DNA of 64,000 nucleotides from Bryobacteraceae bacterium (GCA_046331625.1 JAXLQL010000020.1:102452-166451); one strand, 5' to 3'. Counted from the first letter of the stretch, positions 1 to 64,000 are shown. Notes: generated by a model from the sequence alone, not told the origin. Numbers and translations: made by a program.

Positions 1-704
1 GCGACGATGTCGATTGGCTCGCCGACCCCGCCGGTATCGCCGAACCGCGCGGACTCTCGCACCCCGCGCAAGACGTGCTCGCGGAACTCCGCCAGACCGG
101 CGCGTCCTTCTTCAACGATCTCGTGCGCGGCGCGCATCGCCTTCCGAGCGAAGTCGAAGACGCTCTCTGGGAGCTCGTCGCCGCCGGACTCGTCACTGCC
201 GACGGCTTCGAAAACCTCCGCGCTCTGATCGATCCCAAGCGCCGGAAAGGCGAGGGTCGAGGGCGCACATCGCGTCCACGCCACGCCGCCGGACGCTGGG
301 CCCTGATCCGCTACCGCAAAGACGCCGTCACGCCCGAGCAGCGCATCGAGCGCTTCGCCCGCCAGTTACTCGAACGCTGGGGCGTCGTCATGCGCGATCT
401 GCTCGCCCGCGAAACCCTCGCTCCGCCCTGGCGCGACCTCTTACTCGCCCTCCGCACCATGGAAGCCCGCGGCGAGATCCGCGGCGGCCGCTTCGTGGCC
501 GGGTTCTCGGGCGAGCAGTACGCCAAGCCCGAGGCCATCGAGTTGCTGCGCGGAGTCCGTCGCAGCGCCTCCGATGCCGACGACCAGCTCGCCATCCCCA
601 GCGCCGATCCGCTCAACCTCGCCGGTATCATCCTCCCCGGGCCTCGCATCAACCCCCTCGCCGCTGGCTTCGTGCGGCTGGCCGACTACCGGGTCCCCGC
701 GTGA
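1..704 (+). CDS. C-terminal fragment of an Lhr-like DEAD/DEAH-box helicase (5' end lies outside the window)
   Basis: The frame is open from the window edge. The translation carries the conserved Lhr-family C-terminal block (...MEARGEIRGGRFVAGFSGEQYAKPEAIELLR...). No helicase motifs are in the window, so this is only the C-terminal domain. Confidence 0.55.
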   Translation, partial: DDVDWLADPAGIAEPRGLSHPAQDVLAELRQTGASFFNDLVRGAHRLPSEVEDALWELVAAGLVTADGFENLRALIDPKRRKGEGRGRTSRPRHAAGRWALIRYRKDAVTPEQRIERFARQLLERWGVVMRDLLARETLAPPWRDLLLALRTMEARGEIRGGRFVAGFSGEQYAKPEAIELLRGVRRSASDADDQLAIPSADPLNLAGIILPGPRINPLAAGFVRLADYRVPA

Positions 705-755
705 ATCCGGCATGCGAATCCACGGCCACCGTCGTCTGTTCCGAACTTGCCCCGC

Positions 756-2471
756 TCACTCCTCTTCGCCCCGGCCCCACCACCACCCATAGAACCCCAC
801 CGACACCGCCCACCCCACCACCGCGATCGCAAAAAACCTGGCGTCCTGCCGCATCAGATTCGACGCTGCGAACGCCGCTACTACCTGCGTCAACCCCGAA
901 GGCAGCAGCGCTCCGTGCACGAATCCCCACTTCTCCTGCGCCACCGGTTGCCGCACTGAGTGATGATGCCCCACTGCCAGTACAGCCAACGCCGCCGCTA
1001 GCCCACTCATCGGATCGAGTCCCGCCGTCAACGCCAACGCCACAGCCATGAACGCCATGTCTTTCGCCAACAGGATCCGCCACCCGGAGATCGGCAGCAT
1101 CCGATATCGCGTGAATCCAGACCGCGCCTCGAGTCCGAACAAACACTGCGCGTACGTGCTGAGTATGATCACCACCAGCATCGCCACCATGGGGCGAAAC
1201 TCGGGCTCGGCGGCGGGCCGCAATAACCGAAACGCCACGCCTGACGCGGCCAGCAGTGCGGCGATCCAGGTATCCAGCACGCACAGCATTTCGCGCAGGT
1301 TCTTGCGCATCAGTTGCCCCATTGTGCCCGGTAGCGCGGGGATCCATCGGAGTAAGTTCACTCGCGGCACGCGCGCCAGAAGCAGTTTCACGCCTTGCAC
1401 CGCGACCGCTGCTGCCGCTAACTGCAACGCCGCCGCGCGCCCCTTGGAAAAGAGCACCAGTAATAGAGCCACCCAGGCCACCGGAGTCAGCACCAGGCTC
1501 CCTGCCCGCACCGCAAGCCACTCGGCTGGAGTCAGTGGCCACAAGTGCCGCCGTTCTTCCGGGATCTTCGCCGCGGGTGATGAGCTCAACGGAACCAGCA
1601 GAGCGGCCGCGGCCAGCACCATCACAAACATCCCCGCTGGCCCCAGAAAATACAGCACCAGTAACAGGTTGTTTCCGCCCACCGAGTGATAGCGTTTTTG
1701 CTCCCGGGCAACCAGGCGCCCGAGTGCCTTCAGGACCGCCGCGATCCGAGCCATGGCAAGTCCAATTGCGGTGGCGCTTCCACCAGATCGAAGTAGTGCT
1801 CCTCGAGCGATTCCGGCATTCCGATTGCGCCGAGTCCACACGAGCGCTCCCTTACGCAGGAAGAGGATCCGCTGCGCGAGAGTCTCCACGATCGGGAGAA
1901 TGTGCGCTGTCAGCAGGATCGTCACGCCGCGCCGCGCCAGCTCGACGATTAGGTTCTGAATCGTGCGAGAGGTCACCGGATCGATCCCCTCGAACGGCTC
2001 GTCCAAAAACAAAACCCGAGGATCATGTATCAGGGCCAGCGCAAGCGCGGTCTTCTTGCGCATCCCGTGCGAGCACTCCCCAGCGAACGTGTCACGGCCA
2101 TTTTCGAGCGCCAGCGTGTGGATGAGATCGTCCGCGCGCTTGCGGCGCTCGGTTGCCGGGATGCCGTAGACCGAGCCCGCCAGGTCGAGATGCTCGCTCA
2201 CGGTCAGCATATCGAACAGGCCGAGGTTTTCCGGCACCACGCCGATCGCCTGCTTCACCTGATCCGGCTGCTTCGCCACATCGAGTCCGGCCACAGCAGC
2301 CGCCCCACTGCTCGGAGCGAGCAACCCCGTCAGCATCTTCACGATCGTCGACTTGCCCGCTCCGTTCGGACCGAGCAGCGCGCAAATCGAGCCACTCGCG
2401 ATCTCGAACGAGACCTTGTCCACGGCCGTGAAGTCGTCGAACCGGCGCGTCAGTTCTTTCGAGGAAATCAT
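756..2471 (-). CDS. ABC transporter, fused ATP-binding and permease protein
   Basis: From the ATG at 2471 ([11 protein letters not shown]...) the translation shows Walker A (GPNGAGKST), an ABC signature-like SHGMRKK, Walker B (LFLDEP) and an H-loop (LTAH). Multiple predicted TM helices follow in the same frame with no stop between them. The start ATG overlaps the mnmG stop in an ATGA arrangement. Confidence 0.75.
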
Positions 2472-4318
2472 CGTTCCAAACTCAGATAGACGTCGAGCAC
2501 GGCAATTGCGGCCGGCGTCACTCCCGGAATTCTCGCTGCTTGCCCCAGCGTCTCTGGCCCAACGCGCTCCAGCTTCTCGCGGATCTCGCGCGACAACCCT
2601 GGAATCCCGCCATAAGCGAAGCCAGCCGGAATCGGCCGCCGTTCGGCGTCTTTGAGGCGCCCGATCTGGCGCTCCTGTTGCGAGATGTAGCCCGCGTACT
2701 TGAGCTCGGTCTCGACAGTCGCGAGCACGTTCGCGAGCGGTGGTTCGCCCAGCGCCTCGGCGATCCACCCGCGCAGATGCGCGATGCCGGCCTCGGGTCG
2801 CCGCACCCACACTGCGAGCGTGGGCCGCTCGTCAATGGCGAATGAGTACGAGGGCAGCCGCGCTGGATCCACGCGAGTGCGATTCATCCAATCGAGGATG
2901 CGCGCCTTCTGCGATTGCTTGCGCTCATAGCGCTCCCACCGATCGTCACGCACCAAGCCCACGCGCCGCCCGAGCGGAGTCAACCGGTCATCGGCGTTGT
3001 CGATCCGCAGATGCAAGCGGAACTCGGCGCGCGAGGTGAACATGCGATACGGCTCATCGGCGCCCTTGGTAATCAGGTCGTCGATCAGGATCCCCGCATA
3101 GCCTTCTGTGCGCCCCACCACCACCGGATCGAGTCCGCCGAGCTTGCACGCCGCGTTGATCCCGGCGAGGATCCCCTGACAAGCCGCTTCTTCGTAACCC
3201 GAGGTCCCATTGATCTGCCCGGCCAGAAACAGCCCCGGAATCTTTTTTACTTCAAGCGTGTGCAAGAGCTCGCGCGGATCGATGGCGTCATATTCGATCG
3301 CATATCCGGGCCGGATCATCTCCGCATTCTCGAGCCCAGGAATCGATTCGATCATCGCCGCCTGCACGTCGATCGGCATGCTGGTCGACATGCCGTTCAC
3401 GTAGACCTCGTTCGTGTCGAGCCCCTCGGGTTCGAGGAAAATCTGGTGCCGGCCCTTGTCGGGGAACTTCATGAACTTGTCCTCGATCGAAGGACAATAC
3501 CGCGGACCGATCCCTTCGATCTGTCCGCTATAGAGCGGTGAGCGTGAGATCGCCGCCGTCAAAACATCTTTGGTGCGATCCGTGGTGTAGCCGATGAAGC
3601 ACTCCACTTGCTTGCGCTCGATGCGATCGGTGAGGAACGAAAACGGCGTCGGCTCGTCATCGCCCTTTTGTGGCTCGAATTGTCGCCAGTCGATGGTTCG
3701 CCCATCCAGCCGCGGAGGCGTGCCCGTCTTGAGGCGGGTCCATTGGAGTCCGCTCGAGCGGAGTCGATCGCCCAGCAATTGCGAGGGCGCTTCGCCATTG
3801 CGGCCGCAACTGTACTTGGTCTCGCCCACGTGCGCGAGCCCGTTGAGGAACGTGCCGGTGGTGATGATCACCACACCCGCACGCACTTCGCGCCCATCGC
3901 GCAGCGCCACGCCACACACGCGCCGGCCGTCGTCGAACACCAGCGCTGCTACTTCCGCCTGCACGATCCGCAGGTTCGGCTCGCGCTCGAGCACCTCGCG
4001 CATGCGCACGCGGTACTGCTTCTTATCGCATTGCGCACGCGGCGACCACACCGCCGGACCGCGGCTCGTATTCAGCAGCCGGAACTGGATCCCCACCGCA
4101 TCGGTCACCTCGCCCATCACGCCGCCGAGCGCATCCACTTCACGCACCAGGTGTCCCTTGGCAATGCCGCCGATCGCCGGGTTGCACGACATCTGCGCGA
4201 TGAGGTCGAGATTCATCGTCACCATCGCCGTGCGCAGCCCCATGCGTGCGCACGCCCGCGCCGCTTCGCAGCCTGCGTGGCCGGCGCCGACAATGATCAC
4301 GTCGTAAGAGGCGGGCAT
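2468..4318 (-). CDS. mnmG: tRNA uridine 5-carboxymethylaminomethyl modification enzyme MnmG (GidA)
   Basis: Full-length 616 aa. N-terminal FAD-binding motif [16 protein letters not shown] and conserved MnmG blocks throughout ([25 protein letters not shown]). Confidence 0.95.
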
Positions 4319-4420
4319 GGGGATGGAAGGGGTGTTCGTTTCATTTTACTGTGGAGCCGGGCTTGCGCTTGTTCGGCGGTGCTGGTATTCTCCTGTAGGT
4401 AAACTAAAGGAACGCTGCCA

Positions 4421-4744
4421 ATGCCTCGTGAAATCCTTCCTGGCACTCTGGACCTCATGGTCCTCAAATCGCTCGACACCGTAGGCTCGATGCACGGCTA
4501 CGGCATCGCGCAACGCATCATCCAGATCTCAGACGGCATTCTCGATCTCAACCAGGGCTCGCTCTACCCGGCTCTCCTCAAGATGGAACAGCGCGGCTGG
4601 ATCTCCAGCGCTTACGGGCAGTCAGACAACAATCGCCGCGCGCGCTTCTACTCGTTGACGGCGGCCGGGCGGCGGCGCCTCAAGGTCGAAATCGAAGAGT
4701 GGCTCGGAACGGTTCGAATCATGGCGCGTTTGCTGGAGGCTTGA
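4421..4744 (+). CDS. PadR-family transcriptional regulator
   Basis: 107 aa winged-HTH PadR signature (LDLMVLKSL...MHGYGIAQRI...GSLYPALLKMEQRGWI). It sits 4 nt upstream of the ADOP permease, the canonical PadR-ADOP pairing of Acidobacteria. Confidence 0.9.
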   Translation: MPREILPGTLDLMVLKSLDTVGSMHGYGIAQRIIQISDGILDLNQGSLYPALLKMEQRGWISSAYGQSDNNRRARFYSLTAAGRRRLKVEIEEWLGTVRIMARLLEA

Positions 4745-4748
4745 AACC

Positions 4749-7370
4749 ATGCGCGAATTGCTGACACGTTTGCTCCATTCCTTTCGGCGGCGGCAATCGG
4801 ACGATCGCATCGCCGAAGAGACGGCATTTCATCTCGACATGCTCGAAGCCGAGTATCGCGCGAAAGGCCTCGGCCCTTCTCAAGCGCGCGACGCCGCACG
4901 CAGAGAGTTCGGCGGACTCACGCAAATGCAGGATCAGTTTCGCGACCAGGCGAGTCTGCCTTGGCTCGACGCCCTTCTTCGCGATCTCGCATTCGCGCTC
5001 CGGTCATTTTCGAAGACTCCCGGCACCACGGCGCTCATCGTCATGACGCTTGCTCTCGGCATCGGAGCGAACACGGCGGTCTTCAGCCTCTTGCATGAAC
5101 TCCTGCTGCGTCCTCTGCCGTTTGAAAATGCCGGCCGGCTGGTGACGGTCGGCAGAAGGTGGCCGGAAGGAGTCGGAGCGGTCACGCCAAAGGAGTTCGT
5201 TCTGATCCGCGACCACGCAAAGAGCTTCGAAGCCGTGGGCCTCCGGTTCATGTACAAAGGCGAGAACGTGGAAACGCCCGGAATGGCGCGCCACGAGAAG
5301 GCGTTGCGAGTTTCAGATGGATACTTCGGCGTTCGTTCCGCCCAAGCGTTTCTGGGGCGAACCTTCCTCGCCGAAGAAGACGTGCCGCATGGCCCGAACG
5401 TAGCGATCCTCAGTTTCGCGTTCTGGCAGGAAGCCTTCCAGGGCGACGCAGCGATGCTCGGGCGCGCGATTCGGATCGGCGGAGTTCCGCACACAGTAAT
5501 CGGCGTCATGCCCGCGGACTACGATCCGGCGGACCAAGCGCGATTGTGGTTGCCGCTCCAAAACGCGGGCACCGGCAATGACAATAACTACGGGATGTCG
5601 GCGCGGCTGCGGCCCGAGGTGACGGCGGAGCAAGCATCGGCGGAAGTGGATGCGCTCTTCAGGGAACAACTCGACCGTGGCCGCGTCCAGCGCCTGCCCG
5701 CCGCAGTGGTCTCCATGCGTGAGGACCAGGCATCTGAGTTCCGGCAACCTATCCTGCTCCTCTATGGCGGCGTCTGCATCGTGCTGCTCGTGGCTTGCCT
5801 CAACGTCGCGAATCTCTTGGTCGCCAGGTCCGCCGCTCGGGAAAAGGAGATCGCGGTGCGCGCTGCAATCGGCGCCGGCCGCGGCCGCATTGTGCGCCAA
5901 GTGCTCACCGAAAGCGTGTTGCTCTCGGCTTTCGGATGCCTGGCGGGCCTCGCCATCGGCAAGTTGTTTCTCTGGGTTCTCACGAGCCTGATTCCTTACC
6001 GCGAGTTTCAGCATGTGGAGCTATCGCGATTCGCGCTTCTATGGACCATCGGCATTTCCTTCGCTGCCGGCGTGGCTTTCGGCCTCGCGCCCGTGCGGCA
6101 TTCGATCCGCCTGCGGCTTGCCGACGCGCTCAAGGTGGCAAGCGGACGTGCGTCCGCGGCACGCTCCGCTCTGCGGATGCGACAGATCCTCGTGGTCAGC
6201 CAGGTGTCCCTTTCAACCATCCTGCTTGCGATGGCGGGACTGCTCATCCACACCATCCTGAATCTGCGCGCCGTTGATTTGGGATTCGATCCACGCGGAG
6301 TCATGACCGCGCCGATGACGCTCAATGCCGACAAGCTCGCCGACAAGGACTCGCTGCTGACGTACTATCGCCAAGCAGTGGATCGCGTGCGCCAAGTCCC
6401 CGGTATCAAGAGCGTCGCCATCACCACGCAGTTACCTGTGCAAGGCCAGTTCAATCTTCCGTTTGAGTTGCTCGACTCCCCGTCGCTACGCGGGCCCCGA
6501 GGGATGCAGGCGCGCATTCAGACCGTGGACACGTTTCGAACACTCGGCATGCGGATCGTGCGCGGGCGCGATTTCGAGCTTTCCGATCAAACGTCGTCTT
6601 CGCCTGTCGCGGTAGTGAACGAAGCTTTCGCGAAACGCTATTTCGCGGGAAGGGAAGTGCTCGGCCAACGCTTCACGGCGAAGCCCCTGGGGACTCCGGA
6701 TGTCTGGTCGATCGTTGGCGTCGTCAATGACGTCCACGAAACCGGTATTCGCAGCGCGGCGCCTCCCGTGATCTATCTCCTGATGGATCAGGCGCCTCTT
6801 CGCATGCTCCAGATCGTGCATTCCTTCATTCCGGCCAAGTGGGTGATGCGGATGCAGCCTGGTGCGGGCATGAACGCCGCGGCCGAGGTCCGCCGAGCAG
6901 CCGGATCGCTCGACGCCACCCAGCCCTTCCAGGAATTCGTATGGATGGACACGATTGTCTCAGCCACCATGAACATAGAGCGCTTTCTCGGGATGCTACT
7001 CGGAGCATTCGGACTGCTGACACTCATCATGGTCGCCAGCGGACTCTACGGGACTCTTGCGTACTCGGTGGAACAACGCAGACTCGAGATCGGTGTCCGC
7101 GTGGCGTTGGGCGCGGTGGCGTCGGATGTCGCTGGCATGATCGTGGGAAGCGCGTTGAAGCAGGTGGGAATGGGCCTGGCATTGGGGCTCGCGGGCAGCT
7201 ACGCCACATCCAAAGCACTGCGGAGCCTGCTGTTCCAGATCGAGCCTCTCGATGTGGCCAGCCTCGTGGCTGCGGCTGGGGCGTTGCTTCTGGTGGGCGC
7301 AATTGCCGCCGCTGGGCCGAGCCTCATGGCCGTGCGCACCGATCCGATCCGGAGTCTCCGCACAGAATAA
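4749..7370 (+). CDS. ADOP-family (MacB-like) ABC permease with duplicated FtsX domains
   Basis: 873 aa. The N-terminal region FRRRQSDDRIAEETAFHLDMLEAEYRAKGL...REFGGL is the conserved ADOP N-terminus. There are two FtsX-type four-TM permease modules and it ends ...VRTDPIRSLRTE. Confidence 0.9.
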   Translation: MRELLTRLLHSFRRRQSDDRIAEETAFHLDMLEAEYRAKGLGPSQARDAARREFGGLTQMQDQFRDQASLPWLDALLRDLAFALRSFSKTPGTTALIVMTLALGIGANTAVFSLLHELLLRPLPFENAGRLVTVGRRWPEGVGAVTPKEFVLIRDHAKSFEAVGLRFMYKGENVETPGMARHEKALRVSDGYFGVRSAQAFLGRTFLAEEDVPHGPNVAILSFAFWQEAFQGDAAMLGRAIRIGGVPHTVIGVMPADYDPADQARLWLPLQNAGTGNDNNYGMSARLRPEVTAEQASAEVDALFREQLDRGRVQRLPAAVVSMREDQASEFRQPILLLYGGVCIVLLVACLNVANLLVARSAAREKEIAVRAAIGAGRGRIVRQVLTESVLLSAFGCLAGLAIGKLFLWVLTSLIPYREFQHVELSRFALLWTIGISFAAGVAFGLAPVRHSIRLRLADALKVASGRASAARSALRMRQILVVSQVSLSTILLAMAGLLIHTILNLRAVDLGFDPRGVMTAPMTLNADKLADKDSLLTYYRQAVDRVRQVPGIKSVAITTQLPVQGQFNLPFELLDSPSLRGPRGMQARIQTVDTFRTLGMRIVRGRDFELSDQTSSSPVAVVNEAFAKRYFAGREVLGQRFTAKPLGTPDVWSIVGVVNDVHETGIRSAAPPVIYLLMDQAPLRMLQIVHSFIPAKWVMRMQPGAGMNAAAEVRRAAGSLDATQPFQEFVWMDTIVSATMNIERFLGMLLGAFGLLTLIMVASGLYGTLAYSVEQRRLEIGVRVALGAVASDVAGMIVGSALKQVGMGLALGLAGSYATSKALRSLLFQIEPLDVASLVAAAGALLLVGAIAAAGPSLMAVRTDPIRSLRTE

Positions 7371-7462
7371 AGTTCGCGCCACCCGGCGGGCCCCTGCACC
7401 CTGAAGGCTGCCATTGTCGCGTTTCTCTCAGGCGGATCCCCGAGAGCGCCGCGAGAAAGGAC

Positions 7463-8434
7463 CGAGCCATGCCCTTCCAGTCCGAGTTCGGCGACAGCGA
7501 CAAACTCAACGCCTGCGCCGTCAATGACCCCGATCACGTAGGTGAGCAGTTCTCTTCGAAAGGCCCGTGGGTGGTGCTGATCAAGAAGGCGCTCAACGCC
7601 TGGTCCGCCAAGCAGCGGCCGGCACTTCCGGCGCTCGCCTCCAACGATTCTTTCGATCGAGACACGGGTGATCGCGTAGCTCTCTACAAGCTGCGCCACG
7701 CGCCGCCGATCCTCAACTATCAAGGCAAAATTGATCGCATTGTGGGGAAGAAGACGGTGGCTGCACTGGACCTCGAACTCCCCGCCAAGGCCACGCCCAC
7801 ACCCGCCATCACGATGTCGGCACTTGCCCAACGGGACCGCGCCACTTCGCTCGACTGGGCTCGATCAGCGGTCAAGTTCCTTACCGAGGCGCTCGCGTTT
7901 CTGGTCACGCCGCCGCCTCCACCGATACCCGGCATGCCGCCGCTCATGCCGCCTCGGGTCGGCCTCGCCTTCACGGCGCTCGAAATCCACTTCCACATCA
8001 GCACGGCCGCGATTTCCAAGGAGGATTTCATTCGCAAGGTCATCGAGATTTATCAAAAGGACATCAACGTGCTCGTCTCGAGCGCCTCGTTCTTCATCGA
8101 TGACACTACTTCCGCCGAGGCCACCAAAGGCACTCCCGCGCACGTGCCGTTCGGATCGGGCAAGGTGAACTTCACTCCCGCGTTTCGCGAGCGCTCGGGC
8201 GCCAAGGGCTTCGGACCCAACTGCCGCGCGGCGATGGTGTTGCACGAGCCCATCCACGTGGTGGATCATCCTGCAGCTTCGAGTGGAGCGAATCATGTTC
8301 ACGAGCGCGACGCCAAGTACGAAGCCCAGCCCGCGATGAACCAGTTGCACAACGCGCATTCCTACGCCTGTTTCGCGCAGCATGTGCACTTCGGCCGGGA
8401 TGAACGTTTCGGAATCGGGCGGCCAGCGGAGTAG
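7463..8434 (+). CDS. hypothetical protein with an N-terminal peptidoglycan-binding-like domain and a C-terminal HExxH zinc-metallopeptidase-like motif
   Basis: ATG at 7463 (MPFQSEFGD...). The N-terminus resembles the PG_binding_1 fold (WVVLIKKALNAWSA...DGDFDRDTGDRVALYK). A proline-rich linker (PPPPPIPGMPPLMPP) follows. The C-terminal part carries HEPIH (HExxH) plus further conserved His (HVHERD, HNAHSY). The upstream in-frame extension overlapping the permease is rejected. Confidence 0.5.
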   Translation, partial: RAMPFQSEFGDSDKLNACAVNDPDHVGEQFSSKGPWVVLIKKALNAWSAKQRPALPALASNDSFDRDTGDRVALYKLRHAPPILNYQGKIDRIVGKKTVAALDLELPAKATPTPAITMSALAQRDRATSLDWARSAVKFLTEALAFLVTPPPPPIPGMPPLMPPRVGLAFTALEIHFHISTAAISKEDFIRKVIEIYQKDINVLVSSASFFIDDTTSAEATKGTPAHVPFGSGKVNFTPAFRERSGAKGFGPNCRAAMVLHEPIHVVDHPAASSGANHVHERDAKYEAQPAMNQLHNAHSYACFAQHVHFGRDERFGIGRPAE

Positions 8435-8614
8435 CCACTCCCTCGTTCAAAGAAGCGTTCAGCGGTAGCCGCTCGATGAATTTACGAGCGGGCCGCTATA
8501 TCCCCCTTCACTGACGCGGCCCTCCGGTTGTCCGCCGAACGAGGTGGTAGTTGCCACCTCGAGGCTACCTGGGTTCACCAAGCCCTTTCGCGATGGAGCC
8601 CAGCGTGCGACCGC

Positions 8615-9358
8615 TCAAGCCAGGAACACGCCCCAGAATTTCTCCTCATCGATCTTTCTGAGCGCCGCACGCAAGAATGGATTCGCCACGGTCGGCAGGC
8701 GGATCGCCTGGGCCAGAAATCCCGTCTCCGATTCGAGCGCCTGCCGCAGCAGCGGCGCGATCGCGGCGGGTGCATCGGTGAACAGCACAGCCTTGCGCCA
8801 TGCACTCTCGCGCGCCTTCTCGATCGCGAACCCGGCGACCAACTCATCGGTGCGGCCGCCGGCAAAATCGAGCGCCGCAAGCACCGGAGCGTACAGCTTG
8901 GCCACGGAGTCTTGCACTTGGTCAGTGTGCGCTTCGAGGATTGCGTTCACCGCGAGATGATCGGCCTTGCGCAATGCGCGGTCCGGACCGATCCCGGCCG
9001 CAACGAGCGCGAGCGGCAAATCGCCATTGATGTGCGCGTTCATGCCGAGCACCAGATCCTGCAGCACGCTCGTTTCGCCCTTCACGGCTGCGTTGAACGC
9101 GATCTGCCAAGCCTTTGGGCAGTGCGCGAGGTCGCCGCCTTCGAACGCCTCGAGCGCGCCGCGATAGAGATTCGCGAACGCGACAAGGTAGCGCTCCACC
9201 CACACGTTGTCGCGAAACGCCCCTTGCCGGATCTTCTCGCCGACTCCGAGCGTGATCTGCACATACGCGGCGACGAAGACTCCGCGGTGATCGCGCACCT
9301 TCGTGAAGCGGTCCTGGAGCGCTTCGAAGTATGCGGTGGCTTCCGCAAGTGAGGTCAT
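8615..9358 (-). CDS. conserved hypothetical protein (DUF-type, 247 aa)
   Basis: Clean ORF with a protein-like composition. Its start overlaps the stop of the upstream ATP-grasp gene (9355-9358), indicating co-transcription. Confidence 0.55.
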   Translation of the reverse strand: MTSLAEATAYFEALQDRFTKVRDHRGVFVAAYVQITLGVGEKIRQGAFRDNVWVERYLVAFANLYRGALEAFEGGDLAHCPKAWQIAFNAAVKGETSVLQDLVLGMNAHINGDLPLALVAAGIGPDRALRKADHLAVNAILEAHTDQVQDSVAKLYAPVLAALDFAGGRTDELVAGFAIEKARESAWRKAVLFTDAPAAIAPLLRQALESETGFLAQAIRLPTVANPFLRAALRKIDEEKFWGVFLA

Positions 9359-10293
9359 GACCGGTGCCCCGCGAGCAGCGGCGCCCAGCGATATTCGACA
9401 GGCTGTGGCGGCTCGAGCGCGCGGCGAATGGCGAGGTCCGCGACGGCGCCCACCACCCAGCGGAAGTTGTCTTCGCCTACCGAGTGCATGTCGGCATCGG
9501 GCACGGGATTCATGAAGTCGATCGCGTAGGGCACGCCATTTTCCACGGCGAACTCGACAGTGTTGAAGTCATAGCCCAACGCGCGGCACAACTTCAGCGC
9601 GTCACCCACCACGCGGTTGTAGAGCACCGTGTCCACTGGCGCCGGATCGCGAACGTAGCGCATGTGATGCGGCTGGCGCGGATCGTAGACCATCACGCGC
9701 ACTTGCTCCTGCCCTACCACGTAGCAGCGGAAGTAGGCGTTGAAGCGAACGGCTCGCTGCAGGCACATGGGGAGGTCGCCGGTTTGATCGTAGGCCGAGA
9801 AGAAGTCGGCTGGTGAGGCGACCGGGTATACGTTCTTCCAGCCGCCGCCCGAGATCGGTTTGAGAAACGCGGGGAAGCCGACATAATCGAAGATCTCGGC
9901 CCAGCGCACGGGATACTCGAGATTGCGCATCGAGAGGCTGGTGGTTCCCGGCGGATGATCCTTGTGGGGCAGGATCACGGTGGGCGGCACGGCAACACCC
10001 AGCTTGTGGGCCAAAACATAATTGACGAATTTGTCGTCCGCCGACCACCAGAACGGATTGTTGATCACCACGGCGCCCTCGATCGCGGCGTGCTTCAGAT
10101 ACGAGCGATAGAAGGGGATGTCGTGCGAAATGCGGTCCACGATTACGTCGTAGGCCGGCTTCGCACCCAGCGCCGAATGGCTCACCTTGAGATGTTCGGC
10201 CGTGACGCCATCCACTTTGCGGGAGTTGATGCATTCCACCAGCGCCGGTGGAAATGTGTTCTCCATTCCGTAGAGGACCGCGATTCTCTTCAT
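9355..10293 (-). CDS. ATP-grasp domain protein (RimK/glutathione-synthetase-like ligase)
   Basis: ATP-grasp-like blocks (FPAFLKPISGGGWKNVYPV; YVVGQEQVRVMVYD; AIDFMNP). The start is taken at the ATG at 10293 (MKRIAVLYGME). The ORF track begins 8 codons earlier at a GTG at 10317. Confidence 0.65.
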   Translation of the reverse strand: MKRIAVLYGMENTFPPALVECINSRKVDGVTAEHLKVSHSALGAKPAYDVIVDRISHDIPFYRSYLKHAAIEGAVVINNPFWWSADDKFVNYVLAHKLGVAVPPTVILPHKDHPPGTTSLSMRNLEYPVRWAEIFDYVGFPAFLKPISGGGWKNVYPVASPADFFSAYDQTGDLPMCLQRAVRFNAYFRCYVVGQEQVRVMVYDPRQPHHMRYVRDPAPVDTVLYNRVVGDALKLCRALGYDFNTVEFAVENGVPYAIDFMNPVPDADMHSVGEDNFRWVVGAVADLAIRRALEPPQPVEYRWAPLLAGHRS

Positions 10294-10363
10294 GACGAAG
10301 TTCCGAGCATAGCGCACGCTACCGCATGCCGTAGGAAGTGTTCGGAAATCATGCCGGCTGTGC

Positions 10364-10406
10364 CGTGTAGGGCGGGCTTTAGCCAGCGCGGGACTTCAGT
10401 CCCGTT
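10364..10406. repeat. REP-like dual-hairpin element (variant copy)
   Basis: gtgtagGGCGGGCTttAGCCAGCGCGGGACTtcAGTCCCG, same family as the copy at 23099. Intergenic, between the ATP-grasp start and the rlmI end. Confidence 0.7.
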
Positions 10407-10474
10407 TCCGGCGTACGCACCAGCATCCGGCGGGACCTCGCAGCTTTTCAGCGAGATTGGACTACTCACTTCGC

Positions 10475-11626
10475 CTACAGCACTTCGACAATCGCGCACT
10501 TCAGATACAGCGTCTCTGGGACCGTCAGCAACACCGGATGATCCTGCGCCTGAATCCGCCGTTCGAGTACGCGCAGCGTGCGGCCCGCATCGAGCGCCGA
10601 CTGCGCGAGCATCTCGAGGAACGCGGCTTCGGAAACATGATGCGAGCAAGAGCAAGTCACTAGCACACCACCACGGTCGAGCAGCCGCAACGCCCGCTGA
10701 TTGATCTCGCGATATCCGCGCAGGGCCGGCTCCACGGTCTGGCGCGATTTCGCGAACGCCGGTGGATCGAGCACGATCGTGTCGAACCGCCTCCGCGCAT
10801 GCGCGAAGCTTGTCAAAAGATCGAACACATCGGACTCGCGGAATTCCACGTTCGCGATTCCGTTGGCATCGCGATTGGCCGCAGCCAGCTCGAGCGAGTG
10901 TGCCGAGCTATCCACCGCCAGCACATTCTCGCAGCGCGGAGCCATATGCAGCGCGAACCCGCCGCTGCACGTGAAGCAATCGAGCGCCTGTCCGCGTGCC
11001 CATCCGGCAGCCGCCAAATAGTTCTCGCGCTGATCGAGGAACACGCCGGTCTTTTGCCCTTCGAGTAGGTCCGCTCGCCAGCGGAGCCCGTTCATGCTCA
11101 CTTCGAGCGGGGCGGGCAACTCGCCCCGCAGCACCGACTTCTCGAGCGGAAGCGACTCGAGCTTCCGCACCGCCGCATCATTGCGCGCCACGATTGCTCG
11201 CGGCGAGAAGAGCGATTCGAGCGCTTCCACGATCCAGCCGGACGCGCGATCCATGCCTTGGTCGAGCGTCTGGATCACGAAGCAATCGCCGTAGCGGTCG
11301 ACGATCAAGCCGGGCAGCAGATCGCCTTCCGCGTGTACCAGCCGATAAGCCTCCGAGTCGCGCACCACGCGGCGCCGATGCGCCTCCGCGGCTTCGATCC
11401 GAGCACGGTAAAACGCGGCGTCCACCGTGACCGCACTGGCCGCAAGCATTCGCAGCGTGATCTGCGAAGTGGAGCTGTAGTGCGCCACGCCGAGCGCTCG
11501 CCCGCGCTGGTCATGCACTGTAACGGCGTCTCCGGCGGCGGCGTTGCCTCGATCGGCGATGTCGCTCGAGAACACCCACGGGTGCCCGGAGGCGATTCGA
11601 TCGGCGCCCTTGCGCGTGACCTTCAT
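10475..11626 (-). CDS. rlmI: 23S rRNA (cytosine-C5)-methyltransferase RlmI-family (PUA domain plus class I SAM methyltransferase)
   Basis: N-terminal PUA-like region ([18 protein letters not shown]), a SAM-binding motif ([13 protein letters not shown]) and a catalytic Cys region (DPPAFAKS...VTCSCSHH). Confidence 0.85.
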
Positions 11627-13416
11627 CGCTGATTCGACTTGAGGATCTTCTTCCGCAACCGGATCGAGTGCGGTGTGATCTCCACCAATTCGTCGTCGCG
11701 GATGAATTCGATGGCTTGCTCGAGGTTGAGCAACCGCGGCGGTACCAGCCGGATCGCTTCGTCGGCCGTGGAGGAGCGCATGTTGGTCAGCTTCTTCTCC
11801 TTCACGATGTTCACGTCGAGATCGTTGGCGCGCGAGTTCTCACCGACGATCATGCCCTCGTAGACTTCGGTGCTCGGCACGATGAAGATCTCACCGCGCT
11901 CCTGCAAATTCCAAATCGCGTACGCGGTGCCTTTGCCCGGCCGGTCCGACACGAGCGATCCCGTTGGGCGCTGCGGAATGTCGCCCTGCCACTCGATGTA
12001 TCCGTGAAACAGCGAGTTCATGATAGCCGTACCCTTGGTGTCAGTGAGCATCTCGCTGCGCAAGCCGATCAGCCCGCGAGAAGGCACATGGAACTCGAGA
12101 CGCACGCGGCCCGAACCATGATTGATCATCTTCGTCATCTTGCCCTTGCGCGTGCCCATCTTCTCCATGACGACGCCGACGTATTGTTCGGGGCAATCGA
12201 CGGTCAACATTTCGAGCGGCTCATTGATCTTGCCGTCGATGGTCTTGGTGAGGATCTCGGGCTTGCCCACCGCCAGTTCGTAGCCTTCGCGCCGCATCAT
12301 TTCAATGAGGATCGCCAGTTGCAACTCGCCGCGACCCATCACCTTGAACGCATCGGGACCACCCGCTTCTTCCACCTTGATCGACACGTTGGTGAGCAGC
12401 TCTTTGTCGAGCCTGTCGCGCAGATTGCGCGACGTGACGTAGGTGCCTTCGCGGCCGGAAAATGGCGACGTGTTGATGGTGAACGTCATCGCGATGGTCG
12501 GCTCATCGATCTGGATGCGCGGCAGGGGAACGGGCGTCTCCACGTGCGAGACCGTGTCGCCGATGGTGATGCCTTCCACGCCCGCGATCGCCAACACATC
12601 GCCGGGGATTCCGCGCGTCTCTTCCACGCGCTTCAAGCCTTCGAACGAGAACAGCTTGGTGATGCGCGTCTTCTGCACTGCGCCATCCACCTTGCAGATG
12701 CTCACTTCGTCGCCGAGATTCAGCGTGCCGGAAAACACACGGCCGATGGCGAGGCGGCCGAGGTAGTCGTTGTAGTCGAGGTTGGCGACGAGGAGTTGCA
12801 GCACCGCGGCGGGATCGCCTTCGGGTCCGGGGATGTGCTTGATGATCGTGTCGAAGAGCGGCCGCAGGTCCGCCGATTCGTCTTCGGGCTTGTACTTGGC
12901 GATACCTGCTTTGCCGTTGGTGTAGACGATCGGGAAGTCGAGTTGGTCTTCGGTTGCGTCGAGATCGATGAACAGGTCATAGATCTCGTTGAGCACTTCC
13001 TGGATGCGCGCGTCAGGGCGGTCGATCTTGTTGATCACCACGATCGGCGTGAGCCGCGCTTCGAGCGCTTTCATGAGCACGTAGCGCGTCTGCGGCAGCG
13101 GACCCTCGCTCGCATCCACGAGGAGCATGACGCCGTCGACGATCTTGAGCGCACGCTCCACTTCGCCGCCGAAGTCGGAGTGGCCGGGCGTATCGACGAT
13201 GTTGATCTTGACGTCGTGATAGCGGACGCCGGTGGTCTTGGCCAGGATGGTGATGCCGCGCTCGCGTTCGAGCTCATTCGAGTCCATGACGCGTTCGGCC
13301 ACCGATTCGTTGGCGCGGAAGATGCCGCTCTGGCGGAGCATCGCGTCGACCAGCGTAGTCTTGCCGTGGTCGACGTGCGCAATGATAGCGATGTTGCGGA
13401 TTTGGGGATTACGCAT
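11623..13416 (-). CDS. typA: translational GTPase TypA/BipA
   Basis: 597 aa. G1 [11 protein letters not shown]2/G3 DTPGHSDF, G4 NKID, and EF-G-like domains throughout. There is a 4-nt overlap with the rlmI start. Confidence 0.95.
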
Positions 13417-13436
13417 TTACTGGGGGGAAACTTCTA

Positions 13437-14453
13437 TTGTCGCATGCGGTTGATAGAATCGATTTGTTGCGCGCCTCAATCCACGCCGCCTGCGCCGTGG
13501 CGCTCGCGGCATCGGACTTCACCGGCTCGGCCGCGTGCACCGAATGCCACCCGAAGCACGACGTGCGGCAGGCGGCTTCGCATCACGCGAACGCTCTCAG
13601 GCCCATCGCGCAAACGGTGCTGCCGAAGATCCTCGCCCAAGCGAACCTGCGCGAACGGAGCGGTGTCGAGTTCGAGTACCGCAGCGTTCCACAAGGCGTG
13701 ATCGCCGCGGCGTCGATGCGAGGCAAGCGAGCGGAGATGCTGCTCGAATGGGCTTTCGGCGCGGGTGCGCAAGGGGTCACGCCGGTGGGCCGAGCCGGTA
13801 GCAGGTACGTGGAGCATCGCATCTCGTACTTCACTGAGCCCGATCATCCGGGGCTGACGATCGGACACCCGCCGGCGGCGTCGCGCGATCCGGCGTCGGC
13901 GCTCGGAGTGCCGCAACCGGCAGAGACGATTTCGCGTTGCTTCCGATGCCACTCGACAGGGACAAAGGAAGGTCCCGATCTCTCCGAAATGGAGGCAGGC
14001 GTCCGCTGCGAGCGCTGCCACGGTCCGGGGCGCGCGCACATTGAAGCGGCTCGCTCCGGCGCAAACAAAGAGCGCGTCCGAACGGCCACGTTCAACGCCG
14101 CGCGCTTTCCCGCACGGCGCGTGGTGGAGATCTGCGCCGAGTGCCACCGCGCGCCGGGTGACGTGGACACGCACGATCCCGTCTCGATTCGTTTTCAGCC
14201 GGTGGGCTTGATGGCGAGCCGGTGCTTTCAGAAGAGCGGGGCGCTGTCGTGCCTGACGTGTCACGATCCGCATGAAGACGCGCGGCCGGCCGCCACTGGA
14301 CACTACACGTCAAAGTGCGTGGCCTGCCACGCCTCAGTGGGGAAGCCCGCGGTCAAGTGCCGCCGCGATGCGCGGGAGAACTGCGTCGAGTGCCACATGC
14401 CGCGCTCATCGCCGCTTCCGCATATCCACTTCACGGATCACCGGATCCGATAA
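13437..14453 (+). CDS. multiheme c-type cytochrome (7 CxxCH motifs)
   Basis: The translation contains CTECH, CFRCH, CERCH, CAECH, CLTCH, CVACH and CVECH. The N-terminal start is uncertain because there is no clean signal peptide at the called ATG. Confidence 0.75.
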
Positions 14454-14651
14454 CATAACGAGAGTTCGCTGCCCACTGCCGTTGTCTTCGCGGCGCAGGG
14501 TCTGAGTTGCTGCAAGGGAGCAGGTCTGCCCGCCATGCTGCGTTCGGGATCCTAGTTTTCGAGAATGCCCCGTTCATCACTCCGGGAAAGGTGGGGATGT
14601 AGCTGCGCCCCGATGGGGAGTGCGAGGAAGCGGCAACGTCGCGGAGTGCTG

Positions 14652-15530
14652 CTACCGCCCGCGATGGTGATGATTTTCGTACACCGGGTTCCTGTTCTCT
14701 TTCAGCGGCCGCGAGTTGCCTTCGGGGAACAGTTCGTGGAACCGGTGGATCTGTTCGTGCGAGAGGTGCAGCGGATGATCGTAGAGAAACCAGTGCACCA
14801 CTTCGGGGAAGTTGCCCGTGATCAATTGATTCGTCACTGACGGGAGCACGCCCGCTCCGCACAAGCCGGCGCCCGCGGGCGCTGTCAATCCGCCGTCGTA
14901 GCGCCATGTGTAGGAGCCGTGCGGCAGCAGGTCCCGTAGGTTCACGAATACTTTCGCTGGAACCGCCGACCGGTCATGAGGGAGTTCGCCGATGTCGTGG
15001 AAGAAGCGTTCGAGAGCCGGGGCCGGGTGGCCTTCTCCGATGAGGGCTCCGATCACGAGGCCGGGCCGGGTGTCTCCGGCAGGCGGCGTGCAGCCGTTCT
15101 CGTACAGGTGCACGAAGTGGATCTCCATCGCGGCTCGTTTGCCATGAACGGTGTGTTCGGCGGGCGCGTGGAAGTGGAACTGTTGGAGCGCATAAGTACG
15201 TGGTGGGCCGTCTCCGGAGACCGTCACCGAAGGGCCGTTCACGAGCGGAGTGCGGACGCTAGCGCAAGTTGCGAGCGTGGCATCGGAGCACGGGGCGGCC
15301 GTGAGCGTGGCCCACTCCTTGGCGATCACGAGGCCCGCTTCTTGCGCGCCGTAGGTGTTGGCGACCTTCAGGTTCCAACCGTCGTAGTGGTTGAATGTGA
15401 TGACCGGCGGCGCGGGGTCGCGCTTGGCTTTGGAGTGTTCGATATTGATCGGCGTCTGTTCCTCGCCGGGGCCGTGGTCCGCTGCGGCGAGCGGCGCGAG
15501 CGCGATAAGAGCAATGAACAAGAGAATCAT
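14652..15530 (-). CDS. alpha-class carbonic anhydrase (secreted)
   Basis: Signal peptide (MILLFIALIALAPLAAA). Alpha-CA signature blocks QTPINI and QFHFHAPAEHTVHGKRAAMEIHFVH carry the zinc-ligand His triad. Confidence 0.9.
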   Translation of the reverse strand: MILLFIALIALAPLAAADHGPGEEQTPINIEHSKAKRDPAPPVITFNHYDGWNLKVANTYGAQEAGLVIAKEWATLTAAPCSDATLATCASVRTPLVNGPSVTVSGDGPPRTYALQQFHFHAPAEHTVHGKRAAMEIHFVHLYENGCTPPAGDTRPGLVIGALIGEGHPAPALERFFHDIGELPHDRSAVPAKVFVNLRDLLPHGSYTWRYDGGLTAPAGAGLCGAGVLPSVTNQLITGNFPEVVHWFLYDHPLHLSHEQIHRFHELFPEGNSRPLKENRNPVYENHHHRGR

Positions 15531-15555
15531 TGGAAACTGGAATGGTAAAACAAAA

Positions 15556-15595
15556 ACGCCGCCCCGTTCAGAGGCGGCGTCTTTGGTGAGAGATG
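15556..15595 (-). terminator. rho-independent terminator between the TonB-dependent receptor and the carbonic anhydrase genes
   Basis: On the minus strand: GACGCCGCCtctgaacgGGGCGGCGT followed by TTTTTGTTTT. Confidence 0.6.
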
Positions 15596-15609
15596 CGCTC
15601 GGAGTTCCG

Positions 15610-18600
15610 TTAGAACTGGAACATGAGCGTCAGGTTCATGAGCGGTTGGCCGCCGAGCGACGCCGTGCGCGGGTCGTCAGTCAGCTTTCCGAAGGTTTGC
15701 GGATTCCGGAAATCCACTGTGGTGGTGGGGCCGGTGAAGTTGTAGGTCTTGAACACGTTCTGGAAGTCCCAGCGGAGCTGGCCCTTCACGCGCTCACCGA
15801 ACGACATGTTCTTCTGCACCGAAACCTGCGCCCAAACCAAGCGAGGTCCGCTGATGATGTTGCGGCCCGCGTTGCCGACCGAGAACGCCGCCGGATAAGC
15901 GAACGCGCTCTGATCGATGACGGCCGGGCGGTTGTTGGTCACGAAGCGATCGGGACCGCCGTTGTTCCACAGGCCGAAGTCATACACCGGCTGGCGGAGC
16001 AAGTCAGGACGGCGAGCGCCGGCGAAACCGGGATAGTAGTTCGACGGGCTGTTGGCGAAGCTGAAGTTCAGCGGATTGCCGGACTCGATGGTCTGGATGA
16101 ACGACAGTTCCATTCCACCCAGGATCCGGTTGCCCCAGCGGCTGCCCGACAGGAGCATCTTGTTCTTGCCGAACGGCAATTCCCAGTTGATGTTGCCGAT
16201 GTAGCGATGGGCGCGATCGAAGCCCGCGCGGCCCTTTTCGAGGTTGCGGTTCTGAATCGGAGCAACGCCGCCGCCGGAGTTGTCGCTGTCGGAACTGTCG
16301 AGAGCCTTCGAGTAGGTGTAGAAGGTCATGAAGTACAGACCGCGCGAGAGGCGGCGCTCGAGTTTCACCGTTCCCGAGTGGAACGAGGAGTGGCCGAAGT
16401 TCGAACGGGCGGTGATGTTGCCGAACTGCGAGTACGGCCGGAAGTTTTGCGAGGCGGCGAAAACGCGGTCGCGCTGCGCCGGATCGTTGGCGAAGTAGTC
16501 CACCGGGAACGTGTTCAGCTCCCAGCGCTCGATGAGGCCCACGCCGCTCGAACCTTGGTAGCTCACGTCGATCAGGAGGTTCCTCGAGAGATCGCGCTGA
16601 ATGCTGGCGTTCCAGTTCATCACGTAGGGATTGCGCAGCTTGGGATCCCACTGGCTGATGTTGCGTTGGCTGAAGTTCGTTCCGAGGAACGGGCTGGTCC
16701 CGTTCTGGAGGATATTCGCCGAACCGGGTTTGACGCCTTTGCTGATCTGGTAGATCGGCGTGGGGTCGCCGGGAGCCGGTTGCTGCACTGCTGTCCCCAC
16801 GTACTCGTCATACATGTCGCGGCCTGCGGGGAACTTCACATCGACCGTATACATGCCGACGCCGCCACGGAACACCCACTTTTCGAGCGGATGCCAAGCG
16901 AGCCCAAGCCGGGGGTTGAAGTTGTTGTTGTCACGAGCATTGAGGCCGCCGGAGGGATGGATCACCGCACCCTTTCGGCCAGTGAGAGCGTCCGTACCGT
17001 TCGGATCGAACTGGGACATGCCGCCATACTTCGTGGTGAACGGGCTCTCGTTCGAGTAGCGCACGCCGATGTTGGCGGTGAGGTTGCGGGTCACCTTCCA
17101 GTCATCCTGGAGGTAGAAGCTGTTGATGGACGAGCGCGGGAGCCAACTGGTCAGTTCGGTGCGGAAGGTCGCCGCAGTCACGTAGCCCGTGAGGAAGCCG
17201 GCGAACGGGCTGCCGGTGTTGTTGGTGGCTTGTCCGTTAGTGGCTTGAAGGCCGGTGGTGGCGCCCGAGAAGTCGAACAGGACGGGGTTGGCGAACGTGG
17301 CCGAGTTCAAGCGGAAGCGCAGGACTTCGTATCCGAACTTGAAGGCGTGCGTGCCACGAATATAGGAGAGATCATCGCGGAACGAAATGGTCTCGTTCAC
17401 ACTCTGGTTCGGCGTGGCGCCGTAGAGACCGTAGATGGTGCTCGGATTGTTACGATCGGTGTTTGTTCCTCCGAAGCCGGGCATCACATCGCCGTTGACG
17501 TTGGGAATGCCGAGCTTGCTGGCCCAATCCTGTTGGTAGGAAGGCACGGTCTGTTGTGCCCAGCGGCGATAGTAACCGACGCGCGCATCGTTGACGATGC
17601 TCGGGGAAATGATCCACGTCTTGCCGAACGACATGTTCTGGTTGCGGGAGGGCGACTTGTTGCCGGCTGCGGCGTCGAACTCGCCACGGTCGGGCCGAAT
17701 GTTCCAGGGCCGCTGCAGTCCGGGGAGGTACTTGTTGTCCGTCCAGGAATAGTAGATCTTGAAGTTCTGGCTGAACTGGTGGTCGAGGCGGAGATTGACG
17801 TCATCGAGGAAGACGCGCGCAAATTCGTCGGCGAGATAGTTGCCGCTAGCGCCCGTGGAAATGAAGGAGCCGGCGCGGTTGGGGAGCTGCCACGGATCGA
17901 ATCCGAGCACCTTCTGCGCTACCGGATCAATGCGGTTTGCGGCGATGCGGTTGCCCGGGAAGGGATCGCGCAGCCAGGAGCCGTTGACGAAGCGAGTGGT
18001 GGCGGGATCATAAATGGCGTTCGCTCCGGGGAAGTTGAAGTCGCCCTGCCGCATGCCGAGGCTCGGCACGGAAGCGTCGACCTGCGCGACCTTCTTCTCA
18101 TGCAGCCGTTGGAAGCCGAAGAAGAAGAACGTCTTGTTCCGGCCGTCGTAAACCTTGGGAATGTAGACCGGGCCGCTGAGGTTGGCGTCAGGCATCATGA
18201 AGAACACCGGCACGCCATTGGGGCGGGTTGCGGTGGCTTGCGAGGTGCGGAGACGATCGAAGAAGAGCCTGTGCTGCATGCGGCGGGTGCGTCCGTAGAA
18301 CGAACCCATGCCGTGCAGTTCGTTCGTACCCGAGCGCTTCACCACGTTGATGACGCCGCCGGCGGAGTGGCCATATTCGGCGGGGGGCACGGTGGTGATC
18401 ACCTTCACTTCGGCAACGGAGTTGAGGATCGGCTTGGTGGTTTCCGTACCGCCGTTCTGGTCATTGCCATTGACGCCGTCTTCGAAGATGCCGATGGCGC
18501 CGGCGCGCTGGCCAGCCAGGTGATAGGAGCCGAGGCTGCCACCGTAGGCGTAGCCGCCGGTGGTCATGCCCGGCACCAGGTTCATGGTGGAGTTGACGAA

Positions 18601-19044
18601 CCGCTGATAGAGCGGCATGTCGTAGAGGACCTGTCCGCTGACGACGCTACCCGTTGCCGACGTTTCCGTTTCGAGCAACTGGGCCGCGCCCGAGACTTCG
18701 ATCGATTCGCTGACGTTACCGACCTGGAGCGCCATGTCGATGGCGAGCGTATCGCCGATGCGAAGCTCGACGCCTTCGCGGACAGCCTTCTTGAAGCCTT
18801 GGCCTTCGAAGCTGACGCGGTACTGTCCGGGTTGCAGCGAAAGCACGCGATAGATGCCTTCGTTGTTGGTGACTGAGGTTTGCGTGAAGTTGGTTGTGGT
18901 CTGCACAACGGTGACGGTCACGCTGGGTACGACCGCGCCAGTCGAATCGACGACGCGCCCCGTTATCGTAGAGGTGCCGATCTGCGCGAACGCCGCTGAC
19001 GTGAGCGACACGGCGAGCACAGCCGACACTGCGAAGCGTTTCAT
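15610..19044 (-). CDS. TonB-dependent receptor, Oar-like (carboxypeptidase-regulatory-like N-domain plus plug plus beta-barrel)
   Basis: 1144 aa. It has a signal peptide, a CarboxypepD_reg-like N-domain (ITGRVVDSTGAVVPSVTVTV...) and a large barrel, and the C-terminal residue is Phe (...TLMFQF), typical of outer-membrane beta-barrels. Confidence 0.9.
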   Translation of the reverse strand: MKRFAVSAVLAVSLTSAAFAQIGTSTITGRVVDSTGAVVPSVTVTVVQTTTNFTQTSVTNNEGIYRVLSLQPGQYRVSFEGQGFKKAVREGVELRIGDTLAIDMALQVGNVSESIEVSGAAQLLETETSATGSVVSGQVLYDMPLYQRFVNSTMNLVPGMTTGGYAYGGSLGSYHLAGQRAGAIGIFEDGVNGNDQNGGTETTKPILNSVAEVKVITTVPPAEYGHSAGGVINVVKRSGTNELHGMGSFYGRTRRMQHRLFFDRLRTSQATATRPNGVPVFFMMPDANLSGPVYIPKVYDGRNKTFFFFGFQRLHEKKVAQVDASVPSLGMRQGDFNFPGANAIYDPATTRFVNGSWLRDPFPGNRIAANRIDPVAQKVLGFDPWQLPNRAGSFISTGASGNYLADEFARVFLDDVNLRLDHQFSQNFKIYYSWTDNKYLPGLQRPWNIRPDRGEFDAAAGNKSPSRNQNMSFGKTWIISPSIVNDARVGYYRRWAQQTVPSYQQDWASKLGIPNVNGDVMPGFGGTNTDRNNPSTIYGLYGATPNQSVNETISFRDDLSYIRGTHAFKFGYEVLRFRLNSATFANPVLFDFSGATTGLQATNGQATNNTGSPFAGFLTGYVTAATFRTELTSWLPRSSINSFYLQDDWKVTRNLTANIGVRYSNESPFTTKYGGMSQFDPNGTDALTGRKGAVIHPSGGLNARDNNNFNPRLGLAWHPLEKWVFRGGVGMYTVDVKFPAGRDMYDEYVGTAVQQPAPGDPTPIYQISKGVKPGSANILQNGTSPFLGTNFSQRNISQWDPKLRNPYVMNWNASIQRDLSRNLLIDVSYQGSSGVGLIERWELNTFPVDYFANDPAQRDRVFAASQNFRPYSQFGNITARSNFGHSSFHSGTVKLERRLSRGLYFMTFYTYSKALDSSDSDNSGGGVAPIQNRNLEKGRAGFDRAHRYIGNINWELPFGKNKMLLSGSRWGNRILGGMELSFIQTIESGNPLNFSFANSPSNYYPGFAGARRPDLLRQPVYDFGLWNNGGPDRFVTNNRPAVIDQSAFAYPAAFSVGNAGRNIISGPRLVWAQVSVQKNMSFGERVKGQLRWDFQNVFKTYNFTGPTTTVDFRNPQTFGKLTDDPRTASLGGQPLMNLTLMFQF

Positions 19045-19103
19045 TATTGGCCCCCCTGATAGTAGGTGGATCGGCGGAGGGGTCTCCCCGCCGAGTCAAC
19101 ACT

Positions 19104-19480
19104 GGAAATTGTATATGAGCCGAGGGCCGAGGGCAAGCGGGAGTGCGAACTCGGCCGAGCCGCGGTGGGTTCGTTCGGCAAAATCACCGTTGGCGGTTGG
19201 GCATGGTGGCTTCGTTTGGCAGATTCCGGTTTTGGCGGGAGCTGGTGGATTTGGGAGAGGGCGCGATAGAAGACGTGGCGCTGAGTAGTCTATGAGCCGA
19301 GGGCGGAGGGGCAAGAGGGGTCAAGGGGGAGGGCGAACTCGTCCGAGCCGCGGCGGGTTCGTTCGGCAAAATCACCGTTGGCCGGCTGAGCACGGTGGCT
19401 TCGTTTGGCAGATTCGCGTTTTGGCGGAGCTGGTGGATTTGGGAGAGGGCGCGATAGAAGGCGCGGCGGTGAGTGGTCTC
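19104..19480. repeat. tandem direct repeat, 2 x about 187 bp (19104-19290 and 19291-19480), roughly 85-90% identical
   Basis: Seen directly in the sequence. Both copies start tatgagccgaggg... and share ...cgaactcg(g/t)ccgagccgcgg(t/c)gggttcgttcggcaaaatcaccgttggc...tggcttcgtttggcagattc...ttttggcgg(g)agctggtggatttgggagagggcgcgatagaag. Confidence 0.85.
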
Positions 19481-19885
19481 GTAGCGGGAGAGGGCGTCGA
19501 GTTCGCCGGAGGCGGCGAATTGGGTGGCGGCGTGGCCGAGGGTATGGAGCGGGTCGGTGTCAGGCGACTCGGAGCAGAGTTCGTTGAGGCGGTTGGCTTC
19601 GATTTGTTGGGCGCGCTGCATTTGCCAAGCGGAGGTGACCATGAGATCGAGTGTGGCGGCTTGGGCAGGGGTGGCGGGGCGGAGATCAGCGAAAAAGGAC
19701 TGGTGGAATTGGGTGAATTCTGCGGGGTCGCCGTCAAGGGTGGGGATGTTGGCGGGATTGGCGCGGAGGCCGTGTTTGCGGGAGTTTTGGGCAGAGCGGG
19801 CTTTGCCGGAAGAGGTACGGGGTCCAGTGGAACGGGCGGCGTTACGGCGGTTGGCTTCGAGTTTGCGCTGGGAAATCGGCACGGC
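19184..19885 (-). CDS. hypothetical protein whose 3' region carries a 187-bp tandem duplication (repeated NLPNEAT motif)
   Basis: A GTG start at 19885 is preceded by a strong SD (AGGAGG, 4-5 nt spacer). The N-terminus reads VPISQRKLEANRRNAARSTGPRTSSGKARSAQNSRKHG. The C-terminal region is low-complexity and encoded by the tandem repeat. The longer upstream in-frame extension (to 20065) is rejected. Confidence 0.45.
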   Translation of the reverse strand, partial: AVPISQRKLEANRRNAARSTGPRTSSGKARSAQNSRKHGLRANPANIPTLDGDPAEFTQFHQSFFADLRPATPAQAATLDLMVTSAWQMQRAQQIEANRLNELCSESPDTDPLHTLGHAATQFAASGELDALSRYETTHRRAFYRALSQIHQLRQNANLPNEATVLSRPTVILPNEPAAARTSSPSPLTPLAPPPSAHRLLSATSSIAPSPKSTSSRQNRNLPNEATMPNRQR

Positions 19886-20134
19886 TCCTCCTATATTTAG
19901 GATCTCATGTCGGTCCAAGGAAATGGGCGGGGTACGGAGGAGATATGCGCAGCAAGTGGTGCGAAATGAATAGGATGGGGCTGGCCGAAAAAAGTTTGAA
20001 TTTCGCGAACCGGCCGAACCGAGTCTCCGGGCAGGCGGGCACAGAACACGGTGTTGATTCGCCACTTCGTCATCCTTGCACAGAGGCCTGGGGGACAGCT
20101 TGTGCCCGGACTAGCTCAGCAGCGGCCTTTCCGC

Positions 20135-20647
20135 TCACCCTGTTTCTCCCCTTCGGCGAACTTGTCCCGCAACAGCGGACCAATCACCGTGTTGTTCATC
20201 AGATCCTGCATCGTCACGCCGCCGGCCCTTCATCCGGGCAATCTTCACCAACGCCTTCGAGATTACCAGCTCTTGGTCAGCGCTCCTGGTCAGCAGCGCG
20301 AGCATGTTGTCCTCCACGTCAGGTGCCGACAGTAGTTCCTCGTCGTTGAGGTCTCGAGCGCCGACAATGTCGAATTCGAAGCCCTTCATCCGGCCCGGTC
20401 CTCGATCTGGAGGTACTTGACGCACATCTTAGCGAGGGAGCTTCGCTTCATTCTGGCTGTCGATCTCCAGGTAGGCAATCTCGCAATGCACGGTTTCCGC
20501 CAACAGGTCAGACCGTTTGTTCTGCACCCTCGGAAGCTCGACATTGTGCCAATGAGCGACACCTCCGCGGAACAGCCTCGGGAAGAGTAGACTCGTCCGG
20601 CGGCCCAGCAGCAGCTTGGCTGCGACATCGTAGTCTTGCGCCATCAC
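20135..20647 (-). pseudogene. remnant of an Rpn-family (YhgA-like, PD-(D/E)XK) recombination-promoting nuclease/putative transposase gene
   Basis: Two same-frame ORFs are separated by an in-frame stop (20429-20431). The upstream piece (MMAQDYDVAAKLLL...VELPRV...DLLAETVHCEIAYLEIDSQNE) matches the Rpn N-terminal nuclease core, including the EFQS-like catalytic block. The downstream piece (FEFDIVGARDLNDEELLSAPDVEDNMLALLTRS) matches the Rpn C-terminal conserved region. About 100 aa between them are missing. Confidence 0.5.
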
Positions 20648-20699
20648 TGATACAGTGCGGCGAGGGAAGGGAGATTCTCAGGCGAAGAGACGGACGACC

Positions 20700-20737
20700 A
20701 AGAAAAAGGGGGCGGGATGCCCAATTTCCCGCCCCTG
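20700..20737 (-). terminator. rho-independent terminator downstream of the beta-helix gene
   Basis: On the minus strand: GGGGCGGGAAATTGGGCATCCCGCCCCC followed by TTTTTCTT (stem GGGCGGGA/TCCCGCCC). Confidence 0.55.
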
Positions 20738-20844
20738 CCGGCCACACAGCAACCGGCTCATATCTGTTAGGCGCAATACAGAGCCGGCGGCAGACATTAA
20801 GTCCGCGTTCATGCAAGCGGGGAGGGAGGTGCTCGGGAGGGAGC

Positions 20845-23046
20845 CTATTCGGGTCGCGTGACGATCACGAAGGCCCCGAATTCGGGCAGGGTGTGCTTGG
20901 GGATGTTCGGGACGTTGCCTTGCGGCATGGCGATGTCGCGCGCGCCCATCGGGATGGTGACAGCGCCGCCGCGGTAGACTCCGCTCACCACCGGCGGACC
21001 CACGATGTTCTGCGCGTCGCGCACCTCGAATGACTTGCCGGGCTTCACGATATTCGAGAGGTCGATGTCGATCTGGCCCTTCATGTCCCAGTTGTAAACG
21101 GCGAGATGAGCGCGGCCTTCTTCGTAGCGGTTGGGTCGCAGGAACGTCCACACGCCCTTCGGGCGCGATGCGATCAGCTTGCTCGTGCGGTCACCGCCCG
21201 AGCCTCTCTTCCAGCCGTCGAATCCGGTGGTTCCGCCCGGGCGTACGGCGAACAGTTCGTTGCCGTAATAGGTGTTGTTGTCGATCGTGTAGTTCTTCGG
21301 ATCCTGGGCCTGCGCCAGGTTCATGTACACTTGCGCGGCGGTCGAGTAGAAGACGTTCCCCGTGAACGTGAGGTCCTTCCAGAACGACATCTCCATGCTG
21401 AACTGCCCGCCGATCCAGTAGTTGTTCCGCACCGTCGCCTTGCCGTTCGGACCTTCGCCGAAGCCCCACCCGATGCGCGAGTAACCGTTGCCTTCGGAAG
21501 GCGTGTGGTAGGTGTAGTTGTCCTCCACCGTGATGCGGTCGATGTTCGGACCGCCCAGTCCGAACAGAATATTGTCCACGCGCCCGTTCGACGCGTTCAG
21601 CAGCCCGTTGTTGAACAGGATGTTGCCGCGCAGGTCAAAGCCTTTCACGTACGCCGCGCTCGATCCATAGGCCTGAATGCCGATCTGGAATTGGTTGAAG
21701 ATGATGTTGTCGTGGATCAGCTTGGTGCCGTCGAGATTCTGCGTGTAGATGCCGTGGCCGTGCCCTCGGTCTTGCCCTGAGTAGCCGATGTTGTAGATGA
21801 TGCACCCGTAGACCTCGGCGCCGATGGCCGGGGTCCAGAGCCCGATCCCGAGCGTGTTGTCGTGGATCGTGACGTTGATGATCTTCGAGTAAGGCGCGAA
21901 CACGTCGATCGACGTGGTGCCGCCGTCTTTCAGCCGGTCAGTGAATCCGTCATTGCGGACCTCGAAGCCTTCATACCACGCGTACTCGCCTTGCACGAGC
22001 AGCCCAGGCTGAATCACCACGCGCTCGCCTGCCGCCGCGCGCACGCGGATCGGCCGGCCCGGAGCGCCCTTCAACTTGCTTTCGAAACGGTCAGTGGTTG
22101 TGCCGGTGGCGTAGTTGCCGCCGAGCAGCCAGATGGTGTCTCCGGGCTTCAGCGCGGCCGGATGCGCGAGCGCCGCCTTGAGCGTCCACGGCTTCTGCCG
22201 CGAGCCGTCGCCGACTTCCGTTGCGCCCGGCGATACGTAGAACTCGGCGCCCTTTGCCGCTGCCTGTACCGCCATCACCGCCGTCAGTTGCGAGATCTGT
22301 CCGGCAATCTGCAAGCGCACCGGAAGATACCCGGACCCGGAACTCTCCGGCACCTTGCCATTGATCTGGTAGACGCCATATGCACCGGGCATCAACCCCG
22401 CGAAGCCGACCTCGGCCGGCTGGTCGCCGATCGAGAGTTCCACCGTTTCCGCGGAGTAGTTATATGGATTGTCGTCGCTGCCAGTGCCGCCAGCCGCACC
22501 GGTCGCTGCCGCCGGATCCACGCGTCCGCCGCCCAGGGCGAACAACAGAATCGCCTCGCCCGGCTCAGCGGGAGAATCGCCATTGATCGTGCGGCCGTCG
22601 GCGTGATAGGCCATCGCTTCCAGGCGGCCGCCCACCTGCTTCGCGAAAAGCGCGGGAGCAGCGGGAAGCACGTCGACCCAATCCGGATCGGACACGCCGC
22701 TCGCGTTGCGCACCGTCACCGCGACTCGCGACGCGGTCAGCTCGAAGGGAAGCTGCGCTTCGATCTGCCCTGGCGAAACCGCGAACACCGGAGCGATCCG
22801 CTTCTCAGCGCCATCGGTGACTTCCACAGAAGCGCCGCCCAGCCCATCGAACGACGGCGCCTCGCGCGACGCCGCGCCGTTCGAGAAGCCGGATCCATCG
22901 ATGCGAATCCGCGACCCCGCGGCCACAGCGCGCGTCTGCGCGGCTGCGTCGGTTACGCCACCGGCCGGGAGCACCGGCGCCTCCGCCCACGAACCCGGCA
23001 AAATCGAAAGCGCAAAAAGCGCCGGCAAAGAGAACCGATCCATCAT
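20845..23046 (-). CDS. secreted protein: N-terminal TIGR03437-like Ig domain plus right-handed parallel beta-helix (pectin-lyase-fold) domain
   Basis: Signal peptide. TIGR03437-type motifs are present (SPGQIEAQLPF, GEAILLFALGGG, AGLMPGAYGVYQINGKVP). Beta-helix repeats follow (IHDNTLGIGL, IYNIGYSGQDRGHGHGIYTQN, IHDNIIFNQFQIGIQAYG, GNILFNN). Confidence 0.75.
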   Translation of the reverse strand: MMDRFSLPALFALSILPGSWAEAPVLPAGGVTDAAAQTRAVAAGSRIRIDGSGFSNGAASREAPSFDGLGGASVEVTDGAEKRIAPVFAVSPGQIEAQLPFELTASRVAVTVRNASGVSDPDWVDVLPAAPALFAKQVGGRLEAMAYHADGRTINGDSPAEPGEAILLFALGGGRVDPAAATGAAGGTGSDDNPYNYSAETVELSIGDQPAEVGFAGLMPGAYGVYQINGKVPESSGSGYLPVRLQIAGQISQLTAVMAVQAAAKGAEFYVSPGATEVGDGSRQKPWTLKAALAHPAALKPGDTIWLLGGNYATGTTTDRFESKLKGAPGRPIRVRAAAGERVVIQPGLLVQGEYAWYEGFEVRNDGFTDRLKDGGTTSIDVFAPYSKIINVTIHDNTLGIGLWTPAIGAEVYGCIIYNIGYSGQDRGHGHGIYTQNLDGTKLIHDNIIFNQFQIGIQAYGSSAAYVKGFDLRGNILFNNGLLNASNGRVDNILFGLGGPNIDRITVEDNYTYHTPSEGNGYSRIGWGFGEGPNGKATVRNNYWIGGQFSMEMSFWKDLTFTGNVFYSTAAQVYMNLAQAQDPKNYTIDNNTYYGNELFAVRPGGTTGFDGWKRGSGGDRTSKLIASRPKGVWTFLRPNRYEEGRAHLAVYNWDMKGQIDIDLSNIVKPGKSFEVRDAQNIVGPPVVSGVYRGGAVTIPMGARDIAMPQGNVPNIPKHTLPEFGAFVIVTRPE

Positions 23047-23098
23047 CTGCTTAACCCCTGGACGCGGGCTCGAGTTGTGTGGAACAAGCGGCTTCCCG

Positions 23099-23140
23099 CT
23101 GTGGGGCAGGCTTTAGCCTGCGCGGGACTTTAGTCCCGCC
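23099..23140. repeat. REP-like dual-hairpin element (consensus copy)
   Basis: ctGTGGGGCAGGCTttAGCCTGCGCGGGACTttAGTCCCGCc. The first stem is GCAGGCT/AGCCTGC and the second is GCGGGACT/AGTCCCGC. It lies between the 3' end of the GT4 gene and the 5' end of the beta-helix gene. Confidence 0.8.
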
Positions 23141-23141
23141 A

Positions 23142-24245
23142 TCAATACACATCCGCCCCACTCACCGTCTCATAGATACTGCAGATCTGCTGCGTGATCG
23201 CATCGGGATCGAACATCTCTCGCACATAGCGATCGAGCCTGCCCCCGATCATCGCCCGCTTCTGCGGCGATTCAAGCAGGAACAGCACCGCTTGCGCCAA
23301 TGACTCAGGCGAAGACGGCGGCACCAGGATCCCGGCGCGCCCGCCATCCAGCACTTCGGGGCACTGCCCCACTGCCGTAGCTACCGACGCCAGGCCCGCC
23401 ATGCCGTATTCGAGCAACGCCAGCGGCAACCCTTCCGACACCGACCCGAGCACGCCCACGTCGCACGCCTTCAGAATCGCCGGCACGTCTTCGCGCAGCC
23501 CGAGCCACGTCACGTTCTTGTCGAGATTCTTTTCTTTGATCAGCGCCTGGATCTGCGCCAAATACTCCGGATCCGGCGCCGTTCCGATGAGCAGCAAGTG
23601 CGAGCTGGGCGACTGTTGCGCCACCAGCGACATCGCGCGGATCAAATTCAAGTGATCCTTCTGCGGCCGGAAATTGGCCACGCAGACGATGCGCTTGCCG
23701 GGCACACCCGGAAGGTCGCCCGCGCCGCCATCCTGCCGCGGAAACGTGACGAAGTTCGGGATGTACCACACACGCTCGGGACGGATGCCGAGCTTCCGCC
23801 GCGCCCATTCGGCCAGCGTTCCGTTCACCGAAAGCACTCCTGCCACACCGCGCGTGGCGAGCCGGTAGATCCACACCGGGCGGTCATTCAGTTCGGCCCG
23901 GCCGTAATGGTCGTGCCAGATCACGCGTGGAAACGGCGGCAGCGCGCTCACCAGCCGTGCGAGAAACAACGCCGACCCGTGGGCATGCAGGATGCTCACG
24001 TTGCGCTCTTGAATGAATGACGACAGCCGCCGGATCGCGCTCGAATCGAAGCGATGCTTGCGTTCGAGCTTGAGCCGCGTCACGTCATCGGCCACCATCG
24101 ACGCGAGTGGGCCCTCGCGCCTGGTACTGCAGAGCGTGACGTCGAAACGATTTCGCGGGAGGCGATTCACGAGATTGACGGCGACACGCTCCGCTCCCCC
24201 GACTTCGAGCGTGTCCACCAGGTGCATTACGCCGACTCTGGCCAT
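23142..24245 (-). CDS. glycosyltransferase family 4 (GT-B)
   Basis: Start is at the ATG at 24245 (MARVGVMHLVDTLEVGGAER, the typical GT4 N-terminus). C-terminal E-x7-E-like region (SVSEGLPLALLEYGMAGL). The 49-codon upstream extension is rejected. Confidence 0.8.
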   Translation of the reverse strand: MARVGVMHLVDTLEVGGAERVAVNLVNRLPRNRFDVTLCSTRREGPLASMVADDVTRLKLERKHRFDSSAIRRLSSFIQERNVSILHAHGSALFLARLVSALPPFPRVIWHDHYGRAELNDRPVWIYRLATRGVAGVLSVNGTLAEWARRKLGIRPERVWYIPNFVTFPRQDGGAGDLPGVPGKRIVCVANFRPQKDHLNLIRAMSLVAQQSPSSHLLLIGTAPDPEYLAQIQALIKEKNLDKNVTWLGLREDVPAILKACDVGVLGSVSEGLPLALLEYGMAGLASVATAVGQCPEVLDGGRAGILVPPSSPESLAQAVLFLLESPQKRAMIGGRLDRYVREMFDPDAITQQICSIYETVSGADVY

Positions 24246-25456
24246 GGCTTCTCCGTAGTATTTGCAAACACCGTGCGCCCTTGCGATCCTTCCGACAAAG
24301 CCGGAAAAGCGTCGCGAGGCACGCCCCAGTGGCGAATCATCAGTTCCCGGAGTGCTTCGCGCAGAGCCTCCAGGCAATAGTCGCGTGACCATGCGATGGC
24401 TTTTGCCCGCATGTCCGCATAGCGCTCCGGGTGGAGCGCGATCTCGCCGAGCGCGTCAGCTAGTGAATCCACGTTGCGCGGTTCCACCACGATGCCCCGT
24501 CCTTGCGAGAGCATCTCCGGCACGAATCCGCGGTTGCTGCCGATGCACACCAGCCCGTAGGCCATGCCCTCGGCCAGCGCTTTTGGCCATCCTTCGCTTT
24601 CGGAAACCAGCGTCAGGATATCGGCCTGTTCCAGCGCATCCAAGACTTCGTCGTAGCCAACGCCGCCCGCGAACGTCACCAGATCGGTGACGCCGAGTTC
24701 GGCCGCCAAAATCCGCAGCGACCCCGCCCGCGGACCATCCCCCAGAATCCGCGCCCGCATCTCGATGCCCCGGCTGCGCAGCCGCGCGATCGCCCGCAAC
24801 AGCACATCCACGTTCTTCGCTTCCGAGAGCCGCCCCAGGAACAGCGCTTCGAGCGGACGCCCCGGCTGAACCGATCGCCGCTCCGCCGCGGCGCGGCCGC
24901 GTTCCACCTGGCTCGCCGTCAACACCGATGTGAAGAACGGAATCACGTGCGCGGGCTGATCGGGCCACTTGCCGTACACTGTCACCGGAGCTCCCCACCA
25001 GCGCGAGCTCAAGATCGCCCGCTGCCAGCGCACCGTGGCCGCCTCTTCCATCGCGCCACCCCACTGGCCCGCATACTTGGCGATGCGCCTCCGCGTGAAG
25101 AATGGAGCCATCAGCGCTCCGAGCAACCCGAGATTCCCCGGGCACCGCACGTGAATCGCGTCGCCCTTGCGCAGCGTCATCGCGAGATCCCACACCATCA
25201 AGGGAAGGTTCAACGCGATCCCGGCTTTCGCGGCCAACGATTCGCCGCCCACTTCCCGCTGCGCCTCCACCGAGATATTCATGCGCGTAAACGCGCAATC
25301 CTCGCCCGGCGGAGCCTGCTCGCGCAACGGCGCCGCGATCACCACTTCCTGGAACAGATCCGCCCACAGGTCGATCTCGCGCGCGTAGGGCGCGTACGCC
25401 CAGTAGCGGCCTTGCCAGCGATAGTGCGGTACATGAGAAACGATCACCAGGCGCAT
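24227..25456 (-). CDS. glycosyltransferase family 4/1 (GT-B)
   Basis: MRLVIVSHVPHY... at the N-terminus and a GT1 C-terminal domain (LVSESEGWPKALAEGMAYGLVCIGS). Confidence 0.8.
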   Translation of the reverse strand: MRLVIVSHVPHYRWQGRYWAYAPYAREIDLWADLFQEVVIAAPLREQAPPGEDCAFTRMNISVEAQREVGGESLAAKAGIALNLPLMVWDLAMTLRKGDAIHVRCPGNLGLLGALMAPFFTRRRIAKYAGQWGGAMEEAATVRWQRAILSSRWWGAPVTVYGKWPDQPAHVIPFFTSVLTASQVERGRAAAERRSVQPGRPLEALFLGRLSEAKNVDVLLRAIARLRSRGIEMRARILGDGPRAGSLRILAAELGVTDLVTFAGGVGYDEVLDALEQADILTLVSESEGWPKALAEGMAYGLVCIGSNRGFVPEMLSQGRGIVVEPRNVDSLADALGEIALHPERYADMRAKAIAWSRDYCLEALREALRELMIRHWGVPRDAFPALSEGSQGRTVFANTTEKPWPESA

Positions 25457-25457
25457 A

Positions 25458-26834
25458 TCAGCGTGCTACCGCCTTTACCCGAGCTTCGCGATAGCGCCAG
25501 ACTCCGGTTTGATGTCCGGCCACCAGCGCCAAGCCGACATAAACGCCCGACAGCATGTCGAGCGCGCTCACCGACATCCCGATCACCATGAATCCCACAA
25601 TCCCGAACATCGGCGCCACCTCGAGCGTCTCGGCCCGGTGATGGTACGTTTGCACCCACGTGAAGCCGAGGAACAGGAACAACAGCGCCAACCCCATCAG
25701 TCCCGTTTCGGCGCCCACATGCAAGTAGAGCGAGTGGAACGGAATGTTCTTGTGGGTGTACTCGACCGATACCTCGCGGCCCTTGCTCGGCCCGTGCCCG
25801 AGCACCGGCGCGGCCATGAACGCCGCCGGGAATCCGAACCATTGCTCGGAACGCCCGGTCGTCTTCGAGGCAAAATCGCGCTCCGGATCGAGCAGCTTGT
25901 CGAACTGCTTGGTGATGATATCGGCGCGGCTGGTGGAAAGCAGCACCAACACCGCCACCGATACCAGAATCACCGCGATCGACAGATTCTTCCGTGACGC
26001 CGCGTCAAAGATGAACGCCAGTACGAGCCCGACGAGCGCGATCGCCCAAGCGCCTTTCGACGTGGAAAGCACCAGCAGTCCCGCCGCCGTCAACCCGAGC
26101 ACGTTTCGCACGAGCGGCTGCTTGTCGAGCAGCAGCCATCGCCCGCCATCGAGCAACGTCAGCATTACCGTCAAAGCGGCCGGAATTCCCAACAGAATCG
26201 GATTTCCCAAGAGCCCTTCTTCGGTGCCTTCGGCCATGCCCAGCCGGTCGCCGTGCGGCAGCAACCCGAGCCCCATGCCGATCACCGTGATCCCCACCGC
26301 CACCAGCGCCGTGCCGAGCAGCGAGCGCCGGTACGAAATCAGATACACGCAAACCGCGCTCATCAACAACTCCACGGCTTTCATGTTCGCCGAATAGTCG
26401 CCGCTGATCAGAATCGAGATCCACCAATAGATGGCCACCGCCACAGACATCGCGATCAAGATCCGGTGCCTGCGCAAGCGCTCGAGATGTTCGGTATCGA
26501 GCATCGCCACCGCCGCCGACGCCACCATCAACGCCAGCGGCGCCGAGAACGGAAAGAAGCTGCCGCGGTTGAACGCGAGCAACGGCACCACGCCGACAAT
26601 CAACGTCGCCGCCCGCAACGGCTCGCGCTGCGCCAGATGGTACAGCACGAACAGCGTCAGCATGCCGATAAAGATCAGCGCCCCGGCTCGAAACTGCCCG
26701 AGCCCCATCATGATCGATTCGGGCACTACGATCAGCGCCACTTGCACGAGCGCGCTCGTCACCAGCTTGGGCTCGCGCAACGTCTGCGTTTGCCCGCGCG
26801 GAATTTGTCCGGGGAAAGGAATCGCGGCGTTCAT
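25458..26834 (-). CDS. O-antigen ligase/polymerase-like (Wzy/WaaL family) integral membrane protein
   Basis: 458 aa with about 10-12 TM helices and a large periplasmic loop bearing conserved H/R residues (HGPSKGREVSVEYTHKNIPFHSLYLHVGAETG). Confidence 0.75.
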   Translation of the reverse strand: MNAAIPFPGQIPRGQTQTLREPKLVTSALVQVALIVVPESIMMGLGQFRAGALIFIGMLTLFVLYHLAQREPLRAATLIVGVVPLLAFNRGSFFPFSAPLALMVASAAVAMLDTEHLERLRRHRILIAMSVAVAIYWWISILISGDYSANMKAVELLMSAVCVYLISYRRSLLGTALVAVGITVIGMGLGLLPHGDRLGMAEGTEEGLLGNPILLGIPAALTVMLTLLDGGRWLLLDKQPLVRNVLGLTAAGLLVLSTSKGAWAIALVGLVLAFIFDAASRKNLSIAVILVSVAVLVLLSTSRADIITKQFDKLLDPERDFASKTTGRSEQWFGFPAAFMAAPVLGHGPSKGREVSVEYTHKNIPFHSLYLHVGAETGLMGLALLFLFLGFTWVQTYHHRAETLEVAPMFGIVGFMVIGMSVSALDMLSGVYVGLALVAGHQTGVWRYREARVKAVAR

Positions 26835-26863
26835 GGATTCATCGCCTCATGTGTCCTTGAATA

Positions 26864-27949
26864 CTATCGCGCCAGCGCGGCCGCCTCCGGAATCGCGCCC
26901 GCTGGCCTCAATGCGAACATCGGCTTGGCAGCCGGCTCCTCATAACGCGGCGGATTCACGAGGCACTCGAGCGCCCCTGCCGCCACGCCCAGCCCGTGCG
27001 ACGCAAAATGCAATCGCCACGGCCGTACCGCGAACCAAGCCATGTCCCAAAAGAAAAGATATCCGAGATCGCCATAGAACCGGAACCGGTTCGCCATCGA
27101 CGCTCCCGGACGATGCCGCTTCCATATGAAATAGCGGTTCCGCACTTCCATGCGGCCCTTCGCATACGATGCCGGACGCCCGCCCGGCGCCGGATGGTGC
27201 TCGCATCGCGCATCGCCTGAAAACATCACCTGCCACCGCGACTTCACCCGCAGCGACATCTCCACGTCTTCGCCATACGCGTAGCCGTAGAAGAACTCTG
27301 AGAAACGCATCTCGCGGAACACTTCCCGCCGAAACGCGCTCGCTCCGCCCTGCACCACGTCTACCGGCCGAGTCCCGTGAAACGGTTGCAGCAGCCCCGA
27401 TGGCACAGACGATCCACAGTCGTGGAATTGATACGGCTGCACCGATTGCGGAACCAGCCCCAACCGCAGCCGCCATTGCCACCGCCGCGAAATCGGCTTC
27501 GCGATCTCATTGATGATGCATCCGCCCACCGCGCCGATCTTGCCACCGGCATCGGCGGCGAACACATCGTGTATGTGGCGGAAATAACCTTCCCGCGGAA
27601 ACGCGTCATCGTCGAGGAAGAAGATGAACTCGCGCGTCGAGATATCGATCCCCACGTTGCGCTGCAGCGTCAGCCCCTTCGGACTCTCGACATACACCAA
27701 GTCGAACGGAATCCGCCGGTCACCCGCCCAGTTCCGCGCCGCTTCTTCGAGCTCCCGGCCCGGCGACGAATCAACGATCACCACCTCGCCCGGCACATCC
27801 CCCAGCGCCTCCACCTTCTCGAGCAGGAACACCACTTCCTTCGCCCGGCAGTAGGTGGGCACCAGCAGCGAACAGTCATTGAGCGCGCCCGGCACGCTCC
27901 GCTGCGCCGCGATCCGCCATCCCGGAAGTTGCCGCACCGGTTCGTTCAC
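26864..27949 (-). CDS. glycosyltransferase family 2
   Basis: GT-A N-terminal motifs (SLLVPTYCRAKEV...; DxD-like FLDDDAF). Confidence 0.8.
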   Translation of the reverse strand: MNEPVRQLPGWRIAAQRSVPGALNDCSLLVPTYCRAKEVVFLLEKVEALGDVPGEVVIVDSSPGRELEEAARNWAGDRRIPFDLVYVESPKGLTLQRNVGIDISTREFIFFLDDDAFPREGYFRHIHDVFAADAGGKIGAVGGCIINEIAKPISRRWQWRLRLGLVPQSVQPYQFHDCGSSVPSGLLQPFHGTRPVDVVQGGASAFRREVFREMRFSEFFYGYAYGEDVEMSLRVKSRWQVMFSGDARCEHHPAPGGRPASYAKGRMEVRNRYFIWKRHRPGASMANRFRFYGDLGYLFFWDMAWFAVRPWRLHFASHGLGVAAGALECLVNPPRYEEPAAKPMFALRPAGAIPEAAALAR

Positions 27950-29436
27950 GGCCGAGCCACCCTCCGCAACGCTTCCACGATCAGTTCCGTGGACTTCTCG
28001 AGCGGCGCGCCCACTTCGAGATCGGCCAGCTTGCGCCGCCCCTCGCGATCGAGCGACGGATCCTTCAGGTACGCGGCGATGTGCTCGGCGAACTGATCCT
28101 TCGTCCGCGCCACGCGCGAGGCTTTCGCTTCCAGCACCGGCTGCAGATGTTCAAAGCAGTAGTAATAATCCCAGTAAGTCTGCCCGAAGTAAGGCGGATC
28201 GGAAATGTCGAACGCGATGTTGACCACCGGCTTGTCTTGGATGCCGAAGTCGAGCGTCATGGTGGAGCCCATGTTCACGTTCATGTCGCAGTGATGCGTC
28301 ACATTCACCAGGAACCGCACATCCTGCGGCGTGGGAAACACAAGTGACCAGTTGGCCGAGCTCGAATGCAGCCACTCCGGCTGCGCCACGATCAACTCCG
28401 GGAAATCCTGCCGGACCTTCAGATAGCGCTTGCCATCGTCCACCGGCGCCGGCCGCAGTATCACCTGCGGATTGCCCGGAATGCGCCCGCTGCGGATCAG
28501 TTCGAGCAACACCCGCAGGTGGCCCGGATCCTCGGGACAAGTGAGCGTATCGCCGCCCGAGTAGCAGATCAGCTTGCGCGCCGGATCGGCGCCGATCTTG
28601 CGGAAGAACTCATCCCGCGACCACAGCAGCGACTTGTCCGAGTAGGGCTCGAACTGCGGAGTCCCCACCACGTGGATCTGCTCGCGCCGCACGTGCGGAT
28701 AGTAGTGGAGCAGTTCGCGCCGCATCAGGTCACTCCACACCAGGAAATGGTCGAACGGAGCAGTGATGCGGCCCTTGCTCGAAAGATTGTCCCAACTGAA
28801 GATGAATGACGCGGTCGGGATCCCCAACTGCTTCGCCGCCAAAACGGCCGGCACGGTTGTGGACGGAATCTGATTGCTCGAAAACAGAACCGACGGGCGG
28901 CGTGCCTCGAACAGCTTGCGGTAGTGCGCCACTTCCGGCAGCCGATCGGCCTCGTGACAATAGACGCCTTCCAGCCGCCGCATCGATTTCGGACTGGCGT
29001 TGAGCCGGCCCAAGAATCGCGACCCGCGCACGAACGCCTGCCACGTTTTCTTGCCCTTCGGAAGCTGGTCGCGCAGCCGCCGCATCGAATGCGTGTCGGC
29101 CCAATACATCTGCGCGTATCCGAGCGCATACTGGAGCGCCAGCGTCATCCGCGGGGGATTGAACGACTGGAGTGGCTGCCACCGGACCCGGTCCATCGCC
29201 TCGCCCAAATGAGCCGTATAGGAAGGAAGCGCCTCGTCGGGCACGCGGTGGAACACATCCACCTCGGCCACATCTGTGGCGCGCTCGAGGAACTTCCCCA
29301 GCACGAAGTTGCGCACGCCCACCCCATCGGGAAGCAGCATCGCGATCCGCATCGTGCCCGCGGACTTGGGTTTGCTCCCGTTCCGGGCCGTTCCTGCGCT
29401 GGTTTCGAGTGTTGCCAGATTAGGCAAGGTGCTCAA
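27946..29436 (-). CDS. GT-B-fold polysaccharide biosynthesis protein (capsule/teichoic-type, TagF-like glycosyl- or glycerophosphotransferase)
   Basis: 496 aa. The true start is possibly the ATG at 29352 (MRIAMLLPDGVGVRNF). The C-terminal half has a GT-B-like sugar-nucleotide binding region (VGTPQFEPY...ICYSGGD...). The family assignment is tentative. Confidence 0.55.
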   Translation of the reverse strand: MSTLPNLATLETSAGTARNGSKPKSAGTMRIAMLLPDGVGVRNFVLGKFLERATDVAEVDVFHRVPDEALPSYTAHLGEAMDRVRWQPLQSFNPPRMTLALQYALGYAQMYWADTHSMRRLRDQLPKGKKTWQAFVRGSRFLGRLNASPKSMRRLEGVYCHEADRLPEVAHYRKLFEARRPSVLFSSNQIPSTTVPAVLAAKQLGIPTASFIFSWDNLSSKGRITAPFDHFLVWSDLMRRELLHYYPHVRREQIHVVGTPQFEPYSDKSLLWSRDEFFRKIGADPARKLICYSGGDTLTCPEDPGHLRVLLELIRSGRIPGNPQVILRPAPVDDGKRYLKVRQDFPELIVAQPEWLHSSSANWSLVFPTPQDVRFLVNVTHHCDMNVNMGSTMTLDFGIQDKPVVNIAFDISDPPYFGQTYWDYYYCFEHLQPVLEAKASRVARTKDQFAEHIAAYLKDPSLDREGRRKLADLEVGAPLEKSTELIVEALRRVARP

Positions 29437-29913
29437 TTCGTTCCTCCTCCTCCATTGTTAGCGGACGCGACTGCATGACTCACTAGGCAGCGTTACCTAT
29501 TTGCAGTACCATCCCCGTACTAAAGCCGGGAAGTACCGGACCATTGCCCGGTCGCTGGCCGAGTACCGGCGAGCAAGCGCCGACGGGCAGGCAGAGCCTC
29601 CCGAAAGCGTTCAGGGCTATTGGTGGATGATCCTCCGGGGCATGACGGGCGTCACTGGGGCTGTTCAGTCAGAAGGGTGTGGGGCCTGTTGGCAAGCTCC
29701 CGCCCTTTGGATCCCACAATCGGGGACCGCTACTCCTCATTAAGGAGCCGTGTTTCCAGTTTGATCGGATCCGCCGCCGATGTCAACTGGCTGTTGTAGT
29801 GGGCCTTGCGTCCGAGCCTGCTGCCTGACTCCTGTTGCCTGAGTTGATGGTCTGAGAGCTTCTTGTACTATCCTTCAGTCTCTTCGCCAGCGGGCGAAAA
29901 TTTCAGCCCCAGC

Positions 29914-29964
29914 GTGTGGAGCAGGCGTCAGCCGGCTTCAGGCTGCGCTTGGGACTCGAGTCCC
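29914..29964. repeat. REP-like element (variant with a perfect GGGACTCGAGTCCC palindrome)
   Basis: gtgtggaGCAGGCgtcagccggcttcAGGCTGCGCttGGGACTCGAGTCCC. Confidence 0.6.
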
Positions 29965-30023
29965 TCTGTCAAATACCGCAATCCAGCAGAGTTCCCACCT
30001 CGTAACTTCGACTAAGAGGGTTT

Positions 30024-30064
30024 TTGTAGGGCGGGCTTCAACAGCCCGTGGCTAAAGTCGCGTG
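30024..30064. repeat. REP-like element (degenerate copy)
   Basis: ttgtagGGCGGGCTtcaacAGCCCGtggctaaagtcgcg. The first hairpin is conserved and the second is degenerate. Confidence 0.45.
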
Positions 30065-30237
30065 GGCCGCGTTGCGAGCGCCCAGGTCTGGGGATGTCGC
30101 CAGATTCAAGGCGTGGCCAGAGACGCAATGCGGGCCATTTCGAAGGAACCGCAACGAAGCAGATGGCCCCATGCCACCGCAACCCTCTGGACGGCCGGGG
30201 TTTGTGCCCATCATGCTTCGTTGCTCGTCGCTCGAGA

Positions 30238-30266
30238 TGGGCAGCGCGGGACTCGAGCCCCGCCTC
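30238..30266. repeat. REP-like half element (second hairpin only)
   Basis: gggcaGCGCGGGACTCGAGCCCCGCc. Confidence 0.5.
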
Positions 30267-30306
30267 CGAAACCAGCACCCACTCCTGGACCTTCTACGAA
30301 ACCTCA

Positions 30307-30696
30307 ATGCCAACCGTATCCGGCATCGACACAGCAGTGTCGGTCCACCGGATCGCCGTGTGGCATAACCACGGCCTGATCCCCGTGGAGATCGCGCACA
30401 AGGTCGGCCACATCTCGCTCGTGCAGGTCCACGCAGCGCTTGCTTACTATCACGCCAATCAAGATGAGATCGACGAGGATCACGCGGAGACAGAGGGCAT
30501 CGCCGAGGCGCTCGAGGAGGCCAGGTGCATCTCGATGGCCTTGGTCGTGCGCGTCTCGTCGAGCGTTCCGCCAGTGGCGATGCAGCCAGGGCTGCAGGCC
30601 TGCGCGGGACTTCAGTCTCGCTGCCCATACTCCGCGCCCAAGTCCTCCCGCACGCACTTCACGCCCGCCGCCGACGCCCGCTGTCGAGGCCCGTGA
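30307..30696 (+). CDS. small hypothetical protein with a DUF433-like C-terminal motif (possible orphan antitoxin-like HTH protein); its 3' end runs into REP-like repeats
   Basis: ATG at 30307 (MPTVSGIDTAVSVHRIAVWHNHGLIPVEIAHKVGHISLVQVHAALAYYHANQDEIDEDHAE...). The ...AALAYY...EID block resembles the DUF433 C-terminus. There is no stop until 30696, and the tail overlaps the REP copy at 30589-30626, so the true 3' end is doubtful. Confidence 0.3.
   Translation: MPTVSGIDTAVSVHRIAVWHNHGLIPVEIAHKVGHISLVQVHAALAYYHANQDEIDEDHAETEGIAEALEEARCISMALVVRVSSSVPPVAMQPGLQACAGLQSRCPYSAPKSSRTHFTPAADARCRGP
30589..30626. repeat. REP-like element (variant)
   Basis: GCAGCCagGGCTGCAGGCCTGCGCGGGACTtcAGTCTCGCtgccc: stacked palindromes GCAGCC/GGCTGC and GCAGGCCTGC, then the GCGGGACT hairpin. 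Confidence 0.55.
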
Positions 30697-30732
30697 AGAC
30701 ATCCCTGTCCCTACATCAACACCTGCCATGCC

Positions 30733-30783
30733 GTGTGGGGCAGGCTTCGGCCGACTTCAGCCTGCGCGGGACTCGAGCCCCGC
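30733..30783. repeat. REP-like dual-hairpin element (long-loop variant)
   Basis: GTGTGGGGCAGGCTtcggccgacttcAGCCTGCGCGGGACTCGAGCCCCGC. Confidence 0.7.
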
Positions 30784-30833
30784 TATCGAGCGTTGCGCTT
30801 TACTCCAGCCGGTCAGCGATATCCTAGAAAGAC

Positions 30834-31871
30834 ATGCGCGGGAACAGCGTCGTTTCAGCGGCGCCGGTCGAGGACGACAAACAATTCGAAGCTGCATTGC
30901 GGCCCAGCCGCCTCGCCGATTTCACCGGTCAGCCCAAGGTGAAGGAGATTCTCGCCATCGCGATCGAGGCCGCCAAGCGGCGCGGAGAAGCACTCGATCA
31001 CGTACTGCTGCACGGTCCGCCGGGACTCGGCAAAACCACGCTCGCGAGCATCGTGGCGCAGGAGCTCGAGGTCGCGTTCGATCAGACCTCCGGACCCATT
31101 CTGCAGAAGAAACTCGATCTCACCGGCATCCTTTCGAACATCCGCGATCGCCAGGTCTTCTTCATCGACGAAGTGCATCGCCTCATGCCCGATGTGGAAG
31201 AGATGCTGTACTCCGCACTCGAGGACTATCGCGTCGACATCGTGATCGGCGCGGGACCCGGCGCGCGCACGCACTCACTGCCGATCCCGCGCTTCACTTG
31301 CGTTGCGGCAACCACGCGGCAAGGCTTGGTGACGGCGCCGATGCGCGCGCGCTTCGGCATCGTGCTGCGGCTCAATCACTATGACGAAGAGGAGATGACG
31401 AAGATCGTTACCCGGTCAGCGCGTCTGCTCGAAGTCACTATCGAGCCTGAGGGCGCCCGCGAGGTAGCGCGCCGCAGTCGCGGAACACCACGGATCGCGA
31501 ATCGCCTGCTGCGCCGCGTCCGAGACTATGCGCAGGTGCGAGCCGCGGGCCATATCGACATGACGGTGGCGCAATCCGCGCTAGACCTACTCGAAGTCGA
31601 TCGCTTCGGCCTCGACGAAACCGATCGCAAGATCATGCTCACGATCCTCGAGAATTACGGCGGCGGTCCGGTGGGGCTCAACACGATCGCGGCGGCAATC
31701 GACGAGCAGGCGGACACGATCGAGGAGGTCTACGAGCCGTACCTCATCCAGCTCGGATTCCTGGACCGCACGCCGCGCGGGCGTGTGGCGACGGATCGCG
31801 GGTGGGATTACTTCAAGGTTCCGCGCGGCCGCCGGCGCGACTTCGGCCAGGGCACGCTGTTCGACGCATGA
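30834..31871 (+). CDS. ruvB: Holliday junction branch migration DNA helicase RuvB
   Basis: 345 aa. AAA+ Walker [12 protein letters not shown], Walker B FIDEVHRL, sensor blocks, and a C-terminal winged helix. Full-length RuvB architecture. Confidence 0.95.
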
Positions 31872-32356
31872 AGCGCGTCTACCTCTCGCTCGGTTCGAAC
31901 ATCGGTGAGCGCGGAGCCAATATCGAAGCGGCGCTCGAGAAGCTCGAATCGCCGCGACTGCACATCACGCGGATCTCGCGATGGTATGAAACCGAGCCGC
32001 AGGATATGCGCGATCAGCCGTGGTTTCTAAATATCGTGGCCGAGGCCGAGACGACGCTGTTTCCGCGAATGCTCTTGCGCCGGATGCTCGACGTGGAGCG
32101 CAAGTTGGGGCGGCGGCGGGATCTGAACAAACCGAAAGGTCCGCGCACGATCGACATCGACATTCTGCTGTATGGCAGCGCGGTGGTGAAGGCCCCGGAG
32201 CTCGACATCCCGCACCCGCGCATGGCAGATCGGCGGTTCGTGCTGGCGCCATTGGCGGACCTCGCGCCGGACCTTCGGCATCCGGTGTTGCGGAAGACGG
32301 TGGCGGAACTCTTGCAGGCGGTTCGCGGACAAGAGGTGAAAGTCGTCAGCACGTAG
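31868..32356 (+). CDS. folK: 2-amino-4-hydroxy-6-hydroxymethyldihydropteridine diphosphokinase (HPPK)
   Basis: The ATG at 31868 overlaps the ruvB stop (ATGA). [13 protein letters not shown]..., [32 protein letters not shown] are classic HPPK blocks. Confidence 0.9.
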
Positions 32357-32364
32357 CCCGGCTG

Positions 32365-33777
32365 TCAACGGCGCTTTCCGCCGCGACACAGCAGCAGTTC
32401 GCTGTCGAGCGCCTTTTCGAAGCGCCGCTCCGTGCGCTCTACTTGCCCCGCGGACGAATTGAAGTAGAACGCCACAATGACATGATCATTGGCGAACGCT
32501 TCACCGATCTTCCAGGACTGCTCGGGTGAGAATCCCCACGAGACCAACAGCGATGGAATCGCGAGTGGGCCGATTCCAGGCAGTTGCCATTCTTCCGCCG
32601 CTCCGTAGAGCCAGAGCCGCTCGTAGGGTGTGGCCAAACCCGGCGCCAGGGCCACCGTGCCCGGCCGTTTACCAGGATCGAATAGGCTCGCTTCGCATTG
32701 GCGCCCGAACCCGACCACACCGGCCAGCGGGTCGCGGCTCACGCAACCCACCCGCACGCCCGCGTTGCCGGCGGCAAGCTTCGCGATTTGCGCCGGATCC
32801 CACCGGTCTTTGGCAATCGCCGCGACGGCAACACGTACCGCGGGATCGGGCGGGTACATGGCGACGAGACCCGCGACCGATTCCGTCCAATTCAGGTAGG
32901 CGACTTCCTTGGCGTGCGCCAGATAGGCGAGGTTGGCTGCGTTGAACAAGAGCGTGGGCCGCCTCGATCCCGCACCGCCAGCCGCGAGAACTTGGTCCCA
33001 CAAATCTCGGGCAACGGCGGCCGAGGGGCAAGTCCTCAGCACCGCAGTTCCGAGTGAATATGGCCACTCGTTCCTACCCGCCGGGGCGAATGCAGGAACG
33101 GCGAACGAAAGCGCCTGAACACCCTTGGGCAGCCACAATCGGGCCGCTGCTGCCTGAACCTGCTCAGCGGTGGAGTAGGCGGGACGCAACGCAGCCAGGC
33201 GGCGCCAGAACCACTCGCCGCGCTGGCGCTTTCTCTCGGCCTCGACGAACGATGCAATCCGCCGATCGAGCGAGGAAGCTTGTGACGCAATGGCCCGAAG
33301 CCGCTCTTCGTCTCCGTCTTCCACCATCGCCAGCCTGACTTCCCGCTTGACTCTTCCGGCCAAGCCAACGGCATCCTTCTCCCATGCATCCAGTTCTCCC
33401 TCGATTCCGTTCTCGAGCGCCGGAAGAACCTTCGCCGCTAATTCCTGAAGCAATTGCTCGGCTCGAGGCTGGCGCGGCGATTGCTCCCGCAAGGGATCGA
33501 CACCAGGCGGGAGCAGCGCCAGCAGACGCCGCCGCAAGGCATCGGCTTTCTCCGGATCGGCAGTAACGGAATAGAGCTTCGGAGGGCGGTTCGCGGGCCG
33601 CTTGTCGTCTCGAGCCGCAGCCGCTGAACTCACGCAGCCCTCGTTTTCGAGGTCAGCCAGCGGCCGGTAAACTTGGCTCGGCGCCAAGCCTGAGTCCGCG
33701 CACAGGTCATTGACCGTGAAGCGTTCCAGGCGCAACACGCTCGTCAGAACTCGTACCTGGGTACTGTGTGACGCCAT
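32365..33777 (-). CDS. hypothetical protein, N-terminal winged-HTH-like region plus a large uncharacterised C-terminal domain (470 aa)
   Basis: The N-terminus VRVLTSVLRLERFTVNDLCADSGLAPSQVYRPLADLENEGCV looks like a MarR/PadR-type wHTH. I recognise no family in the rest. It is the last gene of a three-gene minus-strand operon. Confidence 0.55.
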   Translation of the reverse strand: MASHSTQVRVLTSVLRLERFTVNDLCADSGLAPSQVYRPLADLENEGCVSSAAAARDDKRPANRPPKLYSVTADPEKADALRRRLLALLPPGVDPLREQSPRQPRAEQLLQELAAKVLPALENGIEGELDAWEKDAVGLAGRVKREVRLAMVEDGDEERLRAIASQASSLDRRIASFVEAERKRQRGEWFWRRLAALRPAYSTAEQVQAAAARLWLPKGVQALSFAVPAFAPAGRNEWPYSLGTAVLRTCPSAAVARDLWDQVLAAGGAGSRRPTLLFNAANLAYLAHAKEVAYLNWTESVAGLVAMYPPDPAVRVAVAAIAKDRWDPAQIAKLAAGNAGVRVGCVSRDPLAGVVGFGRQCEASLFDPGKRPGTVALAPGLATPYERLWLYGAAEEWQLPGIGPLAIPSLLVSWGFSPEQSWKIGEAFANDHVIVAFYFNSSAGQVERTERRFEKALDSELLLCRGGKRR

Positions 33778-33830
33778 GGCTTGAACTACTTATCTTCAAT
33801 TTTGAAGATAACGCATTCGGAACGGCGGCG

Positions 33831-34853
33831 TCAATCCGGCAGCGCGCCACTCCGCACCTGCGCCCATGCGAGCAGGCGCGCGTGAACGTCATTGACATCC
33901 ACAGCCTTGCCGCAATCGCCGCATAGGAGCTCATGTGCCTCTGCGGTTCGCCGCTGCTTGGCCAATCCGAAAAGCGCCGACGCCACCAGTTGGTTCTCCT
34001 CGCCGTCCCACCGTTTTGCGTCCCCGAGCCAGTCGAGCAAGAACCGCGCCAAGCACCGGGGGAACTCGCACAGGCGGAGCCACCAATGCGCTTGCCGGCC
34101 TCGCGGCGAATCGGAGGCGGTTGTCGAAACAGCGGCCACGCTCGCCTGATAGGGCCATCGTTCCCGGCCGGCCTCGATGTAGGCCAGCGCCACTTTGAGA
34201 AGGAAGTGTTCCGATAGTACGGACTCCTCGTCGTCCCAAACCGGGAACTGATGCGAGACGTATTCGTGCAGGAACTCGAACTCGAGATTGAGCGCCGACA
34301 TCAGGCTGCCTCTCGCTTCCCCAGCTTGCACCAGAATCGAATCGCCTTCGAACGACACGTCGAGCGGTCCGGAGCCATCGCGGACTCCGAACCGAATCGG
34401 CACCGCCTTTCTCTTTCGCGCGCGCCGCGCCGCGACGTCGCCTCCCCAGTCGGACAAGCAAGTGCGATAGGTGTCGAAGGCTTGGCGGTTCCACCGGTCG
34501 ATAATCGCCGATGCGCTCTCCGCCGTGAGATCACTGGCCGCACCTGCAATCTCGCTGAGTACGGCGCGCACGCTGGAGCCCGCCCCGAAGCGCTCCGCCT
34601 CTGCACGCACTGAGTCCGCTGCGCTTCTCAGATAGGCTTCGGTGGAATGGATCTCGTTCTCAGCCAGCGGCGTGAAGCAACGCTCGTCCAGTTTCGCCAG
34701 CAGATCGAGGGCGTCGTAGCGGTGATCCTCCGATTGCAGGGCCTCGGCCAATTGACCTATTCGGCTGATGAATAGATCGGCGTACAGGACTGACGCCTCG
34801 AACAGTGGGAAGCGGTATCCACCGGCCCGCTGCCCATGCGATGCTTGGCTCAC
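33831..34853 (-). CDS. hypothetical protein (340 aa), middle gene of the three-gene operon
   Basis: Clean ORF with a protein-like composition. Its ATG overlaps the stop of the upstream small gene by 4 nt (34850-34853). No recognisable family. Confidence 0.55.
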   Translation of the reverse strand: MSQASHGQRAGGYRFPLFEASVLYADLFISRIGQLAEALQSEDHRYDALDLLAKLDERCFTPLAENEIHSTEAYLRSAADSVRAEAERFGAGSSVRAVLSEIAGAASDLTAESASAIIDRWNRQAFDTYRTCLSDWGGDVAARRARKRKAVPIRFGVRDGSGPLDVSFEGDSILVQAGEARGSLMSALNLEFEFLHEYVSHQFPVWDDEESVLSEHFLLKVALAYIEAGRERWPYQASVAAVSTTASDSPRGRQAHWWLRLCEFPRCLARFLLDWLGDAKRWDGEENQLVASALFGLAKQRRTAEAHELLCGDCGKAVDVNDVHARLLAWAQVRSGALPD

Positions 34854-35275
34854 GCACGCCGCTTCGCTTGCTTCTTCTTGGCTGATGCCTTCTTCGCGGC
34901 GGCCTTCTTCTTGGCTGGCGGTTTGGCTCCCACGCCGAGGAACTGCTTGGCCTTGGCCTGCATGTCCGGAAAGCGATTGGTCACGTAGGTAAGCGACTCG
35001 CGTACGAAGAACGCGACCGCGCCCGTCTTGATTCCGGAAATCACTTCCGGCTTGTGGATGAACTCGACAATGATGGCGAGCACATCGGGCGTGGCCGGAA
35101 AGCCTTCCTTGCGGCGCACTGCAACTCGGGTGTTCGGGTACTTGGTCGAAACGGTGTTCGCCAGTTCGGCCGAACTCTTCCTCAGAGCGGCGACTGCTTT
35201 CGAAACGGGTATGTTCGGGTCAAGCGAACGCAGCTCGATTTCGACGCGGATCGGCGAGGCAACCGTCGAAGGCAT
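34850..35275 (-). CDS. small hypothetical protein (141 aa) with a histone-H1-like Lys/Ala-rich C-terminal tail
   Basis: The C-terminus is GAKPPAKKKAAAKKASAKKKQAKRRA. The gene starts only 13 nt downstream of the TonB-dependent receptor stop (35288) and is the first gene of the three-gene set. Confidence 0.5.
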   Translation of the reverse strand: MPSTVASPIRVEIELRSLDPNIPVSKAVAALRKSSAELANTVSTKYPNTRVAVRRKEGFPATPDVLAIIVEFIHKPEVISGIKTGAVAFFVRESLTYVTNRFPDMQAKAKQFLGVGAKPPAKKKAAAKKASAKKKQAKRRA

Positions 35276-35287
35276 CCCCCGACTGTA

Positions 35288-38200
35288 TCAAAACTCCACT
35301 ACCGCACCCAACTGCAAGAACCGCTGCCCCTGAGCGGGCGTCACATACTGCGCGAACGCGGGACTCGTCACGTTCCGCGTCACGTCTTGAAACGAGTGAT
35401 GATTGAATACGTTGTAGATCTCACAGCGTAGCTTTACTCGCATGCGCTCGGTGATCGCGACATTCTTGTACACGTTCCAATCGAAATTCGTCGACCCCGA
35501 GATCCGATGCGTGTTACGCCCGAGCGAACCGAACCGGCCGAGCAGCGGCTGCGACAATCCGAGTGACGCCGCATATGCCGATATGCGCCGGCCCGCCACC
35601 GGATCGTTCGTCACGCCTTGCGGCGCGTTCGCGCTCCCGGCGGGTTGCGGATCGAATCCGAAAGGTCCCGCCACATTCGGCCGAATGAATCCGCCCACCA
35701 TGATCGCGGAAGGATTGGCAACGCCCAGCCGCGGTCCGGACTCGAACGAAACCGGGAATCCCGAGCGGAACTGCGAGATCCCGGATGTTCCCCAGCCCGC
35801 GACCAATCGCCGTAGCCAGCCGCTCGCGATGTGCTTGCCCCACGGCAGTTCCCACACGTGCGTGATCACGGTGCGATGCGGAATGTCGAAGCCCGAAACA
35901 GAACGGTTCGCCCGCGTGTTGTTCGGATCCTGGAGTAGAGTGCTGTCATTCGGAATGGCAGTGAGGCCGTCGGACACGTCGTCGATCGACTTCGAGAACG
36001 TGTACGCCACCTGAATCGAATAGCCGCCGCGGAAGGGTCGTGTGGCCAGCATCTCGAACGCGTGGAAGTTCGAGTTGGCGGAACTGTCGAAGTAGTTCAC
36101 CGTGTTGAAGCGTGGATCGGTGCGTGTGGCAAAGCGCTGCGTGGCTCCGGTCATGTTGTTGTACGAGGTGAGGAACTGCGCCGCACGCGCCGCTTCGTCG
36201 GCGAGGTCCACCGCTGGAGCAGGGAGCGCCGCGTTGAGATTCACCTGCCGCGCTCGCTGCAAGTAGTTCGCCTTGGTGCCCACGTAACCGAGCTTGAGCA
36301 CGATGTTCTCGGGCAGTTGGCGCTGCACGGAGAAGCTCCACTGGAACACTTGCGGATTCTCGAGGTTCGGATCGATCACCGGATTCATGTCGCCGTAATT
36401 GAGCACATCATTCCGCACACGCCCGAGGAGCGACGACGCTTCGCGTTGAATCGCGGCGGTTCCCGCAATCAGGCTCGCCCAACTGTTCGCGCCCGCGAAC
36501 GATCCCGTCCCCGTCAGATTCTGCGTGACAATGAACGGCGCGAGGAAACGCTGGTTGGTGAGCGGGTTCATGAAATTGAAGTCCGCGACCAACCCGGCTC
36601 CGGCGCGAACCACCGTCTTGCCCGCGCCCGGATTCCACGCGATCCCCACTCGCGGTTGCGGATACAGATTGGTGCGCACCATCGGCTTGCCGAGCGAGAA
36701 GCATCCGAACGCGCCGGTACCGGCGGCGCCCAAACTGTCCCGGCACGAGAAGTCGAGGTTCGAGCTGATTGCGTTCACTTCGGTGATTGGTCCGAAGTAC
36801 TCGAGCCGGAACCCGAGGTTGAGCGTGAGATTCGGCCGCAGGCGATAGTCGTCCTGCACGAACATGCCGCCGATCCACTGGCGATGTCCGCGCGCCGAGC
36901 TCCCGAACCGCTGGGTGTAGGCGTTGGGCCGGCCGGCGGCGAAGTCATCCCAGTTGAGAAACGTATACTGCCCGCGCGTTTGCGCGTCGAAGAAGCTATT
37001 GCCCTGGTAGCGATAGAAATCGGCGCCGGCTTTGACGTTGTGGGCACGCCGCATCCAGTTGATGGTGTCGCCGTACTGGAACGTGTTCTGCACGCGGCCC
37101 TGCGGACCCGAAGTGGAGTGTCCGAACTCGGCGATTTGGTTGTTCGAGAAAATGATGCGCGGGCCGAGCGGCGTGACCGTGGTGTCGATCGAGAAGATCG
37201 GCGAAGTGCGGCCGAAGCCGCCACGAAATTCGTTCACCACGGTGGGCGAGAAGATGTGCGTCTCATTGACGTTGAGGCTATAGGGCGTGTTGGTGGAAGC
37301 CAGACCGAAGTTGGCGAGATTGGTGCCTTGGAAGGTGTTCGTGGAACTGGTGCCTTCGTTGTGCGATTGACCGTAGCGGCCGTAGATCGAGTCGCGCCCG
37401 GAGATCTGGTGGTCAATGCGCGCCGAGTATTGCCAGAACTCGGTCCTGGCCGGCGCGTTCTGCTGCACCGTTCCAAACGTGCCGCTGTCGGTGGTGGCGG
37501 CAGGCAGCTTGTAGAACTCGAGCAGTCGCTTCGACGTGGGATCGGTCACTTGCGCGATCATCGATTGCGTGGGCACCTGGGCCACGCGCGCCGCGCCGGA
37601 CCCACGAATCGGGAACAATTCGCTCGAAACAAAGAAATGGGTTTTGTTCTTGATCACCGGACCGCCCAACACGCCCCCGAACTCGTTGGCTCGCGTCACG
37701 GTCGGCGCGCCGGAGCGATCGAACCAGTCGCGCGCGTTGAAGTAGTCATTGCGGAAGTATTCGTACGCTTCGCCGTGGATCTCGTTGGTGCCGCTTTTGG
37801 TGATGTACTGCACCTGCGAGCCCGAATTGCGTCCGAACTCGGCGCTGAAGTTGTTGGTGATCACCTTCACCTCTTTGATCGACGAATAGTTCAGCGGACC
37901 ATTGTTGCTCGAGCCGGTACCCGCCACGGAGATGTCAGTGGCCGTGATGTTGTCGATGGTGATGTTGTTCGCGCGCGCTCGATTGCCGTGCGAAATGAAG
38001 CTGCCGGAGTTGAATCCGCTGGGCGCGGGAACGACACCCGGAAGGGTGGCCGCGATCAGATTCGGATTCCGGGTCACTGGGATTTCCTGCACCTTTTTCG
38101 TTTCGAACGATTCCTGAATTTGCGCGCTCTGCGTGTCGAGCGGGTTGGCGGCATCGGTCACCGTCACCTGCTCGGTGACCTGGCCCACTTCGAGTTTCAG

Positions 38201-38506
38201 ATTCACCGACGTGATTTCCGCGCTACGCACGCCGGCGGAGGCTACGGCCTTGCGGAATCCTGCGGCTTCCACGGCCACGCTATAGTCGCCGATTTTCAAC
38301 AGCGGAAACGCATAGCGCCCCTCGGCATCGCTCGACATGGACCGGCGTTCGCCGGTCTCGAGACTCGTCAGTGTAACTTTGGCGCCTGGAACCGCCGAGC
38401 CCGAGGGATCGGAAACCAACCCTCGCACTTCGCCCGTAATTTGCGCCAGTAATGGCGAACAAAAGGCGAAACAAAGCGCACACCCAATTACGACAGCCTT
38501 ACCCAT
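35288..38506 (-). CDS. TonB-dependent receptor, Oar-like (second copy)
   Basis: Start at the ATG at 38506 (MGKAVVIGCALCFAFCSPLLAQ, a signal peptide). It has a CarboxypepD_reg-like N-domain (ITGEVRGLVSDPSGSAVPGAKVTLT) and a large barrel, and ends ...LGAVVEF with a terminal Phe. The 123-codon upstream in-frame extension is rejected. Confidence 0.9.
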   Translation of the reverse strand: MGKAVVIGCALCFAFCSPLLAQITGEVRGLVSDPSGSAVPGAKVTLTSLETGERRSMSSDAEGRYAFPLLKIGDYSVAVEAAGFRKAVASAGVRSAEITSVNLKLEVGQVTEQVTVTDAANPLDTQSAQIQESFETKKVQEIPVTRNPNLIAATLPGVVPAPSGFNSGSFISHGNRARANNITIDNITATDISVAGTGSSNNGPLNYSSIKEVKVITNNFSAEFGRNSGSQVQYITKSGTNEIHGEAYEYFRNDYFNARDWFDRSGAPTVTRANEFGGVLGGPVIKNKTHFFVSSELFPIRGSGAARVAQVPTQSMIAQVTDPTSKRLLEFYKLPAATTDSGTFGTVQQNAPARTEFWQYSARIDHQISGRDSIYGRYGQSHNEGTSSTNTFQGTNLANFGLASTNTPYSLNVNETHIFSPTVVNEFRGGFGRTSPIFSIDTTVTPLGPRIIFSNNQIAEFGHSTSGPQGRVQNTFQYGDTINWMRRAHNVKAGADFYRYQGNSFFDAQTRGQYTFLNWDDFAAGRPNAYTQRFGSSARGHRQWIGGMFVQDDYRLRPNLTLNLGFRLEYFGPITEVNAISSNLDFSCRDSLGAAGTGAFGCFSLGKPMVRTNLYPQPRVGIAWNPGAGKTVVRAGAGLVADFNFMNPLTNQRFLAPFIVTQNLTGTGSFAGANSWASLIAGTAAIQREASSLLGRVRNDVLNYGDMNPVIDPNLENPQVFQWSFSVQRQLPENIVLKLGYVGTKANYLQRARQVNLNAALPAPAVDLADEAARAAQFLTSYNNMTGATQRFATRTDPRFNTVNYFDSSANSNFHAFEMLATRPFRGGYSIQVAYTFSKSIDDVSDGLTAIPNDSTLLQDPNNTRANRSVSGFDIPHRTVITHVWELPWGKHIASGWLRRLVAGWGTSGISQFRSGFPVSFESGPRLGVANPSAIMVGGFIRPNVAGPFGFDPQPAGSANAPQGVTNDPVAGRRISAYAASLGLSQPLLGRFGSLGRNTHRISGSTNFDWNVYKNVAITERMRVKLRCEIYNVFNHHSFQDVTRNVTSPAFAQYVTPAQGQRFLQLGAVVEF

Positions 38507-38878
38507 GAAAGAATCTCCCAGGTACCATCGTGCAGTTGATCCGTCAAACGTGACATCGGTTTGCGGGGAACCGTGCGTCAGGCGTGGCGAAAACGTTGCA
38601 AACGGGGGCGAATGTGCTCCCAGCAAAATATTTGGATTGTTTTCATCAAGATCCCGCCGAGGGGTCTTGCAAGTTCCGGCGCTCCGCTGCATAATCGTCC
38701 CGTGCGCAAACTCACCTGTTCCGTTCGGCGCGAGCCGCTGACGGCGCTGGTATAGAAACCCGCCCGGCCTGGCGCACACCCTTCCCTCCACGAACAACCG
38801 AGCTTCTCTTCGCCGGGACCGTGCGTGCGCGCGTTCAAACGGCCGATAGTCCGTGAGAAGCGCTCGAGGAGGCATCCC

Positions 38879-40687
38879 ATGTTTACCGTTCCCACGATGG
38901 TTGCGATCGTCGTGTGTTTGCTCGCGTTGCTGTTATTCGCCGCGAGTTTTGTTTCGATCAAAGAGAATCAGGTCGGCGTAGTGGTGAAGAAGTTCTCGCC
39001 CGGCAAGAAACTGCCCGAGGGCCGCGTCGTCGCGCTCGAAGGCGAAGCCGGATATCAGGCGCGTACGCTCGGCCCCGGCATTTACTTCGGTTACTGGCCG
39101 TGGCAGTACAAAGTGGAGAAGCATCCGCTCACGGTGATCTCGCCCGGCTTCATCGGGCTGGTGATCGCCAATGACGGCTCGCCCATGCCGGTGGACCGCG
39201 TGCTCTGCACCGCCGTCGACTGCGACAACTTCCAGAATGCCGAGACTTTCCTGCGCGGCGGCGGACAGAAGGGCCGCCAGTCAGCGATCCTGACCACGGG
39301 CTACTATCGCATCAATCCGGTGCTGTTCAAGGTGGTCTATGACACGCCGATCCGGCGGATCGAGTCGAACAAGGTCGGCATCCTGACGGTTCTCGACGGC
39401 GCTCCCATGCCCGCCGGACAGATGGCGGCCAAGCCCGTCGCGGGCCACGACAATTTCCAGAGCCCCGATGCGTTCATCCGCGCGGGCGGCTGCCGCGGCT
39501 TGCAGGAGCAGATCATCCTGGCCGGCAGCTACAACGTGAACCCGTGGTTCGCCGAGATCGAAGAGCATGACCTGCTCGACGTTCCGATCGGCTACGTGGG
39601 CGTGGTGGTGAGCTTTGTCGGCGACGATTCGCGCGACATCTCGGGCGATCAGTTCACGCATGGCAACATCGTGCGGCGCGGCGGCAAGGGCGTGTGGGAC
39701 GAGCCGCTGTATCCGGGCAAACATCCGCTCAATCCGCGCGTGATGAAGGTGGAACTGGTGCCCACCACGAACATCGTGCTCAACTGGGCGAGTGCGCGAA
39801 CCGAAGCGCACAAGCTCGACGAGAAGCTTTCCACGATCACGGTGCGTTCGATCGACGGCTTCACGTTCAATCTCGACGTCTCGCAGATCATCAACATCGG
39901 CGCCACCAAGGCTCCGTGGGTGATCTCGCGCGTGGGCAGCGTGCGGAACCTGGTGAATCAGGTGCTGGAACCGATCATCGGCAACTACTTCCGCAACAGC
40001 GCGCAGAACTACACGGTGCTCGATTTTCTCGCCAATCGCGTGGAGCGGCAGGCCGACGCTCGGTCGCACATCACGGCGGCCGTGCAAGAGTACGACGTGC
40101 AGAGCGTGGATACGCTGATTGGCGACATCACGCCTCCGCAGGAACTGATGGCCACGCTCACCGCGCGTAAGCTCGCCGAGGAGCAACGCAAGACCTTCGC
40201 TACCGAGGAACAGACGCAGCGCACGCGGCAGGAGCTCGAGCGGCAGAAGGCGCTCGCCGAGAAGCAGAAGGAGTTGGTGAACGCGGAGCAAGATGTCCGC
40301 GTGGCCGAGATGCGCGCCAAGGCCGCCGTCGAGTCCGCCAATGGCGACGCGCAGGTGCAAGCGCGGCGTTCGGAAGGCGAGGCGCTCGCCAAGAAGCGCG
40401 TCGGCCAGGCCGAAGCCGAAGTGGTGGCCGTGAAGGGTCTCAACGAGGCCGAGGCGATCCGCGCGATCGGCCAAGCCAAGGCCGATGCGTACAAGCTGGG
40501 CCAGGAGGCGATGGGCGGCAACTACGCCATGCTGCAGATCTTCTCGGTGCTGGCCGAAAAGGGCATTCGCTTGACGCCCGATGTGCTGGTGTCCGGTGGG
40601 GCTCAGGGTGGTTCGGCGTCGGAGGCGATGCTCGCGATGCTGCTGCGCCAGACGGTGGAAAGCGCGCGGCCGCCAGCGAAGCAGTAA
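38879..40687 (+). CDS. flotillin-like SPFH (band 7) domain protein with a long coiled-coil C-terminus (YqiK/FloT-like)
   Basis: The ATG at 38879 is preceded by GAGGAGG with a 6-nt spacer. There is an N-terminal TM helix and an SPFH region. An EA-rich coiled coil follows (ELERQKALAEKQKELVNAEQDVRVAEMRAKAAVE...), the flotillin signature. Confidence 0.8.
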   Translation: MFTVPTMVAIVVCLLALLLFAASFVSIKENQVGVVVKKFSPGKKLPEGRVVALEGEAGYQARTLGPGIYFGYWPWQYKVEKHPLTVISPGFIGLVIANDGSPMPVDRVLCTAVDCDNFQNAETFLRGGGQKGRQSAILTTGYYRINPVLFKVVYDTPIRRIESNKVGILTVLDGAPMPAGQMAAKPVAGHDNFQSPDAFIRAGGCRGLQEQIILAGSYNVNPWFAEIEEHDLLDVPIGYVGVVVSFVGDDSRDISGDQFTHGNIVRRGGKGVWDEPLYPGKHPLNPRVMKVELVPTTNIVLNWASARTEAHKLDEKLSTITVRSIDGFTFNLDVSQIINIGATKAPWVISRVGSVRNLVNQVLEPIIGNYFRNSAQNYTVLDFLANRVERQADARSHITAAVQEYDVQSVDTLIGDITPPQELMATLTARKLAEEQRKTFATEEQTQRTRQELERQKALAEKQKELVNAEQDVRVAEMRAKAAVESANGDAQVQARRSEGEALAKKRVGQAEAEVVAVKGLNEAEAIRAIGQAKADAYKLGQEAMGGNYAMLQIFSVLAEKGIRLTPDVLVSGGAQGGSASEAMLAMLLRQTVESARPPAKQ

Positions 40688-40752
40688 GCGCGATCACAGA
40701 TGCGGCCGGGGTTCGGCGCCCCGGCCCTTCGAAAGTTTCTCATCCGGGCTTG

Positions 40753-40776
40753 ACTGTATTAGAAAACTAGTACACT
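40753..40776 (+). promoter_or_regulatory. imperfect inverted repeat (ACTGTATTAG-aaaa-CTAGTACACT, 8 of 10 positions complementary) overlapping a TTGACT -35-like hexamer; candidate GntR operator/promoter
   Basis: Seen directly in the sequence, 10 bp upstream of the GntR start codon. GntR/YtrA-type regulators commonly autoregulate through such palindromes. Confidence 0.3.
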
Positions 40777-40786
40777 ATAGATCCAG

Positions 40787-41194
40787 ATGGCCGCAGCGAA
40801 ACCACAGCCGCAACCCTTCGCCTTCGGGCTCGATCCTCACTCGGGCGTGCCTGTTTATCGCCAGTTGATCGATCAGGTGCTGAGTGCGATCGCGAGCGGC
40901 GCGTTAAGGCCTACCGATCGCCTGCCCACGGTGCGGCGGGTGGCGGTGGACCTCGCCATCAACCCCAACACCGTCGTGCGTGCGTACAAAGAATTGGAAA
41001 TTCGCGGGGTGCTCGAAACGCAGCAGGGCACCGGCACCTTCATCGCGGAGAAGAAGGTCCGGCCGGATGAACTGGCCCGGCGGCGGCGCCTGGAACAAAT
41101 TGTCACCGATACGGTTTCGCGCGCCGCAGCCGAGGGCTTCATGGTCGGCGAGTTGATCGAGATCCTCCGCGAGATGAAACAGGAAAGGAAATAA
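40787..41194 (+). CDS. GntR-family transcriptional regulator (short YtrA-like subfamily)
   Basis: HTH_GntR block VPVYRQLIDQVLSAIASGALRPTDRLPTVRRVAVDLAINPNTVVRAYKELEIRGVLETQQGTGTFIA, with a short C-terminal extension typical of YtrA-like members. Confidence 0.85.
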   Translation: MAAAKPQPQPFAFGLDPHSGVPVYRQLIDQVLSAIASGALRPTDRLPTVRRVAVDLAINPNTVVRAYKELEIRGVLETQQGTGTFIAEKKVRPDELARRRRLEQIVTDTVSRAAAEGFMVGELIEILREMKQERK

Positions 41195-41199
41195 GCAAC

Positions 41200-42132
41200 A
41201 TGCCCATTACCGTACTGCCGGGTTTCCCGCAGAAGCCGTCGTCGAACCAACTCGCCATGAGTCCGCTGGGAGCGGCGGCATTCGGCGCGGTGTTGTTGGT
41301 GGGGATGGCCCTGACCGCGTCACTCAAGACACCGGTCTTCTTCGTCGCGTCGGTTCCGTGCGCGATCCTTTGTCTATTCGGCCTTCGCCAAGTGGATCAG
41401 TGGGACAAAGCCATCGTGCTCCGGCTGGGTAAGTTCCGCGGCCTGCGCGGACCCGGGCTGTTCACCATCATCCCCGTGATCGATTCCGTTTCGCGCGTCG
41501 TGGACCAGCGGATCCGCGTCACGGGCGTCACGGCCGAAGCCGCGCTCACACGCGACACCGTACCCGTAAGCGTCGATGCCATCGTCTATTGGGTGGTGTG
41601 GGACGCCGAGAAAGCCGTGCTCGAAGTGGAAAATTTCACTGACGCGATCACGTTCGGCGCGCAGACCGCACTGCGCGAGGCGATCGGCGCGCACGAACTG
41701 GGCGACCTCATCGCTCGCCGTGACGAGGTGGGCAAAGAGCTTCAGAAGATTCTCGACGAGAAGACGAATCCGTGGGGTGTGACGGTGCAGTCAGTGGAGA
41801 TCAAGCAGGTGATCATTCCGCAGGCGCTGGAAGACGCGATGTCGCGCAAGGCGCAGGCGGAGCGGGAGCGCCAGGCGCGGATCCTGTTGAGCACGGCCGA
41901 GGCTGAGATTTCGCAGAAGTTCGCCGAGGCTTCGGCGTTGTACCAGAACAATCCGGTGGCGTTGAATCTGCGTGCGATGAACCTGCTGTATGAGGCGATG
42001 AAGGAGCGCGGATCAATGGTGGTGATTCCGTCGCAGGCTGTGCAGTCGCTGGGGGTGGGGAACGTATTGGGGTTGGCGTCGATGGGTGGGGCTTCGGCGG
42101 GTCCGGGCGCCGAGGGGCAGGCTGGGAAGTGA
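41200..42132 (+). CDS. SPFH/band-7 (stomatin/slipin-like) membrane protein
   Basis: Two N-terminal TM segments then an SPFH core (VDQWDKAIVLRLGKFRGLRGPGLFTIIPVIDSV...VDAIVYWVV...), the stomatin-family signature. Confidence 0.85.
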   Translation: MPITVLPGFPQKPSSNQLAMSPLGAAAFGAVLLVGMALTASLKTPVFFVASVPCAILCLFGLRQVDQWDKAIVLRLGKFRGLRGPGLFTIIPVIDSVSRVVDQRIRVTGVTAEAALTRDTVPVSVDAIVYWVVWDAEKAVLEVENFTDAITFGAQTALREAIGAHELGDLIARRDEVGKELQKILDEKTNPWGVTVQSVEIKQVIIPQALEDAMSRKAQAERERQARILLSTAEAEISQKFAEASALYQNNPVALNLRAMNLLYEAMKERGSMVVIPSQAVQSLGVGNVLGLASMGGASAGPGAEGQAGK

Positions 42133-42962
42133 AGCTTCTGGCGGCCGGGATGCTGCTCGCCTGGGTGGCGTTGTCGCAGCATCCCTTGCTCGACAGGATT
42201 TCGGGCGTAGATCTTTGGGACAATCCGCTCTCGGCGGAGGATCAGTCGCAGCTTTCGGCGCTACTGGGTGAGATTCCCAAGGGCTACATGGCGCCGCCTG
42301 CGCCGCGATACGTGTGGACGTCAAACCAGAGTGGGCGGACGCGCTACTTTGCGCTGCTTGCCGAAAGTGTGATGGTGATTCCGGGCGGATCCACGGCGCG
42401 CGTGGTGTTGTTAGACGCTGGAGGAAGACAGATTCTGGGGAGATCTTTCCAAACGGGCTGGCGGATGACGCCAGGGCGCGCCACCTTCCGGTACTCTCCG
42501 GGTCTCGGGCGGGATCTGGTCGCCCTCGACATGGAGAGATTTGCCAATGGCCGGAACATTGCGCGCGAGTACTTTGCCATCAGTGGCGACGATTTGCACC
42601 TCATCCGGCTCGAGGACGACAAACGCGAAGCCGTTCAGAACGACTGCGTCTATCCCAACTACGAGATCGGATTTGCGCCGCCGGCGAAGACTGTAGCGGA
42701 GTTCGTGCGGATGCTCGAGTCGAATGACAAGACCGAAGTGCTGGCTGCACTGGTTTTCCTCGGTGGGCGGCATCTCACCGATTCGAGGCGACTCGCCTTC
42801 GGGTACCGTGAAAGCGTGCATGCGCAGACATTTCGCACCGTGATTGCGGACGCTCGTATCCAGGATTTGATCGCACGCCACCGGAGATCGCAAAGCCAGT
42901 GGATCCGGCAGTATGCGGAACTCGCCGCTCGCGATCCGAGTGAGCGCCCGATGGAGCGGTAA
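42129..42962 (+). CDS. hypothetical secreted protein (277 aa)
   Basis: Its start overlaps the SPFH stop by 4 nt, and the N-terminus has a signal-like hydrophobic stretch (LLAAGMLLAWVAL). No family recognised. Confidence 0.5.
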   Translation: MKLLAAGMLLAWVALSQHPLLDRISGVDLWDNPLSAEDQSQLSALLGEIPKGYMAPPAPRYVWTSNQSGRTRYFALLAESVMVIPGGSTARVVLLDAGGRQILGRSFQTGWRMTPGRATFRYSPGLGRDLVALDMERFANGRNIAREYFAISGDDLHLIRLEDDKREAVQNDCVYPNYEIGFAPPAKTVAEFVRMLESNDKTEVLAALVFLGGRHLTDSRRLAFGYRESVHAQTFRTVIADARIQDLIARHRRSQSQWIRQYAELAARDPSERPMER

Positions 42963-43178
42963 GAGCATCTACGTCCGCCCCCCCAAAGTGGGACAAACCC
43001 ACCCCGCGCCTGCATGCCTGCGGGAGCCGGTAAAATGGCTCCAAAGCCAGAAAGTGTCGGATTTACCACACACGCGCGGGTAGTGCATTTTCGGCGAGAT
43101 TGCGGCGTTTTCGGTGGCCGATGAGCGCAGGTGCCGGATTTCGGCGTGTCTCATTTTTGGGCTCAGTCGCTCTTCGGT

Positions 43179-43598
43179 TCATGCGGCGGCGGCCTGCGCG
43201 GCGGGCTGCGAGTCAGCGGCCGCGGCGTCGATGGCGTGATGATAGTCGCGGCTTTGGATGGTGCGAAAGAGGCGCGGCTCGCCGGTGGTGCGGACCACTT
43301 CGAGCGCGGCGCGGAGTCGCGTGGCGGGCGAGGCGTCTTTGGTGGCGAGGATGGCGGCGAGGGTGTCGAGCGCGGAGTCAGTGAGGTCGCGGAGGCGCTC
43401 GGCGATTTCCTGCGCGTGCAGGTGGCGGCCTTCGTTGATGGCGGCCTGGAAGCGGTTGTCGTGGCGGGTCCAGTCATGGACCGTGTCGCGGTGGACACCG
43501 GCGGCCTTGGCGGCGGCAGTTACGGTGCTGCCCGTGGCGAGGGCGTGCACGGCGGCGAGCTGTTTCGGCGACAGCGTGGAGAAGTCGGGAATGATCAT
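43179..43598 (-). CDS. small HTH-domain protein (transposase-OrfA or terminase-small-subunit-like DNA-binding N-terminus)
   Basis: LSPKQLAAVHALATGSTVTAAAKAAGVHRDTVHDWTR is a typical HTH_23/HTH_28-like motif. It sits at the edge of the ATPase-DUF4435 islet. Confidence 0.5.
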   Translation of the reverse strand: MIIPDFSTLSPKQLAAVHALATGSTVTAAAKAAGVHRDTVHDWTRHDNRFQAAINEGRHLHAQEIAERLRDLTDSALDTLAAILATKDASPATRLRAALEVVRTTGEPRLFRTIQSRDYHHAIDAAAADSQPAAQAAAA

Positions 43599-43815
43599 CG
43601 CGATCCAACACTAGCATTGCGGTCATGGGCACTGAACAGTGTTCGGCGTGTAAGTGGTTGAATCGAGGCCGAAGAAAAAGTCGAATGGGGCGTGAACGGC
43701 CCGGTTCGGTGTCCTACAGACGCAGAGTCGCGGCCCACGAGTTAAGCTAAGGGGAGCCATAATCCGGATCCACCGGCTGCGGATTCAGAACTTTAAGGGA
43801 ATCGATGACCTCGAG

Positions 43816-44766
43816 TTGTCGTTCCCGAAGCCGGATCTTCCAGACGATCCGGACGTGTTGGTGCTTGGGAGCCGGAACGGGGTAGGAAAGACGTCGGTGC
43901 TCGAGGCGCTCTCCATTGGCGCTTGGTTCCGCCTGTTTTGGACGGACGCGAAGCCCCAGGGCGTTCCTGAAGATGCTGCGCTCGACGCGTTTGTCCGGGC
44001 AGGAACAAGCAAGTTCGACCTCAGTTTGGACGGTGGCAGTCCGGCGACAGGCTGGCATGTTGCATACTCCACTGGTTCTTCTCCGTCTGCGTTTGGCTTC
44101 ACCGAAACACCGAAAATGAAGCTCAACGGTACTTCGTTTTCGCGGGACTTTAACCGGCTTCGCGGGAGAGATGTGAACCCGGTGTTGTTGCCTGGTCTCT
44201 TGCATTTCACTGGGTTCCGGCGCGTTCTCGAGGGAGACCTCGACATGGAGGACCTGGGTGGACGGCGGCAAGTGGTGATCGGTACGCCGCCCAGTATCTT
44301 CAAGGTCGATGCCGCGGAGGCGCTCATAGGAGCGGCTGGTGTATTCGAGAATTTCGCCTCTGCCGACTGGGTTCTCCGGGTGCGCCAGATCAACTCCCTC
44401 GTTGACCGCTATGCGGGCGGTGTAATCGAGAAACTCGCCACAAACCTCCACGGCTCGATCCGGCTGCGCGTCCGGGCCCGTGACTCCGCCGCCTCTCACG
44501 ACTTCGACGGACTCAGCTCCGGCCAAAAGGAAATCATTTCGACCCTCTACCTAATCTGGCGTCACACGCTCGACAATCCGAGCCTGGTTCTCATCGACGA
44601 ACCCGAGCTCCATCTCAATGCCGAGTGGCGCGTCGACTACGTGCGCATGCTCCATCGCATCGCGCCGCATAACCAATACATTCTTGCGACGCACTCGGAA
44701 GACATCTTCGCTTCGGTCGATCCGAGCCGCCGCATCATTCTCAATCCCGTCGCCGTGCCGGTATGA
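43816..44766 (+). CDS. OLD-family/AAA_15-21-type ABC ATPase (AriA-like); the true start probably lies upstream of the called TTG
   Basis: Walker A LGSRNGVGKTSVLEAL, ABC signature LSSGQKEIIS, Walker B LVLIDEPELHLN and H-loop ILATHS. The conserved N-terminal strand (IIRIHRLRIQNFKGIDDLEL) is in frame upstream of 43816. It follows a strong SD (AAGGGGAG at 43749-43756) but has no ATG, GTG or TTG, so a non-canonical ATA/ATC start near 43759-43768 or a sequence error is possible. Confidence 0.75.
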   Translation: MSFPKPDLPDDPDVLVLGSRNGVGKTSVLEALSIGAWFRLFWTDAKPQGVPEDAALDAFVRAGTSKFDLSLDGGSPATGWHVAYSTGSSPSAFGFTETPKMKLNGTSFSRDFNRLRGRDVNPVLLPGLLHFTGFRRVLEGDLDMEDLGGRRQVVIGTPPSIFKVDAAEALIGAAGVFENFASADWVLRVRQINSLVDRYAGGVIEKLATNLHGSIRLRVRARDSAASHDFDGLSSGQKEIISTLYLIWRHTLDNPSLVLIDEPELHLNAEWRVDYVRMLHRIAPHNQYILATHSEDIFASVDPSRRIILNPVAVPV

Positions 44767-45637
44767 TCGCAAGCGCGAGCGCCGATCCGGGCGAGATTCG
44801 TTTCGGACCCGCGCAGTACACGCTCTTCGTCGAGGGCAACGAATAGTCCTCGATCGATTCCTTCGTGCTCAGCGAACTACTCGAAGGTGGAGTTCCGATG
44901 CGGGCGCTCGGTCCCAGTTCGCGCATCCGAGCCGTGGCCAAGGCTCTCCAGAGCGATCAGCCGCATTGGCTCTTTCTGATCGATCGGGATTCTTGGTCTG
45001 CCGAAGCGGTCGACCGGCAACGCCAACTATTTCGCGATCGCTCCACCAACCTACTGACGTGGCGGCGACGGGCGATCGAGAACTACCTTGTGGATCCTGT
45101 ATTTTCCAGCACTCGGCTCACCTCGAGAACTCGCCGGCGTTTCACGAACTGGTGCTCGAATCATTCCGGAAACGGCTTTTCCTCGACGCCGCGAATATCG
45201 TCATCGAAGACATTCGCGAAGGGCTGAAGAACACATGGATCAAGCTGTTCACGGATCCGCAGGCGCTGCCGGACAGAGAGACGGCGCGACAGGCGCTGCT
45301 CTCGCGGCCCGAGTGGGGTGCTTTCCGCGAGAAGGCCGGCGAACACACGAAAGCGGAATTTCTTCGAGGGCAATTCGACGCCGTTGTCGATGATCTCACT
45401 GGAGGAACAGCCTCGATTCAGTTTGGCCGTGGAACCTGGCTGGAGCGCATGGATGCAAAACCCGTGTTCAACCGCGTTGTCAATGAATGGACCACGCTCG
45501 AAGACTCGGGCATAAGAGCCAGCCAAAAGCTGCGAGCGGTTGTGCGTGCCTTGGTCCGAAGGATCGCCTCTGAACCGAAATTTCTTCCAGATGATCTTCG
45601 GGAAGTGCGCGACCTCATCCTCGCCCGAACGAAGTAG
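44763..45637 (+). pseudogene. DUF4435 (Toprim-like nuclease, AriB-like) gene interrupted by an in-frame TAG (44844-44846) and a frameshift in a T4 run (about 45103-45106)
   Basis: The ATG at 44763 overlaps the ATPase stop (ATGA). The reconstructed translation MIASASADPGEIRFGPAQYTLFVEGNE*SSIDSFVLSELLEGGVPMRALGPSSRIRAVAKALQSDQPHWLFLIDRDSW...RRAIENYLVDPV(F)FQHSAHLENSPAFHELVLESFRKRLFLD... carries the DUF4435 hallmarks VEG, LIDRD and IENYL. Restoring one T in the homopolymer gives a single continuous frame to 45637. Confidence 0.6.
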
Positions 45638-45671
45638 CCGGTTTCGTGGGGCATGCACACGGCGGGCACGC

Positions 45672-45935
45672 TCAGCGCAAAATGCGGAACCCGCTATCGA
45701 ACTGCGCGCCCAGCGGATGCGTCCAGACCACTTCCGCCTTGCCTACGAAAAACCGGTGCTGGAAGCTCACTTCCTGGCCCGGCTGCAAGGTGGGCGAATC
45801 GTGGCGCGCGCGGAATCCAAAACCGCTCACGTCAATGAGATCGCCGATGGTCTCGGTTCCACCGATGCCCAAGCGCACCTCGCCCTGGACGATGTGCCGG
45901 GTCTCGCGGCGTTGCTCGGCTACGGCAGTGTGCAT
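45672..45935 (-). CDS. PilZ-domain protein (c-di-GMP-binding, single domain)
   Basis: RRETRH (RxxxR) followed by DVSGFGF (D-x-S-x-x-G). The start is taken at the ATG at 45935 (MHTAVAEQRRETRH). Confidence 0.65.
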   Translation of the reverse strand: MHTAVAEQRRETRHIVQGEVRLGIGGTETIGDLIDVSGFGFRARHDSPTLQPGQEVSFQHRFFVGKAEVVWTHPLGAQFDSGFRILR

Positions 45936-46056
45936 AGGCAAGTCCTGACAGTAGGATTTTGCCTGGCGCACACGAAGGAATCCATGGTACGGCGTTCACA
46001 ACCTCGTCAGCGAAACACCCTGCCCGCGCGTGACGGATGTTTCGTAGCCCTACCGG

Positions 46057-47505
46057 TCACGGTTCGGGTATGGAGCATACTGTCTCGATCCGCTGGCCGG
46101 GCTCGTACTCGGGAAGCTTCGGCTTCGGGCAATCCTTCTCCGGAAGCGTGAGCGTCGGCTTGCGGCTTTCGATCTCCTTGGCGCGCGCGGCCACCGGACC
46201 CAGGCGCTTCTTCATTTCGTCGAAGCGCGTGGTAGTGCGGATCGTTGCGTCTTTGGCGGGCAGGTACATGATCTCGCGCCGCGTGTGGACCATCCTGTCA
46301 TAGAAAGGCGGATGCGTGCGGAACCAGCTCACTCCGTTCGCATAGCCTTCCTTGGTGGCCATGCGATCGAAGAAGCGCGTGAAGCCCGAAGGATCGTAGC
46401 CCGCGTTCCACATGTACTGCACGCCGAGTTGGTCGGCTTCGAGCTCGTAGTCGCGACTGACGCCGAGCAGATCGAGGCTGAGCACGAGGCCGAGTCCGTA
46501 GAAGCCGTATTGGATGGCGTAGTAAGTTCCGATGCCCGCCACGCCGCCGGTGAGGATGATCGCGGTGACCTGAGCCGCCTGATAAATGATGGACGCGATG
46601 GTGGCCTTGCGCATCAGCTTGTGGCCGTGGCGCGCGGTGACGTGTGAGAGCTCGTGCGCGAGCACGCCCGCCAACTGGGCTTCGTCTTCCACGGCTTCGA
46701 GCAGGCCGCGTTGCACGTAGAGGTAACCGCCGGGAAGAGCGAAGGCGTTGATCTCGGGCGAATCGAGCAGCGTGGTTTTCAGCGGAACGCGAAGGTCGGA
46801 TTTGGCGGCGATGCGCGAGGCGAGGTCGAGCACGTAGGCCTGGATCTCGCGGTCGTCGATTTCGCGCGGGAACATGCCGGCCATCTTCATCTCTTCGATG
46901 GTCTCGCGGCCCATCTTGACGTCTTTCTCCTGGCCGGGCGCGATGTCGCGGAAACCGATATCCTTCACGTTGCCGTATTTGCGATTCGCGTATTCTCCGG
47001 TGCGGATGCTTTCCTTGATGTGGGTCAACTCGGCGGGCCATTTCTCGATGATTTCGAGCTTGGCCCGGCGGTTCTGATAGGCCACCGGCACGGCGTGTTT
47101 GGAGAGCATTTTGGCTCTTGCCTCGAGCAGTCTCGCCGTTTGGATGCGGCAATGGATTTCCTTGCGCTCGGAGTCAGAGAGCGAGTGGCCACGGCGATCG
47201 AGCTCGGATTGTGCGTCGCGAATTTCGTGGTCGAGGCGCTTGGCTTCCATGCCGAAGTTCGAAGTGCAGTAGGACTCCGATTCTTTGAAGAACTCACGCA
47301 TGCGATCCAGTTGGTGTTGGCTGAACTCGAGCGTGGCCGCTTGATCGAAAAGTTCGTCATAAGAGAGCGTCAGCGCCTCGATCAGGGGCTTGTGAACAAG
47401 GGGAGACAGCGTCGACTTCGGCGGTTCCTTGGTGGAGAGAGGCGGCGGCCCGGCATTGGGTAATGTCGCCGCCGTCACCATCCACAGAGTGCAGGAGAGC
47501 AGCAT
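46057..47505 (-). CDS. M48-family zinc metallopeptidase (BepA/LoiP-like)
   Basis: HExxH in AGVLAHELSHV and a downstream E in LEADQLGVQYM. It has an N-terminal signal-like segment and a C-terminal extension. Confidence 0.85.
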   Translation of the reverse strand: MLLSCTLWMVTAATLPNAGPPPLSTKEPPKSTLSPLVHKPLIEALTLSYDELFDQAATLEFSQHQLDRMREFFKESESYCTSNFGMEAKRLDHEIRDAQSELDRRGHSLSDSERKEIHCRIQTARLLEARAKMLSKHAVPVAYQNRRAKLEIIEKWPAELTHIKESIRTGEYANRKYGNVKDIGFRDIAPGQEKDVKMGRETIEEMKMAGMFPREIDDREIQAYVLDLASRIAAKSDLRVPLKTTLLDSPEINAFALPGGYLYVQRGLLEAVEDEAQLAGVLAHELSHVTARHGHKLMRKATIASIIYQAAQVTAIILTGGVAGIGTYYAIQYGFYGLGLVLSLDLLGVSRDYELEADQLGVQYMWNAGYDPSGFTRFFDRMATKEGYANGVSWFRTHPPFYDRMVHTRREIMYLPAKDATIRTTTRFDEMKKRLGPVAARAKEIESRKPTLTLPEKDCPKPKLPEYEPGQRIETVCSIPEP

Positions 47506-47527
47506 GACGGGCCGCCTTTTCGCCGCG

Positions 47528-48043
47528 TTACGCCGCGGCCGCGATGGCGATCGGCTTCGGAGCCGCGACTGCCGCCTTGGCGGAAGTCAAGATCAGCATG
47601 CCGTTTTCGAGCGTGGCCGTGGTGCGGTCCGGATCGATGGCTGCGGGCATCGGAATGCGGCGGCAGAACTTGCCGTTGCCGAGTTCGCTCCACAGCACCT
47701 TCATGTCTTTGGGAGCATCCGCGGGCGGCGCCGGGTGTTCGGCGCGCACTACGATTTCCTCAGGCGTGGCCGTGATGGTCACCTCTTTCGCATCGAAACC
47801 GGGGATGGCGATGCGCGCCCGAAACTCGGCGGGCATCTCGACGAGTTCGGCTGCGGGTGGCGACATCACTTCGCGCTCGGCGGCGAGCCAATCTTCCAGT
47901 TCGTGGCCGAGTTCGAAGCCGCGCCGCTCGAAGAGTTCGAAAGCGCGGCGCTGGATATCGCGCAGCATTTTCTCGAGTTCGCCGAAGACGGGGAGCGATG
48001 CACGCTCGGCCATCTTGGCTTTTTGGATCGGAAGGGTGGGCAT
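47528..48043 (-). CDS. Hsp20/alpha-crystallin-family small heat-shock protein
   Basis: Alpha-crystallin domain blocks (FRARIAIPGFDAKEVTITATPEEIVVRAEH...GKFCRRIPMPAAIDPDRTTATLENGMLILT). The start is taken at the ATG at 48043. The ORF track extends 18 codons further upstream. Confidence 0.8.
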   Translation of the reverse strand: MPTLPIQKAKMAERASLPVFGELEKMLRDIQRRAFELFERRGFELGHELEDWLAAEREVMSPPAAELVEMPAEFRARIAIPGFDAKEVTITATPEEIVVRAEHPAPPADAPKDMKVLWSELGNGKFCRRIPMPAAIDPDRTTATLENGMLILTSAKAAVAAPKPIAIAAAA

Positions 48044-48136
48044 TTTCGCGTCTCCTGTTCCTCTCCTCCGCTTCTTCGAGTGCACGCGAACTTCCATTGC
48101 TTTGGCCGTTCACATGCAACCGAAAATATTGCCATG

Positions 48137-49228
48137 ACGTGGAGCTTCAAGGTAGGACGAGTGGCCGGAATCGATGTGTTCATCCACGCGACGTTTGTGC
48201 TGCTTCTCGCGTGGGTGGGTGTAAGCGCGTGGTCGGCGGAGAAAAGCCCCACGGCAGCGCTCGACAGTGTCGGCTTCCTTACGGGCTTGTTCGCTTGCGT
48301 GCTGCTGCATGAGTTTGGCCACGCGATAACTGCCCGCCGCTATCGGATCGCTACGTCAAGCATCACGCTGCTGCCGATTGGCGGCGTGGCCAAGATGGAG
48401 CGGATTCCCGATGAGCCCGGGCAGGAGTTGCGGGTGGCATTGGCGGGGCCGCTCGTGAATGTCGGCATCGCCTTCATCTTGTATGCGGCGCTGAGACTGA
48501 CCGGAACGTGGGTTCCGGCCGAGCGGTTTGACTGGAATGCTGCTCCGCTCATCGAACGCCTTTGGGTGGCCAACGTATCGCTTGCGGTCTTCAACTTGAT
48601 CCCTGCATTTCCGATGGATGGCGGCCGCGTGTTGCGGGCGGCGCTCGCGTCGCGAATGCCTTATCCGCGCGCGACGCGCATCGCGGCGAACGTGGGCCAG
48701 ATGCTCGCGTTCGGCTTGGCTTGGCTCGGCCTGTTCGCCAACCCGATGCTCGTGTTCATCGCACTGTTTGTGTGGATCGGCGCGGGGCAAGAGGCTGCGC
48801 TCGTGGAAGCGCGCGCTACGCTCGGCAGTGCGCCGCTTCAAGCGGCGATGCTCACAGACTTCCGCGTTCTGGCGCCCGAGGAGACGCTCGGCCATGCCGT
48901 GGAACTGCTGCTCCACGGCCATCAGCAAGACTTTCCGGTGGTATCGGGCGGCCGCCTGGCGGGATTGCTGACGCGGCCCGTGCTCTTTCAAGCGCTAGCC
49001 GAGCACGGAAACGATTTGCCGGTGGGCACGGCCATGCGAACCGATTTTGCCACCATATCGATCGAGGAGCCATTGGCCGCCGCTTTTCAGAAGCTCGAAA
49101 GCTGCGACTGCCGCGTGATTCCGGTGCTCGACGGTAGCCGGCTCGCCGGATTGCTGACGCTCGAGAACGTCACGGAATACCTGACGGTGCGGCAGGCGAT
49201 GGCGGCGCGAGCGTCCGCGCTGGCGTGA
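48137..49228 (+). CDS. site-2 protease (M50 family) with tandem C-terminal CBS domains
   Basis: The ATG at 48137 (MTWSFKVGRVAGIDVFIH). HExxH in VLLHEFGHAITAR and a downstream LIPAFPMDGGRVL (LDG motif). The C-terminal region has CBS-pair features. Confidence 0.85.
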   Translation, partial: TWSFKVGRVAGIDVFIHATFVLLLAWVGVSAWSAEKSPTAALDSVGFLTGLFACVLLHEFGHAITARRYRIATSSITLLPIGGVAKMERIPDEPGQELRVALAGPLVNVGIAFILYAALRLTGTWVPAERFDWNAAPLIERLWVANVSLAVFNLIPAFPMDGGRVLRAALASRMPYPRATRIAANVGQMLAFGLAWLGLFANPMLVFIALFVWIGAGQEAALVEARATLGSAPLQAAMLTDFRVLAPEETLGHAVELLLHGHQQDFPVVSGGRLAGLLTRPVLFQALAEHGNDLPVGTAMRTDFATISIEEPLAAAFQKLESCDCRVIPVLDGSRLAGLLTLENVTEYLTVRQAMAARASALA

Positions 49229-49362
49229 TTTCCTGTCACCGACAGGATCGGCCCGGGCCTCAACCACCTGTGTAGCGGCTCAATAGCAGCCATGCCGCCA
49301 CAATCAGGATCATCCACACAATTTGCATGGCGCTACTATCGTAGCGCGTTGCATCGCTCTTC

Positions 49363-50316
49363 TCATCGCAGCGCGTTCACCGGAGCCTTTCCCAAGCTGT
49401 CGAGCCACGACTGCACGCGCTCGCGTTGTGGCGGATTCGCCGTTTCGAGATACGCGCGTAGCGCACCCGCGGCTTCCGCATTTCTGCCGGAGCTCGAAAG
49501 TAAGTACGCCAGCGCGAGATGCGCATGGGGAAATCGCCCGGCCGCGATTCGCAGATGCGCCAGCGCTTCGGCGATGGGCCTGTGGTTGACAGCCATCGAT
49601 ACGCCGAGTGCGTAGTTGGCGGCGGGATTGTCCGGCTCGGCGCGGACCGCGGCTCTGGCCGGCGCTTCGGCCTCGGCGTGACGATTCAGGTGAATCAGCG
49701 CGAGCGCGAGGTTGGCGTTCACCGGTGCGGCGGTTGGATCGATCGCGGCCGCCTTGCGGAACTCTTCGTGGGCACCGGCGTAATCACGCCGCTGCATCAG
49801 GCGCACACCGAGATTGTTTCGCGCTTCCATGAACTCGGGATGAATTTCGAGCGCCTTGCGCAGATGCGCCATCGCTTCGTCTTCGCGGCCCTTGGAGAGC
49901 GCTTTCTGCGCTTGAGACAACTCCTTGCGTGCGGCCGCGGGCGGCGGCGCTGCCAGCCGCTTCAAGGAAACCGATCCTGCTGGCTTGGCTTGCTGCTTCG
50001 GCCTCTCGAGCCGCAGCGTCAACGGACCCGTGAAGTCACCGATGTTCATCCATTCGCGGCGCAGGATGTTGCCTTGCGAGTCTGTTAGGCGAACTTCATA
50101 GTGTCCCGCTGTGACGTTTTTGAACTCGAAGGTTCCATCGGGCATCACCTGCGCCTTGTCTGTAAAACGGCCTTCCAGGTGTAACTCGACGTTCACGAAA
50201 TCGCCGGATATGACTCCGTTCACTTCGCCGCGAATGACTTTTGTTCCGGGTGGGCCAATCTGTGCCTGCGCAACCGCAAGGCACACCAAGGCCGTAGTCC
50301 ATACGAATCGAGACAT
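49363..50316 (-). CDS. secreted TPR-repeat protein with an N-terminal carboxypeptidase-regulatory-like (Ig-like) domain
   Basis: A signal peptide from the ATG at 50316 (MSRFVWTTALVCLAVAQAQ). VIRGEVNGVISGDFVNVELHLEG is a CarboxypepD_reg-like strand. There are several TPR-like helices (AMAHLRKALEIHPEFMEARNNLGVRL...). Confidence 0.7.
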   Translation of the reverse strand: MSRFVWTTALVCLAVAQAQIGPPGTKVIRGEVNGVISGDFVNVELHLEGRFTDKAQVMPDGTFEFKNVTAGHYEVRLTDSQGNILRREWMNIGDFTGPLTLRLERPKQQAKPAGSVSLKRLAAPPPAAARKELSQAQKALSKGREDEAMAHLRKALEIHPEFMEARNNLGVRLMQRRDYAGAHEEFRKAAAIDPTAAPVNANLALALIHLNRHAEAEAPARAAVRAEPDNPAANYALGVSMAVNHRPIAEALAHLRIAAGRFPHAHLALAYLLSSSGRNAEAAGALRAYLETANPPQRERVQSWLDSLGKAPVNALR

Positions 50317-50546
50317 GCTCGTCCTCCTGCGCTGATCGATAGTTGTGGACGCAAACCAGGCCTCATGCAAACCAGGCTGATGTGAAGCGGACGAAGCGGC
50401 GGAAGAAACTGCGGGGTTGTTCGGGAGGGTCGAGTCGGGGACCGCACTCTCAGCTTATCGAAACCCTCGCTCGCGTGCCAATAAATACTTTTGATCGCGG
50501 TCATCCCCTGAGGCGTTCTTCAACCCAAGCAGTACCATGGAACTTC

Positions 50547-51830
50547 ATGACCCACGACAGTGCCTTCGAAATGGCCACCTCATCGGTGCGCTACGGCCCG
50601 GGTGTCACTCGCGAGATCGGCATGGACCTCGTCGATATGAAGCTGAAACGCGCGCTGGTGCTCACCGATCCGTGGCTCGCCGCGATGCAGCCCGTGGCCA
50701 CCGCACTCGAATCGCTCGAGCGCAACGGCGTCGCGTTTACGCTCTATCGCGATGTGCGTGTGGAACCGACTGACCGTTCCTTCCAACATGCGATCGAGTT
50801 CGCGCGCGGCGTGGAGTTCGATGCGATCGTGGCGGTGGGCGGCGGGTCGGTGATCGACACGGCGAAAGCAGTCAACCTCTACACGTGCCACCCGCCCGAG
50901 GACTTTCTCGACTACGTGAACCCGCCGATAGGGAAGGGCATGCCCGTTCCCGGTCCGGTGAAGCCGCTGTTCGCGATCCCCACCACGGCCGGCACGGGAT
51001 CGGAGACGACGGGCGTTGCCATTTTCGACATGTCGGAGATGCACGCGAAAACCGGGATCGCGCACCGGCGCCTGAAGCCCACGCTCGGCCTGCTCGACCC
51101 CGACAACACGCGCACGCTGCCGCCGCAAGTGGCCGCTTCCGCCGGACTCGACGTGCTCTGCCACGCCATCGAATCGTTCACCGCGATCCCGTTTCAGATG
51201 CGGCCGCTGCCCGATCGTCCAGTTCTGCGTCCCGCGTATCAGGGTTCGAATCCGATCAGCGACGTGTGGTCATTGCAGGCGCTCGCGATGACGGCGCAGT
51301 ATCTGCCGCGCGTGTTCGACAATCCGCAAGACGACGAAGCGCGTGGGCAAATGCTGCTCGCCGCGTCTTATGCGGGTGTGGGATTCGGCAATGCCGGAGT
51401 GCATCTGCCGCACGGAATGTCGTATCCGGTGTCGGGCATGGTGAAAGGATTTCGCATGGCGGGCTATTTGCCGGAACATGCGATGGTGCCGCATGGCGTC
51501 TCGGTGATCTTGAACGCACCTGCGGTGTTTCGCTTCACGGCGCAGGCGAATCCGGAGCGCCATCTCCGCGCGGCCGAAGTGCTGGGCGCCGATGTCTCGC
51601 GCGCCAAAGCGGAAGACGCCGGCCGCATTCTCGCGGACGCGCTGACCCGCATCATGCGCCGCGTGCAGATTCCCGATGGATTGCGCGCGCTCGGCTACGA
51701 CTCTTCGCACATTCCCGCGCTGGTGGAAGGGACGCTCCCGCAGCATCGTGTCACCAAGCTCTCGCCGCGTGCGGCGGGGAAGGACGATTTGGCGATGTTG
51801 TTCGAGGATGCAATGGTCGCGTACCGTTAG
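50547..51830 (+). CDS. iron-containing alcohol dehydrogenase family (hydroxyacid-oxoacid transhydrogenase-like)
   Basis: GGGSVIDTAK (NAD-binding), TAGTGSETT, and conserved His ligands (LDVLCHAIE; GVHLPHGMSYP). Confidence 0.85.
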   Translation: MTHDSAFEMATSSVRYGPGVTREIGMDLVDMKLKRALVLTDPWLAAMQPVATALESLERNGVAFTLYRDVRVEPTDRSFQHAIEFARGVEFDAIVAVGGGSVIDTAKAVNLYTCHPPEDFLDYVNPPIGKGMPVPGPVKPLFAIPTTAGTGSETTGVAIFDMSEMHAKTGIAHRRLKPTLGLLDPDNTRTLPPQVAASAGLDVLCHAIESFTAIPFQMRPLPDRPVLRPAYQGSNPISDVWSLQALAMTAQYLPRVFDNPQDDEARGQMLLAASYAGVGFGNAGVHLPHGMSYPVSGMVKGFRMAGYLPEHAMVPHGVSVILNAPAVFRFTAQANPERHLRAAEVLGADVSRAKAEDAGRILADALTRIMRRVQIPDGLRALGYDSSHIPALVEGTLPQHRVTKLSPRAAGKDDLAMLFEDAMVAYR

Positions 51831-51863
51831 CACGCTTCTGCGCAACGCGTTACGTTCTTCGAG

Positions 51864-52238
51864 TCAGGAGTCCCCGGTTTGTACCCATCGGACCCCCGAA
51901 AGCCGGGCAATGACTAGATGGTCCCGCAAGCTTCGGTCTTTGGCCGCTTCCAAAAAGGGCACAAGCACAGACAGGACCAACTGCGTTGTGGTCGGATTCA
52001 CCTTTTCTCGAATCACTCCTGGGTGATTGGCGAGAGGTAACACCGCCCAGTCGCCGAAATCCTCGTCCAAGGTCACCAGGATTCGATCATCCTCAACGGC
52101 GCGCCGTAGGATCTCGGCATCGTCGGCAGTTGCGAGCCCCACTTGGCTGACGCGAACAGCATTGTGGCCCGCCTCGCGAAGGCCTTGTGCCACTTCCTCG
52201 TCGAGCACCTGGTCGAGCAGGAGCCGCCGGCTGGTCAC
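51864..52238 (-). CDS. DUF5615-family (PIN-like) protein, putative toxin partner of DUF433
   Basis: The GTG at 52238 overlaps the DUF433 stop (GTGA). RRLLLDQVLDEEVAQGLREAGHNAVRV...ADDAEILRRAVEDDRILVTLDEDF is the DUF5615 signature. Confidence 0.65.
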   Translation of the reverse strand: MTSRRLLLDQVLDEEVAQGLREAGHNAVRVSQVGLATADDAEILRRAVEDDRILVTLDEDFGDWAVLPLANHPGVIREKVNPTTTQLVLSVLVPFLEAAKDRSLRDHLVIARLSGVRWVQTGDS

Positions 52239-52483
52239 GCTACCTGAGGCTCGAACTCGGTTCGCTCGATTACCGAATGACAATCTTGGAGTGCTGCCGC
52301 GACACTCTCACGGGACAACTCCGGGTACTTCCTCAGCACTGCGCCGACGGATCCGGATTCGGCCAACTGATCCAGAATCACAGTGACCGGAATTCGCGTA
52401 CCGGCAATGACAGGCTTGCCGTTGCAGCGGCGTGGGTCGATCTCGATCTTCGAGGTCACTGGGCTCGATTTTAGCACCGGCAT
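52235..52483 (-). CDS. DUF433-family protein (antitoxin-like HTH)
   Basis: IEIDPRRCNGKPVIAGTRIPVTVILDQLAESGS is the classic DUF433 core. Confidence 0.8.
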   Translation of the reverse strand: MPVLKSSPVTSKIEIDPRRCNGKPVIAGTRIPVTVILDQLAESGSVGAVLRKYPELSRESVAAALQDCHSVIERTEFEPQVA

Positions 52484-52504
52484 GACCTCCCTTCCGAACG
52501 CGGT

Positions 52505-53659
52505 TCAGTGCTTCAGATGCTTCTCGAAGAACTGCTGCCATGCCGGATCGATCGCAGGACCGTTGGCGTGATGACCATCCGAAGTCAGCGTGAATTGGAG
52601 GCGATCCTCTGCGCCGAGCAGCTTATAGACTTCCTTGGCGCGATTCACGTAGCCCCAGCTCTGCCGGTCATCGGAGTCGCCGCCATTGTCCTCTTTGTTG
52701 CCGGCACCGCCGATGATGAGGAACGCGCGCGGAGCGGCGAGTGCGAGTAACTCGTGATGGTCGTGCTCGAAGCCGGGGCGGGCGGGATCGGAGTCGAGCA
52801 CGCTGAGCGGCGTGTGCTCGGAGGTTGCGATATCGGGCCAGGGGCGCATCCAGTCGAGATACCAGGGCGCGTACCAGTTGGTTCCGCCGTTGACGGCGAT
52901 GTGAGGGTCGAGCGCAACGGTGGCCTTCAACTCGGGCAGAAACGCGCCTGCATACACAGCGACCTTCGCGCCGAGCGAGAACCCGATGAGCCCGATGCGC
53001 TTCTTGTCCACTTGCTTGACGGACTTCAGATAGTCAATCTCGCGCTTGACGTCATGCACCATCTTGCCGAGCGCGAGCCAGTGCCCGAAGCGATCGTAGA
53101 CCTTCTCCGCGGCGCCGTTGCGCGCGGTGGTCTTGTCGCGATAGTTGCGAATGAATGACCAGCCGGTCAGCACCACGTAACCGCGCTCGGCGAGCCACGC
53201 ACCCCACCAATTCTCGGGCTCCATGTAGTCGGGCGAAGAAGAGCTGTAGCAGATCACCGCGGGGAACGGTCCGTTGCCTTGGCCTTTCGGGATCAGCAGC
53301 AAATGCGGCTGCGAGAAGTCTTTCTCCATCGGCAGGTCGAGATGGATGCGCGTGTACTTTTCCTTCTCGGCCGTGTCGTAAATGTGGGCCTTGCGGATAT
53401 CGCCGAACCAGCGCTTGTCGGGTCCCTTGGGCGCGATCTTGCCGAGCATGTTCACCCATCTTGCCTGGATCTGCTTGCGGCGCTTCTTCCAGTCGCCGGG
53501 CTTGTTCAGGCCCTCCACGAGCGAAGGGATGAGTTGGTTCTCCGCGCCCGGTTGTTGCGAAGGGCTGCGCGTACTCGAGACTCGATGTTGATTGAGGCGC
53601 TGCTCCGGCGGCGTCTGCGCGAGGAGCGTTGCGGCGGCGAGCAGTGCGGTGAGTCTCAT
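52505..53659 (-). CDS. secreted alpha/beta-hydrolase (dienelactone-hydrolase or acetyl-esterase-like)
   Basis: Signal peptide. A nucleophile elbow GFSLGA (G-x-S-x-G), a downstream Asp and HDHHE. Confidence 0.7.
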   Translation of the reverse strand: MRLTALLAAATLLAQTPPEQRLNQHRVSSTRSPSQQPGAENQLIPSLVEGLNKPGDWKKRRKQIQARWVNMLGKIAPKGPDKRWFGDIRKAHIYDTAEKEKYTRIHLDLPMEKDFSQPHLLLIPKGQGNGPFPAVICYSSSSPDYMEPENWWGAWLAERGYVVLTGWSFIRNYRDKTTARNGAAEKVYDRFGHWLALGKMVHDVKREIDYLKSVKQVDKKRIGLIGFSLGAKVAVYAGAFLPELKATVALDPHIAVNGGTNWYAPWYLDWMRPWPDIATSEHTPLSVLDSDPARPGFEHDHHELLALAAPRAFLIIGGAGNKEDNGGDSDDRQSWGYVNRAKEVYKLLGAEDRLQFTLTSDGHHANGPAIDPAWQQFFEKHLKH

Positions 53660-54423
53660 GGGTTCAGTGCGCGAATCACTTGGTCATGGATGGTCCCGGC
53701 GGTGGCGACTGCGCTCCGTCCAACCGCGGCGTCGTTTCCCTGCCAGTCCGTAATGCGGCCTCCCGCGCCTTCGATGATCGGGATGAGCGCCATGAGGTCC
53801 CAGACTTCGAGGATCGGGTCGGCCATGATGTCCACGCCGCCCACGGCTACGAGATAGTAGCCGTGGCAATCGCCCCAGTTGTTGTAGCGTTTCACCCGGC
53901 GCGAGAGCGTCTCGAAGGCGGGCCCGTTCTGATACTTCTCCACCGTCCAATGCGAAGTGGCAGTGAGGATCGCGTCTTCGATCGAGGCGCACTGTCGCAC
54001 GTGCACGGGCTGGCCGTTGAGCCATGCCTGCTTGCCGGTGCCGATGAGGAAGTCATCCACGATTGGATTGTGGATGACGCCGAGCACGGGGCGTCCCTTG
54101 CGGCGTAGCGCGATCAGCGTGCCGAACAAATAGGTGTGGCTGACGAAGGCCTTGGTACCGTCGATCGGATCAAGCACCCATTCGTACTCCGCGTCGGGCT
54201 TGTGCCGGCCGAACTCTTCGCCCAGGATTCCGTCGTCTGGGAACTCCCGCTGGATCATCTCACGCATCACGCGTTCGGCCTCGCGATCCGCAATGGTGAC
54301 GGGTGACGTATCGGCCTTGGAATGGACCTCGTACCCCGCGCGAAACCATCGCCGGATGATGTCGCCGCTGGCGGTCGCGAGTTGCTGGCAGAAGCGGATG
54401 AGGTCGGGCTCGGAGCGGCTCAC
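53656..54423 (-). CDS. inositol monophosphatase-family protein (IMPase/HisN-like)
   Basis: The GTG at 54423. Motifs EEFG, WVLDPIDGTKAFV, and WDLMALIPIIEGAGG (WD-x-AAG). Confidence 0.8.
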   Translation of the reverse strand: MSRSEPDLIRFCQQLATASGDIIRRWFRAGYEVHSKADTSPVTIADREAERVMREMIQREFPDDGILGEEFGRHKPDAEYEWVLDPIDGTKAFVSHTYLFGTLIALRRKGRPVLGVIHNPIVDDFLIGTGKQAWLNGQPVHVRQCASIEDAILTATSHWTVEKYQNGPAFETLSRRVKRYNNWGDCHGYYLVAVGGVDIMADPILEVWDLMALIPIIEGAGGRITDWQGNDAAVGRSAVATAGTIHDQVIRALNP

Positions 54424-54467
54424 TCGAAAGGACGATTCTATCGTATTGTTGAAAGTACCGGAATCCG

Positions 54468-57110
<2,643 letters not shown>

Positions 57111-57121
<11 letters not shown>

Positions 57122-58493
57122 ACAGACTCGGCGGGAATTGTTTTGGGAGGCGGGCGGCGGCTTGGCCGGCGTGGCTCTGGCGCAGTTGAGCGCGCAGGGC
57201 GCGACGCATCACGCGGCCAAGGCCAAGCACGTGATCCTCATCTTTCTGCCGGGCGGGATCTCGCACATCGACACGTTCGACTACAAGCCGGAACTCGCCA
57301 AGCACCACGGCAAGGAGACCAAAGGCGCGAACACGATCACGCCGTTCTTCGGCAAGCGCGGCGCGTTGATGAAGAGCCCGTGGACGTTCGAGGCGCGCGG
57401 GCACTCGGGCAAGTTTGTTTCCGATCTTCTTCCGCAGTTGGGCGGCTGCGTCGATGACCTCGCGTTCATCCACTCTATGGTGGCGCGATCGAACTCGCAT
57501 GGTCCGGCGCTGTTCCAGATGTCGACCGGCTACATCTTCCAGGGCTTTCCCTCCGCGGGCTCGTGGATCAGCTACGGGCTCGGTTCCGAGAATGCGAACC
57601 TGCCGGCGTTCGTGGTGTTGCCCGATCCGCATGGATTGCCTCCGGGCGGCGTGGCGCATTGGGGCAACGGATTCCTGCCCGCCGCGCATCAGGGCGTGAT
57701 CTTCGGTGACCAGAAGAAGCCGATCGCGGACCTGCAGCCTCCTGCGAAGGTGAGTGCGCGGGCGCAGACGGCCACGTATGATTTGCTCAGCGAGTTGAAC
57801 GAAGAGCATCTGCACCGAAATCCGGGCGAGGATGCGTTGATGGCTCGCATCAAGTCGTATGAGCTGGCCGCGCGAATGCAGCTCTCCGCGCCCGAAGTGA
57901 CCGACATCAAAGGAGAGAAGCCGGAGACGCTCGAGGCTTATGGACTCAACGATCCGGCCAAGCGCGCGTACGGCTACAACTGCCTGCTGGCGCGCAGGCT
58001 CGTCGAGAAGGGCGTGCGCTGCGTGCAGTTGTTCCACGGGGCGCATTTCGGAGCTCCACGCGTGAACTGGGACGCGCACGAAGACCTGGTGGGCAATCAC
58101 GGCAAGCTGGCGCGTGTAATGGATGGTCCCACGGCTGCGCTCATTCGCGACCTGAAGGAACGCGGACTGCTCGATGAGACGCTGATCGTGTGGACGACCG
58201 AGTTCGGGCGGCTGCCGATCTCCGAAGGCTTGGGCGAAGGCGGGCGCGATCATAACCCCGAGGGCTACACGTCGTTCCTCTGCGGCGCGGGTGTCAAGAA
58301 GGGGATCTCGTACGGCGCGACCGACGAGTTGGGCTACAAAGCGGCGGATAATCCCGTGACGGTGTACGATCTGCATGCGACGATGCTGCACCTGTTGGGG
58401 CTCGACCATACGCGGTTGACGTATTATCACAACGGCCTGCAAAGGAGGCTCACCGATGTCCATGGCCACGTGCTGCAGGATCTGTTGGCGTAG
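57111..58493 (+). CDS. DUF1501-family protein (sulfatase-like fold, Tat signal), canonical partner of DUF1549/DUF1553
   Basis: Twin-arginine leader (TRRELFWEAGGGLAGVALA), then DUF1501 blocks (VILIFLPGGISHIDTFDYKP...). Confidence 0.9.
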
Positions 58494-59148
58494 TCTGCTG
58501 CTGGCCGCGCCTCTGCTCCTGTGGGCGGACCGGCTGCCGCCGCGAAAAGACGCAAGCGAGTACCCACGTTTTAAACAATTAGAACGGTTTACGTTGGCCG
58601 CGGAATACGCCGGCCGAACCGCGACCGGCGAGCGCTCGGCCTACTTCGTGGACGATTACGTGCTGATCGACGTGGCGGTGTATCCGGCCAAGGGGCGCGT
58701 GGTTTCACTGAGCCGGGACCACTTCACGCTTTCAATCAACGGCAAAGACGGCTTGATGGCGCAGGCGGCGGGGACGGTGGCAATGACGGTGCGCAATCCG
58801 CAATTCGATCGCCGCGGCAAGCTCGACACAACAGTCGGCGCTGGTCCGGTGATTCTCGGTCCACCCCGGCGCGGACCGCAGTTCCCGGGTGATCCGGGAG
58901 AAACGCAGGGCCGGTTGCCCGCGCCGCCGCGAGTGCCCGAGGAGGACCGCAGCGGCATCCAGCGCGAGCCGGCGGAGACGGATGCAGCGGCAGTAGAGGA
59001 GCAGGCGATGCCGGAGGGGAAAGTGGAGCAGCCGGTCCGCGGGTATCTCTATTTTCCTTATCGAGGGAAGCTCGGGAAGATCAAGACCTTGGTGTTGATG
59101 TACAGGAGCAGCGAGGGGAAAGCGGAACTGACGATTCCCACGCATTGA
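58456..59148 (+). CDS. hypothetical secreted or lipoprotein-like protein (230 aa)
   Basis: An N-terminal hydrophobic segment (LLLAAPLLLWA). Its start overlaps the DUF1501 3' end. No family recognised. Confidence 0.4.
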   Translation: MSMATCCRICWRSLLLAAPLLLWADRLPPRKDASEYPRFKQLERFTLAAEYAGRTATGERSAYFVDDYVLIDVAVYPAKGRVVSLSRDHFTLSINGKDGLMAQAAGTVAMTVRNPQFDRRGKLDTTVGAGPVILGPPRRGPQFPGDPGETQGRLPAPPRVPEEDRSGIQREPAETDAAAVEEQAMPEGKVEQPVRGYLYFPYRGKLGKIKTLVLMYRSSEGKAELTIPTH

Positions 59149-59437
59149 GCAGGCGTGGCGGACTGACGTCCCGCGAGGGCCTTCCCAAGGAAGACGCGTG
59201 CTCGACCCGCGGATTATCGCTGAAGCAAGTGCACATTCGACTCGCGTGTGAGTGCTCGCCGGCCTCCTGCCGAACTTCGGCGATCCACCCGAGCCGCTCA
59301 GCACTTCTTCTGCTTCCTTTCCGAAGTGGAGCGCCGCACCGGCTTCCGCTTCCATCCGGACGGGGCCACGACTCCACACTGAACGCCTCATCCTTCACAA
59401 CCAGTCCCCCGTGCCGATTTGGGATAAGCTGGCTCCG

Positions 59438-60898
59438 ATGCTCCCAAGCGCCGTGCTTGCTCTCTTCCTCCTACCAGAAGCACCCTTCGCCGAAGCCGAC
59501 CGCATCTTCGAATCCTTCCGCCTCGACGCCCACATCCCCGGCATGGTCTACGGCATCGTCGTCAACGGCCGCCTCGTACACGTCAAAGCCACCGGCATCC
59601 AAGATATCGAATCGAAGCGACCCGTCACTGCCGACACGCTCTTCCGCATCGCCTCGATGACCAAATCATTTACGGCGCTTTCTGTTCTCGCGCTCCGGGA
59701 CCAAGGCAAGCTCGCGCTCGACGCGCCCGCCGAAACCTACGTCCCCGAACTCCGCGACTGGCGCTACCCAACCACGGACTCGCCGCGCATCCGCGTCCGC
59801 GAGTTGCTCACGCACACCGCCGGCTTCGTCACCGACGACCCCTGGGGTGACCGCCAAACGCCGCTCCCCGAGAACGACTTCACGCGCATGCTCCGCGAAG
59901 GCGTCCCCTTCACGCGACCGCCCGCCATGGCGATGGAGTACTCGAACTTCGGATACGCGCTGCTCGGCCGCATCGTCACCAACGTCTCCGGCTCGCCCTA
60001 CCACGAGTTCGTCCACAAGACGCTACTCGGACCTCTCGGCATGGCCGCGTCCGGATACGAAGTCACCAAGGCACCCGCCGAACGCCGCGCGCTCGGCTAT
60101 CGATGGGAAGATGGCGCGTGGCTGCTCGAACCCACCATGGCGCACGGCGCGTTCGGCGCGATGGGCGGCTTGCAGACCAGCGCCCATGACTACGCGCGCT
60201 ACGTCGCGTTTCTCACCTCGGCTTGGCCGCCGCGCGATGGCGCCGAGATCGGACCCGTGCGGCGATCGAGCGTGCGCGAGCTCTCGCAAGGCGCCAACTA
60301 TCCGGAACTCCGCGAACGTCCCGGCAAGAACGGCGCCGCCGAGTGCCGCCAAGCCGCGAACTACGGAATGGGAATGTGGGTCATCGCCGATTGCGAACTC
60401 GGCGTCACGCTCAGCCACGGCGGCGGATATCCCGGCTACGGCTCGCACGTGCTCATCCTGCCCGAGTATGGCGCCGGAATTTTCGCCTTCGCTAATCGCA
60501 CCTACGCGGGACCGCGTCCTCCGGTGTGGGAGACCGCGATCCTGCTGCGACGCGCGGGCTATTTGAAACCTCGGACCGCCACCGTCAGCAGCGAGCTGTC
60601 GAGCGCATACGCAGCCGCCGCATCCATCTTCAAAGCCGGCTCGGTCACCGCCGCAGGCGACGTGCTCGCCATGAACGTGCTCATGGACCACTCGTCCGAA
60701 TACTGGGCGCGCGAGTTCTCGGCCTTGAAATCGCAAACCGGCGCGTGCCGCACCGATGCGCCGATCAAACCCACCGGAGCGCTTTCCGGAAACTTCACCT
60801 GGACCTGCGATCACGGCCGCGTCAAAGGCTCGCTCCTGCTCGCGCCCACCGCCCCGCCGCGAATCCAAGAATTGAAGCTCACGCGGGAGAATCCATGA
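59438..60898 (+). CDS. serine hydrolase of the beta-lactamase/PBP4-like family
   Basis: The ATG at 59438 (MLPSAVLALFLL, a signal peptide). S-x-x-K in ASMTKSF, Y-x-N in YSNFGY, and HGGG late in the sequence. Confidence 0.85.
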   Translation: MLPSAVLALFLLPEAPFAEADRIFESFRLDAHIPGMVYGIVVNGRLVHVKATGIQDIESKRPVTADTLFRIASMTKSFTALSVLALRDQGKLALDAPAETYVPELRDWRYPTTDSPRIRVRELLTHTAGFVTDDPWGDRQTPLPENDFTRMLREGVPFTRPPAMAMEYSNFGYALLGRIVTNVSGSPYHEFVHKTLLGPLGMAASGYEVTKAPAERRALGYRWEDGAWLLEPTMAHGAFGAMGGLQTSAHDYARYVAFLTSAWPPRDGAEIGPVRRSSVRELSQGANYPELRERPGKNGAAECRQAANYGMGMWVIADCELGVTLSHGGGYPGYGSHVLILPEYGAGIFAFANRTYAGPRPPVWETAILLRRAGYLKPRTATVSSELSSAYAAAASIFKAGSVTAAGDVLAMNVLMDHSSEYWAREFSALKSQTGACRTDAPIKPTGALSGNFTWTCDHGRVKGSLLLAPTAPPRIQELKLTRENP

Positions 60899-62709
60899 AA
60901 CTCTGTCTCGCAGTTCTTCTCGGTGCCTGCGCCGTCTGCGCGCAAGACCTTCCTTCCATATCCGCCAACGACAATCGCAAGCCCGCCGGCGCGCTCCGGG
61001 ACAATGTCCTCCACGTCGAGCTCGAAATGCGCAAGGGCAACTGGCATCCCGAGTCCGAAGACGGCGAAGCGATCCCGTCGTACGCGTTCGCCGAACCAGG
61101 CAAGCCGCTGCAAGCGCCCGGGCCAGCGATTCGCGTTCCGCTGGGCGCCACAGTCGACATCACGCTGCGCAACACGCTCGCAGTTCCCGTCACCCTCTTC
61201 GGACTGCACGAGCGGCCTGGCAACAAAACCGCCTCCATCACCGTGGAAGCTGGCGCGACGCAACATGTGCGATTCCCCGCCGGTCGGGCCGGAACCTATC
61301 TCTACTGGGCTCGCACGCCGGACGGCAGGCGCGGCAACGGACGCGTGCTCGATGCGCTGCTCGGCGGCGCGCTCGTAGTGGACCAGCCCGGCGACGACGC
61401 CACGAAAGATCGCATTTTTGTTTTGGAGCGCTGGAACGGCCCCACGCGCACCGCGATCAACGGCAAGTCGTGGCCCTACACCGAGCGCTTGAATTTCCAG
61501 GTGGGCGAGAAGGTCCGCTGGCGCATCGTCAATGCATCGGACCTCAGTCATCCCATGCACCTCCACGGTTTCCACTTCCGGCTCGACGGCGAAGGCGACG
61601 GCGAACACTACAAGGTCTTCGACGAAGGCGTGAAGCCCGAGGAGTTCACCCACTCCGTCGAAGTGATGGAGACCTTCGACATGAGCTGGACCCCGAAGGA
61701 ACCCGGCCGCTGGCTCTATCATTGCCACCGGATTCCGCACATGCGCTTGCCCGTTCCGCTCGACGCCGCTGACGCCACGCTCGTCGAACACAATCACGAC
61801 CATGAGCACATGCATGACATGGATTCGCCCTACGCCGGCATGGGCGGCATGATCATGGGGATCACCGTTTCCGGCCGCCCGACGTTCGATACCGAGACCG
61901 GCTGGAAACCCACGCGCCGCCTGGAAATGCGGATCGCCAAACGAGAGAGCGGGCAAGGTTATGAGATCGCTTTGCGTGACCAGGTGTCGGGCGCGGAGAC
62001 GCGCAGCCGTGGACTCGCCGGTCCGCTGCTCGTCGTGAGGCAAGGCGAGCAGACCGAGATCGCCATCACGAACGCCACGCGTGAGACCACCGTGATCCAT
62101 TGGCACGGGCTCGAAATCGAGAGCTACTATGACGGCGTTCCCGGTTGGGGCGGGCTCGGTGACAAGAAAGCGCCAGCGCTCGAACCGGGCAAGACCTTCA
62201 ATGTGCGCATGGTCCCGCGGCGCGCCGGTTCATTCATCTATCACACCCACTGGCACGATGCGGCGCAGTTGACCGGCGGCATCCACGGATCGATGGTTGT
62301 GCTCGCGGCCAACCAAAAATGGGACCCGGATACGGACAAGAGTTTCCAGTTGAGCGCGAGTCCGGATGAGCCCTACGGGCAGGTCTTGCTGATGAACGGC
62401 GTGCCGCAGCCCGCAGCGATGCGCCTGCGCGTGGGAACCACGTATCGGCTGAGATTCATGAACATCACGCCCACCGGAGACAACATGCGCATCGGGCTGC
62501 GCGGCCCCGGCGAGGTGCAGTGGAAGCCGCTCGCGAAAGACGCGGCTGACCTGCGCGACCAGCACCCGCGCGCCGCCGAGCAGCACATCGCCGTCGGCGA
62601 AACCTACGACTTCGAATACCGCGCCAACGCTGCCGGCGAGGTCCGGCTCGAAGCTTGGATCCCCGGCGACCAGCGGCGCGTGGTCCAGACGCTGATCTTC
62701 TCTCAGTGA
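60895..62709 (+). CDS. multicopper oxidase (CueO/CopA-like) with a His/Met-rich insert
   Basis: The ATG at 60895 overlaps the upstream stop (ATGA). Signal peptide. Copper-ligand motifs HPMHLHG, HCHRIPHM, IHWHGLEI and HTHWHD. There is a His/Met-rich loop EHNHDHEHMHDMDSPYAGMGGMIMG. Confidence 0.85.
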   Translation: MKLCLAVLLGACAVCAQDLPSISANDNRKPAGALRDNVLHVELEMRKGNWHPESEDGEAIPSYAFAEPGKPLQAPGPAIRVPLGATVDITLRNTLAVPVTLFGLHERPGNKTASITVEAGATQHVRFPAGRAGTYLYWARTPDGRRGNGRVLDALLGGALVVDQPGDDATKDRIFVLERWNGPTRTAINGKSWPYTERLNFQVGEKVRWRIVNASDLSHPMHLHGFHFRLDGEGDGEHYKVFDEGVKPEEFTHSVEVMETFDMSWTPKEPGRWLYHCHRIPHMRLPVPLDAADATLVEHNHDHEHMHDMDSPYAGMGGMIMGITVSGRPTFDTETGWKPTRRLEMRIAKRESGQGYEIALRDQVSGAETRSRGLAGPLLVVRQGEQTEIAITNATRETTVIHWHGLEIESYYDGVPGWGGLGDKKAPALEPGKTFNVRMVPRRAGSFIYHTHWHDAAQLTGGIHGSMVVLAANQKWDPDTDKSFQLSASPDEPYGQVLLMNGVPQPAAMRLRVGTTYRLRFMNITPTGDNMRIGLRGPGEVQWKPLAKDAADLRDQHPRAAEQHIAVGETYDFEYRANAAGEVRLEAWIPGDQRRVVQTLIFSQ

Positions 62710-62737
62710 CAGCCCGTTTGTGAGGCAGACCTTGGCA

Positions 62738-62782
62738 ATGTGGGGCAGGCTTTCAGCCTGCAGCGGGACTTCCAGTCCCGCT
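62738..62782. repeat. REP-like dual-hairpin element
   Basis: aTGTGGGGCAGGCTttcAGCCTGCaGCGGGACTtccAGTCCCGC. Intergenic, between the multicopper oxidase and the dapA-like gene. Confidence 0.75.
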
Positions 62783-62911
62783 TTCCGAGCGCTGCGGCGA
62801 GTTTCAGGCCGTTGGAGCGGCGTCCCGCCGTACACGCTTCAGTCCCGCCAAATAGCTCCCGCATCCAATACAGTATCCTGACTTCTTGGCGTTCCGCCGG
62901 AGGATTTCTTC

Positions 62912-63805
62912 ATGTCTCTTCCCCAGCCGCTTCGCGGCATTGTCACTCCACTCATCACTCCGCTCGAAGCGGACTTCTCGCTCGACGCCGCGTCGCTCGA
63001 CCGGCTCGTCGACCACGTCATCGGCGGAGGCGTGAACGGAATCTTTCCTCTCGGAACCAGCGGCGAAGGCCCGGTGCTGAGCATGGCAACCCAGCGCGCC
63101 ACCATCGAACGCGCCTGCGCGGCAGCGCGAGGACGGGTTCCTGTTCTCGCCGGGGTCACGCACGCGAGCGTCGAGGAATCGATCGGCCTTGCACGTCACG
63201 CGGCAGCATGCGGCGCGTCGGCGGTGGTCACAGCAGGTCCGCTCTACATGCCGGTTTCGCAGTCGCAACTCATCGACGTCACGCGCCGCCTCGCCGACGC
63301 GAGTCCGATTCCGGTGTTCCTCTACAACATGCCGAGCCACACGCACGTGTTCTTCGAAGAGGCAACCGTACTGGAACTGGCCGCGCACCCCAACATCACC
63401 GGACTCAAAGACAGCTCCGGCCAGATCATGTACCTGCATGGGTTGAGGCGAAGGCTCGAGCATCGCCCCGACTTTTCGTTGCTCGTGGGTCCCGAGGAGA
63501 TGATGCCCGAGTGCGTAATGCTCGGCATCCACGGCGGCGTCAACGGAGGATCGAACCTCTTCCCCGAGCTCTACGTGAGCCTCTATGACGCGGCCATGCG
63601 TGGCGATCTCGACACGGTGCGCAAGCTCCAACGCCGCGTGCAGGACGTGAGCACCGGAGCCTATGGCGCCAGCTACCTGCTCGGCGTGAAGTGCGCCGCG
63701 GCCGCTCTGGGCCTCTGCCGAAATGTCGTTGCGCCGCCGTACCGCGCGCTCGAAGGCGAAGCCGAAGCTCGAGTCCGCGCGGCCGTGGCGCGGCTGCGCG
63801 GCTAA
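62912..63805 (+). CDS. dihydrodipicolinate synthase/N-acetylneuraminate lyase-family (DapA-like) class I aldolase
   Basis: GIVTPLITP...GIFPLGTSGE, and a Schiff-base Lys region (ITGLKDSSG). Confidence 0.85.
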   Translation: MSLPQPLRGIVTPLITPLEADFSLDAASLDRLVDHVIGGGVNGIFPLGTSGEGPVLSMATQRATIERACAAARGRVPVLAGVTHASVEESIGLARHAAACGASAVVTAGPLYMPVSQSQLIDVTRRLADASPIPVFLYNMPSHTHVFFEEATVLELAAHPNITGLKDSSGQIMYLHGLRRRLEHRPDFSLLVGPEEMMPECVMLGIHGGVNGGSNLFPELYVSLYDAAMRGDLDTVRKLQRRVQDVSTGAYGASYLLGVKCAAAALGLCRNVVAPPYRALEGEAEARVRAAVARLRG

Positions 63806-64000
63806 AACACCAGACGCAGCGCCATCTGATAAATCCTCGGATTGAACAAGTTCCCCTTGTCGCCGCCCACCGGCACCAGCGACCCGAAGTTCGTCTGCGT
63901 GGCGTTGGCCTGCGGATAGATCACCACGTAGAAGTCGCTCGCCATCAGGTTGTAGGCTTCGGCGCGGAACTGCAAGTTCAAGCGCTCCTGAATGCGGAAC
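63802..64000 (-). CDS. C-terminal end of a third Oar-like TonB-dependent receptor (partial, runs off the window)
   Basis: The minus-strand translation ends ...NLFNPRIYQMALRLVF*, with the terminal-Phe barrel signature shared by the two complete receptors. Confidence 0.55.
   Translation of the reverse strand, partial: FRIQERLNLQFRAEAYNLMASDFYVVIYPQANATQTNFGSLVPVGGDKGNLFNPRIYQMALRLVF

Follow-up and report, generated by a model that had tools for sequence, protein, structure and literature searches.

In three described bacterial switches, IrrE (PprI)/DdrO, ImmA/ImmR and CapP/CapH, a metallopeptidase cleaves a repressor. DdrO is an XRE protein of about 130 aa and ddrO carries the RDRM motif in its own promoter; in ICEBs1, the repressor gene immR precedes the protease gene immA and shares a transcript with it. 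Cleavage inactivates the Deinococcus repressor, and the promoters of radiation-induced genes contain the conserved RDRM motif (PMC6868357, PMC5552922). ImmA and ImmR of ICEBs1 form a switch of protease and autoregulated repressor on horizontally acquired DNA (PMC8960796). CapP is an ssDNA-activated metallopeptidase which cleaves the promoter-bound HTH repressor CapH, and the pair is linked to conflict functions (10.1101/2022.04.27.489752; 10.64898/2026.05.16.725639). The best reading of the locus described here is that it would build this known protease-repressor logic from unrelated families, with a third protein added.

The window, the whole 64-kb stretch of DNA that was analysed, derives from a Bryobacteraceae MAG (Acidobacteriota) and contains the three minus-strand ORFs reported in an initial annotation:

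34850..35275, minus strand: g1, ORF of 141 aa
33831..34853, minus strand: g2, ORF of 340 aa with a GTG start
32365..33777, minus strand: g3, ORF of 470 aa

The g1 gene starts 12 nt past the TGA of a 1195-aa ORF whose matches to OMP_b-brl_4 (1e-162), CarboxypepD_reg and Plug agree with its earlier description as an Oar-like TonB-dependent receptor; folK and ruvB are indeed found downstream of the trio, convergent to g1–g3. The tight spacing claimed for all three genes holds for g1 and g2, which overlap by 4 nt (GTGA), and fails for g2 and g3, which are separated by 53 nt rather than by a near-zero distance. Nor does a single tightly packed three-gene operon describe the locus, as g3 carries its own predicted promoter and operator (see below). 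The annotated frame ranks best of six by codon score for the trio, and dN/dS values in related pairs range from 0.10 to 0.47 (0.24–0.47 for g1, 0.11 for g3). Together with recurrence of the trio in about 30 loci, these results argue that the ORFs are more than chance; g1, g2 and g3 are real genes.

The impression that none of the proteins belongs to a recognisable family was confirmed by profile searches: nothing above threshold was obtained for g1, g2 or g3 in Pfam, NCBIfam, PADLOC or PHROGs, and with the trio absent from all four libraries the families are new to these databases. A fast word-index search returned self-matches only for all three proteins, which was misleading. An exhaustive HMMER (phmmer) scan gave 96 hits, about 90 distant relatives at ~30% identity, and these split into three length-matched families corresponding to g1, g2 and g3; as a methodological point, proteins that the word index called orphans were revealed as a conserved system only by the exhaustive scan. 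The trio recurs in about 30 independent metagenome loci and, as expected of the candidate system it had been proposed to be, is clearly conserved and co-inherited as a unit: wherever a locus is long enough to include all three genes, they stand in the order g1-g2-g3 on one strand. A recurrent fourth gene was looked for beside the trio across loci, and none was found. A physical link between g2 and g3 is indicated by P0058, a natural g2::g3 fusion protein; a g1-like gene lies 20 nt upstream of it. The families fall in singleton clusters and the carriers come from soil metagenomes. The trio is a rare cassette of genes, met with repeatedly among soil bacteria.

Gene 2 had been described as lacking any recognisable motif. 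Across its family, in contrast, HEYVSH (residues 196–201) and E215 are invariant or nearly so:

34251..34268, minus strand: g2 HExxxH motif H196-E197-Y-V-S200-H201, putative zinc-binding/catalytic codons
34209..34211, minus strand: g2 E215 codon, gluzincin Glu that begins the following helix and is the candidate third metal ligand

H196, E197 and H201 are the same in all of 42 sequences and S200 in nearly all, and at least 90% of the family keep E215, which lies inside an S-E-G-Y-L motif. The AF2 model of g2 is confident (block-mean pLDDT about 95 as far as residue 200, then 76 over residues 201–210; single-sequence AF2 gave a pLDDT of 43). It places HExxxH on a predicted helix (190–202) and E215 at the beginning of another (212–228). 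In the predicted architecture a bundle of helices at the N-terminus precedes a three-stranded sheet, after which come the active-site and Glu helices, in keeping with the zincin fold order of β-sheet, active-site helix and Glu helix. By this model, g2 has a zincin-like (gluzincin-type) fold and is a putative metallopeptidase, which, if true, would make it a new zincin family with a rare HExxxH site.

Comparisons with known peptidases place g2 apart from each of them. With Foldseek, the model found no significant match in PDB or BFVD; IrrE was present among the weak matches. Searches of PDB sequences by phmmer and profile were uninformative, the profile meeting only designed helical bundles in the N-terminal region. 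The g2 protein of the window has no Pfam match at E≤1, and 0 of 42 family members match any Pfam peptidase family (E≤0.1), Peptidase_M78 included. Assignment to Peptidase M78/COG2856, the family of ImmA, IrrE and CapP, was rejected on this ground, on a motif of HEXXXH instead of HEXXH, and on a partner that is not of the XRE/cI type. DPP III is a large two-lobed exopeptidase, and neither it (M49) nor the other HEXXXH families, TldD and the zincin-like domains of polyvalent proteins, show a sequence match to g2. In TldD, HEXXXH has been proven to bind metal, and in DPP III it is the motif of the active site (PMC5810440, PMC5708649). TldD, the HExxxH subunit of TldD/E, differs from g2 in fold and uses Cys as third ligand, whereas in g2 the probable third ligand is E215, which follows H201 by only 14 residues. 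SprT/Wss1/Spartan proteins and the minigluzincins (selecase, abylysin, jannalysin) have HEXXH and bind DNA themselves; in g2 no DNA-binding motif was identified, and its N-terminal helical bundle and C-terminal helices have no counterpart in these proteins.

The small protein g1 is represented by 11 distant relatives and about 20 further copies in the loci, and has the following layout:

g1: conserved N-terminal domain of ~100 aa, SLDP...R55-x-E57-G-x-P60, with a K/R-rich C-terminal tail after the domain

The basic C-terminal tail noted in the initial annotation is present, the window protein terminating in KKKAAAKKASAKKKQAKRRA. Most members carry such a tail; in one clade it sits at the N-terminus, and four loci (L031, L035, L041, L046) have none. 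The g1 and g2 genes overlap or almost touch (median spacing 6 nt, 24 loci) and, as judged from this layout, form a translationally coupled pair. No Pfam match and no informative PDB match to g1 were obtained (phmmer and profile searches of PDB sequences), and a search across loci for an operator or common motif upstream of g1 found none. A candidate relation to DinI-like RecA-filament binding proteins was rejected: the sub-threshold match was seen in the window g1 only (E 0.018, 21 residues) and 11 of 12 members have none, so that it is attributed to chance.

The N-terminus of g3 had been called wHTH-like, and Pfam agrees, with TrmB, IclR, ArsR and MarR_2 matching the window protein at E about 1e-3:

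33553..33765, minus strand: g3 wHTH domain, about residues 5–75, putative DNA-binding

Within the family, N-termini match TrmB (19/27), IclR (11/27) and MarR_2 (8/27), each below cut-off, and weak matches of the g3 profile to PDB comprise wHTH regulators (PH1932, ArsR, MarR, PadR), coiled coils and TPR proteins. The wHTH leads into a helical/coiled-coil region and then a TPR-like one, and the protein ends in a conserved C-terminal domain. In a 27-sequence alignment F20, Y69, W297 and G401 are invariant, and no invariant polar residue lies outside the wHTH. Compared with DdrO, g3 is a 470-aa wHTH, helical, TPR-like protein that is TrmB/MarR-like rather than XRE.

A gap between g2 and g3 is found in 27/27 loci (median 62 nt). 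In the window it contains or borders these elements:

33778..33830, minus strand: g2-g3 intergenic region, 53 nt, putative g3 promoter and operator
33790..33811, no strand assigned: putative g3 operator, perfect 10+2+10 palindrome TTATCTTCAA-AA-TTGAAGATAA
33805..33834, minus strand: σ70-like g3 promoter, -35 TTGACG (33834-33829), 18-nt spacer, -10 TATCTT (33810-33805)

The 22-bp palindrome is unique in the 64-kb window even at 3 mismatches (0 expected). Its core, TTATCTT-N8-AAGATAA with ≤2 mismatches, has 23 matches in 267 kb of loci; 21 of the 23 lie inside the g2-g3 gap, against 0.3 expected, and 0 upstream of g1. Operator variants follow the clades of the g3 wHTH recognition helix, and such predicted g3-operator pairs with matching variation could serve as orthogonal repressor parts. 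The -10 element sits within the left arm of the palindrome. In a consensus scan the g3 promoter was one of 2 sites in 7.5 kb, a count not significant against the 1.4 expected; the promoter-palindrome layout is repeated in other loci, with TTGACA-17-TATAAT flanked by palindrome arms in subgroup 2. A palindrome at the g3 promoter fits autoregulation by a wHTH regulator, and we regard it as a putative operator. The DNA-binding character proposed for the trio is upheld by the wHTH, by the conserved predicted operator and, in most members, by the basic g1 tail. From these sequence features g3 is a probable, if putative, autorepressor and partner of g2.

The trio resembles IrrE/DdrO in pairing a zinc-metallopeptidase-type protein with a DNA-binding repressor, in the trio a putative one, and we see about an even chance that it is a metallopeptidase-repressor switch carried on a self-contained, horizontally exchanged three-gene cassette. 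In such a switch a g3 dimer would bind the palindrome and repress its own transcription, and g2 would bind g3. On a signal, g2 would cleave g3, or possibly g1, and the cleavage would relieve repression or free an activity, in the way known from IrrE acting on DdrO, CapP on CapH and ImmA on ImmR. The g1 protein, produced in step with g2, may use its basic tail to tether the protease to nucleic acid or to relay a nucleic-acid signal (DNA damage, foreign DNA); here CapP/CapH offers a functional analogy for a nucleic-acid-triggered protease switch. If this mechanism is true, the trio would be a fourth independently evolved case of a metallopeptidase cleaving a repressor.

Several observations argue against a switch of this kind. 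The g3 protein is far larger than the precedent repressors and not of the XRE type, the basic tail of g1 is not universal, and the gene order differs from that of ImmR/ImmA, as g3 comes last and is separately promoted. The P0058 fusion would fit just as well if g3 were a subunit that targets or regulates the protease instead of its substrate. Operator matches are confined to the promoter of g3 itself and therefore reveal no regulated output gene. CapP/CapH, in contrast, sit upstream of the cargo immune operon that they regulate, whereas the trio has no conserved cargo; the two systems have no detectable sequence relation, and CapP/CapH has no counterpart of g1. Relative to IrrE/DdrO, the trio adds an obligatory g1, shows no regulon sites and is accessory rather than core.

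These last differences bear on whether the trio acts as a host stress regulator in the manner of IrrE/DdrO, with g3 acting through the palindrome to repress a dispersed regulon until g2 inactivates g3 after DNA damage or other stress. The logic would match that of the Deinococcus system (PMC5552922, PMC6868357), many loci have housekeeping neighbours and purifying selection is strong. A dispersed regulon is at odds, however, with a palindrome that occurs once in the window and is essentially confined to the g2-g3 gap across 267 kb of loci. The cassette is also missing from relatives of two of its carriers. At L016 it occupies a 7.7-kb island, and sister genomes with flanks 85–95% identical have no cassette and fill the site with other cargo, including integrases and IS elements; the nearest relatives found for the window by folK synteny (54–58% folK identity) lack the trio. 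The L016 copy is itself broken, its g3 disrupted by IS insertions. So scattered an occurrence would be unusual for a core stress regulon, and we consider this explanation unlikely.

Flanking genes differ at every locus and include some integrases, IS elements and defence genes, and most of 104 flanking proteins (17 loci) are housekeeping or metabolic. The varying flanks and the sister genomes without the cassette point to an autonomous element; the trio is a self-contained accessory cassette, and it is most likely exchanged horizontally. A small, autonomous, horizontally distributed cassette could be a toxin-antitoxin or addiction module of three parts, or else an ImmR/ImmA-like immunity region orphaned when its integrative element lost the mobility genes. 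Protease and HTH pairings are typical of mobile-element immunity modules, two flanking proteins have strong Phage_integrase matches, and at L028 a truncated g2 is followed by a weak integrase-like ORF. Against this, the trio is not consistently accompanied by an adjacent integrase, conjugation or phage gene, and relatives of the trio are absent from 2.9 million viral contigs and 72,556 plasmids. Nine exact palindrome matches in viral contigs were rejected as real operators: they lie in AT-rich DNA (30–47% GC) without trio genes and are therefore chance matches. In these respects, as in gene order, promoter layout and the unrelated sequences of its families, the trio departs from ImmA/ImmR. The operator of a classical type II toxin-antitoxin module fronts the whole operon; that class was rejected for the trio, which has three genes and an operator before the last gene alone, absent upstream of g1. 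A module of either kind seems very unlikely.

Among the biological roles that the putative switch might have, one in conflict (defence, abortive infection or addiction) ranks as the most likely. To our knowledge, the mobile elements and defence systems of Acidobacteriota are little characterised. The label 'defence or nucleoid-associated' given in the initial annotation is a candidate one, and a defence role of the trio is possible. In anti-phage defence or abortive infection, g3, perhaps with g1, would sense foreign or damaged DNA, and g2 would be the effector, or its activator, degrading host or phage proteins; we hold this as a tentative alternative. A related and equally tentative form is an undescribed anti-phage or anti-mobile-element system in which an HExxxH zincin is kept on DNA by a self-repressing wHTH/TPR-like sensor and a small protein, basic-tailed in most members, until foreign or damaged DNA frees or activates the protease. 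If this last form is true, it would amount to a new family of defence systems as well as a new family of peptidases. No catalogued system in PADLOC-DB v2 matches the trio, with none for g1 or g2 and only a weak match between g3 and the Csa3 wHTH (E 7e-4), and the trio shows no obvious toxic effector. The largely housekeeping or metabolic surroundings speak against defence as well: 9 of 10 large flanking genes tested, mostly immediately adjacent, have no defence match, and in the window the flanks are the TonB receptor and folK/ruvB. In its favour, the families are rare, fast-diverging and singleton, the L016 site carries variable cargo with integrases and IS elements in sister genomes, and HEXXXH zincins also occur in phage and plasmid conflict proteins. 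Some of the flanking proteins in these 17 loci are clear defence proteins, namely type I R and S subunits, a type IV REase, a bGSDM gasdermin with subtilase, PtuB and PbeA, and a CHAT-like protease also occurs near the trio. The C-terminal domains of g3 are exchanged in some clades, as is often the case for sensor domains.

The three minus-strand open reading frames (ORFs) reported in the initial annotation are present at 141, 340 and 470 aa, and in each case the annotated frame has a higher codon score than the other five. Their layout, with the palindrome discussed below, is as follows.

34850-35275, minus strand: g1, 141 aa
33831-34853, minus strand: g2, 340 aa, GTG start
33790-33811: perfect palindrome TTATCTTCAA-AA-TTGAAGATAA, inside the 53-nt g2-g3 gap
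32365-33777, minus strand: g3, 470 aa

GC3 of the trio (0.70-0.75) is slightly lower than in the five neighbouring genes compared (0.76-0.85). Downstream lie folK and ruvB, convergent with the trio, and neither tRNAs nor Rfam elements were found in the window. On the other side, as had been noted, g1 follows closely on an Oar-like TonB-dependent receptor: 12 nt separate it from the stop of a 1195-aa ORF with OMP_b-brl_4 (1e-162), CarboxypepD_reg and Plug matches. Given this spacing, and since no promoter-like site was found between the two, g1 may be co-transcribed with the receptor gene. The receptor ORF spans 35288-38875 when counted from its most upstream ATG; because the first domain starts near residue 150, preceded from about residue 124 by a signal-peptide-like stretch (MGKAVVIGCALCFAFCSPLLAQ), the true start probably lies about 370 nt downstream of 38875.

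Searches of Pfam, NCBIfam, PADLOC and PHROGs agreed with the initial view that no family is recognisable here, none of the three proteins having an above-threshold match; the sole recurring signal was a sub-threshold winged helix-turn-helix (wHTH) at the g3 N-terminus. When 5.8 billion clusters were searched by word index, each of the three matched only itself (hypothetical proteins of a Bryobacteraceae MAG). Exhaustive phmmer with g1, g2 and g3 joined as one query against 1.84 billion representatives (E<=1e-3) yielded 96 matches at roughly 30% identity, in three length-matched groups: g1-like (120-163 aa), g2-like (about 300-370 aa) and g3-like (about 470-610 aa). Contigs that encode such matches have the same neighbours: at loci L014 and L015 a gene of 347 aa precedes one of 490 aa, and L016 has genes of 126, 322 and 157 aa. 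Scanning metagenomes with the g2 profile added 29 further loci.

By the initial annotation's own terms, a lack of conservation of the trio as a unit would have counted against it, and the unit is clearly conserved. When three family HMMs were built and mapped onto six-frame ORFs, the order g1-g2-g3 on one strand was kept in every locus of sufficient length, including 12 complete trios. Spacing is tighter between g1 and g2 (median 6 nt, range -20 to 85, n=24) than between g2 and g3 (median 62 nt, range 17 to 167, n=27), and one 828-aa relative (P0058) is a natural g2::g3 fusion with a g1-like gene ending 20 nt upstream. All-vs-all BLAST of 104 flanking proteins revealed no recurrent fourth gene. 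Between related loci, dN/dS is 0.10-0.13 for g2, 0.11 for g3 and 0.24-0.47 for g1. The trio is a conserved, accessory, self-contained cassette. The original finding is real and better founded than could be seen from the sequence alone, with two corrections to its description: tight spacing holds for g1 and g2, which overlap by 4 nt (GTGA), and gives way before g3 to a gap with a predicted promoter and putative operator of g3; and g2, said to be without a motif, has a clear HExxxH motif and a predicted zincin fold.

Across the g2 family alignment H196, E197 and H201 are invariant, while S200, E215, a WGG motif (G137), G178, F192, W206 and L218 are nearly so; the core motif reads F-x-[FL]-HE-[YH]-[LV]-SH-x-x-P-x-W...S-E-G-Y-L. 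AF2 failed on the single sequence (pLDDT 43) and gave a confident model from 42 sequences (pLDDT 89.6, pTM 0.89), consisting of an N-terminal helical bundle, a three-stranded sheet (153-177) and two helices (190-202 and 212-228). HEYVSH is predicted to lie on the first of these helices and E215 at the start of the second. Aminopeptidase N, BepA, Wss1 and DPP III have been named beside the predicted fold. Foldseek comparison of the model with PDB and BFVD gave no significant match; weak matches include M61, selecase, IrrE, jannalysin and SprT-like proteins. None of the 42 members matched Peptidase_M78 or another Pfam peptidase family, the best peptidase-type score being Tox-MPTase2 in one member (E 0.089). 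On this basis g2 lies outside the ImmA/IrrE/CapP (M78) family and represents a new, remote family of zincin-like proteins; its HExxxH...E site is intact, with E215 as the candidate third metal ligand. By analogy, the extra residue of HExxxH is no obstacle to the putative metal site, because the same motif is carried by TldD, in which a distorted helical turn lets both histidines bind metal (PMC5810440), by DPP III (M49), which uses the same hexapeptide (PMC5708649), and by zincin-like domains of phage and plasmid polyvalent proteins (Iyer et al., PMC5512222).

The wHTH-like N-terminus proposed for g3 was borne out in its family, where N-terminal matches to TrmB, IclR and MarR_2 were found in 19, 11 and 8 of 27 members, respectively. 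Comparison of the g3 profile with PDB gave weak hints of a coiled coil (approximately positions 94-230) and TPR (264-335). Beyond the wHTH only W297 and G401 are invariant; since neither is polar, the C-terminal part looks non-catalytic and may be a sensor, partner-binding or oligomerisation domain. In some clades, seen in three relatives (P0047, P0096 and P0083) and at two loci, the same wHTH is followed by an unrelated C-terminal domain of about 450 aa that lacks a Pfam match; all of these variants come after a g2 gene.

L039, 1592-3346: variant g3 gene, unrelated C-terminal domain of about 450 aa
L045, 2639-4315: variant g3 gene, unrelated C-terminal domain of about 450 aa

Unrelated domains on a shared wHTH suggest that the sensor or effector part of g3 is exchanged as a module.

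The palindrome in the g2-g3 gap, a putative g3 site with the sequence TTATCTTCAAAATTGAAGATAA, is single-copy in the 64 kb even with up to 3 mismatches allowed, and overlaps a sigma-70-like site (-35 TTGACG, -10 TATCTT) at the -10 element. It is kept in this gap at other loci despite protein identity of only about 30%: the core TTATCTT-N8-AAGATAA (<=2 mismatches) has 23 matches in 267 kb of loci, 21 of them in the g2-g3 gap (expected 0.3) and none upstream of g1. Exact matches to the palindrome in viral contigs are AT-rich chance occurrences. The element of a second clade, CTTATTC-TATAAT-...-GAATAAG, lies under a clean TTGACA-17-TATAAT promoter, and the gap at L035 contains AACTTACA-TG-TGTAAGTT. 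Operator classes were compared with the predicted recognition helix of g3.

Predicted g3 recognition helices and the operators found with them
QVYRE: TTATCTTC
QV[DIN]PQ: TTATATTC
Q[VA]YP[VI]: CTTATTC
QAYAQ: CTTAGTC
QIEPQ: AACTTACA

The operator class tracks the helix, which fits co-evolution of g3 with its site, though shared ancestry may also account for it. We infer that transcription of g3 is repressed by its own product. No promoter that would be a regulated output was found, and we think it unlikely that the trio is a host stress regulon.

The conserved part of g1, a domain of about 100 aa (SLDP...R-x-E-G-x-P), matched nothing in Pfam or PDB. A DinI identity was rejected, the hint appearing in only 1 of 12 members. 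The histone-H1-like tail of the initial annotation is common but not fixed: a K/R-rich stretch is C-terminal in most members, the main lysine-rich stretch is N-terminal in the L023/L025/L032 clade (where a short basic C-terminal one can persist), and the tail is absent at L031, L035, L041 and L046. A basic tail of changeable position, though not universal, suggests non-specific nucleic-acid binding by g1.

g1 and g2 are translationally coupled, g3 has a predicted promoter of its own with the -10 inside the conserved palindrome, and one lineage has a g2-g3 fusion. We see an even chance that the trio is a metallopeptidase-repressor switch, in which g3 would repress its own transcription, g2 would be a signal-dependent protease acting on g3, or on g1, and g1 would connect the system to nucleic acid. 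As working models, IrrE/DdrO (PMC6868357, PMC5552922), CapP/CapH (10.1101/2022.04.27.489752; 10.64898/2026.05.16.725639) and ImmA/ImmR (PMC8960796) come closest. In contrast to these, the trio has a g2 outside M78, another repressor type, another gene layout and a third component; it would add a switch of this kind built from protein families absent in the four profile libraries searched.

Flanks of the trio are heterogeneous, mostly metabolic or housekeeping genes, with two integrases, two DDE transposases and two Oar-like receptors. A role in defence or abortive infection, within or beside such a switch, is possible but doubtful: some loci have clear defence genes nearby (type I R and S subunits, a type IV restriction enzyme, a gasdermin with subtilase, PtuB, PbeA), and a 1179-aa CHAT-protease-like protein (PADLOC SAVED_CHAT, 4e-16) lies directly downstream of g3 at L033 (9068-12607), at this locus only; of 10 large flanking genes tested, mostly direct neighbours of the trio, 9 had no PADLOC match. 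At L016 two IS insertions (DDE_3 and DDE_Tnp_1 transposases; 9012-13312) break g3 into three pieces and leave g1 and g2 intact; this is a decaying copy. Sister genomes share its flanks at 85-95% nucleotide identity and lack the trio, homology stopping about 100 nt upstream of g1 and restarting 7.7 kb later, with rve integrase, IS1595, Fic and methyltransferase genes as cargo in the interval. At L028 a truncated g2 adjoins a weak integrase-like ORF. The trio is also missing from the nearest available genomes to the window itself (folK identity only 54-58%), and no relatives were found in viral contigs or plasmids. That it is a TA module or orphan immunity region strikes us as very improbable.

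In one sister of L016 (L047, 14117-16793), genes for a RecA_N/MT3502_N protein, an IMS (Y-family polymerase)-like protein and a DnaE2-type polymerase together resemble an imuA-imuB-dnaE2 mutagenesis cassette, and the variable island is a few kb away; L049 and L050 have the DnaE2-type gene in common with it, and their two genes at matching positions lack Pfam matches. Within the window, a stretch of about 1.4 kb upstream of ruvB (29437-30833) has no confidently assigned gene, its best ORF (30094-30696, 200 aa) having no Pfam match and unusually high GC2. Diverging from the receptor gene is a cluster (38825-42962) in which a GntR regulator separates two SPFH/Band-7 proteins (620 and 310 aa) and a 277-aa protein without a Pfam match comes last. 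Further on, a 139-aa HTH protein with a weak Sf6 small-terminase-like match (43179-43598, minus strand) adjoins a 316-aa AAA_21/AbiEii-type ATPase (43816-44766, E 1.4e-12), and the pair, some 8 kb away from the trio, may be a mobile or defence element in its own right.
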